This document shows positions 1 to 64,000 of a stretch of 64,000 bases of DNA, one piece after another. The stretch's first letter is position 1, and every line of letters begins with the position of its first letter. Made by a program: the position numbers and the translations under genes. Source of the stretch: a candidate division WWE3 bacterium RIFCSPHIGHO2_01_FULL_40_23 (GTDB lineage: Bacteria; Patescibacteriota; WWE3; UBA101185; 2-01-FULL-41-18); assembly GCA_001772615.1 (NCBI GenBank), contig MEUZ01000001.1:189483-253482 (forward strand). The letters run 5' to 3'. Under the pieces are notes generated by a model. It saw nothing but the letters and a program-made list of their open reading frames with translations. It did no database searches and was not told the origin of the DNA.

Positions 1-1
1 A

Positions 2-1093
2 AGGAAAGGGCACATCATAATTGATAAGGTAACGGACCCTGCAAACGACACACAAATCTTTAACTTTGATGCCACGGGCGGTGACTACGCGGACTTTAGC
101 TTAACTGATCAAGATACACCAAATGACCAGGAGTTAGCCCCTGGTAGCTATTCCGTAGATGAAACAGTTCCGGCAGGATGGGTAAAAACGGATGTAACCT
201 GCAATGACTTACAGGATCCCGCAAGCCTCACTCTAACTGCGGGGGAAACCATAACATGCACATTTACAAACACTAAAGAAGGAAGCATTAATATAATAAA
301 AGACGCAAGCCCTAATGACCTTTCCGATTTTAACTTTAACGGGACATTAGGCATATTTACTCTTGATGATGATACGGGAGTTTTTGGCGCAGATGATGTA
401 AACGCTAATAATAAATTGTTTGAACACCTTCTTCCCGGCTCATACCTGTTTGAAGAAACTCTTCCAAACTCATTCTGGACACTGGAAGAAATTACCTGCA
501 AAGACTTGGGTACCGGTGACCCTCTTTCTTTCACAACCACGGGAGCGGGAGTAACGGTTGACCTTCTAGCAGGGAAAAATGTAGAGTGTACTTTCTTAAA
601 CACCAAGCCAAGCCCAACCAGAACACAGGGCTTCTGGCAGACGCATACCAACTTCACAAGCGAGGTGTTCCAAACCGTACTGGCAAGTCCAATGCCAATA
701 GGTATATCCCCTCACAAAGGCCTTATCACCACCCCCAAACAACTTTTTGGGGCTTACTATTCAAGCATTCCTAAAAAATCCGACGGCACCAAGAGATCTC
801 CTTTGGATCAGGCGCGAATGCAGCTTCTGCAGCAGCTTGTAACGGCTAAATTAAATTGCGCCGCGTTCGGATGCGCTGCCTCCGCTCTTTCACTTATAAC
901 CACAGCCGACACTAACTATGCCGGAACCGACAAAGCCGCAATCCTCGCCTCCGCTTCCGCACTTGACACTTTTAATAACAGCGGCGATACCATAATAATA
1001 TCCCCGCCGCTTCCATCCCCCGGCAAAGCGACACCAACAGATTCTAAAAATCTTGCGGCAGGCGCCGGCATACAATTCTGGGACACCCCTTAG
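2..1093 (+). CDS. C-terminal part of a large surface protein with tandem SdrD-B-like / prealbumin-fold repeats (5' end outside window)
   Basis: Open reading frame continues from position 2 with no stop (…DPANDTQIFNFDATGG…). It has three about 80-aa repeats, each with the PGSYxxxExxPxxWxxxxxxC motif. A distinct C-terminal domain begins TQGFWQTH. Confidence 0.6.
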   Translation, partial: RKGHIIIDKVTDPANDTQIFNFDATGGDYADFSLTDQDTPNDQELAPGSYSVDETVPAGWVKTDVTCNDLQDPASLTLTAGETITCTFTNTKEGSINIIKDASPNDLSDFNFNGTLGIFTLDDDTGVFGADDVNANNKLFEHLLPGSYLFEETLPNSFWTLEEITCKDLGTGDPLSFTTTGAGVTVDLLAGKNVECTFLNTKPSPTRTQGFWQTHTNFTSEVFQTVLASPMPIGISPHKGLITTPKQLFGAYYSSIPKKSDGTKRSPLDQARMQLLQQLVTAKLNCAAFGCAASALSLITTADTNYAGTDKAAILASASALDTFNNSGDTIIISPPLPSPGKATPTDSKNLAAGAGIQFWDTP

Positions 1094-1199
1094 CTTTCCC
1101 TTATCCAACCTAACATTTGACTCATTAGCACCCCATAGTTATAATTTTTAAACTTTCCGTGATTTGGCGGAAAATCACACACCTAAAAGGAGAAAGACG

Positions 1200-2801
1200 A
1201 TGAAGTCAAAAAAGCTTGTCCTACTGCTTTTGGCGGTAGTTGCTGGGATTTTGCTTTCGGCATGCTTTGGCCAGGCTACCATTACCAGCAAGTATTTCAA
1301 ACGGGACGAAAACTACACCACCGCTCTTGAGAACCCGGAGCTCGTGGAAATGCTCCGCGAAGGTGATTTATCTGCTGATGAGGCAGTACAGTTCGCTGAC
1401 AAGTGGGCTTCTTCGAAGTACAAGATCTCCAGCACCGCACAAAGCGGCTATGAGATCAAAGAACGCTTATCAATTCCTTACCGGAGTGTCGGCGTTCTTC
1501 ATGTTGGGCCTTATGTTGTAGTCCTGCCACCAAGGACGTACATCAACATCCCAACCGGCGACGATGAGTTGCAACCTGTACCAGCCTTATGCATTGATCC
1601 GGGAAAAATCGCCTGGCACTTCAACTTGGAAGGCCAACGCGAGGTCCTGGCGGCTCAGGCGGAATGCTATCTCAAACCGATGGAGGGCTGGACCATTGAG
1701 GACGCCCTCGCAGTCAACACCGGCCAGGTGGCATGGCGGCTCAAAGAGGACGGATCCACTGAAACCAAGACAGAGGTAGGAGTCTACCCCACAGAATTCT
1801 TGAAAGACTGGAAGGTAGAAAACTATCTCGTGGTCGAGCCGGGCAGTGTTGCTTATCGGCTTACGGAGGACGGGAACTTTGAATTCCGCACCCCAAATCC
1901 GGGGGTCTATCCAACCGAGATTGAATCCAGGTGGAACAAGGTAACTGCAGTGCAGATCGGCCCGAATGAGTTTGGTATTTACGTCAAGACCGACCGTTCG
2001 CTGGTCTATCTTGCACCAGGTGTTCACTATGAGGTAGTAGCGGATTTTGTGAATGTCTACCCTGTGGATGAACTCCGATACTGCACTCTTGCCACGGACG
2101 TTTACCTTGCAGACACCAGCCCGGAGTCGCAGGCGTGCTCCTCGACACTTTGCGGTACGATAATCGACAAGATTGTGATAAGCGGGACACAGCGCCTTGC
2201 GGCATTCAATGTTGACACCGGGTTCATCTTCGAAAACCCAGGATCCAACCCGCTGGCTCTTGACAAGTATCTAAATCTCGGCAAAGTAATGTCGGCTATC
2301 AGGGACTACGTGGAAGGGCCAAATCGCGAGGCCGTGCGGTCCGTTGGCACGGACATGACCCAACAGGTCCTGGAAACTGAAGCCGGCAAGACCGAGTTTG
2401 AACAGCGTGTCATCGCTAAGGTTCAAGGTGAAATTGACCGAAAGGACGTTCCGATCAAAATTACCTACGTCAACCTGCGTTCACGCAATTTTAATGACGA
2501 GGATCTTCGGCAAGCGGCGGCCAAAGCGGAGGTTGAACTTCAGGAGGAGAATGCCCGCATCCGGGTGGCACAAGCCCAGGTAGCGGCGCTTGAGGCTGAA
2601 ACCCTGGCGCTCAAAGCTCTTCAGGAGCAGATCCGGGCTAAGATGGCAAGCGTCACTCAAGTGGTTGATGTTGCCAACGGGGTAAGCTGTACCGAACTTG
2701 CCCTCCTCAACGCCGTTGGGGTTATTGAAGTTGAGTGGGACAAAGTTCCCAAAGAAATGTGCCAGAGCGGGAACACGAACATCACGGTAACTGCTCCTTA
2801 A
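1200..2801 (+). CDS. Lipoprotein with tandem about 35-aa repeats and a C-terminal coiled coil (hypothetical)
   Basis: ATG at 1200 preceded by AAAGGAGAAAG; the track start at 1164 is TTG. Signal peptide with lipobox LLSAC. Two repeats: GQVAWRLKEDGSTETKTEVGVYPTEF and GSVAYRLTEDGNFEFRTPNPGVYPTEI. Heptad-like AKAEVELQEENARIRVAQAQVAALEAETLALKALQEQIRAK. GC-rich relative to the window. Confidence 0.6.
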   Translation: MKSKKLVLLLLAVVAGILLSACFGQATITSKYFKRDENYTTALENPELVEMLREGDLSADEAVQFADKWASSKYKISSTAQSGYEIKERLSIPYRSVGVLHVGPYVVVLPPRTYINIPTGDDELQPVPALCIDPGKIAWHFNLEGQREVLAAQAECYLKPMEGWTIEDALAVNTGQVAWRLKEDGSTETKTEVGVYPTEFLKDWKVENYLVVEPGSVAYRLTEDGNFEFRTPNPGVYPTEIESRWNKVTAVQIGPNEFGIYVKTDRSLVYLAPGVHYEVVADFVNVYPVDELRYCTLATDVYLADTSPESQACSSTLCGTIIDKIVISGTQRLAAFNVDTGFIFENPGSNPLALDKYLNLGKVMSAIRDYVEGPNREAVRSVGTDMTQQVLETEAGKTEFEQRVIAKVQGEIDRKDVPIKITYVNLRSRNFNDEDLRQAAAKAEVELQEENARIRVAQAQVAALEAETLALKALQEQIRAKMASVTQVVDVANGVSCTELALLNAVGVIEVEWDKVPKEMCQSGNTNITVTAP

Positions 2802-2824
2802 GTTACTCCTCTCCAATGATACAG

Positions 2825-2858
2825 ACCCGGGGTTTTATCAAACGACCCCGGGCTTTTT
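2825..2858 (+). terminator. Rho-independent terminator after the lipoprotein gene
   Basis: Stem CCCGGGG (2827-2833) pairs with CCCCGGG (2846-2852); followed by CTTTTT. Confidence 0.6.
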
Positions 2859-2917
2859 ACACTTCCTTAGTTCAAACCCACTTGGCTGTCAAAAAAACAA
2901 ACCTTATAATCCAGTCA

Positions 2918-3271
2918 ATGATTATCACCAAGAAAAATCCTTTTACAAAAGAAGAAATACAAAAATTACGGGATCTATTTGATACTTACATAAAGATAGT
3001 AATAGATATTGAAAATGAGATATGTTCAGCAGGTTGCGACAGACATTTCAAATCTGAAAAGATTCTTCTTGATGCGGACTCGCTTCAGGAAAATATCTGG
3101 GGCGGGGGCATTGATCTTGAAACAAAGATTATTGATTTTAACTCCTTTATAAATATCCGGCCAAATGATAATAATACAAGTAATGAAATTCAAAACGGGA
3201 AAATAAGAGGAAAATATGAAAAGTTAACAAAATATTTTTTCAGAGAAATGTATGAACGACACACAACTTAA
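2918..3271 (+). CDS. Hypothetical protein (117 aa)
   Basis: In-frame ATG at 2918 downstream of the terminator; the track ORF start at 2735 would read through the terminator hairpin. No recognisable motif, weak RBS. Confidence 0.35.
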   Translation: MIITKKNPFTKEEIQKLRDLFDTYIKIVIDIENEICSAGCDRHFKSEKILLDADSLQENIWGGGIDLETKIIDFNSFINIRPNDNNTSNEIQNGKIRGKYEKLTKYFFREMYERHTT

Positions 3272-3542
3272 GCTTGCATCAATTTCAATGGACCTTAAGC
3301 GGGTTGCGCTTTCCTATTATAGAAACTCAAACGCAACGGCTCAAACGTTTTCCAAAGAGGCTTTAAAAAGATCAAACGAAATAAACATAAAAAGTCTGAA
3401 GCCTTATCTTGCGAAAATATTAGCAAATCTGAAAACAATACTTAACCAAAAAGACAAATTGAAGGTTGCGGAAGACGCACTCATGTATAGTACTATCTTG
3501 CAAAACAGTGTTACCTCTTCGGAAGAAAAAACCGACCTGTAA
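3252..3542 (+). CDS. Hypothetical protein (96 aa)
   Basis: ORF overlapping the previous one by 20 nt; lysine-rich helical composition; no motif. Confidence 0.35.
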   Translation: MNDTQLKLASISMDLKRVALSYYRNSNATAQTFSKEALKRSNEINIKSLKPYLAKILANLKTILNQKDKLKVAEDALMYSTILQNSVTSSEEKTDL

Positions 3543-3557
3543 CTTTACTGCTGGGGC

Positions 3558-4613
3558 TTATTTCTCATCCTCAAAAAAATCCATTATCACCTTGCTTGTG
3601 TCAAAGGTATTCTCCTCTTTCGGGAATCTGTGCCAGTCGTGGCCCCATCCGCTAAGAATGAATTGATAAACCGCAGTGCCATCCTTACATTTTTCATAAA
3701 ACTGTAAAGTCACTTCTTTGCCTTCCTTCCCCATCTCGCCTCCACATTCGTTTAACTCATTCCATTTTTTAATGGTCTCATTTGCGGAATAAATCCATAC
3801 ACCAGTTGGGGTTGTCCATCCGTAATAAGAAGGATCCTGTGTTCCCAAAATAAACATAATTGACCTTGCCTTTTCGGGCTTGCAGGAATTAGACAAATTT
3901 CCGGGGAAACCCGCGCCGACTGCAGCAAAAGCCTTAAAACTTTGGGACTCCTCGCAGGCTATTTTATGAACCAGATAACCACCTGCGGAAAAACCGGTTG
4001 CATAAAATCTATTCTCATCAACTGCAAACCTTTCTTTAATTTCTTTAATAAGATTACGGATAAAAAGCATTTCATCCAAACCTTCATAATCACCTTGCGC
4101 AATTCCCCTTCCATCGGCCCACCTCGCCCCATAACCATCAGGATAAACTACCAAAAAATCGTTTTCTTCGGAAATATCAGAAAACCCCGTGTACTTTTCA
4201 ATGTTTTTCGCGTTATCGCCCCCTCCATGAAATACAAAAAGCACCGGAGCTTTTGTTTTTCTATTGTAAGATTTTGGAACATGTACAAAATAAGATCTGT
4301 TAAAATTTCCCGATTTTAAAGTTTTTACCACACCGCTTTCCTCAATATTTAATTTCGTAAGCCTTGCATTTTCCTTATTAGCTTCCTCCTCCATTCTTTC
4401 CTTAATAGCTTTTTCAGCCTCTCTAGTTGCTTTATAAACTTTTTGTCTCCAGTACAACAACAAAGTCCCTTCAACGAGACCTGTAAACAAAACCAGTATT
4501 AAAATAGTAAGGACGATTCTTTTTCCACTTTCCATATTTCTGTCTGCAAAAATAGCCGAGGTCTCTCCTGATTGTGTTTTGGAAATGATAACAAAGTGCT
4601 TACTTTTAAGCAA
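3558..4613 (-). CDS. Membrane-anchored alpha/beta-hydrolase, PHB-depolymerase/esterase (LpqC-like) family
   Basis: N-terminal TM helix; VLFVFHGGGDNAKN…; nucleophile elbow GFSAGG (GxSxG). Start may be the internal M (MESGKRIV, ends 4535). Confidence 0.7.
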   Translation of the reverse strand: MLKSKHFVIISKTQSGETSAIFADRNMESGKRIVLTILILVLFTGLVEGTLLLYWRQKVYKATREAEKAIKERMEEEANKENARLTKLNIEESGVVKTLKSGNFNRSYFVHVPKSYNRKTKAPVLFVFHGGGDNAKNIEKYTGFSDISEENDFLVVYPDGYGARWADGRGIAQGDYEGLDEMLFIRNLIKEIKERFAVDENRFYATGFSAGGYLVHKIACEESQSFKAFAAVGAGFPGNLSNSCKPEKARSIMFILGTQDPSYYGWTTPTGVWIYSANETIKKWNELNECGGEMGKEGKEVTLQFYEKCKDGTAVYQFILSGWGHDWHRFPKEENTFDTSKVIMDFFEDEK

Positions 4614-4721
4614 AGCTATAGGATTAGCTCATTCGGGCCAATACCCAAACCGATTTTTCAAACACCCTTTTCTATACTAAAATGCTCACTAACATAAGGA
4701 AATGCGAAAAGGAGGATTGAG

Positions 4722-5006
4722 ATGTTTAAGAAGCTTACGGCAGTACTGGCTGGCGTCACTGTTTTTGCCGTCACCATGGCGGCAGGGACGGGGTTCCTAG
4801 CCAAAGTCCTGGGTTTGCCCCTAAAGATGTTTGTGGCTAAAGCTGTCATTGCCACTACTCTTTTGGGAATGGGGGCATACTCCGCTGAAATAAGATTCTT
4901 CGCCACAGTATGGGCGGTTCTTTTTGTGGCGGCGACCCTGCTAAGCGCGGGTGTTGTTTACCTTGCCTGGGGAGCGCAAAACGAACCTGATTACCACATT
5001 CTGTAA
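4722..5006 (+). CDS. Small membrane protein (94 aa, 3 TM)
   Basis: Strong RBS AAAAGGAGGATTGAGATG; hydrophobic; followed by a terminator. Confidence 0.55.
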   Translation: MFKKLTAVLAGVTVFAVTMAAGTGFLAKVLGLPLKMFVAKAVIATTLLGMGAYSAEIRFFATVWAVLFVAATLLSAGVVYLAWGAQNEPDYHIL

Positions 5007-5036
5007 AAAAGGGGGAGGATGTGATGTGCCATTCAA

Positions 5037-5072
5037 CCGGATCCGAAAACTCCCAGAGGATCCGGTTTTTTT
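5037..5072. terminator. Rho-independent terminator between convergent genes
   Basis: CCGGATCC…GGATCCGG hairpin (5037-5065) followed by TTTTTTT. Confidence 0.65.
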
Positions 5073-5084
5073 ATTCAGAACTCA

Positions 5085-7043
5085 TCACTTCTTATTTTCG
5101 CACTTAAGGGGGGGCTTTTCTTCAGGCTTAAGGCCACATCCTTCCGGAATAGTTATTGCTGTGGAACCTCTCTCCATAACCTCGTCACACTTCAAGTAAT
5201 TCCAGGCAAAAGTCCTTAAATTCTTCTTCATAAGAACCTCGCACTCATAAATATTTGTGGAGAGTAGAAGTTTTTGCATATATAACTGGTTTAAACAATT
5301 ATTGTCATCGGCTCCCAGTATCTGGGCTTCCGCCATTTCATTGGCCACCGTACTTTTGGATTGTTCTTTATATCTTACGTCGTCAATCAATACCTGGGCT
5401 CCAAGCTCCATCAACTCTTGCACTAAATCCCATCTTCCAATGCGGCCGGCAACTTCTATCGCGGCCTCAATCTGCCATATATTCGCCGTGCATTTAAATC
5501 GTAGAGGAAATGTCGCCCTGTCGGTCAATGCCTTCAGGGCTTTCTTGTCCGCTTCTGATGGATTAGGACCAAGAGGTGTGTAATCAGGTTCATATTTTGG
5601 ATTACTCTCCGCGTATGCTATCCTCTCCGTGAATAAAGAAGAGGTATCTTTATTTAAATTTTCCAGCTTAACAGAAGAAAAAAGTTCAGGACTCCCATAA
5701 ACCCATGCCAAAAGCATCATGTAATCGTTCATTTCCGGATCATAATCGTCACTGATAAACTGATTGATATCATCCCTAATGTTTTTAACCATTTCTTTTC
5801 TTATCTTGGTCGCGTCCTTGTAGCCTTCCTCCTCCATTCTTCTTATCTGAAAAACCGCGGTTAGAGATTCATATCCTCTTGAATGTGAGCTTGTTCCTGC
5901 TTTTTCAAATTTTTCTTTCAAGTCTTCGTCCACATCTGTCTTCATTTCCTCAATATCTTGAGTCAAAGAAGAAACGCTTAGAGCTACATCCTTAGCTTCA
6001 TTCTCGCCCATCAGCCCACCGGCATTGTCTTTCGCCTTATTCAAATATGCCTCAAAATTTTTAAGTGTCGCCGCAGCTTTAAAACTGTCATAAAGGTCTT
6101 CCTCCACCTGAAACGCCTTCTGAATATGCCCATAAGACACGGGCTCATTAAAAAAGATGTCATTGCTCACTGCATGAGTCACCGCTTCTATCCTTGGGAT
6201 TGAATAGTTCTGCCTGTTGGCTCTAACTACATCCGTTAAAACATCTTTGGTCAATTTAATGGGAATATAAGTGGCTTGTGTTGTGACTTGAGATACCAAG
6301 AGGCCGTCATAACCTATCGGGATGGTCGTGTTCATAAACATCAGATCATTAAACTCAACACTTCTTACTGGGGAAACAACAGCGTATTTTCTATTGGTAT
6401 GCTCGCTTAATGGAATTCTTTTAATAAAAGCGCATCCCGCGGGATTAAAATAAGGCGATAAAGGCATGCAGAAAAAATTAAGTTTATCATCCTCAATTAT
6501 TTCCTTAACGGTCTTTCCTTGATCAAGATCAAAAACGAGATATACCGGATCAATGCCTTCAAAATGGGCGGTTTCTGATTCAAAGTCAACTCCATAGCCA
6601 AAATCGGTTGGAAGAGCCGGTGCCCTTTCGCTTGTAGGCATGGAAAAATACGGCGTCATTCTATATACCTCCCCGCCCGCTGCATAGCCTGGAGGAATTA
6701 CTAAATAAGCCTTAACATTATTTGCAAGCTCTGCGACAAACACTCCTCCTTTTTGTTCTAAAGGTCCGTTTACAATAAAGTCATCTTTGATTTCGCCAAA
6801 AGGAAAGTCTTCTTCCGCATTCCCCCTCACTCTTTCGGTTGCCGATTTCTCCTCAAGAGTTATCTCTCCACCTGTGGTCTTTAAACTTTTAAGCTTTTTA
6901 AGGGAAGGGAGTTTGTCTTTGACTGCAGGAAACAAAAAATAGCCACCGGCAACCAGGGTTATAAGGATCAGAATTACAACTAAAACAGGCACAAGGGCAA
7001 ATCCGTTTCTCTTTTCCTTATTAAATTCTTGGGCAGGCTTCAT
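5085..7043 (-). CDS. Large membrane-anchored hypothetical protein (652 aa)
   Basis: Long ORF with N-terminal TM (LVPVLVVILILITLVAGGYFLF) and a large extracytoplasmic region. No catalytic motif recognised. Confidence 0.6.
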   Translation of the reverse strand: MKPAQEFNKEKRNGFALVPVLVVILILITLVAGGYFLFPAVKDKLPSLKKLKSLKTTGGEITLEEKSATERVRGNAEEDFPFGEIKDDFIVNGPLEQKGGVFVAELANNVKAYLVIPPGYAAGGEVYRMTPYFSMPTSERAPALPTDFGYGVDFESETAHFEGIDPVYLVFDLDQGKTVKEIIEDDKLNFFCMPLSPYFNPAGCAFIKRIPLSEHTNRKYAVVSPVRSVEFNDLMFMNTTIPIGYDGLLVSQVTTQATYIPIKLTKDVLTDVVRANRQNYSIPRIEAVTHAVSNDIFFNEPVSYGHIQKAFQVEEDLYDSFKAAATLKNFEAYLNKAKDNAGGLMGENEAKDVALSVSSLTQDIEEMKTDVDEDLKEKFEKAGTSSHSRGYESLTAVFQIRRMEEEGYKDATKIRKEMVKNIRDDINQFISDDYDPEMNDYMMLLAWVYGSPELFSSVKLENLNKDTSSLFTERIAYAESNPKYEPDYTPLGPNPSEADKKALKALTDRATFPLRFKCTANIWQIEAAIEVAGRIGRWDLVQELMELGAQVLIDDVRYKEQSKSTVANEMAEAQILGADDNNCLNQLYMQKLLLSTNIYECEVLMKKNLRTFAWNYLKCDEVMERGSTAITIPEGCGLKPEEKPPLKCENKK

Positions 7044-7200
7044 TTAAATTAAGACTAGCACCACCTTAAGTACAGTTCAATAATCTGCCCACTGTGAAAA
7101 TCTTTTATAAAATTTGTAAACCACAGAACACTCACAAGCCCATAGTGTTGCATTTTGATAAGAGTCTTTTATAATAGCTTAACTACAAAAGGAGAGTGAC

Positions 7201-7587
7201 ATGCAAAAAATGATCTGGAGGCCGCAACCGAAGACATGGGGCGTATTTGCGGTTGAGATAGTTGATGATGATAAGTCAGTCAAAGGTGAGGAGCCGGCCA
7301 AACTCGTGCGAATCATCAGCGTGATTGAACCCACAACTGCAGGCATTACCGTTTATCGCAAATGGGATGTCAGAACAGCCCCGGTAAGTGAGCTTTCGGA
7401 CTGCCGGCATCCAATTGAGCGCTACGATCGCTCGGGGGCGGTCATCCTGTGCTCTCACTGTGGTGATCAGCGTGCAACTGCCGCGGAGCGCGATGTCCAC
7501 GGGCGCAAAGGCGTGACGTTCTACTGGGACGGCACAACCTACGTGGAGGTTGATATCCAAACAGGGGAACCGGTAGAAAGCGAGTAG
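7201..7587 (+). CDS. Hypothetical protein (128 aa), GC-rich
   Basis: RBS AAAAGGAGAGTGACATG; Cys/His cluster C…HP…CSHCGD; followed by a terminator. Confidence 0.5.
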   Translation: MQKMIWRPQPKTWGVFAVEIVDDDKSVKGEEPAKLVRIISVIEPTTAGITVYRKWDVRTAPVSELSDCRHPIERYDRSGAVILCSHCGDQRATAAERDVHGRKGVTFYWDGTTYVEVDIQTGEPVESE

Positions 7588-7595
7588 ACCAACCA

Positions 7596-7636
7596 AACGC
7601 CTGAATAAGATACAACTCTTACCAGGCGTTATTTTT
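7596..7636 (+). terminator. Rho-independent terminator
   Basis: AACGCCTG (7596-7603) pairs with CAGGCGTT (7623-7630); followed by ATTTTT. Confidence 0.6.
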
Positions 7637-7713
7637 ATATAAATAATCTGGTATCCTTAACACCAGAAAAAAGGAGCCCGGTTTGCTCAAAAAATCATTG
7701 ACTATTATCTTTT

Positions 7714-7980
7714 ATGAAGCACGTTAATATAAAAATCTTTGGTGATGTTCAGGGGGTGTTTTTCAGATACTCCTCACTCCTTAAAGCAAAAGAGTTTAAT
7801 ATAAAAGGCTTTGTAAGAAACGAACCGGATGGAACGGTTTACATTGAAGTTGAAGGGGAGGAGGAAAATCTTGATAAGTTTACGCAGTGGTGCAGGAGCG
7901 GACCGCAGAGCGCAACGGTTAAGAAAGTGGAAGAAGCCGAGGGAGAGCTTAAAAACTTTGAATCTTTTATCACATTGTAA
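7714..7980 (+). CDS. acyP: Acylphosphatase
   Basis: VxGxVQGVFFR and GFVRNxxDGxV signatures; 88 aa. Confidence 0.9.
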   Translation: MKHVNIKIFGDVQGVFFRYSSLLKAKEFNIKGFVRNEPDGTVYIEVEGEEENLDKFTQWCRSGPQSATVKKVEEAEGELKNFESFITL

Positions 7981-8089
7981 CTAAGCACTCTGTTACCCAT
8001 AGGAGTAGGATCCTATAGTTTGCGTTTGTATTCCTGTCCGTTATAATTCATATAATCCAAACCAACAAAAGTGAAGAAAGGATAAAGAG

Positions 8090-8497
8090 ATGAAAGGCAA
8101 AAGTATTACAGAAAGAATCTTTGGGATGGGCACACTCTTGCTGGCCTTGATTGCCGTCGTGGGAGTACTGGCGCTTGCGACTTGCGCCCCCACACCCCAA
8201 GCAGCGGGAGTGCCGCCCACACAAGCGCCGGAACCGACGCCTGTTAACATGTCCATATCCGAGTACCAATGGTACACCTACTACTACGTCACCGGCCAGT
8301 TTGAAGAAGGGGTCTACAGTCAGTATCAACCAGACTGTGTGGGTTACGTAAGTGGCTGGAAATGTCAGTTCAGTGATCCCATAGGACATGAAATAGTGCT
8401 TAAGAGGAAAACTGGCCGCTTAAGCGAACTTACCAAAATGCCGTGGAACTATATCTGGTACATTCCAAGTGTACCAAAGTCTTACCTGAACAAGTAA
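8090..8497 (+). CDS. Small secreted protein or lipoprotein (hypothetical)
   Basis: RBS AAGGATAAAGAGATG; signal peptide; Trp/Tyr-rich; GC-rich. Confidence 0.5.
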   Translation: MKGKSITERIFGMGTLLLALIAVVGVLALATCAPTPQAAGVPPTQAPEPTPVNMSISEYQWYTYYYVTGQFEEGVYSQYQPDCVGYVSGWKCQFSDPIGHEIVLKRKTGRLSELTKMPWNYIWYIPSVPKSYLNK

Positions 8498-8518
8498 GAA
8501 CGAATGAATGGCACTCAA

Positions 8519-8546
8519 CCTGCGGCTAAGCCCCCCGCAGGTTTTT
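8519..8546 (+). terminator. Terminator hairpin
   Basis: CCTGCGG…CCGCAGG followed by TTTTT. Confidence 0.5.
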
Positions 8547-8943
8547 ACTTCTTTTCAAAATTTAAAGAGGTTGAATTAATGCAGTAGCGTTTGCCGCCTT
8601 TATCGCCGGGCCCGTCATCAAATAAATGTCCGAGATGCCCGCCGCATTTACTACACAAAACCTCAATCCTGTGCATCCCAAAACTGTTATCATCTTTAAG
8701 CTCAAGCTTTCCATCCCCTATTGCGTTCCAGAAACTTGGCCACCCGCACCCCGCGTCATACTTTGTGTCGGAGGAAAAAAGTGTCTCACCACACCCCGCG
8801 CATTTATAAACACCGTTATCAAAAGTCGCGTAATACTCTCCCGTAAAGGGAGGCTCGGTCGCGGAAAGTCTCATTACCTTATACTGCTTTGGTGTGAGCT
8901 TTTCTTTCCAGTATTCTTCGGATTTATTTTGCATATCATCCAT
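8545..8943 (-). CDS. msrB: Peptide-methionine (R)-S-oxide reductase
   Basis: CAGCG…CGWPSF…RIEVLCSKCGGHLGHLFDDGP; two CxxC pairs plus the catalytic Cys. Confidence 0.92.
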   Translation of the reverse strand: MDDMQNKSEEYWKEKLTPKQYKVMRLSATEPPFTGEYYATFDNGVYKCAGCGETLFSSDTKYDAGCGWPSFWNAIGDGKLELKDDNSFGMHRIEVLCSKCGGHLGHLFDDGPGDKGGKRYCINSTSLNFEKK

Positions 8944-9001
8944 AAAACTATTGTAGCAGAATGAACTTTCCGGAGCCTATTTCAAAAACACCTGGATCTT
9001 A

Positions 9002-9064
9002 TTGTCATTCCTGCGAAAGCAGGAATCTGGAATTATAGGTCCCGCATCAAGAGCGGGATGACAA
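9002..9064. repeat. Structured palindromic element, copy A (GTCATTCCTGCGAAAGCAGGAATC type)
   Basis: TGTCA closing stem with TGACA around two hairpins: ATTCCTGCGAAAGCAGGAAT and TCCCGCATCAAGAGCGGGA. Intergenic, msrB/rmuC. Confidence 0.7.
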
Positions 9065-9074
9065 TAAGCAAGTG

Positions 9075-10061
9075 TCATTCTAAAAGCTTGTCTTCTTTTT
9101 CTTCAAACTTGAGAGAATCTATTTTTCCAAGGAAAGAAGAATAGCGGCTTAACACCCCATCCATAGAACCTCTCGCTCTGTTTAAATGCCCGTCAAGAAC
9201 CGTGAGCTCTCCTCCAAATTTTTCTGTTTCCTTCTTTAAAGTTCCCAGAGCCCCCCATATCTTCCTCGCGTTTTCGGCAAGCTCTTTCTGCTGAAGGCCC
9301 ATTAAAATAACCTGGAGATAATAATAAAAAGTGTTGGGCGATACAAAAAATATCTTTCTATCCCTCGCATAGTTTTCAAGTTCGGGGTTGTTAACAGCCG
9401 TTTCATAATAAACTGATTCCGAGGGGATATACATTAACGCATAGTCTATCGTCCCCTCCGAAGGAAGGATATATTTTTTGGAAATATCATCAACGTGCTT
9501 TTTAACATCCCTTACAAAGACTTTTTTAACGGAACTTCTCTCCTCCTCCGTTTCCGAAGAAATCATCTGCCTGAAATTTTCCATAGGAAATTTTGAATCA
9601 ATGGGAATTAGACCTTTATCGGTTTTTACAACTGCATCAACTTTATCCCCACCTCTAAACATGTACTGCATTTCATAGGAGCTTTTAGGAAGTATTTGTG
9701 AAAGAAGGTCCTCTAAAATCTGCTCCCCAACGTTGCCTCTTGATTTAGGCGATAATAAGGCGTCCTGCAAATCCCTCATACCTTTTGAAAACTCGCTTAC
9801 TTTCCCAAGCTCTTTTTGAACATCCCCCACAACCCTTGCGGCATTGTCAAGCCTATCACCAAGCATTTTATTCTGCTCCATTAAAGTTCTTCTTTGCTCC
9901 GACAGCTCAAGCTCCAAAGTCCCCTTCATACTTTTAAGCCACTCCATAAGCACCTTCTCCGATTCACTTTCCCCTTTAAGCTTTTTAATTTCCCTTGCTA
10001 AAAAGATGAAAAGAAGAACAAAACCTAAAGCTAAAATTAAAATTGTTAAAGTATTATCCAT
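9075..10061 (-). CDS. rmuC: DNA recombination protein RmuC
   Basis: N-terminal TM, coiled coils, C-terminal nuclease-like region with the IPIDSKFP signature. Confidence 0.8.
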   Translation of the reverse strand: MDNTLTILILALGFVLLFIFLAREIKKLKGESESEKVLMEWLKSMKGTLELELSEQRRTLMEQNKMLGDRLDNAARVVGDVQKELGKVSEFSKGMRDLQDALLSPKSRGNVGEQILEDLLSQILPKSSYEMQYMFRGGDKVDAVVKTDKGLIPIDSKFPMENFRQMISSETEEERSSVKKVFVRDVKKHVDDISKKYILPSEGTIDYALMYIPSESVYYETAVNNPELENYARDRKIFFVSPNTFYYYLQVILMGLQQKELAENARKIWGALGTLKKETEKFGGELTVLDGHLNRARGSMDGVLSRYSSFLGKIDSLKFEEKEDKLLE

Positions 10062-10128
10062 AAAGATAGCTAATAAAAGCAGTTCTAAAGGTTATGAAAT
10101 AAAAAGATTCCGTGTATCATTTTAGCAT

Positions 10129-10488
10129 ATGCCAAAATTCCTCTTTACGATTATAGCGGCCGTACTGGCCTCTCTTACCGCCCTTATTTATATGCTCATA
10201 TACAAATCTCCCGAGGAGACTGTAAACGTGGCTGTCTTTCTTTCGGTTTTATGGATTTTTATTACCCTTGCTCTTTCTCTTCTAATCTACGCCGTTAAGT
10301 ATAAAAGGGCTTCAAAGCACACAAACCTAAGAACCCTTTATAGAAGCGCGGCCAGGCCTTCGGTTTTTACGGCGACATTAGCCACGGGCTTTCTTGTAAT
10401 AAAGGTCCTGGGCGCTCTAACAATTATAAATGCAATTTTATTTGTAGTCTTTATTTTTTCAATCTATAAGCTTACATCAAAACCTTGA
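10129..10488 (+). CDS. Hypothetical membrane protein (119 aa)
   Basis: Three predicted TM helices; no motif. Confidence 0.45.
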   Translation: MPKFLFTIIAAVLASLTALIYMLIYKSPEETVNVAVFLSVLWIFITLALSLLIYAVKYKRASKHTNLRTLYRSAARPSVFTATLATGFLVIKVLGALTIINAILFVVFIFSIYKLTSKP

Positions 10489-10554
10489 CACTAAAAGGCT
10501 GTAGTGGTGTACTTAAAGCGTAGTTTCTATTTGTAATTATTTCATGGAGAACTT

Positions 10555-11046
10555 ATGGATGAAATGACAAACCAGCAACAGGTAACAACTTCGGCACCGG
10601 TTACACAAACGCAACCGCCGTCAGTAGAGACCCCTATGGCGCAACCAGCCGCGCAGCTGCCATTTGCCTCATTTTTAGATAGATTCCTTGCTGTTCTTAT
10701 TGACGTTTTAATTCTTTTCTCCGTCGGCTTTGTCCTTGGACTTCTCCTTGGAATGCTGAAACTCCAAGACATGGCAGGCGTGATCGGAACCCTCTTAAAC
10801 TGGGGCTATCTTGTTTATTTTATCGGTTCAACAGGCCAGACACCCGGAAAGAAAGTGATGAAAATAAGAGTGGTTAAAGTAAACGGGGCTAAGATTACTT
10901 ATGTTGATGCCTTTATCAGAGAGATAGTAGGTAAGTTTGTTTCATTTATAATACTTTTTATAGGGTATCTCTGGATGCTTTGGGATCCGAACAAGCAGTG
11001 TCTCCATGATAAAATTGCCGGAACTTACGTAGTAAAAGAAGGGTAG
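10555..11046 (+). CDS. RDD-family membrane protein
   Basis: Q/T/P-rich N-terminus, then FLDRFLAVLIDVLIL…GQTPGKKVMKIRVV (RDD domain pattern). Confidence 0.7.
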   Translation: MDEMTNQQQVTTSAPVTQTQPPSVETPMAQPAAQLPFASFLDRFLAVLIDVLILFSVGFVLGLLLGMLKLQDMAGVIGTLLNWGYLVYFIGSTGQTPGKKVMKIRVVKVNGAKITYVDAFIREIVGKFVSFIILFIGYLWMLWDPNKQCLHDKIAGTYVVKEG

Positions 11047-11052
11047 TACAAC

Positions 11053-11098
11053 GTCATGTCATCCCGGGCTTGACCCGGGGTGACCCCTCGGGGTCACC
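11053..11098. repeat. Structured palindromic element, copy B (GTCATCCCGGGCTTGACCCGGG type)
   Basis: Hairpins CCCGGGCTTGACCCGGG and GTGACCCCTCGGGGTCAC between convergent genes; overlaps the uppS stop. Confidence 0.7.
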
Positions 11099-11825
11099 TC
11101 CCAAAGTTCCTTACGCATGAGGTAAAGTATAAAACCGCTTTTTCAAACTCTTTTACATTAAAGTCGGGGCATAACGTTTCGGTAAAATAAAGCTCCGCAT
11201 ACGTTGCCTGCCAGGGAAGAAGTCCTGAAGTTCTTGTCCTCCCACCTGTTCTTATTAAAAGGTCTATATTCTCTTTTAAATCAAGGTACTGCGAAAACTT
11301 TTGCTCCGTAACCTCCGTCTTTGAAATATCATCTTGGATCATCTTTCTCACTGCTCTTAAAATCTCATCTCTTCCTCCATATCCGAAAGCAAAATTTACA
11401 TCAATCTTATGCTCTTTTGGGTTGCTTTTTCTCACATACTCCATAACCTTTTCGGCTATATCTTTTGGAAAAAGGGAAACGTCGCCAATAATCCCTATCT
11501 TCCCGCCGCGGCTTTCTATTTCTGAAAAGTACTTCCCGCTTTCAAGATACTCTCTGGCAAGAGTGAAGATGGCATCAAGAAATTCTTTGTCCCTTCTGAA
11601 GTTTTCCGTTGAAAAAACCCAGAAGGTTATTGATTTAACCCCAAGCTCTCCGGCTCTTGAAATAGCTGCCTTCATGTTTTCAATTGATACCCTGTGACCC
11701 TCAATCTCTTTTAATCCGTGTTTTTTAGTCCACCTTCTGTTGCCATCCATTGCAATAGCTATAGTTTTTGGGAAAAGTTCCGGCGATTTGCCATAAAGAG
11801 AGTCAATATCATCATTCATAAACAT
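11094..11825 (-). CDS. uppS: Undecaprenyl-diphosphate synthase (cis-prenyltransferase)
   Basis: IAMDGNRRW…, FSTENFRR, RTGGRTRTSGLLPWQ, and ELYFTETLCPDF. Confidence 0.93.
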   Translation of the reverse strand: MFMNDDIDSLYGKSPELFPKTIAIAMDGNRRWTKKHGLKEIEGHRVSIENMKAAISRAGELGVKSITFWVFSTENFRRDKEFLDAIFTLAREYLESGKYFSEIESRGGKIGIIGDVSLFPKDIAEKVMEYVRKSNPKEHKIDVNFAFGYGGRDEILRAVRKMIQDDISKTEVTEQKFSQYLDLKENIDLLIRTGGRTRTSGLLPWQATYAELYFTETLCPDFNVKEFEKAVLYFTSCVRNFGR

Positions 11826-11846
11826 GGATTATATCAGTATATAAGT

Positions 11847-12053
11847 TTAAAGGTTAAAATCATCATAAATCACAGCGTTCCAGGGAAATAAAGCATTTTT
11901 CAGGTATAGGGCTATGAATAGGGCGATAAGCGAAACTAATATAATAACTGAAACCCTAGCGTATCTTTGTAACTCTGGGTTATCTCGACTAAGCAGAGTT
12001 AGCAAAAGAAGAGCTGTGGAATCTATAACAAGTAAAATGAGTAAATAAAACAT
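11847..12053 (-). CDS. Small hydrophobic ORF (68 aa)
   Basis: ORF only; two TM-like segments. Confidence 0.25.
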   Translation of the reverse strand: MFYLLILLVIDSTALLLLTLLSRDNPELQRYARVSVIILVSLIALFIALYLKNALFPWNAVIYDDFNL

Positions 12054-12065
12054 TTACAAATCACA

Positions 12066-13574
12066 TTATGGAACATAGGGCGGGTTGTATCCGCCTTGTA
12101 TAAACTCATAGTCATCCGGTGTCAGACTTTGCAGGGAGGTTAATGTAAACCCTGGATCAAGAGCCCTCCACTCCGCAGCACCCCGCTCAACGTGAGTTGT
12201 GGTTCTGTCATTTCCCGCATTGTCGCCCACTATGCATCCATAATCCTGTAAAGTCTTGGCAACAATCAGGGATGCCCACGATAACCCCTTATTCGCGAGA
12301 TTAACGCTGGGCTTTATACGCAGGACTATCCCCTCCGGAAGTATTCCGCCCTTATCGCTCTCGAAATTCTGCATTGGCCAATAGTTTTTCTCGGCCGTTC
12401 CCCACCAGTAGCATTCAAGTCTGTGGTTTATACTGCCAGCTCTAATTTCATCACGCCTGATTACTCTAACCGGCGCGGGAATTCCTCGATGACCAAAGTT
12501 TTTATCATTATTTGATCCCGCCACACCCCAAGCCAATCCGTTTGAACTTAGTATGTATCTCTTTGTGGAATCGGCAGTCCATTTATCCGCCAAGCTATCA
12601 TAAGCCGCATGCCATAATTCAACTACCTGGTCCCCGGAAAGATCATAAGATATTAAAACCTTATCGGTACCTGTGTTGGCCGTAGCACCACTTGGTATCC
12701 TTGCAAGAATCGTCTTACCATATAGGTTTGGAGTAATAGAGTAAACAGGATCGGATGAAGTAGCCCAATACACAGGGTAGCCCCACTTATTAGCTTCAGT
12801 GTCACCACCACTGTAACCCGGTGCACCGCTCAAAGCTATATATTTTATGGTTGCGTGGTCTTTCCAGTCTTGGATGTAGGTTGAGCTAAGGGGATCTCTT
12901 GGCGCGTCAACCGGTATCTTTTTGTTCCAGTAGCTGTCACTGGGAAACGCTCTATAAACAGTTCCCGTGGGGGTGGGCGTTGGAGTAGGCGTAGGTGTCG
13001 GTGTTGGAGTTGGCGTAGGGGTAACCGTTGGGGTTGGAGTCGGAGTTGGGGTGGGTGAAGCGGTTGGGCTTGGTGTCGGTGTTGGAGTTGGTGTTACTGT
13101 CGTAGACGTGGCAACTGAAAAAACAATGGAATAATCAGTACCATTTATATTACCTGACTGGTCAGAGCATTTTACATAAATGTTATATGTAGTGCCGTTT
13201 GATAGATTTGTGACTGTAGCCTTATGCGTTCTTTTATTAGGTGATGGGGTAAAAGACCATCTCATGTTTACATAAGAAGTATTAGAAACAGTATCATATT
13301 TACAGCTTGCTTTTTCATTAGTGGATACACCCGTGTTGGCAGATGTTGTATTTGCAGCAAGAGTTCCGGTAGGATAGCCTTTTGATATTACGGGAGGGGT
13401 GTTGTCAACCTGCTTTCCTTCAACTAAAAGCCCTTCCACTCTTTCTTTGCTCTTTAATACCTGTACAGACGCTACATAGATTAAAGCTACAATAAGAGGC
13501 AGAACTACAATTAAAATGAGGGGCACTGCAAAGCCTCCATCTGATTTATATTTCCTTTCTCTCTTAATTTGCAT
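12066..13574 (-). CDS. Membrane-anchored secreted protein with Thr-Pro linker (hypothetical)
   Basis: Start taken at MQIKRERK (13574); the track start at 13667 would overlap tatD. TM anchor, beta-rich domain, 46-aa (TP)n linker, C-terminal about 300-aa domain rich in W/Y/G. Confidence 0.55.
   Translation of the reverse strand: MQIKRERKYKSDGGFAVPLILIVVLPLIVALIYVASVQVLKSKERVEGLLVEGKQVDNTPPVISKGYPTGTLAANTTSANTGVSTNEKASCKYDTVSNTSYVNMRWSFTPSPNKRTHKATVTNLSNGTTYNIYVKCSDQSGNINGTDYSIVFSVATSTTVTPTPTPTPSPTASPTPTPTPTPTVTPTPTPTPTPTPTPTPTPTGTVYRAFPSDSYWNKKIPVDAPRDPLSSTYIQDWKDHATIKYIALSGAPGYSGGDTEANKWGYPVYWATSSDPVYSITPNLYGKTILARIPSGATANTGTDKVLISYDLSGDQVVELWHAAYDSLADKWTADSTKRYILSSNGLAWGVAGSNNDKNFGHRGIPAPVRVIRRDEIRAGSINHRLECYWWGTAEKNYWPMQNFESDKGGILPEGIVLRIKPSVNLANKGLSWASLIVAKTLQDYGCIVGDNAGNDRTTTHVERGAAEWRALDPGFTLTSLQSLTPDDYEFIQGGYNPPYVP
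12966..13100. repeat. Tandem ACC/GGT-rich nucleotide repeat encoding the (Thr-Pro)n linker
   Basis: Reiterated GGTGTTGGAGTTGGCGTAGGGGTAACCGTTGGGGTTGGAGTCGGAGTTGGGG units. Confidence 0.7.
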
Positions 13575-13665
13575 ACACCAATTATACAGATAGCGAGGTT
13601 TGTAGCAAATCAGGAAAAACCATCCAAGACACAGGCAAAAGTCCCAAGTATGATATGATTTCCCC

Positions 13666-14430
13666 ATGCTTATTGACTCCCACTGCCACCTTCAGGAGGA
13701 TGCCTTTAAATCCGATCTTATAAAAGTGGTCCAAAGCGCAGTGAGTGAGAATGTAAACACCATGATCTGTATCGGCACTAATCTTAAAACAAGCGCCGAT
13801 GCCGTCAAACTCTCTCAAGAATACAAAGAGGTGTATGCATCCATAGGAATATACCCGCATGAAGAAATGCCAAACACCGACATAAGGGAGGAGATTTCCA
13901 AACTTTCAAAAAATAAAAAGGTTGTTGCAATAGGGGAATGTGGTCTGGATTATTCCGAAAATGGGAGAAACCAAGAAGATCAAAAAGAGCTTTTCAGAAA
14001 ACAAATAGGAACAGCTGTTCAGCTTGACCTTCCGTTAATAATTCACAACAGAAATGCAGATGAGGATGTTATTACAGAACTTAACCATTACAGGGAAACA
14101 GGCCGCTTAAGAGGTGTTTTCCACTGCTTTACGGGCGACACGGCGTTTGCGAAGAGGGTCCTAGAGCTTGGTTTTTACATTTCCTTTACGGCAATTGTTA
14201 CTTACCCTTCGGCAAAACACCTTGAAGAAGTTATAAAATCAGTACCAAAAGACCGTATACTGATTGAAACCGACGCTCCCTATCTTTCGCCGGAAGGTAT
14301 GAGAGGTAAGCGGAATGAACCAAAAAATGTTAAAATCGTTGCTGTCAGAATAGCCGAAATCCTAAATACCAGCCTTACGGAGGTAGCTAAAATAACCTCG
14401 GAAAACGCGAGAAGGCTTTTTACACTTTAG
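13666..14430 (+). CDS. tatD: TatD-family metal-dependent DNase
   Basis: MLIDSHCHL, GECGLDY, IHNR, and IETDAPYL. Confidence 0.9.
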   Translation: MLIDSHCHLQEDAFKSDLIKVVQSAVSENVNTMICIGTNLKTSADAVKLSQEYKEVYASIGIYPHEEMPNTDIREEISKLSKNKKVVAIGECGLDYSENGRNQEDQKELFRKQIGTAVQLDLPLIIHNRNADEDVITELNHYRETGRLRGVFHCFTGDTAFAKRVLELGFYISFTAIVTYPSAKHLEEVIKSVPKDRILIETDAPYLSPEGMRGKRNEPKNVKIVAVRIAEILNTSLTEVAKITSENARRLFTL

Positions 14431-14451
14431 GCGAGTTGGAGGACTCTCCAA

Positions 14452-14518
14452 AGTCATTGCGAGGGTGCAGCCCGAAACAATCTACAACGGGATTGCCTCG
14501 CTACGCTCGCAATGACAC
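14452..14518. repeat. Structured palindromic element, copy C (GTCATTGCGAGG…CTCGCAATGAC)
   Basis: 11-bp outer inverted repeat enclosing CCCGAAACAATCTACAACGGG; overlaps the start codon of the next gene. Confidence 0.6.
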
Positions 14519-16068
14519 TAAATCATAAACAAAACATGTGGGAAGGTGAAAGTAAAACAAAACTTGACAGACTACTTGAAATTTTACCCGGTCTAACGAC
14601 ATGGGTAGTTTTAACTTCGCCCGTCTGGCTAGGTATCTTAGCTCCAAACCTTGTCGCAATATTTTTAACTTTTCTTTCAATATATTGGGTCTATCTTGCT
14701 CTCGTTCACACAGTTGGCCTTTTAATCGGGTACAAAAGATATAAGTATGAGATCGGGATTGACTGGTTTAAGAAATGTAAAGAGCTTTCCTTTTCCAGCC
14801 TCCCCGAACTGGACACACTCCCCAAAGATCTTTCAGGCATAAAGCATCTTATCCTTATTCCAACGGTTAATGAACCTCTTGAGGTTCTTATACCAACCTT
14901 CAAAAGTCTCGCCGAGCAAAACTATCCTCTTAAAGAAAACATATTTATCGCGATTACCTGCGAGGAAAGAGGGGCGCAGGAAGTTTCAGCCTCAATTGAA
15001 AAAATTAAAGAAATGTATGGAAAAGAAATTGGCAACATACTTTTTTACATTCATCCAAGCGGAACTCCCGGAGAGCTAGTCGGAGGGGGAGCGGCAAACA
15101 GAACATGGGGCGCAAAGCACGCAGTGGAGGATCTTAAAACAATGGGAATAAAAACAAAGGACGTAATCTTCACCACTTTTGACGCAGACACCAACCTTCA
15201 TAAAGAGTTTATACCAAGGCTCACCTACGCTTACTTAACATGCAGTAAAAGGCTTAACCATTTTTACTCAACCGCAGTCTTTTTATTTAATAATAATATC
15301 TGGAATGTACATACCCTAATGAGAATTGAAGCAAACAGCATCACTCTTGGAACTTTATCCACATGGACATTAAGCAACGACACCAAAGAAACATTTTCAT
15401 GCTACTCAATTGCGCTTGACACACTTATAGACGCAAACTTCTGGGACGTGACTTTAATTGACGATACCGTTTTTTACTGGAGAGCTTTTTTTGCAAGGAA
15501 AGGCAATTTTAAACCGAGAATCTTTTACACTCCAAACTCATCGGATGCGGTACATGGGGAATCATTCGCCAAAGCGCATCAAAGCCTATACAAACAGCTT
15601 TTAAGATGGGGCTGGGGAAGTGTGACTACACCCCTTGCCATGAGAGGTTTTATTAAATCAAAAGATGTTCCCCTTAGCACAAAAATATTGTGGATGGTAA
15701 ATAAGGCCGAGAGACACGCAATATTTAGAACTATGGTTTTTCTTATCACTTTCGGCTTTGCTATCCTTACTCTTGTTAATGAAAACGTCAAGCAAACCGC
15801 AATTGCCTACCGCCTTCCTGATATCACAAGTTTAATTTTAACAATTGGCTTAATATTTCTGATTCCAAGTACTTTCTTAAGGCAGAAATTTGTGACTCCC
15901 ATTCCAAAAGAATGGTCTTTTTTCAGAAAGTTTTTAACTTACCTGGAAGGGCCTCTTGTTATACTGAACCTTCTTACTTTCTCGTTTATCCCGTTTCTTG
16001 AAGCCGAAACTAAAATGATGCTTGGAAAAAGGTATAAAAGCCTTCATTTCACCCCAAAGTACAGATAA
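14512..16068 (+). CDS. Processive family-2 glycosyltransferase (cellulose/chitin/hyaluronan-synthase-like), polytopic
   Basis: IPTVNEP, FDAD (DxD), G(A)ANRTWGAKH (KAGN-like), and QLLRWGWGS (QxxRW); N- and C-terminal TM bundles. Confidence 0.75.
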   Translation: MTLNHKQNMWEGESKTKLDRLLEILPGLTTWVVLTSPVWLGILAPNLVAIFLTFLSIYWVYLALVHTVGLLIGYKRYKYEIGIDWFKKCKELSFSSLPELDTLPKDLSGIKHLILIPTVNEPLEVLIPTFKSLAEQNYPLKENIFIAITCEERGAQEVSASIEKIKEMYGKEIGNILFYIHPSGTPGELVGGGAANRTWGAKHAVEDLKTMGIKTKDVIFTTFDADTNLHKEFIPRLTYAYLTCSKRLNHFYSTAVFLFNNNIWNVHTLMRIEANSITLGTLSTWTLSNDTKETFSCYSIALDTLIDANFWDVTLIDDTVFYWRAFFARKGNFKPRIFYTPNSSDAVHGESFAKAHQSLYKQLLRWGWGSVTTPLAMRGFIKSKDVPLSTKILWMVNKAERHAIFRTMVFLITFGFAILTLVNENVKQTAIAYRLPDITSLILTIGLIFLIPSTFLRQKFVTPIPKEWSFFRKFLTYLEGPLVILNLLTFSFIPFLEAETKMMLGKRYKSLHFTPKYR

Positions 16069-16072
16069 AAAA

Positions 16073-17569
16073 ATGGAAAAAAACGGTTTACTTTTTAAAC
16101 TTCCTAAATTACCCGAAATTAAAGACCTAAGATCAAAATTTGTAATACTTATAAATGCGGTCTTCTTTTTATTTCAGATATTTTATGCGGCGGCAAGACA
16201 GCAATACTTAAACCCCTATATACCAGTCTGGTACACAAAACCCTGGGGGGATCTTCAGCTTGCACCTACCGCATATATTTATATAATACCGGTCGTCACT
16301 CTTATATTTATAACTGTAACGCTTGTAATCTTAAGCAAATTTTCGGTCTTAAGGAGCAAAGAAGCCTCTTTTATAACTCTTACTTTCCTCACTCTTGCTA
16401 CGGTTTTTCTTACTATATCTGAAGTCAGAATTGTAAATATTGCCTCCTCACCTTTTAAACCCCTTTTTGATCCAAGGCTTTCCTCCCTTCTACCATATCT
16501 TTTTATTAGCCTTGCCGTATGCGTACTCCTTGTACCGCTTTGCATAAAGCTTGCTTACAAATACGATATTGTTACGGATCCCGAGAGGGATAAGCACCCG
16601 GGGATGATTTTAAAAAAACCTTCGGCAAGAGGCGGAGCTGTTGCGTTTTTTCTTTCATTCCTTGTGATCGCTTTAATATTTGTTCCCCTGACGAGAGTAA
16701 CGGTTGGTTTATATATAGGAGCTTTTATCACGACATTAATCGGTCTCGCGGACGATATTAAAAGCATCAATCCTTATGTAAGGCTTTTAGTCCTTCTTCC
16801 GATCGCGGTAATTATTACACTTGCAGTATCCGATCTTCATATTTTTTATTTTGCAAGCCCGTTTGATGGCATAATGCGTCTGGATTTTATAAAGATAACT
16901 TATGAAATTTTTGACATGAAGTTTAACTTTTTCCCGGTTGCCGACATCTTTACGGTCATATGGATTCTTTGGGTTATGAATATGCTTTCATGGTCAAATG
17001 CAGTTGACGGGCAGTTCTCGGGGATGACCGCCATCACCTGCATAATAACAGCGGTTATAGCCGTAGGTCTTTTAAAAATTGACCATGAGCAGATTTATGT
17101 CGCAAGACTTGCCGTTATTGCGGCCGGAGCAAGCCTCGGACTTCTTCCTTACAATTGGCACCCCTCAAAAATTATGTGGGGTTTTGGAGCCACCGCTATG
17201 GGCCTCACCATTTCCGTTTTGTCCATTATGGCAGGAACCAAAGTAGCGGTCGCCACGCTTGTGTTAATAGTACCTACTCTTGATGCTCTCGTTACGATAG
17301 TAAGAAGAATTCTTCAAAAAAAGTCTCCCGTTTGGGGGGATCGCGGGCATCTTCACCACAGACTTTTAGACATGGGATTTTCACAACAAGGTGTTGCTAT
17401 TCTTTACTGGGTTATTACGGCTTTAATAGGGGTTATAGCGCTTCTTGCTTCCGGCAGAGCCAAGTTCCTGGCTTTATTAACAATAGGAGGAATTGTTTCT
17501 TTTATACTCGTAGCAATGAACCTGAAAGGAGAGCCAGACAAGCTAAAATTACAAGAACCTGCGAAATAA
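16073..17569 (+). CDS. Polyprenyl-phosphate sugar-1-phosphate transferase (MraY/WecA family, Glycos_transf_4) with N-terminal TM extension
   Basis: The C-terminal about 330 aa have the MraY/WecA-like layout (DPERDKHPG…GLADD…NAVDGQ…). Start taken at MEKNGLL (16073) after the upstream stop. Confidence 0.65.
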   Translation: MEKNGLLFKLPKLPEIKDLRSKFVILINAVFFLFQIFYAAARQQYLNPYIPVWYTKPWGDLQLAPTAYIYIIPVVTLIFITVTLVILSKFSVLRSKEASFITLTFLTLATVFLTISEVRIVNIASSPFKPLFDPRLSSLLPYLFISLAVCVLLVPLCIKLAYKYDIVTDPERDKHPGMILKKPSARGGAVAFFLSFLVIALIFVPLTRVTVGLYIGAFITTLIGLADDIKSINPYVRLLVLLPIAVIITLAVSDLHIFYFASPFDGIMRLDFIKITYEIFDMKFNFFPVADIFTVIWILWVMNMLSWSNAVDGQFSGMTAITCIITAVIAVGLLKIDHEQIYVARLAVIAAGASLGLLPYNWHPSKIMWGFGATAMGLTISVLSIMAGTKVAVATLVLIVPTLDALVTIVRRILQKKSPVWGDRGHLHHRLLDMGFSQQGVAILYWVITALIGVIALLASGRAKFLALLTIGGIVSFILVAMNLKGEPDKLKLQEPAK

Positions 17570-18020
17570 TACCCCAGGGAAGAGGAGCCTGGAACTGCAT
17601 TTTATGCTGAACGTAAAGCAAAGTTCTTGAAAAAACATCCTCCGAACCAAAAAACACATGCGGCGCTTCCAACGCATCCGGTAGGCAGGAGGCTATCACG
17701 CACAGAAGAATATTTAACGCCAGAAGGCTCTCCCCTTTAAACCAGAGTGCGTAAAGTGTGAAAAAAAGTCCTACGGCAACAGAGAGGCCAAAATCTGACA
17801 TTACAGCAAAAATCCTCCACCCTTTAAGTCTGTCTTCTTTATTAGTGTTTGAAAAAAAGTCCCAGTGGGGGACCTTATCGCCAAGAAAATGCATAGCAAA
17901 AGATAACGGAACCGAAATTACCGGATTTGAGATTGATGACGCAATAGCAACGCCAACAAAGGTATGGGGAGTAAGGAGCATAGCGTGTTGTACTATACAA
18001 TAAATTGCCTTATGATGCAA
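17502..18020 (-). CDS. Hypothetical membrane protein, His-rich (possible membrane metal-dependent hydrolase)
   Basis: 172-aa ORF with four TM segments and conserved H residues. Convergent 68-nt overlap with the previous gene. Confidence 0.4.
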   Translation of the reverse strand: MHHKAIYCIVQHAMLLTPHTFVGVAIASSISNPVISVPLSFAMHFLGDKVPHWDFFSNTNKEDRLKGWRIFAVMSDFGLSVAVGLFFTLYALWFKGESLLALNILLCVIASCLPDALEAPHVFFGSEDVFSRTLLYVQHKMQFQAPLPWGIISQVLVILACLALLSGSLLRV

Positions 18021-18040
18021 AGAAGATAGGCATTATAGAG

Positions 18041-18976
18041 ATGAAAAATACACTCCTTTTTTACATCATCAGAACCCTTCGCCCAAGGCAGTGGCTTAAG
18101 AATTTAAGCGTTTATGCGGCACCTCTTTTCTGGGGAAATCTTTTTGAAGGAGAGGTATTTATAGCTACAACAAAAGCTCTTGTAATCTTTACAATAACCT
18201 CAAGCTCCGTTTATCTACTTAATGACGTAATTGACGCGCCAAAAGACAGGTTGCACCCTATTAAAAGCAATAGGCCCATTGCAAGGGGCCTTGTCTCTGA
18301 AAGGCTTGCACTCCTTCTTGCCTTTTTATTTATAATCACCGCTCTTCTCCTTTCTCTTCTTAATTTTGGGAGATTTTTTGTGCTTACCATCCTTTCTTAC
18401 TTTTTAATTCAGGTTGCCTACACGTTATACATCAGAAACATGATAATTCTTGACGCACTCACTGTTGCGACTGGCTTTGTCTTAAGAGTGTTCGCGGGGA
18501 CCTTCGCTGCGACAGTGCCTATATCCTCATGGCTTGTACTATCAACAATAGGTGTTTCCCTGCTTCTTGCTTTTGGAAAAAGAAGGTCGGAAAGAACGAT
18601 ACTTCAGTCGGAGCACATACCCCTTGAAACAAGGGAAACCCTGAAACATTACCCTGATAACCTTCTTGACAGCATGATTTCAATGTCGGCTTCATTTTCG
18701 GTTGTCACCTACGCCCTGTTTGCTTTTCAATCATCACCCACGTACACAAGCAGACTTGTCGCCCAAAACTTGCCCGCTACACTAGCAAGCCCAAAGTGGA
18801 TGATGCTTACAATACCAATCGTTATCTATGGAGTGGCAAGGTATTTGTATGTCATTTATGAAAAGAAGGAAGGTGAATCTCCCGAAAGGGTCCTCTTATC
18901 GGATGCTCCTCTTCTTAACGCCGTTGCGCTATGGGTTGCGAGCATTATTTTTATAGTTTACGGGCTTCAGGGGTAA
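18041..18976 (+). CDS. UbiA-family prenyltransferase, decaprenyl-phosphate phosphoribosyltransferase (DPPR synthase)-like
   Basis: LRPRQWLKN…LLNDVIDAPKDRLHPIKSNRPIARG; eight TM helices. ATG at 18041 preferred over the TTG at 18005. Confidence 0.8.
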   Translation: MKNTLLFYIIRTLRPRQWLKNLSVYAAPLFWGNLFEGEVFIATTKALVIFTITSSSVYLLNDVIDAPKDRLHPIKSNRPIARGLVSERLALLLAFLFIITALLLSLLNFGRFFVLTILSYFLIQVAYTLYIRNMIILDALTVATGFVLRVFAGTFAATVPISSWLVLSTIGVSLLLAFGKRRSERTILQSEHIPLETRETLKHYPDNLLDSMISMSASFSVVTYALFAFQSSPTYTSRLVAQNLPATLASPKWMMLTIPIVIYGVARYLYVIYEKKEGESPERVLLSDAPLLNAVALWVASIIFIVYGLQG

Positions 18977-19239
18977 TACAGCCTCGCAGGCTTTGCGCTT
19001 CCGGTTGAGACGCTGGGACTTGATTCAAGCACTTTGTCCGCGCTTGGTTTAAACGGCTTAACCGTAGAGGTTGAGAGAACATCATCTTTAGCACCCCTTC
19101 CTCCGCTAAATTTTGCATAAGGAACAAAAGGAAGCATTAAAAGAATAAAAAGAAACATCAGAAGATTAAAATTCATCCAGTATTTAGCAACTTTATTCAT
19201 TGGTGTTAATCTCCAACTCTCTTTCAACATCCGAGACAA
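18967..19239 (-). CDS. Small secreted protein (90 aa)
   Basis: ORF with N-terminal hydrophobic segment. Confidence 0.35.
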   Translation of the reverse strand: MSRMLKESWRLTPMNKVAKYWMNFNLLMFLFILLMLPFVPYAKFSGGRGAKDDVLSTSTVKPFKPSADKVLESSPSVSTGSAKPARLYYP

Positions 19240-19795
19240 GGATTAAAGTCAGCAAAACCGAAAGTGCAAGGGACAAGACAAAAACCCACCCGTAAACAAG
19301 CTTAAAATAATACTGAACGGAAAGAATAATAGTCATAAGATAAGAATAAGAAAGCCAAATTGTGCCTTCCGAGTAAACATCAAAGGAGCTTTGTATAAAA
19401 TTCCCAAGCTTTAAAGAAAACATTTTAGCGGCAACGACAGGTGTTACATGTGAATCATGAAAAATCCTTGATTTAAGAAGGAAGAATAATCCCCCGGCAA
19501 AAACAACCCCGTACATTATAAGGCTTGAATACGAGTTCACAGTTAAAAAATCCGTATGGTTTGAAAAATAAAGTGTAAGAAAAGTGCTTTTTTCCTCAAA
19601 TTGAATACCTGTGTATTTGATAACAAAAATGGAACCTAAAACACGCGCTGATACGAGAAGCACGGCAGGCACAATGGCCTCGTCAATAAGTTTTATAAGA
19701 ATCTTTGAAAACATAGGCAGGCCTGAAATGATCATACTAGGAAAAACTATTAGCATCAAGAAAGAGTGGTTTTTATATGATAAGATCGTTGTCAC
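19193..19795 (-). CDS. Hypothetical membrane protein (200 aa)
   Basis: Five or six TM segments. Confidence 0.45.
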   Translation of the reverse strand: MTTILSYKNHSFLMLIVFPSMIISGLPMFSKILIKLIDEAIVPAVLLVSARVLGSIFVIKYTGIQFEEKSTFLTLYFSNHTDFLTVNSYSSLIMYGVVFAGGLFFLLKSRIFHDSHVTPVVAAKMFSLKLGNFIQSSFDVYSEGTIWLSYSYLMTIILSVQYYFKLVYGWVFVLSLALSVLLTLILVSDVERELEINTNE

Positions 19796-19802
19796 TACGC
19801 CA

Positions 19803-21095
19803 ATGAGAAAAGTTGCAACACTTCACAACCTAATGGTTTATCTTTTCCACTTCCTTGTTTGCGTCACCCCCCTGATATTTTTTAAGGGGGTTAACGAAAT
19901 ATTTGAATTCCCAAAAATGACTTTTGTTTATCTTTGCGTTTCATTAATATTTCTTCTTTTTAGTTGTAAAAGAATTCTTGCAAACGATTTTAAATTTAAA
20001 TTTAGTAGGTTCTTTATTCCAGTTTCTCTTTTTCTTCTAGCTAATACACTTTCAACGCTATTTTCAATAGGAACCTATACTTCAATCTGGGGCTATTACA
20101 CAAGATTTAACGGAGGCCTTGTTTCAATCATTATTTTTACAATTATGTATTTTATTTTTATAAACGAGTTAAGTGCTGAAGAAAGAGAAAGCGTTTTAAG
20201 AACTATAATTCTTGGGTCAATACCCGTTTCTCTTTACGGGATAGCGCAAAACCTTGGGTATGAAAAGGGGTACTGGGAAGAGGACTCACAGGCAAGGGTG
20301 TTTGCGACTCTCGGTCAGCCTAATTGGCTCGCGGCTTATTTAATTCTCATAATCCCTCCGACGCTTTATAAAATGCTTTCAGTCAGAGACGAAAGAGCCA
20401 AACTCCTTTTTTTTCTGGTTGCGGCTATGGCGTATGCCTCTCTCTGGTTTACATATTCTTTGTCGGGACTTTTAGGATTCGGGGTATCCATGATTCTCTT
20501 TTCAACTTTTGTGGACAAAGCCGTAGTTAAACACAACTTGAGATTTGTAATGTCTCTTGTATTTGTTTTCCTTTTAATAAGCTTTTTAAGACCTGGTGTC
20601 ATTAAGCCTAAGGTCATTGATTCAATAAATGACATCAGGAAAAAGTTTTCGGTAAGTTTTGCAGCTTATGCCGATGAAGACACTTCTGAAAAAAGATTCG
20701 GTGACACTACGGCAATAAGACTTGGAATTTGGGAGGGAACAAAAAGTTTAATATTTGCTTCTCCTAAAAACTTTCTTATTGGAACAGGGCCTGAAACATT
20801 TCCTTATGCTTTTTTAAAGTACAGACCCAAAGAGCTCAACCAGACAACAGAGTGGAATTTTGTGTTTAACAAACCACATAACTTTTATCTTGAGATTTTT
20901 TCAAACCTTGGACTGTTTGGTTTTTTCTCTTATCTTCTTATCATAAAAACAGTTTTGTTCAAGCTTAAAGAAAAGACTAACTTTCATCTTGCTTCGGGTC
21001 TTTCGGCTTTATTTGTAAGTGATTTCTTCGGCTGGCATACCGTTACCGCAAGCATGCTTTTGTATTTATTCCTTGGGTTGATGGAAGATTCTTAA
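19803..21095 (+). CDS. O-antigen ligase / Wzy-like polytopic membrane protein
   Basis: About 10 TM helices; Wzy_C-like motif NKPHNFYLEIFSNLGLFGF. Start taken at M 19803, right after the upstream stop. Confidence 0.65.
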   Translation: MRKVATLHNLMVYLFHFLVCVTPLIFFKGVNEIFEFPKMTFVYLCVSLIFLLFSCKRILANDFKFKFSRFFIPVSLFLLANTLSTLFSIGTYTSIWGYYTRFNGGLVSIIIFTIMYFIFINELSAEERESVLRTIILGSIPVSLYGIAQNLGYEKGYWEEDSQARVFATLGQPNWLAAYLILIIPPTLYKMLSVRDERAKLLFFLVAAMAYASLWFTYSLSGLLGFGVSMILFSTFVDKAVVKHNLRFVMSLVFVFLLISFLRPGVIKPKVIDSINDIRKKFSVSFAAYADEDTSEKRFGDTTAIRLGIWEGTKSLIFASPKNFLIGTGPETFPYAFLKYRPKELNQTTEWNFVFNKPHNFYLEIFSNLGLFGFFSYLLIIKTVLFKLKEKTNFHLASGLSALFVSDFFGWHTVTASMLLYLFLGLMEDS

Positions 21096-21098
21096 AAG

Positions 21099-21716
21099 GT
21101 GGATAAAAAAATAAAAGCTGTTTTGCTTACGATAACACTTTTAATTTATGTTTCATTTACCGTTAAGGTAATTAATATATTTCTTGCCGACTACTATCAC
21201 ATTAAAGGTAAAAAGCTTTTGTATAGGGGATACCTCTCGGAGGCAAATGACAATATTAATAAAGCCATAAAACTAAATTATGAAGAGCCGTCCTATCATA
21301 GGACTAATGCTGCTTTGTTTCTTGCTGCGCTCTCTTTAAAGGAAGGAGACATGCAAAAAATAAAACAATATGCCCTGTCGGAAATGGAAACCGCTTATAA
21401 TCTTCAGAAAATAAACCTTGTCAATCTTAAACACCTGCTCTCTCTTTATTATTACTTAAGTGTTGATGACGCTGTAGATCCGAGGGAAATTGATGATCGA
21501 TTAAAGACAAAAACAATGACCTTTTTTGAAGAGGTAAAGGACATTTCGCCAAATGACTCAAGCGTTTACCTTACGATCGGAAAATATTACGGACTGCTTA
21601 AGGAATATGAGTTGGCGGAAGAAGCTCTTGAGAAAGCCTTGAAGCTTAAGCCTGATCTAAAGGAGGCAAAAGATGAGCTTGATGCAGTCAGAGTTAAAAC
21701 AGGTTTTAAGGCCTGA
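21099..21716 (+). CDS. TPR-repeat protein with N-terminal TM anchor
   Basis: TM helix, then TPR-like repeats (…YYGLLKEYELAEEALEKALKLKPD…). Confidence 0.6.
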   Translation: MDKKIKAVLLTITLLIYVSFTVKVINIFLADYYHIKGKKLLYRGYLSEANDNINKAIKLNYEEPSYHRTNAALFLAALSLKEGDMQKIKQYALSEMETAYNLQKINLVNLKHLLSLYYYLSVDDAVDPREIDDRLKTKTMTFFEEVKDISPNDSSVYLTIGKYYGLLKEYELAEEALEKALKLKPDLKEAKDELDAVRVKTGFKA

Positions 21717-22839
21717 CCTCAACCACATAAGAAGAGGATACCCAACCTTCTTTACCGTCTCCAAAAAGCACTTTAAGCCATTCCGTTCTTTCCTCAAGGA
21801 CAGACACCTCATCACCGCTGTTTATTCTCCCTATTTCGCTCGCGGTCAAACTCGGCTCTGATCTCACCCTTAACCAGCCTGTACCTGTGGATAGGACCTT
21901 CACTTTCTTACCTATAAGGTCAATACCAGTAAACCTTTCAAGTGCAGTTTTAGCCTCATTGGTCAATCCACTATCGGATTTCCTTCCAAGGTAAGCTATT
22001 GTATCACCGGCTTTCAAGGCAAATTTATCATTTCCCGTAACGGGACTGCCGTCCGCTCCATAAATATTCCCAAGGTAGTCAATAAAATATGAGAATTTAA
22101 GAGCTGTGTTTCTTGTTTTATTCCAGTAAACAATCCCGTTTACCCAAAGAGGAACATCCAGGGTTAACTCATTAAGATCGGAAGAAAGATCATAAACAAC
22201 TTTAGACCCCGGGATGACAGCCGACTTATCAGGGACCGGAATTAGAAAGAGCTGAACCGAAACATTAAGTTTGTAGTTCTTCTTTATTTTAACTCTTGCC
22301 GTTTGAGGCTCAAAACCCGCTTTTTCCACGCGAAGGTCATACTCCCCATCGGAAAGAACTGATGACGAATATGGTGTCTTTCCAACCTCGGCGTCGTCAA
22401 TAAAAACGGTTGCCTGCGATGGTTCCGAAACAAGGCTTATTTTTGAACTTAAATCTTTATAATCAATCCAAAAATTCTGCCCTGAAGAAAAGCTTCTTGA
22501 AATGCCAAGATCCCTATTAATAACGACTTGGGGAACTTCTCTTGAGTTTGTCGTAAAGGGAATCGTCGCTTCATATGAATTTAAAGGCCCTTTAACCTTT
22601 ACCAAGTGTGAGCCGGGTTTTACTTCCCACGACTGGTAAGGAGTATTGCCAAGCTTACTATCATCAAAATAAACTTCTGCATCCCCGTAAGAAACACTAA
22701 CCGAAAGGCCCGATTGCCCCCAAAAAGCGCTTCTATGTCTATAAACTTTATAAAGCAGGAATGCCGAAGTTAAAATGCCCGCAGTAATAAGTAAAATAAA
22801 AAGGGCTTTTTTACCTTTTTCGTTCGTATCCGTCAACAT
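21706..22839 (-). CDS. Membrane-anchored protein with two PEGA domains and a C-terminal SH3b domain
   Basis: PEGA-like EVYFDDSKLGNTPY and VFIDDAEVGKTPY…EKAGFEP; SH3b GWLRVRSEPS…GWVSSSYV. Start at MLTDTNEKGKK (22839) so that it does not overlap the tRNA. Confidence 0.65.
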   Translation of the reverse strand: MLTDTNEKGKKALFILLITAGILTSAFLLYKVYRHRSAFWGQSGLSVSVSYGDAEVYFDDSKLGNTPYQSWEVKPGSHLVKVKGPLNSYEATIPFTTNSREVPQVVINRDLGISRSFSSGQNFWIDYKDLSSKISLVSEPSQATVFIDDAEVGKTPYSSSVLSDGEYDLRVEKAGFEPQTARVKIKKNYKLNVSVQLFLIPVPDKSAVIPGSKVVYDLSSDLNELTLDVPLWVNGIVYWNKTRNTALKFSYFIDYLGNIYGADGSPVTGNDKFALKAGDTIAYLGRKSDSGLTNEAKTALERFTGIDLIGKKVKVLSTGTGWLRVRSEPSLTASEIGRINSGDEVSVLEERTEWLKVLFGDGKEGWVSSSYVVEVRP

Positions 22840-22862
22840 TGGTTGTATAATATACCAGTCAG

Positions 22863-22936
22863 GGCCTGATCGCCAAGTGGTAAGGCAGGAGTCTGCAAAA
22901 CTCTTATCGGCGGTTCGATTCCGCCTCAGGCCTCCA
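22863..22936 (+). tRNA. tRNA-Cys (GCA)
   Basis: Acceptor stem GGCCTGA/TCAGGCC, discriminator T and encoded CCA; anticodon loop CTGCAAA; T-arm GCGGTTCGATTCCGC. Confidence 0.85.
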
Positions 22937-22956
22937 GGATCTGTACAAAGTTTATT
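22915..22956 (+). repeat. Direct repeat copy 1: 22-nt 3' end of tRNA-Cys plus 20 nt downstream (att-like)
   Basis: TCGATTCCGCCTCAGGCCTCCAGGATCTGTACAAAGTTTATT, identical to 23097-23138. Confidence 0.9.
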
Positions 22957-23096
22957 GGATAGAACACAAAAGCAAAAAGTCACGATAAACGGAATCGAAC
23001 TGCCGGACTGAGGAACGAAGTGACGAGGGAGGCGGGCTCGCGGGATTTAGAAGCTGTTATGAGCAAAGCGAATTACAGATTCTTAATACACGTGAG

Positions 23097-23138
23097 TCGA
23101 TTCCGCCTCAGGCCTCCAGGATCTGTACAAAGTTTATT
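23097..23138 (+). repeat. Direct repeat copy 2 (att-like duplicate of the tRNA-Cys 3' end)
   Basis: Exact 42-nt copy 141 bp downstream of copy 1. Confidence 0.9.
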
Positions 23139-23146
23139 ATCTAGCG

Positions 23147-24135
23147 TGCACAAATTTATTGAAAACCACTTAAGACATAGAACTTTTAAGGATTTCTACC
23201 AATCGGATATTACATCCGTTGAAGAGGATATAGCCACAAGCGGGATAGCGGAAGTCTTTGCGCCGGTAATACTTAGAGCGTTGTTTTGGGCGGCCCTTAC
23301 CTTACCTGCCGTCGTAAGCTTAAACACCTCAAACGTTGCTTTATTCCTTACACCAATAGCCTTTGTTGCGGGTTCCGCATGGTTCATACTGTCCCTATCA
23401 ACAATAAAACTGAAATTTAAACATTTTGCAGGGGACATCACAAAAAACATTTTTGAGAGCTTTCTTACCTCTCTTCTTATAATGCTGTTTATAGCTCTGT
23501 TTGCCTTAAACACATCGGCAGTAACCATTGAATATACGCTGCAAAGTAACACTTATTTTAAAATCTTTTCAGCCGTACTTGCTTCCATTGTCACAATAAG
23601 AATCGTTTATTTAATCGTTGTAGGATCCATCCAATATGCAACAAACGACGCCATGCTAACCGGCCAGCGGGAGCTTATGCAGGAGTACTTCAGGCGATCA
23701 CTCTCGTTTACATACATGGTTGCAGATTTAATCCGCAAGGAGCCCGATATAAAAGTAACAAACTATTACATCAGCGACGCCTTTTCACGAATTTTTAATG
23801 TTGCAAAACACCACCTTGTTAACAGAGCCAAACCGGGTTTTGAAGAAAAAGTAAAGGAAATTGAAGAGTTAAATAAAGACGCTCTTGCTGTTTTATCAAA
23901 CCCCGAAAGAGACCAGGACGAAGTCAATAAAACGTTCTTAACTTTGCTTCTGGGGTTTAAAAAATTATTAAATACCAAAAACAAGTCGGCCCGAAAGATA
24001 AGCTATGTGGAGATTGAAATTGACTGCCTGGAGAAAAATAAAGACTCGCATAGAGTGATTGCGTTAAGATACGCAACTATTTTCGCTCTGATTTACGAGA
24101 TTTTGCAGGATGAGGGCGAGGACATCTTCCTGTAA
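23147..24135 (+). CDS. Polytopic membrane protein (hypothetical)
   Basis: The track ORF (23020) reads through the direct repeat. A GTG at 23147 just after the repeat is the first plausible start. Five or six TM helices, C-terminal soluble region. Confidence 0.45.
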
Positions 24136-24139
24136 CCAT

Positions 24140-25603
24140 ATGAGATTAAGATTGATCATATTCACCCTTTTAGTACTCGGAGCTGTTGCGATCTTTTCAA
24201 GTCTTCAGAGGAAACATGATAAAGTAGATAAGAACGGAGCTTCTCCAACCAAGGATGCCAAAGAGGAACTAGTCCCCACTCCCGATTCCGACCAGAGTGC
24301 CCTCTTACAAAAAGGGCCGCTCATAGCACCTCCGCAACAAGACATCTACGCCAACACTTTTGAGCGTTTTAGCTATCGCTTACCTTTCATTAAACCCGAG
24401 TACATAGATTCAAATAGAGGCTTTGGTTATTGTTATCCGGGAGAGAAGGAGTGTCAGGAAAAGTTTGATGCGTCAAAGTATTTTATAAAACAGTACACAA
24501 TCGACGGGAATTTGGAAATCCAATTTATTCCTGTTGAGAATAAGCTGTACGAAATTCCCATCTGGGCTATACACAGCACATCATATGATAAATTAATCCT
24601 CAAGATCAAAGCCGGTGAAGATCTAGGAAGCCCCTGGTCTTCCAGAGTTTACAGTGATAGCACATCTTTGCCGTTTTATCCAAAAACCGCTTGTAATGTG
24701 GCTAAATTCGTAAGGGCATACAACCCATATTCCTGCAAGCCATACTCCTATAGAGCTAGAGGTAATATAAAACTTGGAATTATCGAGTTTATGCTCCCTA
24801 ATACTAAACTTCCAGCAGCCTTCGGTAAAAACTATGCAGACTACCTGAACGACTCAAGACAAACTTACAGCTTATGCGTACTGAATTATGACAACAACTG
24901 CGCTCCAGGCAACGCCACAAACACACACTATTCATTTAGATACCTGAACAAGTTCTACAAAGAAGAAGCAATAAAACACAAATTTTCAGATATTAATTTT
25001 GAGATCTCTACCTTTGGGCCATTTAAAATCCCTTCTATACCTAGATATGGCTATGATAGAGATATGAGGTACCTGAACAAACTCTTCAGAGAAGCATCCA
25101 AAACAAATGGGGTAAACCTGGACAAATTTGACCTGCTTGCTTTTGTCTTCTTTGACGATTTGAGGGAAACCCCTAAAAAGTACGCTTTTGTCTCAACAGT
25201 GTATGAAAATGCCGCTTTTATTAATATAGTTGGGATAGAGCCTACAGTAGTTGACGGCAAGGAGGTTTGGTTTCTGCCTAATGGTGATACGGATGTAGAA
25301 ACCCTAATCCATGAATTAGGACATGTATTAGGTGCAGACGATAAATACAGTTTGGTAAGCCCAGGTAGTATAGCGACAACTTGCAGAAGAGAAGGTCTTG
25401 GGGATCCGGATAAAAAACCGCTTTTTCCCCAAGAAACAGCGGACGTCTACTGTGGAAAGATATTTGAAACCAAAGAAGCATTTGAAAACCCTAAAGGCGG
25501 AAGTGATGGGACATATCAAGCTGTTCTAAACAGTGATATAAATGCTAAAGGAAGACTTGTAATAAATAGATATACCGCCAAAGAATTAGGTTGGATAGAT
25601 TGA
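24140..25603 (+). CDS. Secreted zinc-metalloprotease-like protein (HExxH zincin)
   Basis: Signal or anchor MRLRLIIFTLLVLGAVAIF; many Cys and Tyr; TLIHELGHVLGADDKYS motif near the C-terminus. Confidence 0.55.
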   Translation: MRLRLIIFTLLVLGAVAIFSSLQRKHDKVDKNGASPTKDAKEELVPTPDSDQSALLQKGPLIAPPQQDIYANTFERFSYRLPFIKPEYIDSNRGFGYCYPGEKECQEKFDASKYFIKQYTIDGNLEIQFIPVENKLYEIPIWAIHSTSYDKLILKIKAGEDLGSPWSSRVYSDSTSLPFYPKTACNVAKFVRAYNPYSCKPYSYRARGNIKLGIIEFMLPNTKLPAAFGKNYADYLNDSRQTYSLCVLNYDNNCAPGNATNTHYSFRYLNKFYKEEAIKHKFSDINFEISTFGPFKIPSIPRYGYDRDMRYLNKLFREASKTNGVNLDKFDLLAFVFFDDLRETPKKYAFVSTVYENAAFINIVGIEPTVVDGKEVWFLPNGDTDVETLIHELGHVLGADDKYSLVSPGSIATTCRREGLGDPDKKPLFPQETADVYCGKIFETKEAFENPKGGSDGTYQAVLNSDINAKGRLVINRYTAKELGWID

Positions 25604-25617
25604 GCAAAAGTCCTGAC

Positions 25618-26244
25618 CTACATAAAAGACTGGAGGATCATTTTGTAAAACTTCTTCTGGTTTAGGTAGTGATCAACAATAATAAATTCAATTCCCGCGT
25701 TTGTGGCAAACTGGTAATCGGTCTGGGAATCCCCGAAATAAATGCAGTCCTCTTTTTTGGACCCGCTTTTGTTAATTATCATGTCAAGGCAGAAAGGGTC
25801 GGGCTTTTCATGGCCTTCATCAGTGCAGGAAACAACATAGTTCAGGTATTGCGACAGGCCATTGTTTTCCATTATCTTGTTTAAAGATCCGTACTGCCTG
25901 TTGGTGCAGACGGATACTATCCTCCCCTCTTTATTGAGCGTTTTAATAATATCCGAAACTGCGTCAAATATTTCAATTTTATCTATGTTTTTTATGTGCA
26001 AGTCTTCGTTTTCCTTAACGAGAACGTGGGGGTTAAGCTTTAAACCGAAATGCAAAATCGCTTCATCAAACTGAAGATGCATTGCTGTTCCTCTTGATTT
26101 GAAATGAAGGTCTCTTAAGTATAGGTCCACTTCATAATGCTTGATGTCAATATATTTATCAAAGGTGTCAACAAACATCTGCTGGTTGAATTCGTATGAA
26201 TTTGTGATGGTGTCGTCAACATCAAAAATAAAATGTTTTTTCAC
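25618..26244 (-). CDS. HAD-superfamily hydrolase
   Basis: Motif I FDVDDTIT, motif II VCTN, and motif III K…YFGDSQTD. Confidence 0.8.
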   Translation of the reverse strand: MKKHFIFDVDDTITNSYEFNQQMFVDTFDKYIDIKHYEVDLYLRDLHFKSRGTAMHLQFDEAILHFGLKLNPHVLVKENEDLHIKNIDKIEIFDAVSDIIKTLNKEGRIVSVCTNRQYGSLNKIMENNGLSQYLNYVVSCTDEGHEKPDPFCLDMIINKSGSKKEDCIYFGDSQTDYQFATNAGIEFIIVDHYLNQKKFYKMILQSFM

Positions 26245-26292
26245 GGGTGTAATTATACGTCTTTTTAATAGGGTTGTCGTTTGTTATTAGTT

Positions 26293-26362
26293 TGTCATCC
26301 CGGCGAAAGCAGGGATCCTGAATCAAGTTCAGGATGACAAGGGCCCAAGCCCGGGATGACAA
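26293..26362. repeat. Structured palindromic element, copy D
   Basis: TGTCATCCCGGCGAAAGCAGGGATCCTGAATCAAGTTCAGGATGACAAGGGCCCAAGCCCGGGATGACAA. Confidence 0.7.
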
Positions 26363-26455
26363 AAGGTCCGCGACACAACGGACTAAGTCTAAACAAAAAG
26401 GAGGTGGACTGCAGTCAATACACCTCCTTAAAAATCCTTTGTCAACTTATGGGGT

Positions 26456-27742
26456 TTACCAGCTTCCAGAATCAGATCCGCCGGTATCCCAACTACCGCT
26501 ATCGCTACCGCCTCCCGTATCCCATGATCCAGAGTCACTGCCTGAGTCCCAACCGCCATCGGAATCGGAACCCCAGCTACCCGAATCCGTACCTCCGCTG
26601 TCCCAGCTCCCACCAGAGTCGGAGTCATCATCAGACGAATCAAACAATGATGTGCTTGAGGACGACGAGGGCTCCGGAGTGCTCGTCGGCTCGGGTGTAT
26701 TAGTCGGAAGTGGCGTGGGTGTAGGCGTTGCGGCAAGATCAGTAGCGTCTTCAGCTTTCTTAATCGCCGAGTCCGCATAAGCCATCGACGCAATGAAATC
26801 CTCGCCGTAGCAGGCTTGCCGTGCCTTCGCAACCTCCCCCTTGGCCTCCGCCAATTTGTTCTTGGCATTAACTTTATTATAGGAACTTGCGGCCACGTAA
26901 GTTATCGTGTCTGTAATTTCCTTGTCCGCCGAGATAATCTGGGTGTACGCAGTAACCACATTGGCACTGTCCACATCAGCGCGAATCCTAGCAGTAGCAA
27001 TGAGCTCCTCTGCCTTTTTGCCCTCATCGTACACCGCTGGCTTATCAATGATTCCCTCTACGGGAGTTTGAAAAGCGCGGAAGGCTACTGCGAGCTGAAC
27101 CTGTCCATTCTGTAGGGTAAAATAGGAGGCGCTGAATGTTTGAACCTTTCGATTCGGTTCATCGCATAGCACCTTCCTTGGAAGCTCATCAATGTATTGC
27201 CGCGTGGAGGTGATGGAATCACCAACCTTCACAAGATAACCGCTGTCAATATCCATTGCCTTGCGGTCAAGCTCAAGAAGGTAAGCTCTCGCATTACCCT
27301 CGGCGAGCTCGTTTACCACGACAGTCGGCTGCAAGGCCTCGTTCAGACTTTTTAGGTCCGCGTAAGCTCCATCCCAGTTTTTTGATTCCTGATCTTCGTC
27401 AAGGGCAAGTAGAAGATCGGAAATCCTTCCCTTCGGAGCCAATAACTCATCGGCGTTTGACAACTGCCGCGAGTAATCAGCCGTGTAGTAGGAAGGGAAC
27501 TTGGGAGGCTTGTGTGCGTCAAGAACCTGATGCGCCTCCGGAAGATTCTCCGTCAGCTCCTGAACCTGAAAGCGGATGCCATCCTCCCGCCTTTGAACAT
27601 CCATCGCCTTGGCGGGGGATAAAATTGAGGGGCCAAACATGATGGCCGCGCCGGCAAACATCATCAGGATTCCCGAAACCACCCACCGCCACCAATTCTC
27701 AAAATCAAAGTACCTATCGAGTATTTTCGACAGTTCGTCCAC
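26456..27742 (-). CDS. Membrane-anchored protein with C-terminal (D/S/G)-S-G-S-W repeat tail (hypothetical)
   Basis: TM near the N-terminus, about 300-aa helical domain, TPTPTP linker, then seven WD/WG-spaced DSGSW repeats at the C-terminus. GC-rich. Confidence 0.55.
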   Translation of the reverse strand: MDELSKILDRYFDFENWWRWVVSGILMMFAGAAIMFGPSILSPAKAMDVQRREDGIRFQVQELTENLPEAHQVLDAHKPPKFPSYYTADYSRQLSNADELLAPKGRISDLLLALDEDQESKNWDGAYADLKSLNEALQPTVVVNELAEGNARAYLLELDRKAMDIDSGYLVKVGDSITSTRQYIDELPRKVLCDEPNRKVQTFSASYFTLQNGQVQLAVAFRAFQTPVEGIIDKPAVYDEGKKAEELIATARIRADVDSANVVTAYTQIISADKEITDTITYVAASSYNKVNAKNKLAEAKGEVAKARQACYGEDFIASMAYADSAIKKAEDATDLAATPTPTPLPTNTPEPTSTPEPSSSSSTSLFDSSDDDSDSGGSWDSGGTDSGSWGSDSDGGWDSGSDSGSWDTGGGSDSGSWDTGGSDSGSW

Positions 27743-27816
27743 TTTGTCCTCTCCTTTTTACGACAGATTAATTTTTGCTTTCGCAAACCGCCGGATTTAA
27801 CAACTCACAACCACCT

Positions 27817-27887
27817 TTGTCATCCCGGGTTTGACCCGGGATCCCGTTGGAGTTGCTGTAGAGATCCCTGCATCCGCAGGGATGACA
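27817..27887. repeat. Structured palindromic element, copy E
   Basis: TGTCA + ATCCCGGGTTTGACCCGGGAT + TCCCTGCATCCGCAGGGA + TGACA. Confidence 0.75.
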
Positions 27888-27964
27888 GGGGGTCGTGTTA
27901 AACTCGCCGGTTTACACACGAGAAAGTAAAACAAAACTTCCTCGTGTGAATGGTGGGCAGACCT

Positions 27965-28846
27965 TTAGAACGGAATCCCGCACTGCGTACAGGTTGTTGC
28001 GTTCGGAGCTTTCTGAACGCCGCAAGCAGGACAACGCGTTTTTGCTTCTTCAATCTGCTCTTGAAGCTTTGCCTGCCTCTGCTGACGTGCTTCCTCACCC
28101 TGCTTTTCCCAGTAAGCATCTTCATCAGGTTTCGCGGCTTTGTCCAAAGCACCCCACACCTGAAGCTTCAGGGTGAATACACTGAATTTACTTCCGATTC
28201 CTTGGGCAAGGTTGGAGGCAGTTGAGCCCATAAGGTCTGTGAGTGTGGACAGAATGTTCGAAGCGCCGCCAAACCGCCTGGCAATACTTGCTGCAGTACC
28301 GGCAATGTCCAACGCCGCAGTTGCGGCACCCTCAAGTTTGAGATTCCCAACGGAAACCGTGGTTGTCCCGTCACGATTTTCTGTAACGGAAACCTCAAGA
28401 ACTGGGACCCATCGCCCGCCAAGAAGCTGCTGAACGGTATAAGCCCCACCCGCAAATGAGCGGGCCACACGCGTATCATCATCTTCCAAAGCCACCAAGG
28501 CACGCTCAATTACATCAGCCCGGCAGTAGTAATTGTGTGGGTCAGGGTGGTACACAATTGCCGCGCCAACTCCCGCCCCGATTCCAACCACCCCGAGGAG
28601 GGTTCCCAACTCCCCGCTGACGCCGGCTCCGGAAGAAGTGGCTGAGGGCATAGAAGCAAATCTCTGTGAAAGAACCTTAAGCTCCGTTGCTTCCGCCTGT
28701 CTCTTTGGCTGCTTTGCCAATAGACCTTTGAGGATCTTCACCAAGCCATCCTGCGAAAGTTCCGCCCAAGCGTCCTTCATAGGACCCTCTTCAATCCCAT
28801 CCCAAATTGCCTTAAGATCGGAAGGTAGGGCATTAATATCCGCCAT
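27965..28846 (-). CDS. Hypothetical protein with C-terminal zinc ribbon
   Basis: 293 aa; Gly/Ala-rich centre, coiled coil, and CPACG…CTQCG at the C-terminus. GC-rich. Confidence 0.5.
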   Translation of the reverse strand: MADINALPSDLKAIWDGIEEGPMKDAWAELSQDGLVKILKGLLAKQPKRQAEATELKVLSQRFASMPSATSSGAGVSGELGTLLGVVGIGAGVGAAIVYHPDPHNYYCRADVIERALVALEDDDTRVARSFAGGAYTVQQLLGGRWVPVLEVSVTENRDGTTTVSVGNLKLEGAATAALDIAGTAASIARRFGGASNILSTLTDLMGSTASNLAQGIGSKFSVFTLKLQVWGALDKAAKPDEDAYWEKQGEEARQQRQAKLQEQIEEAKTRCPACGVQKAPNATTCTQCGIPF

Positions 28847-28967
28847 TCTCTCATCTCCTTATCTTTTCCTTATTGGTTTTGTAAAGTGTGAGTATTATAG
28901 GTTTTATGAATGCGGGTGTCAAAAACGAACCATGTTTTAAGATTCACTAACACTTTTGCGGGTACTG

Positions 28968-29064
28968 TCTGTCATCCCGGGCTTGACCCGGGATCTTATC
29001 GCGGGATTGTCATAGAGATCCCGGATCATGTGCCCGCCTTCGGCAGGCAGGTCCGGGATGACAA
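28968..29064. repeat. Structured palindromic element, copy F (double unit)
   Basis: CTGTCATCCCGGGCTTGACCCGGGATC… plus GATCCCGGATC… plus GTCCGGGATGACAA, between divergent genes. Confidence 0.75.
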
Positions 29065-29136
29065 TTGGAATAAACCTGAATAAAGATATAAAATATCCGA
29101 TAGCAAAACTATTACAAAGAAAAGAGGAAAGAGACC

Positions 29137-29922
29137 ATGAAAAAGCTTATTGTAGCTATGGTAGCGTTTCCGTTGGTGGTACTGCTCTACGCGTGTGTAT
29201 CCCGCAACCCCCAGCTCACGGAAACACCAGCCGCAGTCGGAACCGCTACACGGGTGGCACTATCAACCGCGTCAGCGGAGGTTTCTCTGACTCCGAGTCC
29301 CGAAGTAAGTGAAGCCGTCTTTATCAAAGGCGGGGTGGCTACACTTGGCCGTACGGAAAAAGAGGTTGAGGAAGACTATCAAGACTGCCTTGCTATGGCG
29401 GGCAGGACAAATCAAGCAGCTTCAATCTGTGAACCAAAGGATAGTGTCTTTGGCGACCGGCCGCTTCGTACCATGTGGAAAGTGGAAGCTTTTCGCCTTG
29501 ATATTTATGAAGCCCACGATTCCAATGGCTACCCGCTCATCGTGCACTACGACGAAGCGGTTAAGGCCTGCCAGGAAAAAGGCGGAAGACTCCCCACCGA
29601 GGAACAGTGGGAATTTGCCGCGCGCGGCGAGGAGGGAAGAATGTGGCCATGGGGAAACAGCCCGCCCACAGCCGACAAGGCAAACATTGACACGGTTGGC
29701 GGCTACTCCGACAATCGCGTTCAAAAAGTGGGACAATACGAAGCGGGCAAAACGCCCGAAGGGGTCCACGACATGGTCGGAAACGTATGGGAATGGGTCG
29801 AAGGCGGCATGCGAAAAGGCGGGAGCGCGGGAAGCTATGTGGTTTTCACAAAGCCTTCCCATATGACCAGCGATAGCCAGGCTGGTTTCCGTTGCGCCTA
29901 TGATGCGCCCCCTAACTCATGA
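29137..29922 (+). CDS. Lipoprotein with formylglycine-generating-enzyme (FGE/SUMF1)-type domain
   Basis: Lipobox LLYAC; HDMVGNVWEWV…GGS…GFRCA signature. Confidence 0.75.
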   Translation: MKKLIVAMVAFPLVVLLYACVSRNPQLTETPAAVGTATRVALSTASAEVSLTPSPEVSEAVFIKGGVATLGRTEKEVEEDYQDCLAMAGRTNQAASICEPKDSVFGDRPLRTMWKVEAFRLDIYEAHDSNGYPLIVHYDEAVKACQEKGGRLPTEEQWEFAARGEEGRMWPWGNSPPTADKANIDTVGGYSDNRVQKVGQYEAGKTPEGVHDMVGNVWEWVEGGMRKGGSAGSYVVFTKPSHMTSDSQAGFRCAYDAPPNS

Positions 29923-29927
29923 GATTA

Positions 29928-29954
29928 GATTCCTGCTTCCGCGGGAATGACAAG
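29928..29954. repeat. Partial palindromic element, copy G (ATTCCTGCTTCCGCGGGAATGACAAG)
   Basis: Half-element immediately 3' of the FGE gene. Confidence 0.5.
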
Positions 29955-29955
29955 T

Positions 29956-29996
29956 TTTTTTTCAGAGCGGAAAGAACACAAACTTTCCGCTTTTTT
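29956..29996 (+). terminator. Rho-independent terminator
   Basis: AGCGGAAAG…CTTTCCGCT followed by TTTTTT. Confidence 0.65.
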
Positions 29997-30091
29997 ATTC
30001 AAAAACAAAACCGAATTTCAAATAAAAAACCCTCCGAACACGAGGTCACAACTTCTGTGACATCTGATTCAGAGGGTGTCAAACTTAAAGT

Positions 30092-31669
30092 CTAGGGGTC
30101 ACACTCCCCGATTGCCTTACCCCATTCACGGGTTGTCACGTCAAAGGTAGTCCTGTAATCCCCTTCAGTAGTAACGACCTCTAGCACTGTGCCGCTAAAA
30201 CCGGTAAGTTTCAACGTGCACTCCATTGTGCTTATGGGGTAACCCTTCGGAACCTCCGCTCCCTTTTCCAAAATCAAGGTAGCCTGGCCGTTAGCTGTCG
30301 CCCCTGCGAACACAACAACGGATTGGCCGTCGGTAGTATCCACACCAGTCCACCGTGTCGTTAGCCGGTAGCCTGGGTACGGTCCTCCAGTCACTTCCAT
30401 AATCCTGCCGGCCACCGAAGGAGTCAGTCCGGGGATAGTCGGCTGAACCGGTTGAGTGAGGTACTCAATTGCCTTCTCCGGCGGTAACGGCTGTGGGGCG
30501 TCGCACCCACTCAAAAGTGCAAACGTCACCAAAGAGGTCAAAACCAAATTCCTCATCATCTCACACTCCTCTACTTGCGAGCTCACACTTGGATAAGTGT
30601 AGGTTCGCGTGATATCGGTTGACCAACGAATTGTCAACTGTTCTAAGGGAGGTTTAACAATCTCATCCCTTAGCTGACGCCACCCTTCTTCCGGGCTATT
30701 GTCGGCCCCTTCGCAACCCGGCGGTTGGGGTCCTCCCGGAGGGCACCTCTGCTTTTGGGTCATAACCCCAACGAAGCGGATGGTTTCCCCATACTGCTCA
30801 CGCACAAAGTTGGCAACATCGGCCCACTGCCTAGCGTTGTATCCATTTATGTTGTAAATCTCCGGAACCGGACGGGCGTATGGGATATGCGGATTCCCTT
30901 TACCGATACGGCAGCACTTATATGCCACCTCGTCATAGTTCCATCCGTTCTCGCATACGTCACTGTCTACATTGCACACGGCGTTGCCAAAATCAAGCAA
31001 ACAACCTTTGTCGGGGTCCCCGGGAACACAGGTTGTTGCTTTAATGTACTCCTCTTCCCAACGCTCGGTGGTGTAAGGGTCGTTCCACGTGAGCTCCATA
31101 TCACTCGCACCGACGATGGTAACCTGACTGCTGTAGTTGGCCGCTCCCTGGACTATGGAATTAACCATTAAAGCCCAGGCCTTGCCATGTCCCACAGCAA
31201 GAGCCAAGTCCATTGAGGAGTTATTCACCCCAACGCCGATCGTCAATTGGGACAGCTTATCCCTTGACGAATAGATCCAGAAATTTCTGGCCATTTGTCT
31301 TACAGCTTCTCTAATGTCAGATTCCTTAAAGAAACCGTCAACAAAAATAGGCCAGGCTCCCCAGATACTGCCCGATTTTCCCGGATAACCAAGATCCAAA
31401 ACCACAAGCCAGTCCTGGGCCCTGGGCGTGTTGTACGCCGCAATGCCCAAAGCCCGGCCGACATCCGGAAGAAACCTTAAGTCATCAACATAATAGGACT
31501 TGGTCCATCCCGGATACGGGGGCAGCGGGTAATTTTTCAGGATCAGCGGCAGGTAAACCTTCCGGTGGTTTAGGGCGTCACTCTTCTCCTCCTCTGCGCT
31601 TATACCACTTACTCCGCTTGACGTTAGAAAGACCGCTAACGCAAGCAAGGCACAGAGGACGCGCTTCAT
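30092..31669 (-). CDS. Secreted protein ORF (525 aa) containing an internal second lipoprotein signal peptide (possible fusion of two genes)
   Basis: N-terminal signal peptide MKRVLCALLALAVFLTSSGVSG. At residue 371, MMRNLVLTSLVTFALLSGC (lipobox) is preceded by GAGGAG; an internal start would be at 30559. There is no stop codon between the two halves. Confidence 0.55.
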   Translation of the reverse strand: MKRVLCALLALAVFLTSSGVSGISAEEEKSDALNHRKVYLPLILKNYPLPPYPGWTKSYYVDDLRFLPDVGRALGIAAYNTPRAQDWLVVLDLGYPGKSGSIWGAWPIFVDGFFKESDIREAVRQMARNFWIYSSRDKLSQLTIGVGVNNSSMDLALAVGHGKAWALMVNSIVQGAANYSSQVTIVGASDMELTWNDPYTTERWEEEYIKATTCVPGDPDKGCLLDFGNAVCNVDSDVCENGWNYDEVAYKCCRIGKGNPHIPYARPVPEIYNINGYNARQWADVANFVREQYGETIRFVGVMTQKQRCPPGGPQPPGCEGADNSPEEGWRQLRDEIVKPPLEQLTIRWSTDITRTYTYPSVSSQVEECEMMRNLVLTSLVTFALLSGCDAPQPLPPEKAIEYLTQPVQPTIPGLTPSVAGRIMEVTGGPYPGYRLTTRWTGVDTTDGQSVVVFAGATANGQATLILEKGAEVPKGYPISTMECTLKLTGFSGTVLEVVTTEGDYRTTFDVTTREWGKAIGECDP

Positions 31670-31886
31670 TGTAGTCTCCTTAAAGGCTAAAAGTACCCGT
31701 TAAATCTCTTGCTAAAAAACCGATTGTGTATTAGGCGTCAGCCTTCCTTTCTAATTGTGAATAATTTGAAAGTTGTCTTAATTATACTTCTACACAAACC
31801 GGCCCATAAAATCAACAGTTTTTAACCTAGACCGTTATTAGCCCCCATGGTATGATTTAAAACAGTAATTGATTTAAGGAGAATTT

Positions 31887-32099
31887 ATGATGACAGAAGG
31901 TGGCCAAAACAACGAAGGTGGGGAAGGCTCGGCTTTGGCTTCTATAAACGAAGTTTTGGAGGCACTAGATCCTGAAAATAGAGAAAGTTTAAGAGGTGCA
32001 ATAGCAGAAGCATTAGCAGATGGGAAAACACCCGATGAGATAGTTAAGATACTGGAGGGGGGAGTGGAAGAAAATCCTCCCACAGCACAATCCACTTGA
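31887..32099 (+). CDS. Small acidic protein (70 aa)
   Basis: Strong RBS TAAGGAGAATTTATGATG; Glu/Gly/Ala-rich. Confidence 0.45.
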   Translation: MMTEGGQNNEGGEGSALASINEVLEALDPENRESLRGAIAEALADGKTPDEIVKILEGGVEENPPTAQST

Positions 32100-32245
32100 C
32101 ACTCGTGGGGGTTGTCTGCTATATATTTATCGGATCAAATTTTGCCCTAATTTCAATTAGCGATAACCAATCGGTTGGAGTTGCTTAATAAAGCGAATTT
32201 AGGGCTCTTAAAATAATGTCTAAAAATTTAACGAAGGAAAAAAAT

Positions 32246-32536
32246 ATGAAAGTTAAGCCTCTTTCAGATTATATTTTAATAGAACCAAAAACCCAAAAAG
32301 ACTCAACCACGCCGTCAGGAATAGTCCTTCCCGACACGGCAAAAGAAAAACCCCAGGAAGGAAAAGTAATTGCGGTAGGGCCGGGAAGATATGACGACAA
32401 AGGAAACCTCATTAAAATGAGCGTTAAAACCGGCGATATTGTTTATTACAAAAAATGGGGCGGAAACGAAATTAAACTTGACAACAAAGAATACCTTCTC
32501 GTTAAGGAAGAAGACATTTTGGCAATTATTGAGTAA
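32246..32536 (+). CDS. groES: Co-chaperonin GroES
   Basis: MKVKPLSDYILIEPK…GKVIAVGPGR; ATG at 32246 with RBS AAGGAAAAAAAT. Confidence 0.93.
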   Translation: MKVKPLSDYILIEPKTQKDSTTPSGIVLPDTAKEKPQEGKVIAVGPGRYDDKGNLIKMSVKTGDIVYYKKWGGNEIKLDNKEYLLVKEEDILAIIE

Positions 32537-32599
32537 TTAGAATAAAATTTACCTGCTTAAAAAATAAAGTATTAAGGTTTTACATAGGAGGAAATTAAT

Positions 32600-34267
32600 A
32601 TGCCAGCCAAACAGCTACTTTACGGAGACGAAGCTAGAAAAAAATTAAAAGCGGGAGTTGATAAGCTTGCCAAAGCCGTTGTCACTACGCTTGGACCAAA
32701 AGGCAGAAACGTTTCATTAGATAAGAAATGGGGGGCGCCCCAGGTAGTCCATGACGGGGTAACGGTTGCAAAAGAAATAGAGCTTGAGGATCCTTTTGAA
32801 AACATGGGAGCCCAGCTTGTTAAAGAAGCGGCTTCAAAAACAAACGATGTAGCAGGTGACGGAACTACTACAGCAACTCTTCTTGCACAGGCAATCGTTG
32901 ATGAAGGTTTAAAAAATGTATCCGCGGGGGCAAATCCGATGATAGTAAGACACGGCCTTGAAAAGGCAGCCGAGCTTGTTGTAAACGAAATTAAAGCAAT
33001 GTCCAAAAAAATAACTACCAAGGAAGAAAAAGCCCAGGTAGCGACAATTTCAGGAGCAAGCGAAGAAATTGGCAATCTTATCGCGGAAGCAATGGATCAC
33101 GTTGGAAATAATGGGGTCATAACGGTTGAAGAATCAAAAGGTCTAAAGATGGAGGTTGAATATAAGGAAGGGATGCAGTTTGATAAAGGTTATGCCTCTC
33201 CATATTTTGTCACAAACCCCGATAAAATGGAGGCTACAATAGAAAGCCCTTATATTTTAATCACGGATCAGAAGATCTCGGCGATATCAGACCTTCTTCC
33301 CATGCTTGAAAACCTAATTAAAGTTTCCAAAAACCTTGTGATAATCGCGGATGAAGTTGATGGGGAAGCGCTTGCTACACTCGTCGTAAATAAAATAAGA
33401 GGCACATTTAATGCTCTTGCCGTTAAAGTCCCCGGTTTTGGGGACAGAAGAAAAGAAATGCTTGCCGACATTGCGGTTTTAACTGGTGGAACAGTTATAA
33501 GCGAGGAAGTTGGAAGAAAGCTTGACAGCGTAAAGGTTGATGATCTAGGAAAAGCAGATAGAATTACAGCCGACAAAGACGAAACCATTATCGTTGGCGG
33601 AAAAGGCAAAAAAGCCGATCTTAACGCAAGAATTGCCCAAATCCAAAAGCAGATTGAAACAACCGACTCATCTTATGACAAAGAAAAACTTCAGGAAAGG
33701 CTTGCTAAACTCTCTGGGGGTGTGGCGGTGATAAGTGTAGGAGCCGCATCGGAAACAGAGCTTAAAGAGAAAAAGTTAAGAGTGGAGGACGCCGTAAACG
33801 CAACCAAAGCCGCAGTTGAAGAAGGCATTGTTCCCGGAGGCGGAGTAGCACTTTTAAGAGCAAGAAAAGTTTTAAAGAAAATGAAGCTTGAAGGGGATGA
33901 GCAAATCGGAGCCACCATACTTTTTAACGCTTTAGATAAACCCTTAAGAATGATAACCGAAAACGCGGGAGTTGACGCAGGATGGGTTGTAAGAGAACTT
34001 GAGCATCGCGAGGAAGACAGTAGTAAAGCGGGCAAGGGCGGTAATAACATAGGATATAACGTCTTAACCATGGAATTTGAGGATATGGTAAAAAGCGGGA
34101 TTATGGATCCTGCAAAGGTTGCAAGAACCGCTCTTCAAAATGCGGTTTCAGTTGCGATAATGGTTTTAACTACTGAAACTCTGGTAACCGAAGTTCCCGA
34201 AAAAGAAAAAGCCCCGATGGGAGGAATGCCCGGTGGCATGGGTGGCATGGGCGACATGGATATGTAA
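32600..34267 (+). CDS. groEL: Chaperonin GroEL
   Basis: [24 protein letters not shown], and a C-terminal GGM repeat. Confidence 0.97.
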
Positions 34268-34323
34268 AAAACCCGCCTGCGTGGAAACCAAACAAGCGGG
34301 TAACACTGGAGAAAGAGCCGGGC

Positions 34324-34764
34324 CTAAAGACTAAAGCTCTCCAACAGATCGCTAGGATCGTCCATGGAAAAAGGATTAGCTTCTTTATCAGTAGCGGGAA
34401 GGTGGCTGAAATAAACCTTAGCCTTTACCTTCATCCCTTCTTCAACAAAGACCTCAAGAACATTGAAGAGAGGCCGCATCCTATTACCATGCGAAAGAAA
34501 TACACCGTTTCTCCTCGTCAGCCACACAACTTGGCCCACCGGGGTGTAATCCACATCCTGCTCATCAACCCAGGCGAAACGCACACCCAAAGGAAGCGGG
34601 GCATCTTCAACCGCTTGCAGCGTAACACCCGCACGGCCGTCAGGGAGAAGAACAGGAACAACATCAACAACAACCGTCTCTACTCTGCCCGGTTCAAGTG
34701 TTACATTCCAAGCAAGGCGTGATCCCGGTAACAGGACCCTTTCATTCCCTGGAAAGTAAGTCAT
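34324..34764 (-). CDS. Hypothetical protein, GC-rich (146 aa)
   Basis: Start at MTYFPGNERV (34764) with AAGGAG 7 nt upstream. No motif. Confidence 0.45.
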   Translation of the reverse strand: MTYFPGNERVLLPGSRLAWNVTLEPGRVETVVVDVVPVLLPDGRAGVTLQAVEDAPLPLGVRFAWVDEQDVDYTPVGQVVWLTRRNGVFLSHGNRMRPLFNVLEVFVEEGMKVKAKVYFSHLPATDKEANPFSMDDPSDLLESFSL

Positions 34765-34865
34765 CTTTTTCTCCTTTTCTTTCTGTTTGTTCACCAAGGT
34801 TATCAAATATTCAGGGTTATATCAACTATAGGTTAGAGGGATCTGTCCAGGAACGACAGGTTAAT

Positions 34866-35735
34866 CTAATCAACTCCCAGCCTTTTAAGCCCTTCCTCAT
34901 AAGAGGTGAGAATCCAACTTGAATGGTCGTCTCTTCTAAAATGGATAAGGCGATCCGTTGTAATTTCGTTTGTAATTCTTTTTTGCATGTACCAAAGCTG
35001 AAGCTTCATTAACAAATACTCAAAGGTAATTAAAAAGTTAAAAAATCTTTCGGGAGATTTAAATTCTTCATCTTTCGCTTTAACTTTCACATGAGGGAGA
35101 AATTCAAAAGACCATCTGTTCGCGTTTAGAAACCTGAAATAGTAACCACCCCTATCAAAAACGGGCTGCATGAGAAGAATTTCATGCGCAATATAAACAT
35201 TTTTAGCGTATCCCCACTCAAGGTTTTCCTCATCAATAAAAATATTCGGGCAGATTTTTCCTCCCGCATCTTTGTCGGTTCTGTAAAGGTTTAAAGCCTT
35301 TAACATTAAAACCGTAAAAAATCTCCCAAGCCAAAGGCGGTCTTTCGTTGTAATTACCATTACATCAATGTCATCATTCTCCACAGCGTTACCCGCCGCG
35401 ACGGCTCCCGTAACGGCAATCAGCTTTACAAAAGGGTTAGCACCAAGAATTCTTGAAATCTTTTGCGCCTTTAAAAGAAGTTTTCTAGAATCCTCCTCTC
35501 TTCTCTTTCTATCTTCAATAACTGCACTTCCAAGATGGAAAAAACCATCTTCATAAAAAATTATCTTTTCAGTGAGCAAGTTTCTCAAGGCTTCTTTAAA
35601 CTCTTCAAAGGAAAACCCGCTTTCTGAAATTACATAAGTGTAAAGCTGATGAAAAGTTAAAGGATAAGAAAAGACGTTTCTATAAGCGAGCGTTTTAAGA
35701 ATTGAATTTCTGATGGGATTTAAGGCTTCTTCCAC
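34866..35735 (-). CDS. Nucleotidyltransferase-fold protein (pol-beta-like minimal NTase core in a 289-aa protein)
   Basis: G-x-V-A-A-G-N-A-V-E-N-D-D-I-D-V (GS…DxD) at about residue 110, flanked by an N-terminal about 100-aa and a C-terminal about 150-aa helical region. Confidence 0.5.
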   Translation of the reverse strand: MEEALNPIRNSILKTLAYRNVFSYPLTFHQLYTYVISESGFSFEEFKEALRNLLTEKIIFYEDGFFHLGSAVIEDRKRREEDSRKLLLKAQKISRILGANPFVKLIAVTGAVAAGNAVENDDIDVMVITTKDRLWLGRFFTVLMLKALNLYRTDKDAGGKICPNIFIDEENLEWGYAKNVYIAHEILLMQPVFDRGGYYFRFLNANRWSFEFLPHVKVKAKDEEFKSPERFFNFLITFEYLLMKLQLWYMQKRITNEITTDRLIHFRRDDHSSWILTSYEEGLKRLGVD

Positions 35736-36132
35736 AAGATGATTATACTAGGAATAAAGATGAGGGGGGCGGACGGGACAAGGACATTCGCACGCCCCCT
35801 AAGATATTATTTCCTCTGCTGCTTTTGAGGTTGGAGGTATCTCCTAAGCACCTCGCCGGAGGCGTAGAAGAACGTTTGAAGGACAGACCAGTTGGCAAGA
35901 AATATTTCGTACCAGCCGGTCTTCGCGTTGTACTCTGCTTTCAGAATCCCCGACTGCTGAAGCAACCGGATCTCACCCGCAACTACTTTCACAGGAACGC
36001 ATGCAGCGCTCTCCACAGAGGGAGATGCGCATACAAGCCCGGATACAACATTGTAATTCTCTCCTTTTCTGTTTCCCGATTTAGACTATGAATATCCTAT
36101 AACAAACAAATGCGGGGGCAAATAGGTTTAAT

Positions 36133-36669
36133 TTATGTATGCCTGTCGGCTATTTTTGAGGCGCCGAAAGAGTCGGGCTTGGTTTTAACTTCAAATCCGC
36201 TTCCCCTTATCATCCCGACAACTTCATTTATGATTTCCCGCGTTTCACCAACTCTTCCCACGTCAAGATGAATCTCAAAGTTGCAGGAAAGAACCTCTTC
36301 GTTACGGGCTACTTCCAAAAGATCCTGTGCAAACTCCATGGAAATAAGTGCCTCCTGATAAATGCGGTCTCTTAGCGTGTAAAAAGTTGAGGACAATGAC
36401 CTTCTCCAGAAATAAACTCCTCCCGAGCCGATCTTGTGAACGATAATAGCCGTAATAAAGTCAACTTCCCTTCCGTTCTTGCCTTCGGAGTCAGTCCCGA
36501 TGATAATTTTGTATTTAAACGAAGGGTCCGCCTTTACATATTCGGAAATGTTAAGTAAAACATACTCCAAAGTTAAGACCCCAAGGGTGGGGCTTCTAAA
36601 CTCTTCAGTTAAAATTTTGACTTTTGCTTCTTCAGTCATACGCCAAAAAGTATAACACTTCCTTGCCAC
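36133..36669 (-). CDS. Hypothetical protein, possibly RNase-H-like YkuK/DUF458-type
   Basis: 178 aa; IIIGTDSEGKNGREVDFITAIIVHKIGSGG. Family assignment from memory; low certainty. Confidence 0.35.
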   Translation of the reverse strand: MARKCYTFWRMTEEAKVKILTEEFRSPTLGVLTLEYVLLNISEYVKADPSFKYKIIIGTDSEGKNGREVDFITAIIVHKIGSGGVYFWRRSLSSTFYTLRDRIYQEALISMEFAQDLLEVARNEEVLSCNFEIHLDVGRVGETREIINEVVGMIRGSGFEVKTKPDSFGASKIADRHT

Positions 36670-36694
36670 CCCTACGGGAGCGCAGAACTGTATT

Positions 36695-37093
36695 TCAGGC
36701 TTTGCTGTCTAAAACCTCATTAACTATCCTATCAGCTTCTTTATTTTCATTCCTTTGAACGTGCATAAACTCAATAAAATCAAACTTTTCGCAGAGAAGC
36801 TTTACATGGGAGAACAAATCCTTAAGATGCGTATCTTTAACTCTGTACTCCCCATTTAACTGCTTAACAACAAGCTCGCTGTCAAGCCTACATTTTACAG
36901 CCTTAATACCCAAATCCAAAACTTCAGACAAACCTCTCACAAGTGCTTTATATTCGGAAACGTTATTTGTCGCGTTCCCTATAAATTCTCCACCCTTTTT
37001 TAAAACCTTGTTCTTATCATCTGAAATAACAAAAGCCAAAGCGGCAGGCCCTGGATTTCCTCTTGCCCCGCCGTCAGTGTTTAAAAAAATCAT
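36695..37093 (-). CDS. rnhA: Ribonuclease HI
   Basis: NTDGGARGNPGPAA…NNVSEYKAL…; 132 aa. Confidence 0.88.
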   Translation of the reverse strand: MIFLNTDGGARGNPGPAALAFVISDDKNKVLKKGGEFIGNATNNVSEYKALVRGLSEVLDLGIKAVKCRLDSELVVKQLNGEYRVKDTHLKDLFSHVKLLCEKFDFIEFMHVQRNENKEADRIVNEVLDSKA

Positions 37094-37758
37094 GCCCCGC
37101 CCTTTAAATAATTTTTAAATGATAAATAAAAAACAGAAATAAAAAGGCTTAAAAAGAAACCGGCAAGTGCAAATAGGGGAGGGTTTGGCTCAAGCTTTAC
37201 CACAACGGGCTTTTTTTCTACCAGATCAATCCCAAGCCTTTCGTCAGCGCTCTTGTTTAGCTCCTCCGACTTTTTGACCGTAGTCTCTACAAGAGAATCC
37301 CACAGCTTTTCGGTAAAATCCCGATCTCTTCCCACAACGGAAACCAGAACAAGCTGTGGCCCGCTTCTTTTCACGGTTACATAGTCATCAAGCTTAACAA
37401 GATCTTTATACGCAAAAGACGGATTAACAGATTTAAGAGCGGCGCTTCTCACATCAATACTTTTTAAAAACCCGATTACGGTTTCTGTATATTTCTCCGC
37501 AGTCTGGATTGCATAAAAGCCCTCATACGTAAAGTAGCCAGGACTCCCTAGCTCGGCTTCCCTCTTTACGTACAAAGTCGCGGAAGCCTTGTATTTTACA
37601 GGTATATAAAAAGATATTATAAAAACGGCTATAGCAACAAGGAAGCTTAAAAGGAGGGAGGCCTTTAAGTGCTTTTGCAAAACGGCCAGAAAATCCTTTA
37701 ATTCCACGAATGGATTATCCGAAAATATGTTTTCCTTGTCAACAAAAGGTCTAATCAA
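37090..37758 (-). CDS. Wzz/CpsC-like polysaccharide chain-length-determinant (co-polymerase) protein
   Basis: Bitopic: N-terminal TM after LKDFLAVLQKH…, periplasmic domain, C-terminal TM with a P…G motif (PNPPLFALAGFFLSLFI). Overlaps rnhA by 4 nt. Confidence 0.6.
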   Translation of the reverse strand: MIRPFVDKENIFSDNPFVELKDFLAVLQKHLKASLLLSFLVAIAVFIISFYIPVKYKASATLYVKREAELGSPGYFTYEGFYAIQTAEKYTETVIGFLKSIDVRSAALKSVNPSFAYKDLVKLDDYVTVKRSGPQLVLVSVVGRDRDFTEKLWDSLVETTVKKSEELNKSADERLGIDLVEKKPVVVKLEPNPPLFALAGFFLSLFISVFYLSFKNYLKGGA

Positions 37759-37783
37759 ATATAATTAGTTTAGAAAACTGCCC

Positions 37784-40700
37784 ATGAAAGAAAAACAACA
37801 AACGATTATTAAAAAATCTGCTCTTGCCCCTACGGTGATTGTTTCAGGAGGCGGGGGTTTTATAGGCTCTCACCTTGTTGAAGCCCTCCTCATAAAAGAT
37901 GCGAGAGTTGTCGTTCTTGATAACTTTTCAACAGGCAAAAGATCGTATCTTTCAGGGGTAATGGAAAACCCCAAATTCACTTTAATTGAATGTGACATTA
38001 ATGACGGGATCCCAAAAGGCGTGGAGTCAGCCGATTATGTAATTCATCTTGCTGCGTCCGAAAGTTATATTTATGGAGACGAAAACATTACCCTTGATTC
38101 CCTTTTAACAAACGCGATCGGAACTAAAAACCTTCTTGATCTTTCCAAGAAGTCTTCTTCAAAGTTTCTGCTGGCGTCAACCATAGATATATATCAGGGT
38201 TTAATCTCTTCTCTTGATATAGCCCACTACTTCGGTCAGACGGAGACCGAGGAAAAAAGGTTTTCATACTCCGAAGCCAAAAGATTTGCCGAAGCTTTGG
38301 TATGGGAGTATTACAAAAAGTTTAACCTTAACTCAAGGATAGTGAGGCTTCCCGAGGTTTATGGTCCAAGGATGGACTTCTCTTCTGGAAGTGAGCTTGG
38401 AAGACTTGTTAACCTTTTATTAAACAGAGAAAACCTAGTTGTTTATGGCGATGGGCTTGAAAAAAATTATTACCTGTATATTACGGATACCGTTTCAGGC
38501 ATAATCAAAGCCTTATTTAATGAAGACTCCGAAGGGAAAATCTACACTCTTTCAGGAAGTGACTCGGTTACAACAATTGAGCTCACTTACCTTCTAAAAA
38601 ATCTTTCCCAAGGCCATACGGAAGTAGTATTTAAAAACGCTTCCGATAAAAACAAGCCAAAAGAAGTTAAAATCTCCCCGACTGACAACCTAAACTGGGT
38701 CTCAAAAGTAAGTCTGAAGGAGGGGGTGACAAAAACTTTAAGATGGTACGGGTACGATTTTGAAGGCGGCAGTTTTAAACCTCCTAAATTTGTGGCTAAA
38801 GAGGAAAGGGAAGGAATAACAACTATAAAACCGGAAACTTTTTTGGGAGCCGCGCCCGAAGCTCCAAAGGCGCCGGCGCCTCCTCCTCAAACCCCTGTAA
38901 AACCAAGCGTTACCTTTGCCCCCAAAGCAGAAGTTGAATCAGAAAAGCCTAAAAGAACCTTTGACAAAATAAAGTCAAAACCTCTCACCATTCCCCTTAT
39001 CGGTGCAGCTTTCTCAATTTTTCTTGCTCTTCTTTTGTTTGCAGTTATACCCATCCTTAAAACTTTGTATTTTGCAAACAAGGGTTACTCCCACCTTAAT
39101 GCGGCTACGGAAAATCTGGAAAAATTGTCGCTTTCCGAGGCGCAGCAAAACGGCTCCAAGGCCTTGGCAAGTTTTACAAGCGCTCATAACAGCCTAAATA
39201 ATCTCGGCTGGCTGTTTATTCTTTTAAAAGAGGATGCAAGATTTAGAAACTATTCAAAACTGTTAAAAATAGCAGAATACTCATCTTCAGCCGCAACAAA
39301 TACCTCAATCGGCGCAAAACCTCTAACCGAAATTTGGGATAATCTAAAACCGAATTCAAAATCGGGGGTGAGCGAGGCGGCCATCAGAAAATCTGTAGTA
39401 AGCTTTAAAAGTGCGAGGGAAGATCTTGAAAGGGCGGAGGGAGAGATTAAAGAATTAAATGTAAAAACTTTACCCAAAAAATATGTTTCAAAAATAAACG
39501 AGGTTTCCGAAAAAATCCCGCATGCAAAAGAGGCTCTATCAACTGTTGAAGCTGTAGCCTACACACTTCCTAAACTCCTCGGAGTAAACGGGAGTAAAAA
39601 GTATTTAATTCTTTTTGAAAACCCCAATGAATTAAGGGCTACCGGAGGCTTCATAGGCTCATACGCCGTGGTAGAAATTGAAAACGGCAAAATTAAAGAA
39701 ATCACCATTGATGACATCTACAACATAGACGGGCTTTTAGACCTTAATAATTTTAAAACCCCTTCTTATGATCCGATTAAAAAATATGCAAAGCAGGATT
39801 ATTTAAGAATTAGAGACGCAAACTGGAACCCGTCATTTCCCGAATCGGCAAATACTATTTTAAAGCTGTTTGAAGCGGCAAACGGGGTTAAGTTTAACGG
39901 AGTTGTAGCAATTGACACATACCTTACGGAAGGTCTTCTTAAAGCCACGGGACCTATCTTTCTTACGGCATATAATGAAGAGATAAAAGCGGAAAATCTA
40001 TATGAAAAAGCACAATATTACTCCGAAGCATCTTACATAGAAGGGTCCCAGCAGAAAAAAGCCTTTTTAACCGTTCTTGGAAGTAAGCTTTTAGAAACTA
40101 TCTTTTCACTCCCTGATGAGAAGATCTCCGAAGTTGCAAAAGAGATATTTTCAAACCTTGACCAAAAGCATATCCTGGTTTTTCTTCCAAACAGCGAGCT
40201 TTCCCCAATCATAGCCGAGAAAGGATGGGATGGGACAGTAAGTGCAACAAAAACCGATTATATTTTTATAGTGGACTCAAACGTTGGGGCAAATAAAGCC
40301 AATTATCTTATTGAAGAATCGGCAAAATATGAAATCAAAAATACCTATAGGGACGGCTCCCTTGAAGTAAATCTTACAATTTCATACAAACACCTTGGGA
40401 AAGATTTGACCTGGCCAGGAGGCCCCTACACGGATTATCTAAGAGTTCTTGTTCCAAAAGAGAGCTTTTTACATAAAGCTTCGCGAACGGATACGGGCAG
40501 ATCAGAAACGGATATAACAAAAGCCGTAGTTACCTCCGAGGAATCAGGGAAAAGAACATTTGAGGTCCCTTTCATATTAAACCCGCGTGAAGGAACCGAA
40601 ATTAACTTTAATTACACACTCCCTTCCTCAATCTCGGTAGGGAAAGGCGAGAAGGTCTATTCACTTTACTGGCAGAAGCAGCCAGGTACCAAAGGAATGC

Positions 40701-40837
40701 CGATTTCAATTATTTTTAACACTCCTTTTGGAAAAGAAGTCGTTGAAACCAACCCGCCATTTACAAAAGAAAGGGACACCTACAAATTTTCAACCAGCCT
40801 TGCAAAAGACCTCAAGGCCACTATAAGAACAAAATAG
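37784..40837 (+). CDS. Fusion protein: NAD-dependent sugar epimerase/dehydratase (about 330 aa) + linker + TM + about 600-aa extracytoplasmic domain
   Basis: N-terminal VSGGGGFIGSHLVEALL Rossmann motif with a YxxxK region. Pro-rich linker (APEAPKAPAPPPQTP), one TM helix, then a long domain without a recognised catalytic motif (DUF4012-like from memory, unverified). Confidence 0.7.
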   Translation: MKEKQQTIIKKSALAPTVIVSGGGGFIGSHLVEALLIKDARVVVLDNFSTGKRSYLSGVMENPKFTLIECDINDGIPKGVESADYVIHLAASESYIYGDENITLDSLLTNAIGTKNLLDLSKKSSSKFLLASTIDIYQGLISSLDIAHYFGQTETEEKRFSYSEAKRFAEALVWEYYKKFNLNSRIVRLPEVYGPRMDFSSGSELGRLVNLLLNRENLVVYGDGLEKNYYLYITDTVSGIIKALFNEDSEGKIYTLSGSDSVTTIELTYLLKNLSQGHTEVVFKNASDKNKPKEVKISPTDNLNWVSKVSLKEGVTKTLRWYGYDFEGGSFKPPKFVAKEEREGITTIKPETFLGAAPEAPKAPAPPPQTPVKPSVTFAPKAEVESEKPKRTFDKIKSKPLTIPLIGAAFSIFLALLLFAVIPILKTLYFANKGYSHLNAATENLEKLSLSEAQQNGSKALASFTSAHNSLNNLGWLFILLKEDARFRNYSKLLKIAEYSSSAATNTSIGAKPLTEIWDNLKPNSKSGVSEAAIRKSVVSFKSAREDLERAEGEIKELNVKTLPKKYVSKINEVSEKIPHAKEALSTVEAVAYTLPKLLGVNGSKKYLILFENPNELRATGGFIGSYAVVEIENGKIKEITIDDIYNIDGLLDLNNFKTPSYDPIKKYAKQDYLRIRDANWNPSFPESANTILKLFEAANGVKFNGVVAIDTYLTEGLLKATGPIFLTAYNEEIKAENLYEKAQYYSEASYIEGSQQKKAFLTVLGSKLLETIFSLPDEKISEVAKEIFSNLDQKHILVFLPNSELSPIIAEKGWDGTVSATKTDYIFIVDSNVGANKANYLIEESAKYEIKNTYRDGSLEVNLTISYKHLGKDLTWPGGPYTDYLRVLVPKESFLHKASRTDTGRSETDITKAVVTSEESGKRTFEVPFILNPREGTEINFNYTLPSSISVGKGEKVYSLYWQKQPGTKGMPISIIFNTPFGKEVVETNPPFTKERDTYKFSTSLAKDLKATIRTK

Positions 40838-40839
40838 CA

Positions 40840-40914
40840 TTGTCATCCCGGGGCTTGACCCGGGATCTCTACAGAAGATCCGATGGGATCCCCGCTTTCG
40901 CGGGGATGACATCC
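40840..40914. repeat. Structured palindromic element, copy H
   Basis: TTGTCATCCCGGGGCTTGACCCGGGATC…GGATCCCCGCTTTCGCGGGGATGACATCC. Confidence 0.75.
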
Positions 40915-40993
40915 ACTCAGAAGATTCTAAGGTAGTTTCTTCAGCCCACGTCAATTGACACTACGGGTTTTCTTAAATAGAATACCCTAGCAA

Positions 40994-41371
40994 GTGGATA
41001 AGAAAACCATTAAAGAACACTTAATCAAAACTTTCTGTTACAAATGCGGTTCAAGTCTTGACGGGGCAAACATCGTGCCCATATCGGAGGCTTCAGTAGC
41101 CGTTACGGCGCATGTAACTTGCCCAAACTGCAAAGCCGAAAGCATGATTACGATCACACTCGGGGGAAGCGGGGCGCAACCGATCACAACGGACCTTACC
41201 CCAGAAGAATTAAAGTCATTTTTCGGACAGAAAGAGATTACAGCAGATGATCTTATTGAACTCCACCTGCTTATTAAAAAAGGACAAGTATGGAGCTTAC
41301 TGCAAAAAAACGAACAGAACTTGGTAAAAAAAGCAAAAAAATCAGAAAAGAAGGAAAACTCCCCGCAGTAG
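40994..41371 (+). CDS. Small zinc-ribbon protein (hypothetical)
   Basis: GTG start; CYKCG…CPNC. The 3' end overlaps the rplY start by 82 nt. Confidence 0.35.
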   Translation: MDKKTIKEHLIKTFCYKCGSSLDGANIVPISEASVAVTAHVTCPNCKAESMITITLGGSGAQPITTDLTPEELKSFFGQKEITADDLIELHLLIKKGQVWSLLQKNEQNLVKKAKKSEKKENSPQ

Positions 41372-41985
41372 TCTTTGCAAAAGACACCCCGTCCATTCCT
41401 CTTACAGTTGATTATCTAAAATTTGAAAGGATTTATACAGCTTCAGGGGAGTCCACCTTAATTGACCTCTCAATAGATAATGAGAAGCCTTTTAAAGTCC
41501 TTGTATCTGAAGTTTCATATCATCCAGTTACCGACAAAATAAACCATGTAAATTTCCACAAAGTAAACCTTAAAGAAAAGATCAGCGCTACGGTCCCTAT
41601 AGAGATAGTAGGGGAGTCTCCGATAGTAAAGGCCGGGGAGGGTATTCTTTTAACATTAATACATGAGATTACGGTTGAATCCCTACCAACCGACCTTCCT
41701 CATGATATTAAAGTTGATGTCTCTGGCTTATTGGAGATAGGGCAGGGGATTCATATTAAAGACCTTCCTGTTGATCTTTCCAAAGTTGAGATTTTAGACC
41801 AGGACCCTCTTGACCTTGTCGTAAAGATTGATTATGCGGAAATGAAAGAAGAGGTAGTTGAAGCGCCCGTAACGGAAGAAGAGCTTGTTGCAAAGGTTGA
41901 AGCTACTGAACAGCTTACAGAAGAAGAGAAAGCCACAAGAGAGAAAGAAAAGAAGGAAGTTAAGGAAAAAGAAGAAAAAGAATAA
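41290..41985 (+). CDS. rplY: 50S ribosomal protein L25 / general stress protein Ctc
   Basis: MELTAKKRTELGKKSKKIRKEGKLPAVVF…; long Ctc-type C-terminal extension with an acidic/lysine-rich tail. Confidence 0.88.
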   Translation: MELTAKKRTELGKKSKKIRKEGKLPAVVFAKDTPSIPLTVDYLKFERIYTASGESTLIDLSIDNEKPFKVLVSEVSYHPVTDKINHVNFHKVNLKEKISATVPIEIVGESPIVKAGEGILLTLIHEITVESLPTDLPHDIKVDVSGLLEIGQGIHIKDLPVDLSKVEILDQDPLDLVVKIDYAEMKEEVVEAPVTEEELVAKVEATEQLTEEEKATREKEKKEVKEKEEKE

Positions 41986-41998
41986 ACCTAAAGAAAAA

Positions 41999-42031
41999 CC
42001 GGCCGAATCTTTATATTTCAGACCCGGCCGG
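41999..42031 (-). terminator. Terminator hairpin (T-run on the minus strand)
   Basis: CCGGCCG…CGGCCGG stem; on the minus strand it is followed by GTTTTTCTTT. Confidence 0.5.
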
Positions 42032-42039
42032 GGAAACTG

Positions 42040-42663
42040 CTAGATAAGAAGTGGCAGGAAGTACGTTATTGAAACCCCAATCACCCCGTTGACAACCGCA
42101 TAAAGTATCAGCACAGCAAATGAGGCCGCGCGCAGGTTCTCATCGGAACTTGACAGTCTGAAGTACCTGAAGATAAACGCCCAGCTGCAAGCAAAAACGG
42201 AAGCAAAGAGGGCGGACATCAGGTATGTTCCCAGGCCAAAGTCAAAAAGCGGCGGTCCCGCAGGTTTAGACACGACCCTGTAAGATGAGCTGTCCGGGAC
42301 AAAGTACGGCAGCAGGGCCACACCTCTTATAAGTGCAGCCAGTGCAAAGAGCCTCATACCCCAAATGAGCCATTCCCACCTTGGAATAAGCCTCTTTAGA
42401 GCCTTGCCCCAGTCAACCCCTTCCACCAGCTTCTTCTCCAAGGGCTTATGAAAAAGCCCGACGAAAATGAGAAGCAACCCTGAAGCAAGCGAAAGGTACG
42501 AAAGGTACCCTCCCGTGCCAAACACGAGAAGCATCAGGTGGGAAAGAAGCAGGCCGAAACCCGCGGTTGCCGCCACAGCGGGAACGCCGTGCTTCTCGTA
42601 AAAACCTCCCACTTTCAGAAGAAGCCCCCAAAGTTCGGCCAATAAGCTCTTAAGAGTTGTCAT
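42040..42663 (-). CDS. Hypothetical polytopic membrane protein
   Basis: Start at MTTLKSLLAE (42663) with AAGGAG upstream; six TM helices. Confidence 0.5.
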   Translation of the reverse strand: MTTLKSLLAELWGLLLKVGGFYEKHGVPAVAATAGFGLLLSHLMLLVFGTGGYLSYLSLASGLLLIFVGLFHKPLEKKLVEGVDWGKALKRLIPRWEWLIWGMRLFALAALIRGVALLPYFVPDSSSYRVVSKPAGPPLFDFGLGTYLMSALFASVFACSWAFIFRYFRLSSSDENLRAASFAVLILYAVVNGVIGVSITYFLPLLI

Positions 42664-42738
42664 CTCTAATCTCCTTTTTTCTCTTTTTGATGAAGGTAAA
42701 CCTAACAACGTAAATTGTCAAATGGAATAGCCAAATTG

Positions 42739-42777
42739 TGTTGTCATTCCCGCGCCTGCCCGCCTCTGGCGGGAATC
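42739..42777. repeat. Partial palindromic element, copy I (TGTCATTCCCGCGCCTGCCCGCCTCTGGCGGGAATC)
   Basis: Between the valS stop and the downstream gene. Confidence 0.55.
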
Positions 42778-42783
42778 TCGTTA

Positions 42784-44937
42784 CTAATCTTGTCTATCCG
42801 GCCAGAGGGAAACAATTAGTGGAGTCTTTTCATTCACAAACACCTTTTCCCAAATCTCTTCTGTGACAAAAGGGATAAAGGGATGAAGAAGTTTAATACA
42901 ATCCTTATAAACTTCTAGAAGAACGGGAATAAAAACTTCATAATCTTTTCTGTCTTTAACACTCTCAATGTATTTATCCGCAAATTCATGCCACACAAAT
43001 TGATAAACAGCCTCCAAAGAATCGGATAACCTGAATTTTTTCAAAGATTTAGAAGCGTCGTTTACAAGACGAATCTTCTTCTTAAGAATCTCCTGATCTT
43101 CTTTCTTTAGTGCCTTCGGATCAGCGCGCTCGTTCAGAATTGCCTCGTCACCAAATTCCTCAACTTTGCCAAGAATAAATCTGCCTATATTCCAAAGCTT
43201 GTTCGCGAAATTCCTTGCCGCAATGAATTTAGGCTCCTGCAAGGACTGGTCGCTTCCCGCGGGATTTCCCATAACAAGACCCATTCTCACACCATCTGCC
43301 CCGTACTTATCCAAAAGATCCATCGGGTCTACAACGTTATTCTTGGATTTACTCATCTTCTGGCCCTTGGGGTCACGAACCAGACCATGAAGGTAAACGA
43401 TTTCAAAAGGAATTTTTCCTGTTACGTAAACGCCAAGCATTATCATTCTCGCAACCCAGAAGAAGATTATTTCGTAGGCGGTTTCCATTACAGACGTAGG
43501 GTAAAAATATTTGTAATCCGGATGGTTGGGGTAACCCAAGGTTGAAAAAGGCCACTGGCCGGAGGAGAACCACGTGTCAAATGTATCAGAATCCTGCACT
43601 AAATTACTTGACCCACACTTGCACTTAACAGGAGCTTCGCCATCTGTTACCACCCACGAACCGCAATCCTTGCATTCCCAAGCGGGTATCCTCATACCCC
43701 AAACAATTTGTCTTGATATATTCCAATCTTTAATGTTAGTAAGCCATCTAAGAATTACCTTTTCAAACCTTTTAGGCACTATCTTTATTTCACCGTTTTT
43801 TACTTTCTCCACCGCAACTTTAGATAAAGATTTTTTGGTGTCGTTCATCCTGATGTACCATTGTGGCAAAGGCAAAGGCTCCAAAATTGTCCCGCATTTA
43901 TAACACAAAGAAACAGCATGTTTATATGGCTCTTCTTTCTTAAAAAGTCCCTTCTCTTTAAGGTAAGAAAGTACTTTTTCCCGCGCCGGAAGTACTTTTA
44001 ATCCCTCAAACTGCCCCGCTTCCTTGGTAAGCTTTCCGTCAAAACCGATTACCTGAATTAATGGCAGTTTATGTTTTTTACAAACATCAAAGTCATTCTC
44101 ATCATGAGCTGAAGTAAGTTTTACAACCCCTGTGCCAAAATCCATTTTTACAAACCCATCCGCCACAATTGGGAGAGAGCTTCCATTTACGGGGTTAGTA
44201 GCAATCTTCCCTATATACTTTTTATACCTCTTATCTTTAGGATGAACGGCTACACCTATATCTCCGGGTATTGTCTCGGGCCTTGCAGTTGCAATAATAA
44301 GACTCTCTTCTCCCTTTACGGGAAACTCTATGTAATACAAGAACCCATCTCTTTCCTCATGCTCCACCTCAAGATCCGAAAACCCCGTTCCGTGCTTGGT
44401 GCAGTAATTTACTAATCTCGCATCCCTGTACAAAAGCCCATCATCATAAAGTCTTTTAAAAGTTTTGTAGGTGGTTTTTACAATGTCAGGATCAAGAGTG
44501 AATTTTTCACGGCTGAAGTCAAGGGAGTAGCCAAGCCTCTTTAACTGATTCTCCATAGTGGATTTATTTTTCTGCACAAAGTCCCAGATGTTTTGATACA
44601 AAGTCTCGCGGTCATAATCAAACCTGCTTTTGCCTTCCTTTGATAACTCTTTTTCATAAACCACTTGCGTTTCAAAACCTGCATGATCAGCGCCAGGGAG
44701 CCAAAGGGTAGGGTCCCCGAGCATCCTATGCCATCTTATTAAGGTGTCCTCAACGGTGTACATGGCATGCCCTAAATGCAGCGGCGCGTTGGCGTTTGGA
44801 GGGGGGAGAATAATAGTGAAGGGCTTTTTCTTAGTATTGATTTTAGGAGCAAAGTAGCCCCCCTTCTCCCACATTTTATAGATCCTATCTTCAACATCCT
44901 TGGGGTTATAAGTTTTCTCCATTTTGGCTTCTTTCAT
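42784..44937 (-). CDS. valS: Valine--tRNA ligase (short form lacking the C-terminal coiled coil)
   Basis: PPPNANAPLHLGHA (HIGH motif), DWNISRQIVWGMRIP, and KMSKS. 717 aa. Confidence 0.9.
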   Translation of the reverse strand: MKEAKMEKTYNPKDVEDRIYKMWEKGGYFAPKINTKKKPFTIILPPPNANAPLHLGHAMYTVEDTLIRWHRMLGDPTLWLPGADHAGFETQVVYEKELSKEGKSRFDYDRETLYQNIWDFVQKNKSTMENQLKRLGYSLDFSREKFTLDPDIVKTTYKTFKRLYDDGLLYRDARLVNYCTKHGTGFSDLEVEHEERDGFLYYIEFPVKGEESLIIATARPETIPGDIGVAVHPKDKRYKKYIGKIATNPVNGSSLPIVADGFVKMDFGTGVVKLTSAHDENDFDVCKKHKLPLIQVIGFDGKLTKEAGQFEGLKVLPAREKVLSYLKEKGLFKKEEPYKHAVSLCYKCGTILEPLPLPQWYIRMNDTKKSLSKVAVEKVKNGEIKIVPKRFEKVILRWLTNIKDWNISRQIVWGMRIPAWECKDCGSWVVTDGEAPVKCKCGSSNLVQDSDTFDTWFSSGQWPFSTLGYPNHPDYKYFYPTSVMETAYEIIFFWVARMIMLGVYVTGKIPFEIVYLHGLVRDPKGQKMSKSKNNVVDPMDLLDKYGADGVRMGLVMGNPAGSDQSLQEPKFIAARNFANKLWNIGRFILGKVEEFGDEAILNERADPKALKKEDQEILKKKIRLVNDASKSLKKFRLSDSLEAVYQFVWHEFADKYIESVKDRKDYEVFIPVLLEVYKDCIKLLHPFIPFVTEEIWEKVFVNEKTPLIVSLWPDRQD

Positions 44938-44940
44938 AAA

Positions 44941-45192
44941 CTACTCCACAATTTCTCCATCAATTATATTATCGCCCTTGTCATCCCGTGCTTGACCCAG
45001 GATCTCTGTTTTTATCCTTTCTTCTTTGGCATGCGACAAAAATCTAATTAAAAGCGCTAGAAGCAGGGCGGCTATGTCATCCCCATAACCCAAAATAGGG
45101 ACAAAATCCGGTATAAAATCAAGAGGAAACAAAACATAAAGTATCGCAAGAATTAGCATCCAATTGTCTTTTATAAATCTTTTCAGGTTCAT
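44941..45192 (-). CDS. DUF1232 (YkvA-like) small membrane protein; C-terminal tail encoded by a palindromic element
   Basis: DFIPDFVPILGYGDD signature. The C-terminal …EILGQARDDK is the translation of element copy J. Confidence 0.55.
   Translation of the reverse strand: MNLKRFIKDNWMLILAILYVLFPLDFIPDFVPILGYGDDIAALLLALLIRFLSHAKEERIKTEILGQARDDKGDNIIDGEIVE
44977..45008. repeat. Degenerate palindromic element, copy J, inside a CDS
   Basis: CTTGTCATCCCGTGCTTGACCCAGGATCTCTG. Confidence 0.5.
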
Positions 45193-45199
45193 AACTTTG

Positions 45200-45476
45200 C
45201 CTTAAAAAAACCGTTCTTTAAACACAAAACTCTCTTGCGATTAAAGAACGGCCTTTTAAGTCCGCGCTCATGAAGCAGAGCAAAGCTCACTCCATGGCCA
45301 TGAAGTCAAGTGAAGCTTGTACTTCACGGTACCATCTTTATTCCCCCGAAGTAGAGTAAACTCACTTCAGGACTTAATTTACAGCTATTACGGGCATTCC
45401 CGAAGGGTTCTAATTTCATTAAGATTTCTTCTCTTAGCTTCATCCGGCGACATTACTTCGGACTCAACCGCTTTTT
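45200..45476 (+). ncRNA. rnpB: Candidate RNase P RNA (rnpB), reduced bacterial type; boundaries approximate
   Basis: About 330-bp gap with no ORF. P3-like hairpin CCGTTCTTTAA…TTAAAGAACGG directly followed by AAGTCCGCGCTCATGAAGCAGAGCAAAG (compare E. coli AAGUCCGGGCUCCAUAGGGCAG…AGAGCAAA). Internal GTAAACTCAC (compare GGUAAACUCCACC). 3' element ACATTACTTCGGACTC can pair with AAGTCCG (P4). Confidence 0.55.
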
Positions 45477-45519
45477 AAACTATAAACCATAATACCAAAT
45501 ATACTGATAAAATAAAAAC

Positions 45520-45975
45520 ATGAATCCAGCTGTGGCACTTATTTTTCTTGGCCTATACGCTTTTACCGTCGGGGTTATAGGAGGGATTATAATAACAACC
45601 CTGGTTAAAACCTTCGGGTACTATATATCTTTAAAAAAAGCCATATTAATAATGTCCCTTTATTATTTTTTATGCCTGATTTTTCGTGTAATCTTTGTTA
45701 CCTACGTCAATTTTACAGGACCGGGCTACCCGATACCCCCCGAAGACGCGGCGGTATACCCGCTCTTATTTTTTATCCTCCCGATAACATCGATACTTGA
45801 AGTTGTACTAATAACAACAATACTTAACCTGAGTAAAGAAAGAATTCCTGTAATCAAGGGTCTGGTTATAGGACTGGTCACAGCCTTGACTCTGGCCGTC
45901 ATAAATTACGGCGGTTTTATCTTACTCTTCTTTAAAATATTTTTTGGGGAAACGGACGGGGGAAGAGGGGGATAA
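45520..45975 (+). CDS. Hypothetical membrane protein (151 aa)
   Basis: Four TM segments. Confidence 0.45.
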   Translation: MNPAVALIFLGLYAFTVGVIGGIIITTLVKTFGYYISLKKAILIMSLYYFLCLIFRVIFVTYVNFTGPGYPIPPEDAAVYPLLFFILPITSILEVVLITTILNLSKERIPVIKGLVIGLVTALTLAVINYGGFILLFFKIFFGETDGGRGG

Positions 45976-46121
45976 AACAAGAAACGGTCTGTGAACTAAC
46001 CTAGCTATTCAGAGATTTTAAATGAGGAGAGGACTTCTTTTACAAAAGCGACCTTATTATTGAGATCCTGTTCCGTAGTTAAGCTCCTAAAAGACCATAC
46101 ATTTTTACCAGCGTTATATCC

Positions 46122-46598
46122 TCACGTTATTTCAATATCCAAAGAAGAGTTATATAAGGGGCTGTCTTTATCTTCCACATTAACTCGATATACCTCTAAA
46201 GCTACCTGTTCTTTATTACCTAAAGCTGCCGTTTCCTTTTTCAGAAGCGTCCTTTCTCCCCCAAACCCAACGCCTTGCTCGGGCAATTTTTGGATTGACA
46301 ACTCCGGTGTTGGAAAGTCTATATTTTTATTCTCATATTTTTTTGCGATAAGCTGTACTCCATTTTCTAATTCTTTGGGAAAGACTGTGTCTGGATAGGT
46401 AACTTCAAAATTAAGCTTAGAGTGTTTGAACGTATTTCCGGAAGAACTCTCCGCATCTTCTGCTGTATTAGTAGATAAAGGCGGTTCGGCTGTCCTTGTT
46501 TTTAATACCAAAGAAGTGCCCAAAACGGATACAAGGGCTACAACAATTATTAAAAGGAGAACATTGCTGCTTCCGTTTGTCCTGAATTGGTTGTGCAT
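46122..46598 (-). CDS. Secreted hypothetical protein (158 aa)
   Basis: N-terminal TM or signal; no motif. Confidence 0.45.
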   Translation of the reverse strand: MHNQFRTNGSSNVLLLIIVVALVSVLGTSLVLKTRTAEPPLSTNTAEDAESSSGNTFKHSKLNFEVTYPDTVFPKELENGVQLIAKKYENKNIDFPTPELSIQKLPEQGVGFGGERTLLKKETAALGNKEQVALEVYRVNVEDKDSPLYNSSLDIEIT

Positions 46599-46624
46599 TA
46601 ATATAGCATATTACAAAATAATCA

Positions 46625-47761
46625 TTATTGTAAAGCTGCTGAACTCATAATCGTCAAAGACGGGTCGGCGATAACTTTTTCATAAGACACAGGTTTGAAA
46701 TTAAAGTGGGCGCAGGAGGCGATGTAAATTGCATTGTCGGTGCAAAGCTCAATTGGGGGAACAAACAATTTATGTGAAGTTTTTAAAAGCGCGTTTTTAA
46801 ATTTCTCCCTAAGATTAGTGTTAGCAGAAACACCGCCCGCAAGCATCACGGAGTTTACGTTATATTCTTTTGCGGCTTTAACGGTTTTTGCAACAAGGAC
46901 GTCCGTAATGGCTTCCTGGAATTCATAGGCGATTTCATAGGCATCACTATTAAATCCTGCACCCTGTTTGTCATTCCAGCGAAAGCCGGAATCTACGTTT
47001 TTAGATTCTGGCTGTCGCCAGAATGACGCTGCTGGACCAATCGCGGGATGGCGGTTTTTAACCTTGGCCATTACTGCTGTTTTAATGCCGGAAAACGAGA
47101 AATTAAAATCTTTGGATCCAATCATCGGCCTTTTAAAAGTAAAGCTTGTTTTAACTTCTCCTTTTTTAAGTGTCTCCTCCCAAACAAGGGCGGCTTTTGC
47201 TATGGCCGGGCCACCCATGTAAGGGGCAAGTCCCAAAAGCCTTGCAGACTTATCAAACGCTTCACCGCAGGCATCGTCCAGAGTGCCGCCAATGTATTTA
47301 AAATTCCCGTGACCTTTCATAAGTACAAGGTCGGTGTGCCCTCCACTCACTATCAGAACAACTGCAGGAAATTTTATTTCCGAAGGATCCTTATTAATAA
47401 AGTTACCGTATATGTGACCAACCAGATGGTTAACGGGTATAAGAGGCTTGCCCCAAGCAAGTGAAAGGGCTTTGGCAGTCTCCACCCCAACTATCAGGGA
47501 GCCAATTAAACCTGGTCCAACCGTAACAGCAATCGCAGATAGCCCTGCTGACTCAACGCCAGCTTTTAACAGACAGCCCTCAACCACGGGAATTATATAT
47601 TCAACTTGTTTTCTTGCTGCAACTTCGGGTATAACCCCTCCCGTTTTTAAATGAATGTCGGAGGAAGTCGCAAGAACGGAGGCTACAACTTCGCTGCCAT
47701 CCCTAACAACAGCTGCAGCGGTTTCATCGCATGAGGTCTCAATACCCAAAATCAAAGACAT
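46625..47761 (-). CDS. tsaD: tRNA N6-adenosine threonylcarbamoyltransferase TsaD, with about 28-aa in-frame insertion encoded by a palindromic element
   Basis: MSLILGIETSCDETAAAVV…VNHLVGHI…FSFSGIKTAV…GGVSAN…CTDNA. The insertion PAIGPAASFWRQPESKNVDSGFRWNDKQ lies between the SGxKTA and SFQEA regions and equals the element at 46968-47034. Confidence 0.85.
   Translation of the reverse strand: MSLILGIETSCDETAAAVVRDGSEVVASVLATSSDIHLKTGGVIPEVAARKQVEYIIPVVEGCLLKAGVESAGLSAIAVTVGPGLIGSLIVGVETAKALSLAWGKPLIPVNHLVGHIYGNFINKDPSEIKFPAVVLIVSGGHTDLVLMKGHGNFKYIGGTLDDACGEAFDKSARLLGLAPYMGGPAIAKAALVWEETLKKGEVKTSFTFKRPMIGSKDFNFSFSGIKTAVMAKVKNRHPAIGPAASFWRQPESKNVDSGFRWNDKQGAGFNSDAYEIAYEFQEAITDVLVAKTVKAAKEYNVNSVMLAGGVSANTNLREKFKNALLKTSHKLFVPPIELCTDNAIYIASCAHFNFKPVSYEKVIADPSLTIMSSAALQ
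46968..47034. repeat. Structured palindromic element, copy K (GTCATTCCAGCGAAAGCCGGAATC type), in-frame inside tsaD
   Basis: TTGTCATTCCAGCGAAAGCCGGAATCTACGTTTTTAGATTCTGGCTGTCGCCAGAATGACGCTG; the open frame is maintained. Confidence 0.75.
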
Positions 47762-47791
47762 AACAGAGAGTATACTACTGATTTTAGGGGC

Positions 47792-49111
47792 TTATTTTCC
47801 AAAGGATTTTTGGGCTGTGGAGAGAGCCTCCGAAGCAGGCTCGCCGGATAAAACGGTATTAACGGCGGTTTTAAGAAGGTCAACCTCTTTATCATTTCCC
47901 GATTTGGAGGAAAGGACACCGCTTTTTGCGGTCTCTGCCGTTTTAACGTAAACATCAAGATACGCGTTTCCCGACAAATCCCCCTGCAAAGATTTCAAAC
48001 TGTAAGGCTCCCCAAAAGGCCTTGCCTTTGACTGCTCGCTGTAAAGCTTTCTTTGAACCTCCTCGGTTGATAAATACTTTAAAAACTCCCACGCGGCATC
48101 AGGACTTGAACTGTTTTTAGAAACAGCCTCCATCCAGAAACTTCCCCAATCAATAACAATGGGGTTTCCTTCAAGATCCAAAGCTCTTGGAACAGGAGCA
48201 ATTCCCATATTAATATTAGGGTTTCTGTTTAGAATATTTAAAACTTCCCATGATGGCGCAAAAACCATTGCCACTTTGTTGTCTGCAAAAGCCTCTACCG
48301 ACGGTGGCAAAACATCACTCCACACTTTCTCAACAGTCACAAAATTAGTGTAAAAGGTAAGAGCGTCCGCCGCGGCCTGGCTGTTTAAGTCGTCAGGAAC
48401 CTTTATACCTCCCTGTGAAAAAAGGAGCCCAAGAATTGAAGAAAAATGGTCTATGTTATTGGCCGAACCTATTGCTGCGCCCGCTACCTCCAGGTTTCCG
48501 GCCTTATCTTTCTTTGCAAGCCTGGAAGCCACGATCCTAAATTCCTCCCAGGTCGCAGGAGGTGAGGAAATGCCACCTTCGTTAAACATCTGTTTGTTAT
48601 ACAAAAGAGCGAGACCATCATAATGAAGGGGGACCGCGTAAACCTTGCCCTCGGAAACGGCGCTCTCTTTAGCCACGGGATAAAACATATTTTCATAATC
48701 GGTGGCTGAAAAAATACTTGAAGGGGCAGGAGAAAGGTTTCCCTGTAAGGAAGGAACCCAGGAATTATGAACGCGTATGATATCAGGCGCGGAACCTTCC
48801 GAAAGCCTTGTAAAAATAGACTCTTTATAGCTTTTCAGGCTTACAAAAGACCTCTCCTCATACATAATGTCAACATTCGGGTGCATTTTTTTGTAGTCGG
48901 CGATAACCGAGTCCATCACCTCTTTGGGCTCCCACAAACCCCACATTGTAAGACTTGCAGGCTTTCCCGTAACTCCAGGCTTTGAACCAAGGTATTTCCC
49001 AACCACAGGAATGTCCTGCAAAGAGCATGCTGTAAGAAGTACTGAAGTTAACAAAAGAAGGAACAAAACCCTTAATTTAGGTAGGGGCAAGGCTTTTTTC
49101 ATGTAAAACAA
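47792..49111 (-). CDS. ABC-transporter extracellular solute-binding lipoprotein (family 1, sugar-type)
   Basis: Lipobox LLTAC; about 420-aa periplasmic-binding-protein composition. Confidence 0.65.
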   Translation of the reverse strand: MFYMKKALPLPKLRVLFLLLLTSVLLTACSLQDIPVVGKYLGSKPGVTGKPASLTMWGLWEPKEVMDSVIADYKKMHPNVDIMYEERSFVSLKSYKESIFTRLSEGSAPDIIRVHNSWVPSLQGNLSPAPSSIFSATDYENMFYPVAKESAVSEGKVYAVPLHYDGLALLYNKQMFNEGGISSPPATWEEFRIVASRLAKKDKAGNLEVAGAAIGSANNIDHFSSILGLLFSQGGIKVPDDLNSQAAADALTFYTNFVTVEKVWSDVLPPSVEAFADNKVAMVFAPSWEVLNILNRNPNINMGIAPVPRALDLEGNPIVIDWGSFWMEAVSKNSSSPDAAWEFLKYLSTEEVQRKLYSEQSKARPFGEPYSLKSLQGDLSGNAYLDVYVKTAETAKSGVLSSKSGNDKEVDLLKTAVNTVLSGEPASEALSTAQKSFGK

Positions 49112-50351
49112 TTGTAGATAACCCCATACCCAGTGTCAACCAAGTAAGAATAAACCCTTGCTGAATAGTAAAGGGGTAATGATCAAAAGTGCCGATAAAA
49201 AACACCTCTAAAATTAAAATAAGAGGAAAAACTTCATGCCCTTTAGATAAAACCTTCATAAAAATGAGGTATAAAAACCCCGAAAAAAACACAAGAGTTA
49301 CTATTCCTGACTCCGAAGCGACTAAATAAAACACGTTATGAACAGGCTGAATAAACTTGATAATACCCCTAACCCCACCGTATTTTTCAAGATTTATGGT
49401 AAACATATTCAAGCCGACTCCTGTCAAAGGATTACCTTTAATCATCTTCACACTGGCTTTTAAAAGATCGTCTCTTCTATAAATTGAGGCTCTTTCGGAT
49501 TTAATCTCATTCATAACAACGGGGAGGAAGAGATTTAAAAAAATGATCAGGAAAAAAGCTCCTTTAAAAAGGAACTCTTTCTTAAATCTCCTTAAAAGAA
49601 CGAGCAGAGAAACTCCCAGAAAGAAAGCCAAAATAGAAGAGGTGCTTAAAGTCAAAAATAAGACCAGCAGCCCGTAAAGAAAAGCGAGAACTTGAAAAAG
49701 AGACAGCCTTTTTGATTTAAAAAAAGAATAAAGGAGTATGGATAAAGAAATCGCAAGAAACCCGCCAAGGACGTTTGGGTGGGGGAGTGTACCGTAAGGC
49801 GGTATAACAGCTCTTCCAAAAAATCCCTCATAAGAAACACCTAAGGTCCTGTAAGTGTAGGGTATTTCTCCAAAAAACAAGTAGTTACTAAACAAAGAAG
49901 CTTTTTTAACCCATTGGGCAAAACCTAAGAAGCTTTCAAAAAACAATGGAAATGAAATTACTCCAGCAAGTTTTTTAAGATCTCTTTCAATAGAAAAATT
50001 AAGTGAAACATAAAGAAAAAGGAAAATAAATTCATAAATTTTAACCAGTTTATACAAGGAAGGATAAGAAAAAACGCTGAAAGAAACGGAAACTATATAA
50101 AGAAAAAGAAAAGCAAAAAGAGGAAGAACCCCTGAAGTAAATCTGTATCTGGGCCTGTTTTTAATGATGTCAAGATCAAAAAGAATGAAAATGCCAATAA
50201 TTATCAAATCCGTTACATAAAAAGTGGGGATCAGGTAGTCAACAAGAATATTGGAAGTGTAAGACCAGTTAAAAATGAAGTGTTTCCCAAGATTAACCGG
50301 AAGGAAAAATATTAAAGAAAAAAAGAGGAATGTATGAAGCCTCTTTAGCAT
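49077..50351 (-). CDS. O-antigen ligase / Wzy-like polytopic membrane protein
   Basis: About 11 TM helices; loop region …IKGNPLTGVGLNMF… typical of the Wzy_C family. Confidence 0.55.
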   Translation of the reverse strand: MLKRLHTFLFFSLIFFLPVNLGKHFIFNWSYTSNILVDYLIPTFYVTDLIIIGIFILFDLDIIKNRPRYRFTSGVLPLFAFLFLYIVSVSFSVFSYPSLYKLVKIYEFIFLFLYVSLNFSIERDLKKLAGVISFPLFFESFLGFAQWVKKASLFSNYLFFGEIPYTYRTLGVSYEGFFGRAVIPPYGTLPHPNVLGGFLAISLSILLYSFFKSKRLSLFQVLAFLYGLLVLFLTLSTSSILAFFLGVSLLVLLRRFKKEFLFKGAFFLIIFLNLFLPVVMNEIKSERASIYRRDDLLKASVKMIKGNPLTGVGLNMFTINLEKYGGVRGIIKFIQPVHNVFYLVASESGIVTLVFFSGFLYLIFMKVLSKGHEVFPLILILEVFFIGTFDHYPFTIQQGFILTWLTLGMGLSTIVLHEKSLAPT

Positions 50352-50690
50352 AGCCTATTTGTAACATGATATAGGGCATCGTATCAAGAGAGTTTGCAAA
50401 CCCCCTTTCATTTCTACTCTTGTATTACATATTTAGAAGTTACAGATATAGGGGATGTGGTTAAGTGAATTTCGGGTAATTTAACCTTTTGTTAATACCA
50501 TACCAATAACGGTTTGTGTTTATATGCAGTACTTTATTGCCAAATTAATCTAAAAAACCCGAAGCTTGTTACTGTGATAACTTAAAAAGATGTTGAAAAA
50601 GATAAAAACCTTGTGGAAACCTTTGTGGATAAACAAGCCAACTTGTCCACAATGCATGCTTTGCCGTTTTTATGCTCTGACTAATCCACA
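50352..50690. promoter_or_regulatory. Candidate oriC: AT-rich non-coding region with a DnaA-box cluster 3' of dnaA
   Basis: TGTGGATAA perfect box at 50624-50632. One-mismatch boxes TGTGGTTAA 50456-50464, TTGTCCACA 50643-50651 and TAATCCACA 50682-50690. TGTGGAAAC at 50613-50621. Confidence 0.6.
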
Positions 50691-52054
50691 TTTATATTAA
50701 GAGTCCTTTTTATATTTACAATGTCCTGCCTTAGCCTTGTGTCGGCGTTTATTTCTTTCTCTATTTTTTCAGATCCGTGCATTATCGTTGTATGATCTCT
50801 TCCTCCGAGGAGATCACCTATTGCCATAAACGGCGTTCCCGAATATTTCTTTAAAAGAAACATGGAGACCTGCCTTGGAAGGACATACTCTTTAAGCCTT
50901 TTTGGTCCTTTTAAGTCAGTCATTTTTATGCTGTAGTAATTGCAGACTGCTTTTAGCACCTCGTTAATATTCACATTTATTTTCCCAGGTATTACCTGGC
51001 CTAAAACTTTGGCGCTGTACTCCTTTGTGACTGCTAGCCCTTCCGCTTTTGCTTGCGTTATTATCTGAAGAAAAGCCCCCTCAAGCTCTCTGATATTCGT
51101 CTCTACAATCTGGGCAATATAATCAACTACATCGTTCTCTACCTCTGCCCGCATCTGATTTCTTTTCTCTCTTAAAATTGCGCTTCTTGTTTCCACATCC
51201 GGTTTTTGCATGTCAGCCACTACCCCACTTGAAAATCTTGATGTTATCCTTACATCAAGCCTTGAAAGCTCTTTCGGCGGCCTATCCGACGTGAGAACTA
51301 TCTGTTTTTGCGCCATGTATAAAGCGTTAAAGGTGTGAAAGAACTCCTCCTGCGTTGCCTCCCCTCTTCCCGCTATAAACTGTATGTCATCAATTAGAAG
51401 CACATCGGCTTTTCTGAATTTGTTTCTAAATTTATTTGCAATGTAGTTTTTATTCCGCCCCTCCTGAATAGCCTCAATAAGTTCGTTCATAAAAGATTCG
51501 GCGGTTGCATAAACTACTTTTGTTTTAGGAGCGCTTTTTAAAATATGATTTCCGATGGCTTGGATCAGATGCGTTTTCCCAAGGCCGACGCCTGCATGGA
51601 GGAAGAACGGGTTATAGACCTTTCCCGGATTTTCGGTTATAGCTGTTGCTATTGCGTGGGCGAGCCTGTTGCTTGGGCCTACTATGAATGTTTCAAATGT
51701 ATATTTTTGAGAAAGATTATTGTATTCATCCAGATTTTCTCTGGAAGCGCTTTCTTTGATTTTTGCAGGTACAAACAAAGGGAGGTCGTCCGTTTTAGTC
51801 TCCACTTTCTGTTCGTCAACTTTAAAGATGATTTGGTAGTTTCCGTTTCCTATTCTATCCAGGGTGTTTTTTAGAAGACCATAAAACTTTTTGTTTAAAT
51901 AATCTTTTACATGGTTGCTCGGACAAACTATTTCAAAGGTGCTTTCACTGCAGTCACCAACCTTTGTAGGATAAAAGTATGCCTTATAAATTAATTCGGT
52001 CAGCACTGTTTGGAGCTCACCCAGTGCCGCTTTGTAAAGATCGGAAGGATTCAT
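50681..52054 (-). CDS. dnaA: Chromosomal replication initiator DnaA
   Basis: Walker A GVGLGKTHL, LLIDDIQF, and the C-terminal DNA-binding domain …DLLGGRDHTTIMHG…. Confidence 0.95.
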   Translation of the reverse strand: MNPSDLYKAALGELQTVLTELIYKAYFYPTKVGDCSESTFEIVCPSNHVKDYLNKKFYGLLKNTLDRIGNGNYQIIFKVDEQKVETKTDDLPLFVPAKIKESASRENLDEYNNLSQKYTFETFIVGPSNRLAHAIATAITENPGKVYNPFFLHAGVGLGKTHLIQAIGNHILKSAPKTKVVYATAESFMNELIEAIQEGRNKNYIANKFRNKFRKADVLLIDDIQFIAGRGEATQEEFFHTFNALYMAQKQIVLTSDRPPKELSRLDVRITSRFSSGVVADMQKPDVETRSAILREKRNQMRAEVENDVVDYIAQIVETNIRELEGAFLQIITQAKAEGLAVTKEYSAKVLGQVIPGKINVNINEVLKAVCNYYSIKMTDLKGPKRLKEYVLPRQVSMFLLKKYSGTPFMAIGDLLGGRDHTTIMHGSEKIEKEINADTRLRQDIVNIKRTLNINVD

Positions 52055-52096
52055 AAAGGTTGTATTTTTGGCAGGAACACCTCTACTTTATAAAGT

Positions 52097-52105
52097 TATC
52101 CACAA
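52097..52105. promoter_or_regulatory. Perfect DnaA box (TTATCCACA) in the dnaA / rpmH divergent promoter region
   Basis: Exact consensus 9-mer 50 nt upstream of the dnaA start. Confidence 0.55.
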
Positions 52106-52163
52106 TTTTGTCAATGACTTTTAAATTGACTAACCCTCCCTTCTTGTATAGTATTCTTAGGTT

Positions 52164-52316
52164 ATGCCAAAGAGAACATACCAGCCGAAAAAGAGAAAAA
52201 GGGCAAAAAAGCACGGCTTTATGAAAAGGATGTCAGGGCCCGGCGGAAGAAACGTTTTGAAAAGGAGAAGAGCTAAAGGCAGAGCCGCCCTTACCGTTTC
52301 AAAACACTCAAAATAA
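52164..52316 (+). CDS. rpmH: 50S ribosomal protein L34
   Basis: [50 protein letters not shown]; not in the ORF track (under 60 aa). Confidence 0.93.
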
Positions 52317-52708
52317 TGCTACCAAAAAACTTAAGGATTACCGATAAGTTTGACTTTAATAAAGTAAAGCGCTTTGGAAAAGTAATCCATAGCCCGCTTT
52401 TTATTCTCTCTTATCTTATTGACGGTAAAAACGAAAAGTACCCTTCAAGATTTGGGGTTATTATTACTAATAAGATAGAAAAAAGATCAGTAAAGAGGCA
52501 CAGGGCGAAACGGATACTGATCGATCTTATTTATAAAAATCTTGACAGGTTTCCTGGAAAAGGTATGTATGTTTTTATTGGCAAGCCTTTTATAACGGAA
52601 AAAAACTATGAAGAAATATCTTTTGAATTTAATCAGGTTTTATCAAAAATACCTGTCTTTGGATCAGGGGATGCTTCGCGACCTTCTTTTTCCAAATTCA
52701 AGCATTAG
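52316..52708 (+). CDS. rnpA: RNase P protein component
   Basis: Starts in the TAATG overlap with rpmH; basic 130-aa protein with …[10 protein letters not shown]…. Confidence 0.85.
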
Positions 52709-52853
52709 GATTTGTAGGTTTTACCCCTCCTGTTCGGAGTATACGTACCAGGCAGTTGAAAAATATGGTATTTTAACGGGTGGTCTTAAGGGCCTTTTAA
52801 GGGTGTTAAGATGCAACCCCCTTTCAAAGGGTGGGGAGGATCCTCTTCTATGA
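52608..52853 (+). CDS. yidD: Membrane protein insertion efficiency factor YidD
   Basis: [19 protein letters not shown]…RCNP signature. Overlaps the rnpA 3' end in another frame. Confidence 0.8.
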
Positions 52854-53647
52854 TTAAAGCTTTAGGCTATGTTTGGAATTTACTTCTGGTTTCACCGTTA
52901 TTAAACCTTGTTGTTTTCTTTTATAAAATTTTTGACTTTAATATGGGGCTTGCCATTATCGCGGTGTCCATTCTTGTAAAGCTTGTTACCCTTCCGTTTA
53001 CCCACTCTTCACTTAAAGTTATGCAAAAGCATAAAGATCTTATGCCCGAGCTTGAGAAACTTAAGAAAAAATATGGGCATGATAAGACAAGGCTTGCCGA
53101 AGAACAGCTTAAGCTGTACAAGGATATGGGGATAAATCCCGCTTCAGGATGTCTTACCCAGATTGTTCCCATCCTTATGATAATTGCTCTCTTTTCCGTT
53201 ATAAACATTTTCTTTGGCAACCATTCTTCTTCGTTGGAAGCTATAAACACGCTTATTTATCTTGACTTTTTAAAAATTCCGCAGGGAAGCTCTATTAACC
53301 CGGGGTTTTTATACCTTAATCTTTCAAAACCGGATCCGTTTTTTATTCTTCCGGTACTCTCCGCGCTCTTGCAATTTCTGACATCCAAAATGATGATGCC
53401 TACTTTGTCGGAGGCTGAAAAGCTTGCTAAAAAAGCCGATGACGTTAAAGATGATGTTATGTATAATATGCAGGAGCAGATGTTATACACTGCTCCTATA
53501 ATCTTTTTGATTGTAGGTTTGAAACTGCCTTCAGGAGTTGTTCTTAATATATTTGTGACAACCCTGTTTTCATTAATACAGCAATATTTTGTTTCCGGTT
53601 TGGGGGGCTTAAAACCTCTTCTCGGAAAGTTTGGGATAAAAACATGA
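52850..53647 (+). CDS. yidC: Membrane protein insertase YidC (short form)
   Basis: ATGA overlap with the yidD stop; LVKLVTLPF…; five TM helices. Confidence 0.85.
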
Positions 53648-54114
53648 ACCCTTCTGAAGATATAATATCTGAAATCAAAGAAATTATTGAAAAGATGCTT
53701 TATTTCATAGGCGTTTCGGCAAGGAGCGATGTGTATTTGGAAACAAATGAGAATGGAGAAGTTTACAGGGTGGATCTTTCGGGAGACGACCTTGGCGCCC
53801 TTATCGGTTACCATGGAGAAGGTCTTTTAGCTCTTCAGACAGTCCTCGCTTTAATGGTTGCGAAAAAGTTTGATAAGTTCTTTTATATAAATGTGGACGT
53901 GAACGGTTACAGGCAAGAAAGAGAGGAAAGGCTTAAAGATATGACAAAAAGGGCTGTTGATAAGGTTTTGTTTTCACTTTCTCCCGTTGAACTTCCACCG
54001 ATGGGTGCGTCGGAAAGAAGACTTATCCATATGGAGGTTTCAAAGCACCGGGGTGTCGCGTCTGAAAGCACGGGAGAGGGATTTGGGAGAAGGGTTGTAA
54101 TTAAACCGTCGTAA
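53644..54114 (+). CDS. jag: Jag/KhpB RNA-binding protein (KH + R3H)
   Basis: ATGA overlap with yidC; C-terminal R3H ERRLIHMEV…; conserved position after yidC. Confidence 0.8.
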   Translation: MNPSEDIISEIKEIIEKMLYFIGVSARSDVYLETNENGEVYRVDLSGDDLGALIGYHGEGLLALQTVLALMVAKKFDKFFYINVDVNGYRQEREERLKDMTKRAVDKVLFSLSPVELPPMGASERRLIHMEVSKHRGVASESTGEGFGRRVVIKPS

Positions 54115-54122
54115 TTATTAAT

Positions 54123-55250
54123 ATGAAATTTACCTGTCTTCAGGAAAATCTTGTAAAAGGTCTTTCAACCGTGGGTAAGGCCGTTTCTTTAAAAGGATCT
54201 CTTCCCGTACTCTCAAATGTTCTTATTTCTTCGGATAACGGCAGGCTTAAATTATCAGCGACTAATCTTGAGACTGCGATAACGACTTGGATAGGTGCTT
54301 CCATTGACAGAGAGGGTGCTGTTACCATTCCGGCCAGGATTTTATCAGAGTTTGTTTCAAACCTCCCACCTTCCAGCATTGTGGGTGAGGTTGAGGGAAA
54401 TATCCTTAAACTTTCGTGCGAAAAAGCTTTATCCAAGTTTAACGGGCTTGACGCTTCAGAGTTTCCCGACCTTCCTGTGTTTACGGAGGATTCCCATTTG
54501 AATATTGACTCAAAGCTATTTGGAGAAGCCGTTTTGGAGGCCGCTTTTGCCGCTGCGGTGGATGAAAGCAGGCCAGTTTTAACGGGCGTTTTGGTAAATG
54601 CTTCAAAGGACGGTCTGTATATGGTTTCAGTGGATGGGTTCAGGCTTGCTGAAAAGATTGTTTCCCTTAACGGGAAAAACCTTAAAAAACCTTTCCTCGC
54701 CGTTATCCCTGCAAAAACTCTTCTTGAGGTCGCAAGGCTTGTCGGATCGCTGAAAGATCCTCTTGAAATTTCTCTAAGTGAAGAGGGCAATCTTGTAATT
54801 TTTAAAGTCGGAGATGTCCTTATAACATCCCGTACGATAGATGGAGACTTTCCGGAGTATAAAAAACTTATACCTGAAAAGGACAAGGGGACTACTGTTG
54901 TAAAACTTCCTGCAAAAGATTTTGTTAATGCTTTAAGGCTTTCTAATGTTTTTGCCAAAGAAGCTTCAAGCGTTGTCAGGATTAAAGTTGATTCTTCCGA
55001 GAACGCTGTTTTTGTTTTATCTTCAAACTCGGAAGTCGGAGAAAATAACAGCAAAGTTTCCGCCGAGGTTTCAGGCAAAGATATGGAAGTTGCCTTTAAC
55101 TCAAAGTTTATTATGGATGTTTTTAATAATGTGAAGTCTGACGAGTTTGTTTTCTCCCTCCCTGAAAAGATAGGCCCCGGTGTCCCGGGCGTTTTTAAGC
55201 CCTCCGAAAGGGATGATCATACTTACCTCGTAATGCCCATGCAATTCTAA
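54123..55250 (+). CDS. dnaN: DNA polymerase III beta sliding clamp
   Basis: MKFTCLQENLVKGL… with a three-domain clamp layout; 375 aa. Confidence 0.9.
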   Translation: MKFTCLQENLVKGLSTVGKAVSLKGSLPVLSNVLISSDNGRLKLSATNLETAITTWIGASIDREGAVTIPARILSEFVSNLPPSSIVGEVEGNILKLSCEKALSKFNGLDASEFPDLPVFTEDSHLNIDSKLFGEAVLEAAFAAAVDESRPVLTGVLVNASKDGLYMVSVDGFRLAEKIVSLNGKNLKKPFLAVIPAKTLLEVARLVGSLKDPLEISLSEEGNLVIFKVGDVLITSRTIDGDFPEYKKLIPEKDKGTTVVKLPAKDFVNALRLSNVFAKEASSVVRIKVDSSENAVFVLSSNSEVGENNSKVSAEVSGKDMEVAFNSKFIMDVFNNVKSDEFVFSLPEKIGPGVPGVFKPSERDDHTYLVMPMQF

Positions 55251-55476
55251 CCCCTTTACTAACCATAATTACGAGCACGATAGAAATCAAAAACATATCT
55301 TCTCGAAGGCACGGGATCTCGCGGTACGTTACAGAACTGTGTATTCATTACTCGCGCGGCCCCTTCCTCTCGCCATTGCTATAAAAGTATTAATTCATAA
55401 ATACAAAGCAATGGCTGCGAGAATCCTTCTTTGAAGATATATTTTTGATTTCTGTTTGTTATGTTCGTAGTTCAGG

Positions 55477-57540
55477 TTAGTAAAGGGAGGAGACCTCATC
55501 CTCATCGGGGTTTTTAGGGGCTGGGGATTGTGCGGCGGGGCTTTGTGGGTAGCCTGCTTCTACCTGCGGCGCTTTTTGAGGTTGAGCTGTCGGTTGCGGC
55601 TGCCCTTCTTTTATTATGGGAATATTATTTCCGCCCAGCGGAGCTGGCTCTTGAGGTGCTTCCTGTGGTGAAGCAGGTGGGGGAGCGGGTTTATTGTAAT
55701 TTGGAACGGGCCTGTAAATCACTTTTGTCTGCGGCTGTTCTTTTAACGTTCCTTTTTCTCTTAACTTAATTAGTTCAGCAGGATTTGTTGTAACAAGCTT
55801 ATATTCCTCTTCCGACGCCTCAATTTTAATCGCAACGTGGTTGCTTCCAGCAAAAAACAGCCCTTCTCCGATGCCCGCCGATAATAAAAACCTCTTTTCT
55901 CCTTCGGACAAATAAAATGTTTCGGCAACTTTATCAATTGCCGCGGGGTGCTGTTTTAAAAGCACTTGAATTGAGGAGCTCGTGATTATTGCATGCCCGT
56001 ACTCGCTTGATAAGAAATCCTCAACATCTTGCGTAATTGTAGTTAAGCCTAGGAAATATTTCCTTGCTCTTTTTGCTATGCCATATATAAATGTCGCAGA
56101 ATCCTTGTTTTGCATCAGATACCACGCCTCATCAATAACAAGAATTCTTTTTCTTAAGTCTTTTTTAATTCTTGTCCATATGAAATCAAGTATTATGTAT
56201 ATTGCGATAGGCCTTAAAACATCCTCAAGAGACCTCGTGGAAAAAACGGTGAACTTGCTTCTTATGTCTATATTTGACCTCTGGTCAAAAATCCCTGCTA
56301 GAGAACCCTTAATATATCTTTCAAGCCTTGAGGCAAGAGCTTTTGCTTCGGGCTCTTCAAATCCAAGAAGAACTTTATATAAATCCTCCATTATCGGAGG
56401 CTCTTTTGTCCTTTGCGTTTCGGGATCCGTTGTAATTCCCTTGATTCTGTAAGCTTCTATCAGAGATTTGTCTAAAACGGCTTCTTCAACGTTAGTCATG
56501 TTCCCAAAGATTATTTTAAAAAGTGTATGCAGGGAAAGTATTTTTTGCCCCAGCTCATTTTCGCCTTCTATGGCAACCCCCGAAAGATCAAATGGGTTTA
56601 TTCTTGAAGGGGAGGATGGGGAAAATTCAATATAGTTTCCCCCTACCGCTTCGCAAAGTCTTTTGTATTCCATTTCGGGGTCAATGACTAAAATCTCGGA
56701 TCCAAAAACCATAGACCTTAAAGCTTCAAGTTTAACGAAAAATGATTTTCCTGCCCCTGATTTTGCAAAGACCACCGTGTTGGCGTTTTCCAGGGAAAAC
56801 CTATCAAATATTACAAGAGAGCCGTTATGCTTGTTTATGCCATACATTATTCCTTCGTTTGCCGTAAGATCAGATGATGTAAACGGAAAGGTTGTAGCAA
56901 GGCTAGTTGTGTCCATGTTTCTCGTAATGAGAAGCTTATCAAGGCATAACGGAATAGTTGTTTGAAAGGCCTGTTCCATCTGAAGAGACGCCTGTTTTGA
57001 AATAAGAAGAAGGGAGCCAAGAGTTGATTCAACTTTTTTGGTAACCACCTCAAGCTCTTCAAGAGTGTCTGCGGGAACAGTCACATAAAATGAAAACTGG
57101 AAAAATTTTTCCACTCCTTTTACAAGCTGTTCCTGAAGGGATTGCGCGTCTTCAAGCGCGGCGCTTACTGTGGGATCAACTATTTTGCCTCTCTCTCGAT
57201 CCGTTCTGACTGTCGCCTCCATTTCAGCAATTTTTCTTCTTAAGTCGTCAAGAATTCCCCTTGACTGCACGGGATAATAAAACATTGATATATCAAGAGT
57301 GTGTTCAAAATTAATAAGAGGTGAAAGCCAGTTGGCCCCGACAAACCTAGGGTATCCCGCGACAAACAGCGTTCTGTAATAAGTGTTTCCAACCCTTATA
57401 TGCGTGAAATCAACTTCAATTGCAGATGGAGCTATAACGTCTTTAACGTCAACCATCCCTTCCGCAAGTTTCTTTGCGGAGCCCTCGGCGCTCTTTTCTT
57501 TTTCCAGGTCCTCCTTCTTTTTGTTTATAGGCAGTTTCAT
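55477..57540 (-). CDS. virB4: Type IV secretion VirB4-family ATPase (Gram-positive / TcpF-PrgJ-like)
   Basis: N-terminal …IAPSAIEVDF…VGNTYYRTLFVAGYP; Walker A FAKSGAGKSFF; Walker B ILVIDEAWYL (DEAW). P/Q-rich C-terminal tail. Confidence 0.8.
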   Translation of the reverse strand: MKLPINKKKEDLEKEKSAEGSAKKLAEGMVDVKDVIAPSAIEVDFTHIRVGNTYYRTLFVAGYPRFVGANWLSPLINFEHTLDISMFYYPVQSRGILDDLRRKIAEMEATVRTDRERGKIVDPTVSAALEDAQSLQEQLVKGVEKFFQFSFYVTVPADTLEELEVVTKKVESTLGSLLLISKQASLQMEQAFQTTIPLCLDKLLITRNMDTTSLATTFPFTSSDLTANEGIMYGINKHNGSLVIFDRFSLENANTVVFAKSGAGKSFFVKLEALRSMVFGSEILVIDPEMEYKRLCEAVGGNYIEFSPSSPSRINPFDLSGVAIEGENELGQKILSLHTLFKIIFGNMTNVEEAVLDKSLIEAYRIKGITTDPETQRTKEPPIMEDLYKVLLGFEEPEAKALASRLERYIKGSLAGIFDQRSNIDIRSKFTVFSTRSLEDVLRPIAIYIILDFIWTRIKKDLRKRILVIDEAWYLMQNKDSATFIYGIAKRARKYFLGLTTITQDVEDFLSSEYGHAIITSSSIQVLLKQHPAAIDKVAETFYLSEGEKRFLLSAGIGEGLFFAGSNHVAIKIEASEEEYKLVTTNPAELIKLREKGTLKEQPQTKVIYRPVPNYNKPAPPPASPQEAPQEPAPLGGNNIPIIKEGQPQPTAQPQKAPQVEAGYPQSPAAQSPAPKNPDEDEVSSLY

Positions 57541-57542
57541 CT

Positions 57543-58250
57543 TTACTCCTCTAATATGGCAGGTTCAACTATCGCCACTTTAAAATCATCCACTCTTGCT
57601 TTTATCCTTTGCTCATGGACTGATGAGGGATTATAAATGTCAAAAAACAACTCAACAAGCTCCTGGGTGTTTAACTGTCTTGTTTTTATGCCGATTCTTG
57701 CGAATTCTTTAACAATGTTGTCTCTTTTAGGATACAACTCGGCCGTCGCATTTTTGATTACATGCGGGACATTTACCGTCATTCTTTTGTTTCTTGAGCC
57801 TGTCAAAAGTGATATGAAATCAAAAGGCCCGCCTCCCTGCTGCCTTGGGACATCAACTGTTCCCCCTGAAGGAATGGCCACGTAAAAACTTTTATCCAAA
57901 ACTTCATTTCTTTGTATTAAATCCTGCACAAACTTTCTGTAAGACTGCGCCTGGATACGAAGAAGAGGGTCTTTAATTTTACTTTCAACAGCCTTTACTT
58001 TTTCTATGTAGTTTGTAATATCAAGTCTTTTGCTTCTTAAAATGACCTGAATGGGGAACGAAAGAGAGTTTAAAAGGGCGGAAAACGCGGCTATTATGGC
58101 GTCCTGCTCTATTTCGGAGAGGAGGTCAAAGTTAACGGCAGTCGTTTTAAGAACCAGTGTCACTCCTCCATTTTTTAAGACCACAAGATCATCAGTTATT
58201 GTTTCTATATCAAGGTGATCTTGTGTTGAGTAATTTACTTTCTGACTCAT
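57543..58250 (-). CDS. T4SS-associated hypothetical protein, translationally coupled to virB4
   Basis: Stop TAA, two nt, then the virB4 ATG, with GAGGAG as RBS inside its 3' end. A different frame from virB4, so not a split gene. Confidence 0.55.
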   Translation of the reverse strand: MSQKVNYSTQDHLDIETITDDLVVLKNGGVTLVLKTTAVNFDLLSEIEQDAIIAAFSALLNSLSFPIQVILRSKRLDITNYIEKVKAVESKIKDPLLRIQAQSYRKFVQDLIQRNEVLDKSFYVAIPSGGTVDVPRQQGGGPFDFISLLTGSRNKRMTVNVPHVIKNATAELYPKRDNIVKEFARIGIKTRQLNTQELVELFFDIYNPSSVHEQRIKARVDDFKVAIVEPAILEE

Positions 58251-59914
58251 GTTTTTAGTTTACCAGTAAATTCAACGGGTGGTAATACCAGACCCTTTAC
58301 TTCTATACTCACTCTGTCAAAGGACATAGGGTTTTTTTCGCCCTCTTTTGAAACTTCTAAAACATAAGTTCCGTTTGAAACAGGTGTCGTTATGGAAAAT
58401 TGACCAAGTTTATTTGTCTTTAGAGCCCGCACCGTGTCGCCTTTTGAATCTTTAACTATTACCACGGCTCCTTCCAAAAGCGTTTGGGTCTGGTCCTTTA
58501 CTACCCCGTTTATGATGTTTGGGACTCCGGTGATGGGTGAGATGTTTGAGAAGGTTGCCTTCTGCAATGGGGCTTGCGCCTGTGCTCCTTGTGTAAATTC
58601 AGAAGGTATTACAGGTACATGTACCTTCTCCACCACTTTTTGCACGATAACCCTTGGCTGTTCGCTTCCCATTTCTTTAATCTTTTGCTCCATCTCAAAA
58701 ATTCTTTGCTGAAGAAGTGCAACCTCTCTGTCGGCCTGCTCCTTTTCCGTTTGGAGGTTTTTTATCTGATTTGTGATCTGATCTTTTTCTTCTTTACTGC
58801 TTCCAGCCTGACCGGCTTTTTTCTTAAGCTCCTCTATCTCTTTTTCCAGCCTTTGATTGTCAGTTTTAAGTTGGGCTACCGCTTGCGAAGCGCCTTTTTG
58901 GATTGTGCCTTTTGTAGCCTCCTCCACTTTTGCGGCCGGTGCCTCCTCCTTTTTTTCCTTCGGCTGCTGCCCTTTCTTTATTTTTTCAACAAGTTCGGTG
59001 AGCTGCCTTGTTTTTAATGAAAGGTCACTTTCCGCTTTTTCTTCAGTCGGTTTTACTACCCGTTCTCCCCTTACGGGAAGCACTATTTCACCTTCCGTTC
59101 TTGAAAGATGTGTAAATCTCCTTCCCGCAAGTCTGTCCGGTGTTATGGGGGACCCCGTGTAAAATTTAGGCGTGTATTGGTGAGGTATTATTACCTGTGC
59201 AGGGCTTATTTTTGGTTCCTCCGCTTGTGGGAGTGTTATTTCGGCTTCAAGAAAAGGGGTGGCTTCGGGTTTCTGCGGGATTTCCTCTACTGGTTTAGGG
59301 GGTTTAGGAGCCCCCACTTCTTTGATTTCTGGTTCCAATCCTTTTACTTCCGGTGTGTAGGGCCTAAGAGGCTTGAAGACCTGCTTCGGCTCTTCCGTTG
59401 TGGTTACTACACCGCCGTAAGCTTCTTTTACTTTGTTTATAAAATAATCCTCGGCAATATCAAGAGGGTCTTTAGGGGCTCCGGCACCTTCACGTTCAAG
59501 ATACTGCTCAAGCTTTCTCCTGCTTGCAGTCGGGGCTACAGCCATAAGCTCCGATTTAAGCATGGCAAGATTTTGATATAAAAAGTAGCTTGGAGGGACT
59601 ATTTCTTTTCTCCATATCCTTTGGGTTGGTGTGTAAATTGCGTTTATAAAGTTAGCAACCCATTGATCAAGTCCTCTTTCCTCAACCGGTACAAAAGCGA
59701 TCGCAACGCCTGCCCCCGCTATTAAAAGCGCAACGGGAAGCCTTAAAAAGCTTGGAAGTCCTGATCTTAGCGCCCCGAATGCAAAAATCGCGGCTATTAC
59801 TAAGTAAAAGAACTGCCTCATGGTAAGGCTTCCAATCACTTTAAATTCAACCTGCATTATGTTCTGGGGAACCGCGTGCTGCTTGTTTGTTTGAACGACT
59901 TCGTTTATGGGCAT
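58247..59914 (-). CDS. T4SS-associated bitopic membrane protein (VirB3/VirB8-like N-terminus, coiled coil, C-terminal carboxypeptidase-regulatory-like beta-sandwich)
   Basis: Two N-terminal TM helices; Pro-rich spacer; Lys/Glu coiled coil; C-terminal …VVIVKDSKGDTVRALKTNKLGQFSITT…GTYVLEV…. Confidence 0.55.
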   Translation of the reverse strand: MPINEVVQTNKQHAVPQNIMQVEFKVIGSLTMRQFFYLVIAAIFAFGALRSGLPSFLRLPVALLIAGAGVAIAFVPVEERGLDQWVANFINAIYTPTQRIWRKEIVPPSYFLYQNLAMLKSELMAVAPTASRRKLEQYLEREGAGAPKDPLDIAEDYFINKVKEAYGGVVTTTEEPKQVFKPLRPYTPEVKGLEPEIKEVGAPKPPKPVEEIPQKPEATPFLEAEITLPQAEEPKISPAQVIIPHQYTPKFYTGSPITPDRLAGRRFTHLSRTEGEIVLPVRGERVVKPTEEKAESDLSLKTRQLTELVEKIKKGQQPKEKKEEAPAAKVEEATKGTIQKGASQAVAQLKTDNQRLEKEIEELKKKAGQAGSSKEEKDQITNQIKNLQTEKEQADREVALLQQRIFEMEQKIKEMGSEQPRVIVQKVVEKVHVPVIPSEFTQGAQAQAPLQKATFSNISPITGVPNIINGVVKDQTQTLLEGAVVIVKDSKGDTVRALKTNKLGQFSITTPVSNGTYVLEVSKEGEKNPMSFDRVSIEVKGLVLPPVEFTGKLKT

Positions 59915-59976
59915 GTTTATGATGAATTATAACTTTTTAAAACCCTAAAAGACAGAGTAACGTTTAATTATATCAT

Positions 59977-61251
59977 TTATTTTTTGGGTTTGAGGTAGGC
60001 ATTTATCATGCCGGGGGCGCGAAGGGCTACAATCCATGTTCCAAACATAAGCATGCCGCCGACAAGAGGCGATAGCGCTGTGCTCCAAAAGCCGGGTGTT
60101 GGGGTGCTGCTGTCCCAAAGAACCGATAAGAATAGGTAAAAGCCAAGCATTATTAAAAGAACTATTGCAGGAAGAGCTAGCACTGCCGAAAGCATGTCCA
60201 CAAACCAGTCTTTAATTCTATGCTCTTGTCCGGGAATAGCCGCGATAGCAAAAATCAAAGGAGAAAATATCGTCAAAAATATTATTTTAAGATAGTTAAA
60301 GATATACACAGCGCCAAGCGCGAATAGAAATATCACAAGGAAAACAAGAGCTACCAAAACGACAAGAGTAAGGCCGATTGTAAGTATAAAACCAAGCCCA
60401 ATCGGACCAAGAAGCACTTTTGCCGCGCAATCTGACGCCGCAGAGATACTTGATATCTCGCTACAGCTGTATGGAGGGGTTGTTAAAGAAGGATTGACTC
60501 CCTTAAGCACCGATGCCCCGCCTCCCGTTGTCTCAAGTATAAAAGATCCGGCTATCTTTACGAGAGGGCTGTTCCATCCAAGCCCTATGGACTGATCAAA
60601 GATAGCTCCTATCCCATAGCTTAAGGTGATAAGAATGGCACTTATTATTATTCTCGGAATTGCGGCCTGCGCCGTTACTGCCGTTTGCGGATCTATTTTT
60701 GATCTCATTGAAATCATGACTGAAATAACGAGCACAAAAGCGGCAAGGAGTCCGTACGAAGCATTTCTAAAGCCTTTCCATATTTCATAAACGCTTTTAA
60801 AAGGGTTGGAAATGGTTGCGGCTTGCGCTTCCTGGAAAACAGGCGAATCCTCTTTTATTCCGTTAAAGTAAAGAGCAAGGGTTGCGGGAGGTGGTGTGTC
60901 CACTGCCCCCTGCAGAGTTGAGGTGGATAGGGCTAAGAGGCTTCCGTTTCTAAGGCCCGTACCCTGTCCGGTAAGGTTTAAGTCAGGCCAATCCGAAGTA
61001 TCTGAAAAACAATCAGTCGGGTAGCCCGTCATGCCTATATAAAAAGAGTCTATTAAAGCCTGAAACGCGCCGACCCCAAGAGACCTTTGGGTGCTTTCAT
61101 CCCCAAGGATCACACCGATAACAGTCTGCCAGAAAGTTGAGCCCGGAGGTCTTGTCCCGTCTCCGCAAGAGGCAAGCCCGGGACGCGCAAAAATAATCGC
61201 AATAAGAAATAAGGTTACAAACAGCGGTACTGCCTTTTTTAAAGTACTCAT
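59977..61251 (-). CDS. VirB6/TrbL-like polytopic membrane protein
   Basis: Signal peptide, about 120-aa extracellular domain, then about 6 TM helices; position inside the T4SS cluster. Confidence 0.5.
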   Translation of the reverse strand: MSTLKKAVPLFVTLFLIAIIFARPGLASCGDGTRPPGSTFWQTVIGVILGDESTQRSLGVGAFQALIDSFYIGMTGYPTDCFSDTSDWPDLNLTGQGTGLRNGSLLALSTSTLQGAVDTPPPATLALYFNGIKEDSPVFQEAQAATISNPFKSVYEIWKGFRNASYGLLAAFVLVISVMISMRSKIDPQTAVTAQAAIPRIIISAILITLSYGIGAIFDQSIGLGWNSPLVKIAGSFILETTGGGASVLKGVNPSLTTPPYSCSEISSISAASDCAAKVLLGPIGLGFILTIGLTLVVLVALVFLVIFLFALGAVYIFNYLKIIFLTIFSPLIFAIAAIPGQEHRIKDWFVDMLSAVLALPAIVLLIMLGFYLFLSVLWDSSTPTPGFWSTALSPLVGGMLMFGTWIVALRAPGMINAYLKPKK

Positions 61252-61313
61252 ATTCTTGAGTAGATATTAAGCCCATATATTAAAAAGTTCAAGTATTTGC
61301 TACTATTTAAACC

Positions 61314-63917
61314 ATGGCGCCGCCTATTCTTTACCCGGGTTATTACCCCGGAACCCGTCCGCTTAAAGGAAAAAGAGGAAGACCAAGGAAAATCTTTCCC
61401 GACCCATTTTTAACGGATTTAACATCCGCAATTAATGTGCAGGGCTCCGTTTTGGGTTTGCCCAATCAGATCGGCGAGCTTTTTGAAAAAGATTTTACAA
61501 ACGGTCTTAAGATAAGATACGGGATTTCAGAAGTGGAGTCGGGAGTTGCGGCCGAAGAACTTCAGGCTATAGAAGAAGAATATCAGGAGCTTCCCGGGGC
61601 GATGGGGATCGGGATAAGTTTTGATCCCGAAGTGTGGAAGAAAAAAGGTTTTGAGCAAAATCTTAGGGAAACGGGCGAAGAGTGGATAAACGCGGTTTTA
61701 GGTTTTAAGGATTTAAGCGTTAGAACCGAGCTTGCCGGAGTATGGGATCCTCTTTTAAACCCTACGAGAGAGGCAACCGAAGCGCAAAAGAAGATGAGCC
61801 TTCACGCGATTTCATATGCGCAAAAGTATGTAAACGAGCCGGGGGGACCACAGGCAAAAGAATTCTCAAGCGTTAACGACCTTTCAAATTCAATCAGAAA
61901 TTTCGTTGTTTTTGGAAATACAGCCTCTGAAAGAGGCAGGAAGTTTGACACGGTTCAGCTTAATTTTGCTTTTGCTTTATCTCAAGTCGTAAATAAAGAT
62001 ACAAAAGTTGCAAATTTCGGAGCTAACATTCTTGCCAAGGAGACGGCCTTATCAAGCATTGGGTCAAACATTGCGTCACTTGAAAGAAGGCTTGCCGCAA
62101 CAACTGATCCTGATACACAAAGGGCTTTGCAGGATCAGCTAGACCTTCTTCATGCTGATGAAAGTAGAATTAATGCCGAGGTTTCGGAGCTTAGGGAAAA
62201 AGACTCCACTATCAAAACTCTTAACGCAAGGCTTGATAAAGCTTTGACCACTCCTAGAAAAGAAAGAGCGCTAAAGCTTACACAAAAAGCAAGAGCGAGG
62301 CTTGAGGCGCAGCTTAAGACTGAAAGTGACCCTGCAACAAGAGCCAGCATTGAAGCAAGGATCACGGATTTAAAAAAAGATGAGAATGACTTAAAAGGGT
62401 TTCTTGACTCGCTTACGGATAAGGATAGGGCGGAGCAGCGGAAAGAGCTTAAAGGGTTATGGGGCGATGCTGTTAATTCAAAAGACGGTGAGTTAAAAGA
62501 TGCTCTTAATGAGGTTGATGACAAGAAGCTTGCGGGATGGGCAAAGCTTGTTGATTTTAGAAATAATGTTTTTACCTATAACGAATATATTGACTCGGCC
62601 GCAGAAGGAAGGCTGTTTCAAACTTTCGTCTGGAACAGGATTAGAAGGGCACTTCCTTTTTTAGGGCAGGCTTACTCGGCCAAAATGTTTATTGACAACC
62701 CGTTAAGATTTGCCATAAGCGTTTTTGCCAAGGCGACGAGCGCGAAGGGCTATGATCTTCCCGTTGTGGGAAAATTCAGAATCCCCTTTGTCAACAGGTT
62801 AATGACCTCCATCGGAAAGTTTCTTGACGGAACTCTTGGGAAAATCGCCAAACTTATTGCAAGAAGTCCGATTCTTAGGGGGATTGTAACCACGCTTACC
62901 GGGGGGCTTGTCAGAAGTATCGTCAATAAAGCGGTTATGAGCATCATCGCTGGGGCGGGTGTTACGGGTGTAGGTACGATTCCGGCCGCCGCGGCTGCGG
63001 CCTTAACTTACGTCGGGGAAAAGGTTTGGAGTATTTTTGTTTCCTTTATAAAGCTTGATATTTCAGGGGCGATAGATAAGATCGCAAAGGAGTTTTCTAA
63101 TTTATTAAAACTTGGAATGCTTGCGATAGGCGTGCCTATTTTTTTGATAGGCGCAATTTTTTATATGGTTATTAATATTATGACGGCCCCGATGTCAGGG
63201 ACCTCAACGGTTGGCAGAGGAGGGGCGACTGGGATTACAAGCGGTGGTGGTACTGGAACCGTTGGGGGAGGCGGCAGCTCCTGCTCTGTCGTTCCGAAGG
63301 GGTTTGATAACGACCTTTTTTCAAAAATGGAGCCGTTTGGAAGCCCCAAACTTATTGATGTGCCTGACAGCATTTTCTTTGGGCAGGGAAGCTGTTATGG
63401 GGAGTGCAGGACATCTGTAAATTATCTGCACGGCGGTTTAGATCTTAATACTAACCACGATTATAGCGAACCCGCGCTGACATCACCTTATCAGGGAGAT
63501 GCCGTTGTGTTTTTTGCCAACTCAAGCTGTACGGGCGGGGGTAAAGGCTGTGGAAACGGTTTTGGGAACCACGTTATTCTAAAAGTTTCGGGGGAGGAGG
63601 ATTGCACCGATTACGGTGAATGCGGAACCAACATGTACATATATTTTGCCCATTTAAGTTCTTTGTCCGTAAGTGTTGGAGACACTGTTTCCTACGGTGA
63701 GGGGGTTGGTAAGCTTGGCAACACGGGAAATTCCACGGGCCCGCATTTGCATTTTGAAATAAGGTCAGGTTCTACAAATTCAGCCTACACCGTAAACCCA
63801 TGTTTTGTTTTCTCCTGTGACCCAATCAGCGACTTTAGCAGTGCAGCGAGATCAAGCTGCAGGCCTCCCGAGATTCACGGTCCTCTTTTCAACGATTATG
63901 ATGCCTCTTACCATTAA
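61314..63917 (+). CDS. Large T4SS-associated protein with C-terminal M23 (LytM-type) peptidase domain
   Basis: AT-hook-like GKRGRPRK at the N-terminus, long coiled-coil region, two TM helices, Gly-rich linker. M23 motifs HGGLDL…HDY…GNHVIL and …GNTGNSTGPHLHFEI. Confidence 0.75.
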   Translation: MAPPILYPGYYPGTRPLKGKRGRPRKIFPDPFLTDLTSAINVQGSVLGLPNQIGELFEKDFTNGLKIRYGISEVESGVAAEELQAIEEEYQELPGAMGIGISFDPEVWKKKGFEQNLRETGEEWINAVLGFKDLSVRTELAGVWDPLLNPTREATEAQKKMSLHAISYAQKYVNEPGGPQAKEFSSVNDLSNSIRNFVVFGNTASERGRKFDTVQLNFAFALSQVVNKDTKVANFGANILAKETALSSIGSNIASLERRLAATTDPDTQRALQDQLDLLHADESRINAEVSELREKDSTIKTLNARLDKALTTPRKERALKLTQKARARLEAQLKTESDPATRASIEARITDLKKDENDLKGFLDSLTDKDRAEQRKELKGLWGDAVNSKDGELKDALNEVDDKKLAGWAKLVDFRNNVFTYNEYIDSAAEGRLFQTFVWNRIRRALPFLGQAYSAKMFIDNPLRFAISVFAKATSAKGYDLPVVGKFRIPFVNRLMTSIGKFLDGTLGKIAKLIARSPILRGIVTTLTGGLVRSIVNKAVMSIIAGAGVTGVGTIPAAAAAALTYVGEKVWSIFVSFIKLDISGAIDKIAKEFSNLLKLGMLAIGVPIFLIGAIFYMVINIMTAPMSGTSTVGRGGATGITSGGGTGTVGGGGSSCSVVPKGFDNDLFSKMEPFGSPKLIDVPDSIFFGQGSCYGECRTSVNYLHGGLDLNTNHDYSEPALTSPYQGDAVVFFANSSCTGGGKGCGNGFGNHVILKVSGEEDCTDYGECGTNMYIYFAHLSSLSVSVGDTVSYGEGVGKLGNTGNSTGPHLHFEIRSGSTNSAYTVNPCFVFSCDPISDFSSAARSSCRPPEIHGPLFNDYDASYH

Positions 63918-64000
63918 TTGCCAAATTCTTTTGTTATAATATCTTTGTGTTTGAGAGAATTTATAATTTTTTTCAGAGCAGGAGAGCACTTGCTTTATTA

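What the first reader, a model, noticed from the sequence alone, without database searches (positions are those of the whole stretch)
55477..63917. Type IV secretion-like cluster directly beside dnaN and the origin region
Five consecutive genes form a compact T4SS-like module. The VirB4 ATPase has the Gram-positive-type N-terminus (…IAP..IEVDF…YRTLFVAGYP), Walker A GAGKS and the Walker B motif DEAW. A 235-aa protein is coupled to it by GAGGAG-TAA-AG-ATG. The 555-aa bitopic protein has VirB3/8-like TMs, a coiled coil and a carboxypeptidase-regulatory-like beta-sandwich. There is a VirB6-like polytopic protein. The 867-aa protein has an AT-hook-like N-terminus, coiled coils, TM helices and a C-terminal M23 peptidase, the likely cell-wall-remodelling component. 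No relaxase, coupling protein (VirD4) or VirB11 is present in the window. That resembles the minimal T4SS sets reported in episymbiotic CPR bacteria rather than a conjugative element. Base composition matches the core genome.
Basis: partly seen in the sequence, partly recalled or inferred. Interest (0 to 1): 0.7.

Follow-up and report, generated by a model that had tools for sequence, protein, structure and literature searches.

The report
Known CPR-type type IV secretion locus
This is a real type IV secretion gene cluster, derived from conjugation machinery, that most CPR/Patescibacteria carry on the chromosome next to the replication origin; its make-up, lack of DNA-transfer genes and position beside dnaA/dnaN were already published in 2023-2025, so it is not a new find.

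Summary
The window comes from candidate division WWE3 bacterium RIFCSPHIGHO2_01_FULL_40_23. Five adjacent genes encode:
- a VirB4 ATPase (CD1110 family, 390 bits against a cut-off of 325);
- a 235-aa TrsD-like protein, equivalent to the detached N-terminal domain of VirB4;
- a 555-aa PrgI/VirB3-like protein with a C-terminal CarboxypepD_reg domain;
- an 867-aa membrane protein with an intact M23 peptidase domain.

The cluster continues past the window end with three T4SS_pilin genes.

No relaxase, coupling protein or VirB11 was found in the window or in the 5 kb beyond it.

In relatives, PrgI-TrsD-VirB4 is colinear in 73 of 80 loci. dnaN lies within 5.3 kb in 55 of 66 loci with enough downstream sequence, and is always convergent with virB4.

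Small additions from this work: the PrgI/beta-sandwich fusion is conserved in 42 of 44 relatives, the AT-hook is not conserved, and the dnaN-virB4 spacer is an unusually stable palindrome (z -8.3).

The function (a pilus or conduit to the host, direction of transport unknown) is inferred.

The parts
55251..55476 (.). Spacer between the convergent dnaN and virB4 genes. It is a long imperfect palindrome and probably a bidirectional terminator; a MITE-like insert is not excluded.
   Evidence: The arms are 55252-55302 and 55433-55487. RNA MFE is -76.2 kcal/mol against -42.4 +/- 4.05 for shuffles, z -8.3. It is single-copy. The equivalent spacers in 11 relatives have z between -2.4 and +0.3. The function is inferred.
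55477..57540 (-). VirB4-type T4SS ATPase, 687 aa. It lacks the usual first ~170-210 residues and carries a P/Q-rich C-terminal tail (residues 596-687).
   Evidence: NCBIfam conju_CD1110 scores 390 bits (cut-off 325), aligned to profile positions 168-752. Pfam P-loop_TraG E 2.4e-31. BLASTP to pCF10 PrgJ: residues 21-565 align to PrgJ 213-772, E 4e-42. Walker A at 259, Walker B at 466. An identical protein is found in a WWE3 MAG.
57543..58250 (-). TrsD-like protein, 235 aa. It is homologous to the N-terminal domain of full-length VirB4 and its gene is tightly spaced with virB4 (consistent with translational coupling).
   Evidence: NCBIfam TrsD/TraD E 1.1e-8. VirB4_plasma profile positions 99-232, E 1.8e-10. 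Pfam TraC_F_IV E 0.0012. Precomputed PF26593 TraC-like, weak. The stop codon, 2 nt and then the ATG of virB4 are read. A homologue was found in 77 of 80 related loci, and 73 of 80 have the full colinear PrgI-TrsD-VirB4 triad.
58247..59914 (-). PrgI/VirB3-like membrane protein, 555 aa. It has a two-helix hairpin (residues ~25-82), a long linker with coiled-coil-like composition and a C-terminal CarboxypepD_reg beta-sandwich (468-526).
   Evidence: Pfam PrgI 41.7 bits (cut-off 27) and CarboxypepD_reg 38.6 bits (cut-off 32.3). Hydrophobic segments. The same two-domain architecture is found in 42 of 44 relatives.
59977..61251 (-). VirB6-like polytopic membrane protein, 424 aa, first gene of the operon.
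61252..61313 (.). 62-bp AT-rich divergent intergenic region between the virB6-like and M23 genes. It presumably holds both promoters.
   Evidence: Sequence read. The simple sigma-70 scan found no hit there. The promoter role is inferred only.
61314..63917 (+). 867-aa membrane protein with a C-terminal M23 metallopeptidase. It is the likely cell-wall-opening component, a functional analogue of VirB1/PrgK.
   Evidence: Pfam Peptidase_M23 53.2 bits (cut-off 28.7). H706GGLD and H811LH motifs are present, and there is a strong TM segment at 593-630. Family members lie next to T4SS genes in 22 related loci. The N-terminal RGRP (residue 21) is not conserved, but a P-x-FYPGYYPG motif recurs in the WWE3-type relatives.
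63947..64000 (+). Start of a 318-aa gene for a protein with one N-terminal TM segment. The gene runs off the window end. It occupies the position that PrgL (VirB8-like) holds after PrgK in pCF10.
   Evidence: The gene is L001 12634-13590, which equals window 63947-64903. TM segment at residues 8-37. No Pfam or PDB sequence match. The VirB8-like role was not tested.

Best explanation
The locus is a member of the chromosomal Patescibacteria clade of type IV secretion systems, which descends from the monoderm (MPF_FATA) conjugation machinery.

Shown here:
- A four-gene operon on the minus strand encodes a VirB6-like channel/platform protein, a PrgI/VirB3-like protein, a TrsD-like protein (a stand-alone VirB4 N-domain) and the VirB4 ATPase.
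- A divergently transcribed gene encodes a large membrane protein ending in an intact M23 peptidoglycan peptidase.
- Just past the window lie three VirB2-like pilin genes and cysteine-rich secreted proteins.
- No relaxase, coupling protein or VirB11 lies nearby.
- The locus is fixed beside dnaN/oriC in relatives, which indicates a vertically inherited core function.

Inferred from what is known of T4SS subunits:
- VirB4 hexamers dock on the membrane through PrgI and TrsD.
- The VirB6-like protein forms the assembly platform.
- The M23 peptidase opens the wall.
- VirB4 extracts pilins from the membrane to build a pilus or tube that contacts the host cell of this presumed episymbiont.

The system is not a conjugation apparatus. 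The direction of transport is unresolved. I favour uptake of host macromolecules (about 0.35) over effector export (about 0.25) or adhesion alone (about 0.15). The reason is that the gene set (VirB4, VirB3, VirB6 and pilins, without T4CP, VirB11 or relaxase) parallels the import systems ComB and Ced.
For: - Identity of the five proteins.
- Organism, and high conservation of VirB4 (65-100% identity across Patescibacteria).
- Pilin family just beyond the window, with 26 of 29 members matching PF18895 (best E 5e-11).
- No T4CP, relaxase or VirB11.
- Synteny. PrgI-TrsD-VirB4 is colinear in 73 of 80 loci. dnaN is convergent in 55 of 55 loci and within 100 bp in 30.
- Gene order is colinear with pCF10 prgH-prgI-prgJ and with S. 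epibionticum SEML1_0013...0006.
- Literature. The S. epibionticum T4SS is essential for epibiotic growth, has a pilin array and has no recognisable relaxase or T4CP (PMC10633639). A survey of 3,035 Patescibacteria genomes gave a monophyletic VirB4 clade nested in MPF_FATA, with TrsD, PrgI and VirB6, almost no relaxases, and proximity to dnaA/dnaN (PMC12102498). A pilus acting as a conduit has been speculated (PMC12857230). A cultivated relative takes up host RNA and shows tubular structures at the host interface (bioRxiv 10.64898/2026.06.21.733656).
Against: - Nothing in this sequence shows expression, assembly, a substrate or a direction of transport.
- VirB6 membership rests on a predicted fold. 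Sequence profiles are sub-threshold, and hhalign against PrgH was negative.
- No VirB8-like subunit was identified.
- Only the window and 5 kb beyond it were examined, so a T4CP or relaxase could be encoded elsewhere in the genome. The 2025 survey finds distant T4CP homologues in most Patescibacteria genomes.
- WWE3 bacteria have not been cultivated, so the episymbiotic lifestyle is itself an inference.
Confidence: 0.8

Rival explanations
1. The machine exports protein effectors or toxins into the host bacterium. This would resemble the bacteria-killing Xanthomonas T4SS or the Streptococcus suis 89K effector translocator, and would be used to manipulate or permeabilise the host.
For: Wang 2023 suggested that the S. 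epibionticum T4SS may export proteins because it lacks DNA-transfer components. Cysteine-rich secreted proteins are encoded next to the pilins.
Against: Known effector-translocating T4SSs almost always need a VirD4-type coupling protein, and none lies in the window or the 5 kb beyond it. No candidate effector with a recognisable domain is in the locus. The neighbouring cysteine-rich proteins have N-terminal hydrophobic segments that look like signal peptides, which would suit Sec-dependent export and not export through a T4SS.
Confidence: 0.25
2. The system only builds an adhesive VirB2-type pilus that holds the epibiont on its host, and nothing passes through it.
For: In Gram-negative systems, pilus biogenesis does not require VirD4 (my own knowledge of the field). 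Pilin arrays with divergent paralogues fit host-surface recognition.
Against: Patescibacteria already use type IV pili for adhesion (PMC12102498; PMC10633639). The T4SS is essential in S. epibionticum independently of those pili. [quoted passage not shown]
Confidence: 0.15
3. The locus is part of an integrated conjugative element, or a decaying remnant of one, that happens to lie near the origin.
For: The closest non-CPR homologues of VirB4, PrgI and TrsD are proteins of conjugative plasmids and ICEs. Gene order is colinear with pCF10.
Against: No relaxase, T4CP, integrase or other mobile-element gene is in the window. GC content matches the surrounding genome. The same locus sits beside dnaN in 55 of 66 relatives with enough sequence. 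VirB4 is 65-80% identical across WWE3 and other Patescibacteria, which points to strong purifying selection. All reading frames are intact.
Confidence: 0.03
4. The ATPase belongs to a non-T4SS P-loop family (FtsK, HerA or similar), and the cluster serves another membrane process.
For: There is a weak Pfam DUF87/HerA hit of 29.8 bits. Some databases name the protein 'DUF87 domain-containing'.
Against: The conju_CD1110 score of 390 bits is above its curated cut-off. TraC-F and VirB4_CagE profiles also hit strongly. The alignment to PrgJ runs over 545 residues. The neighbours are T4SS-specific: PrgI, TrsD, a VirB6 fold and T4SS_pilin.
Confidence: 0.01

Closest known systems
T4SS of Candidatus Southlakia epibionticum ML1 (SEML1_0006-0019; Wang et al. 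2023, PMC10633639)
   Same: It is chromosomal and lies within ~20 kb of the start of the genome record. It has the same core order: VirB6-like, then PrgI, a 293-aa protein at the TrsD position, and VirB4. Cell-wall hydrolases are adjacent and a PF18895 pilin array follows. No recognisable relaxase or coupling protein is in the cluster.
   Different: It belongs to another class (Saccharimonadia, not WWE3). Its PrgI is 300 aa with no CarboxypepD_reg hit listed for it in the paper's annotation table. Its VirB6-like protein is 1088 aa against 424 aa here. Its hydrolase is a lysozyme/glucosaminidase, not an M23 peptidase. An NTF2-like (VirB8-like) protein is present there. It has six pilins against three here. 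Essentiality was shown there and nothing was tested here.
Patescibacteria VirB4 clade of MPF_FATA T4SSs (Quinonero-Coronel et al. 2025, PMC12102498)
   Same: That survey describes a VirB4 nested in MPF_FATA, TrsD as the most frequent partner, PrgI/VirB3, VirB6, M23/LysM-type hydrolases, VirB2-like pilin arrays, near-absence of relaxases, and proximity to dnaA, dnaN, rnpA and rpmH. All of these are seen here.
   Different: The paper does not name WWE3 in its main text and does not mention the PrgI/CarboxypepD_reg fusion. I could not confirm that this genome is in its dataset.
pCF10 Prg/Pcf conjugation system of Enterococcus faecalis (MPF_FATA prototype)
   Same: The order prgH(VirB6-like)-prgI-prgJ(VirB4) is the same, and a large wall hydrolase (PrgK) is followed by a protein with one TM segment (PrgL). 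VirB4 aligns to PrgJ with E 4e-42.
   Different: pCF10 has the coupling protein PcfC, a relaxase, the adhesin PrgB and no pilins. Its VirB4 is full length (796 aa) and it has no TrsD. Its PrgI is 117 aa. The 424-aa protein shows no detectable sequence similarity to PrgH. The M23 protein shows only marginal similarity to PrgK (E 0.007).
pGO1/pSK41 Trs system of Staphylococcus aureus (TrsD plus the VirB4 protein TrsE)
   Same: It is the only classical MPF_FATA subclass with a separate TrsD protein next to VirB4. The 235-aa protein hits the TrsD/TraD family with E 1.1e-8.
   Different: It is a plasmid-borne conjugation system with a relaxase and a coupling protein. The survey reports that the pGO1 subclass has no VirB6 homologue.
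T4SS-related DNA import systems: Helicobacter pylori ComB and archaeal Ced
   Same: They are VirB4-type ATPase systems that work without a coupling protein or relaxase and that import DNA. They are the functional analogy for the uptake hypothesis. There is a weak CedB hit, E 1.1e-11 and 44 bits.
   Different: The CedB score is far below its cut-off of 700 and far below the CD1110 score. No CedA or ComB-specific subunits were found. In S. epibionticum, competence depends on ComEC and type IV pili and is separable from T4SS essentiality. The composition of ComB and Ced is stated from my own knowledge.
TrwI/VirB6 of plasmid R388 and DotA of the Legionella Dot/Icm system (solved structures)
   Different: Sequence identity is 8-16%. 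Both are diderm systems. The query is a predicted model whose N-terminal 150 residues are of low to moderate confidence (block means 45-84).

Membership tests
Type IV secretion system (any class) | A VirB4-family ATPase with intact Walker A and Walker B motifs, the one universal T4SS marker | tested here: met
   conju_CD1110 scores 390 bits against a cut-off of 325. TraC-F, VirB4_CagE and P-loop_TraG also hit. AKSGAGKS at 259 and ILVIDEAW at 466. HerA/DUF87 scores only 29.8 bits.
Patescibacteria clade of MPF_FATA T4SS | VirB4 falls inside the monophyletic Patescibacteria clade | tested here: inconclusive
   No tree was built. All 120 best database hits listed are 65-100% identical, and those that carry an organism name are WWE3, Nomurabacteria or unclassified Patescibacteria. 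The best non-CPR model is the monoderm CD1110 family. This is consistent with membership but is not a phylogenetic test.
Patescibacteria clade of MPF_FATA T4SS | A VirB3-type subunit (PrgI) encoded next to virB4 | tested here: met
   Pfam PrgI 41.7 bits against a cut-off of 27, residues 15-100. All 44 relatives scanned match PrgI.
Patescibacteria clade of MPF_FATA T4SS | A TrsD-like protein (homologue of the VirB4 N-domain) next to virB4 | tested here: met
   TrsD/TraD E 1.1e-8 and the VirB4_plasma N-terminal region E 1.8e-10. Scores are below the full-length curated cut-offs, as expected for a fragment-sized homologue. A homologue is present in 77 of 80 loci. hhalign against a single PrgJ sequence was not significant.
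Patescibacteria clade of MPF_FATA T4SS | A VirB6-type polytopic membrane subunit | tested here: met
Patescibacteria clade of MPF_FATA T4SS | A cell-wall hydrolase associated with the cluster (VirB1 role) | tested here: met
   Peptidase_M23 53.2 bits against a cut-off of 28.7, with HxxxD and HxH motifs present. Enzymatic activity and its target were not tested.
Patescibacteria clade of MPF_FATA T4SS | VirB2-like pilin genes (PF18895), often in arrays | tested here: met
   They lie outside the window, at L001 15521-17425. The three genes are individually sub-threshold (24, 17.7 and 16.2 bits against 26.6), but 26 of 29 members of their family match PF18895 (best E 5e-11). No pilin gene lies inside the window.
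Patescibacteria clade of MPF_FATA T4SS | A VirB8-like (NTF2-fold) subunit | not tested
   The 318-aa protein with one TM segment after the M23 gene is a positional candidate. It has no Pfam or PDB sequence match.
Patescibacteria clade of MPF_FATA T4SS | A chromosomal location near dnaA/dnaN, without a relaxase nearby | tested here: met
   dnaN ends 226 bp from virB4. The GC-skew minimum is at ~51.5 kb. dnaN is convergent in 55 of 55 relatives. No relaxase is in the window or the 5 kb beyond it.
Patescibacteria clade of MPF_FATA T4SS | Required for host-dependent (epibiotic) growth | not testable with these tools
   This has been shown only for S. epibionticum ML1 by Tn-seq (PMC10633639).
Conjugative element (plasmid or ICE) | A relaxase (MOB) and an oriT | tested here: not met
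   No relaxase domain appears in any window ORF of at least 300 aa or in the genes up to 5 kb beyond the window. The rest of the genome was not examined.
Conjugative element (plasmid or ICE) | A VirD4/TcpA-type coupling protein | tested here: not met
   The only Walker A motif found among the five T4SS proteins and the six unassigned large ORFs is the one in VirB4. No T4CP family hit appeared in the Pfam scans. The rest of the genome was not examined.
FtsK/HerA-type non-T4SS ATPase systems | The ATPase scores best against the FtsK or HerA families | tested here: not met
   DUF87/HerA scores 29.8 bits against 390 bits for the VirB4 CD1110 family. No FtsK family appeared in the hit lists.

The most novel reading that the evidence does not exclude
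The machine might work in reverse as an essential feeding tube. In this reading a VirB4-powered VirB2-type pilus pierces the host envelope and imports host nucleic acids or other macromolecules. This would supply an organism that cannot make nucleotides.

Two lineage-wide features could be adaptations to that role:
- the VirB3 subunit enlarged by a coiled-coil linker and a beta-sandwich domain (42 of 44 relatives);
- the detached VirB4 N-domain.

The conserved head-on placement against dnaN at the origin might tie expression of the system to replication.

None of this is excluded by my evidence, and none of it is shown. The import idea itself has already been floated in the literature (PMC12857230; bioRxiv 10.64898/2026.06.21.733656).
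Probability: 0.3. Interest if true: 0.75.

Novelty: already known. Interest (0 to 1): 0.22.

Why it matters
The Patescibacteria T4SS is biologically important. It is the first T4SS reported to be essential for the bacterium that carries it, and it is a leading candidate for how ultra-small, auxotrophic CPR bacteria exploit their hosts.

This locus shows that the WWE3 lineage carries the full published set: a split VirB4 (TrsD plus VirB4), PrgI, VirB6, a wall peptidase and pilins, next to oriC.

As a discovery it adds little. The composition, the lack of a relaxase and the position near the origin were all published in 2023-2025.

Three modest observations might be useful to people working on the system:
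- The VirB3/PrgI subunit carries a conserved C-terminal CarboxypepD_reg beta-sandwich in WWE3 and Microgenomates-group relatives.
- virB4 is always convergent with dnaN, which puts the operon head-on to replication in the layouts examined.
- The widespread 424-aa family (7390 cluster representatives) can be assigned to VirB6 by fold where sequence profiles fail.

Tried and rejected
- **AT-hook.** The KRGRPRK at residue 21 of the 867-aa protein is real, but none of the 22 family members has RGRP. I rejected it as a functional DNA-binding feature.
- **VirB6 by sequence.** Pfam gave nothing for the 424-aa protein. NCBIfam gave only E ~0.002 hits. One of 86 relatives hit TrbL. hhalign of the family profile against pCF10 PrgH was negative. 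The family profile found nothing in PDB sequences.
- **Word-indexed homologue search.** It returned only 6-7 relatives of the 424-aa protein, even with a 22-sequence profile. The exhaustive representative search was needed.
- **First AF2 model.** With a 7-sequence alignment it was too poor to use (pLDDT 56). The model was redone with 86 sequences.
- **afdb50 fold library.** It was unavailable.
- **TrsD profile.** Against PrgJ (hhalign) and against PDB sequences it was not significant. The assignment rests on the NCBIfam hits.
- **M23 protein against PrgK.** Only marginal local similarity was found, so I call the two analogous, not orthologous.
- **318-aa protein.** No Pfam or PDB sequence match.
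- **Looking further than ~5 kb past the window.** All three retrieved contigs end just after the pilin array.
- **Promoter and terminator consensus scan.** It found no more sites than in shuffled sequence.
- **Spacer palindrome.** No copies elsewhere in the window or loci, and no phage match.
- **Supplement search of the 2025 paper.** No mention of this genome or of WWE3, though only two supplementary files are held as text.
Full report
**What is in the sequence.**
ORF listing confirms five genes at exactly the coordinates given. Four lie on the minus strand and are tightly spaced:
- 424 aa, 59977-61251;
- 555 aa, 58247-59914;
- 235 aa, 57543-58250;
- 687 aa, 55477-57540.

The gaps are 62 nt, then a 4-nt overlap, then 2 nt. 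The junction GAGGAGTAAAGATG is read directly.

The 867-aa gene (61314-63917) is transcribed divergently from a 62-bp AT-rich spacer.

dnaN (54123-55250) is convergent with the last gene of the operon. dnaA, rnpA, yidD, yidC and jag lie just upstream. The cumulative GC-skew minimum falls at about 51.5 kb. The origin context is therefore real. GC content over the locus (0.40-0.45) is like most of the window.

**Source organism.**
The 687-aa protein is identical to a protein annotated as 'hypothetical' in candidate division WWE3 bacterium RIFCSPHIGHO2_01_FULL_40_23. Its next 119 listed database relatives are 65-83% identical. Those that carry an organism name come from WWE3, Nomurabacteria or unclassified Patescibacteria. 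This is a CPR genome.

**Identity of the five proteins.**

*The 687-aa protein is a VirB4.*
- It scores 390 bits against the NCBIfam equivalog 'VirB4-like conjugal transfer ATPase, CD1110 family' (cut-off 325). It also hits the TraC-F, VirB4_CagE and P-loop_TraG models. HerA/DUF87 reaches only 29.8 bits, and no FtsK family appeared in the hit lists.
- Walker A (AKSGAGKS, residue 259) and Walker B (ILVIDEAW, residue 466) are intact.
- It aligns only to positions 168-752 of the CD1110 model and to residues 213-772 of pCF10 PrgJ. It therefore lacks the usual N-terminal domain.
- It ends in a 92-residue tail that is 35% Pro plus Gln.

*The 235-aa protein supplies the missing piece.* It matches the TrsD/TraD family (E 1.1e-8), the N-terminal region of the mycoplasma ICE VirB4 model (positions 99-232, E 1.8e-10) and, weakly, the F-type TraC N-domain.

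*The 555-aa protein is a PrgI/VirB3-family protein.* It scores 41.7 bits against a cut-off of 27 and has a two-helix hairpin. It is extended by a long linker with coiled-coil-like composition and a C-terminal CarboxypepD_reg domain (38.6 bits against 32.3).

*The 424-aa protein has a VirB6 fold.*
- Sequence profiles gave only weak hits, though all were to VirB6-equivalent proteins of monoderm elements: CD3337/EF1877, MMCAP2_0566 and Mbov_0396.
- An exhaustive search showed that it belongs to a large family, with 7390 cluster representatives.
- An AlphaFold model built on 86 of those sequences reached pLDDT 78.
- The five best Foldseek hits in the PDB are all TrwI/VirB6 chains of the R388 T4SS.

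*The 867-aa protein carries an M23 peptidase domain.* It scores 53.2 bits against a cut-off of 28.7. The H706xxxD and H811xH metal-binding motifs are present, and the domain follows a strong transmembrane segment at 593-630.

*The AT-hook is not conserved.* The RGRP at residue 21 occurs in none of 22 family members. What recurs in the WWE3-type relatives is a P-x-FYPGYYPG motif followed by a basic, glycine-rich stretch.

**The cluster is larger than the window.**
The same contig from other assemblies continues for about 5 kb. It carries, in order:
- a 318-aa protein with one N-terminal TM segment;
- a 632-aa secreted protein with 30 cysteines;
- three small proteins of 146, 135 and 351 aa, each with the two-helix hairpin typical of VirB2 pilins.

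Individually these three fall just under the Pfam T4SS_pilin threshold. However, 26 of 29 members of their family in related loci match PF18895, with a best E of 5e-11.

**What is absent.**
All window ORFs of at least 300 aa were scanned against Pfam, along with several shorter ones. The genes just beyond the window were scanned as well. None is a relaxase, a VirD4/TcpA coupling protein or a VirB11. The six unassigned large window ORFs have no Walker A motif. The rest of the genome could not be examined.

**Conservation in relatives.**
Eighty related loci were fetched from WWE3 and Microgenomates-group genomes.
- PrgI-TrsD-VirB4 is colinear in 73 of 80.
- dnaN lies within 5.3 kb in 55 of the 66 loci that have at least 2 kb downstream. 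It is convergent with virB4 in all 55 and within 100 bp in 30.
- The VirB6-like gene, the M23 gene and pilin arrays are adjacent in a subset that shares this window's layout. Other WWE3 genomes have a ~1040-aa single-TM protein upstream of PrgI instead.
- The PrgI plus CarboxypepD_reg architecture is present in 42 of 44 relatives scanned.

This pattern, together with the high conservation of VirB4, marks a vertically inherited core function and not a mobile element.

**Comparison with what is known.**
The gene order matches prgH-prgI-prgJ of pCF10, with a hydrolase followed by a protein with one TM segment. It also matches the essential T4SS of Candidatus Southlakia epibionticum: SEML1_0013 VirB6-like, 0010 PrgI, 0009, 0008 VirB4, 0006 lysozyme, and 0014 onward pilins.

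- Wang et al. 2023 showed that this cluster is essential for epibiotic growth. They noted the pilins and the lack of a relaxase or coupling protein.
- Quinonero-Coronel et al. 2025 surveyed 3,035 Patescibacteria genomes. VirB4 was found in 2,417 of them and formed a monophyletic clade nested in MPF_FATA. TrsD was the commonest partner. PrgI, VirB6, hydrolases with added M23 or LysM domains and VirB2 arrays were present. Relaxases were almost absent. The loci often lay near dnaA, dnaN, rnpA and rpmH.
- A 2025 FEMS review and a 2026 preprint discuss the pilus as a possible conduit for uptake from the host.

**Mechanism.**
Shown here: the parts list, their order and their conservation.

Inferred from established T4SS biology:
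- VirB4 docks on PrgI and TrsD at the membrane.
- The VirB6-like protein is the platform.
- The M23 peptidase opens the wall.
- The pilins polymerise into a tube that reaches the host.

Without a relaxase or coupling protein nearby, conjugation is very unlikely. I lean toward import of host macromolecules, because this subunit set resembles the ComB and Ced importers. Export of effectors or a purely adhesive pilus cannot be excluded. Nothing in the sequence decides the direction of transport.

**Verdict.**
The feature is real and correctly interpreted, and it is already known as a kind. Interest as a scan finding is low. The side observations are listed separately: the PrgI fusion, the head-on placement, the palindromic dnaN-virB4 spacer with z -8.3 and the REP-like repeats.

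Noticed in passing
window 55251-55487: The whole spacer between the convergent dnaN and virB4 genes is a ~236-nt imperfect palindrome. It folds at -76.2 kcal/mol against -42.4 for shuffles (z -8.3). It is single-copy. The equivalent spacers of 11 relatives show no such structure (z -2.4 to +0.3). It could be a bidirectional terminator or a MITE-like insertion.
   Followed up: partly
L001 12634-17425 (= window 63947 to ~68738, beyond the window end): The T4SS cluster continues with a 318-aa protein with one TM segment, a 632-aa secreted protein with 30 cysteines, and three T4SS_pilin genes. One of these (351 aa) has a 30-cysteine N-terminal domain fused to the pilin hairpin. The three retrieved contigs, from different sources, all end within about 340 bp after this array.
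   Followed up: partly
window 26293-26316 (-) and 40888-40911 (+); L001 16320-16343 and 17518-17541: A REP-like 24-nt palindromic element (ATCCCGGCTTTCGCCGGGATGACG, up to 3 mismatches) occurs twice in the window, where none is expected by chance. It also forms an inverted pair flanking the 351-aa pilin-like gene. It may explain the assembly breaks there and the odd 'IPAFAGMT' start of the 135-aa ORF.
   Followed up: partly
window 58247-59914 and 43 related loci (alignment A6): The VirB3/PrgI subunit carries a C-terminal CarboxypepD_reg beta-sandwich in 42 of 44 WWE3 and Microgenomates-group relatives. For the S. epibionticum PrgI (300 aa) the paper's annotation table lists no such domain. The papers I read do not mention the fusion. 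If the protein has the usual VirB3 topology, this normally extracellular fold would sit in the cytoplasm; the topology was not tested.
   Followed up: partly
window 54123-57540 and loci L004-L083: virB4 is convergent with dnaN in 55 of 55 relatives that have dnaN nearby. In this window the T4SS operon points toward the origin and is therefore head-on to replication (GC-skew minimum at ~51.5 kb), and the Microgenomates-type gene layout implies the same. That is unusual for a conserved, presumably essential operon.
   Followed up: partly
window 26001-32000: This segment has GC 0.50-0.52 against about 0.41 elsewhere. It encodes an FGE-sulfatase-domain protein (29137-29922), a protein with a zinc-ribbon tail and two large proteins with an N-terminal hydrophobic segment and no family match. 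It may be a horizontally acquired island. A REP-like element sits at its left edge.
   Followed up: no
loci L005, L010, L016, L024 (upstream of the PrgI gene): A second WWE3 layout has a ~1040-aa single-TM protein immediately upstream of PrgI in place of the VirB6-like gene. In those loci the VirB6-like, M23 and pilin genes are not within 10 kb.
   Followed up: no
window 55477-55764 (VirB4 residues 596-687): VirB4 ends in a low-complexity tail that is 35% Pro plus Gln. Homologues vary from about 615 to 956 aa. Query coverage of 84-100% in the BLASTP alignments suggests that the variation lies mostly in this tail, but I did not map it.
   Followed up: no
loci L050, L054, L065, L067, L079 and others: Several public MAGs titled Gammaproteobacteria, Bathyarchaeia or Clostridia carry this Patescibacteria-type PrgI-TrsD-VirB4 locus, most of them with dnaN nearby as well. 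This suggests mislabelled or contaminated bins.
   Followed up: no
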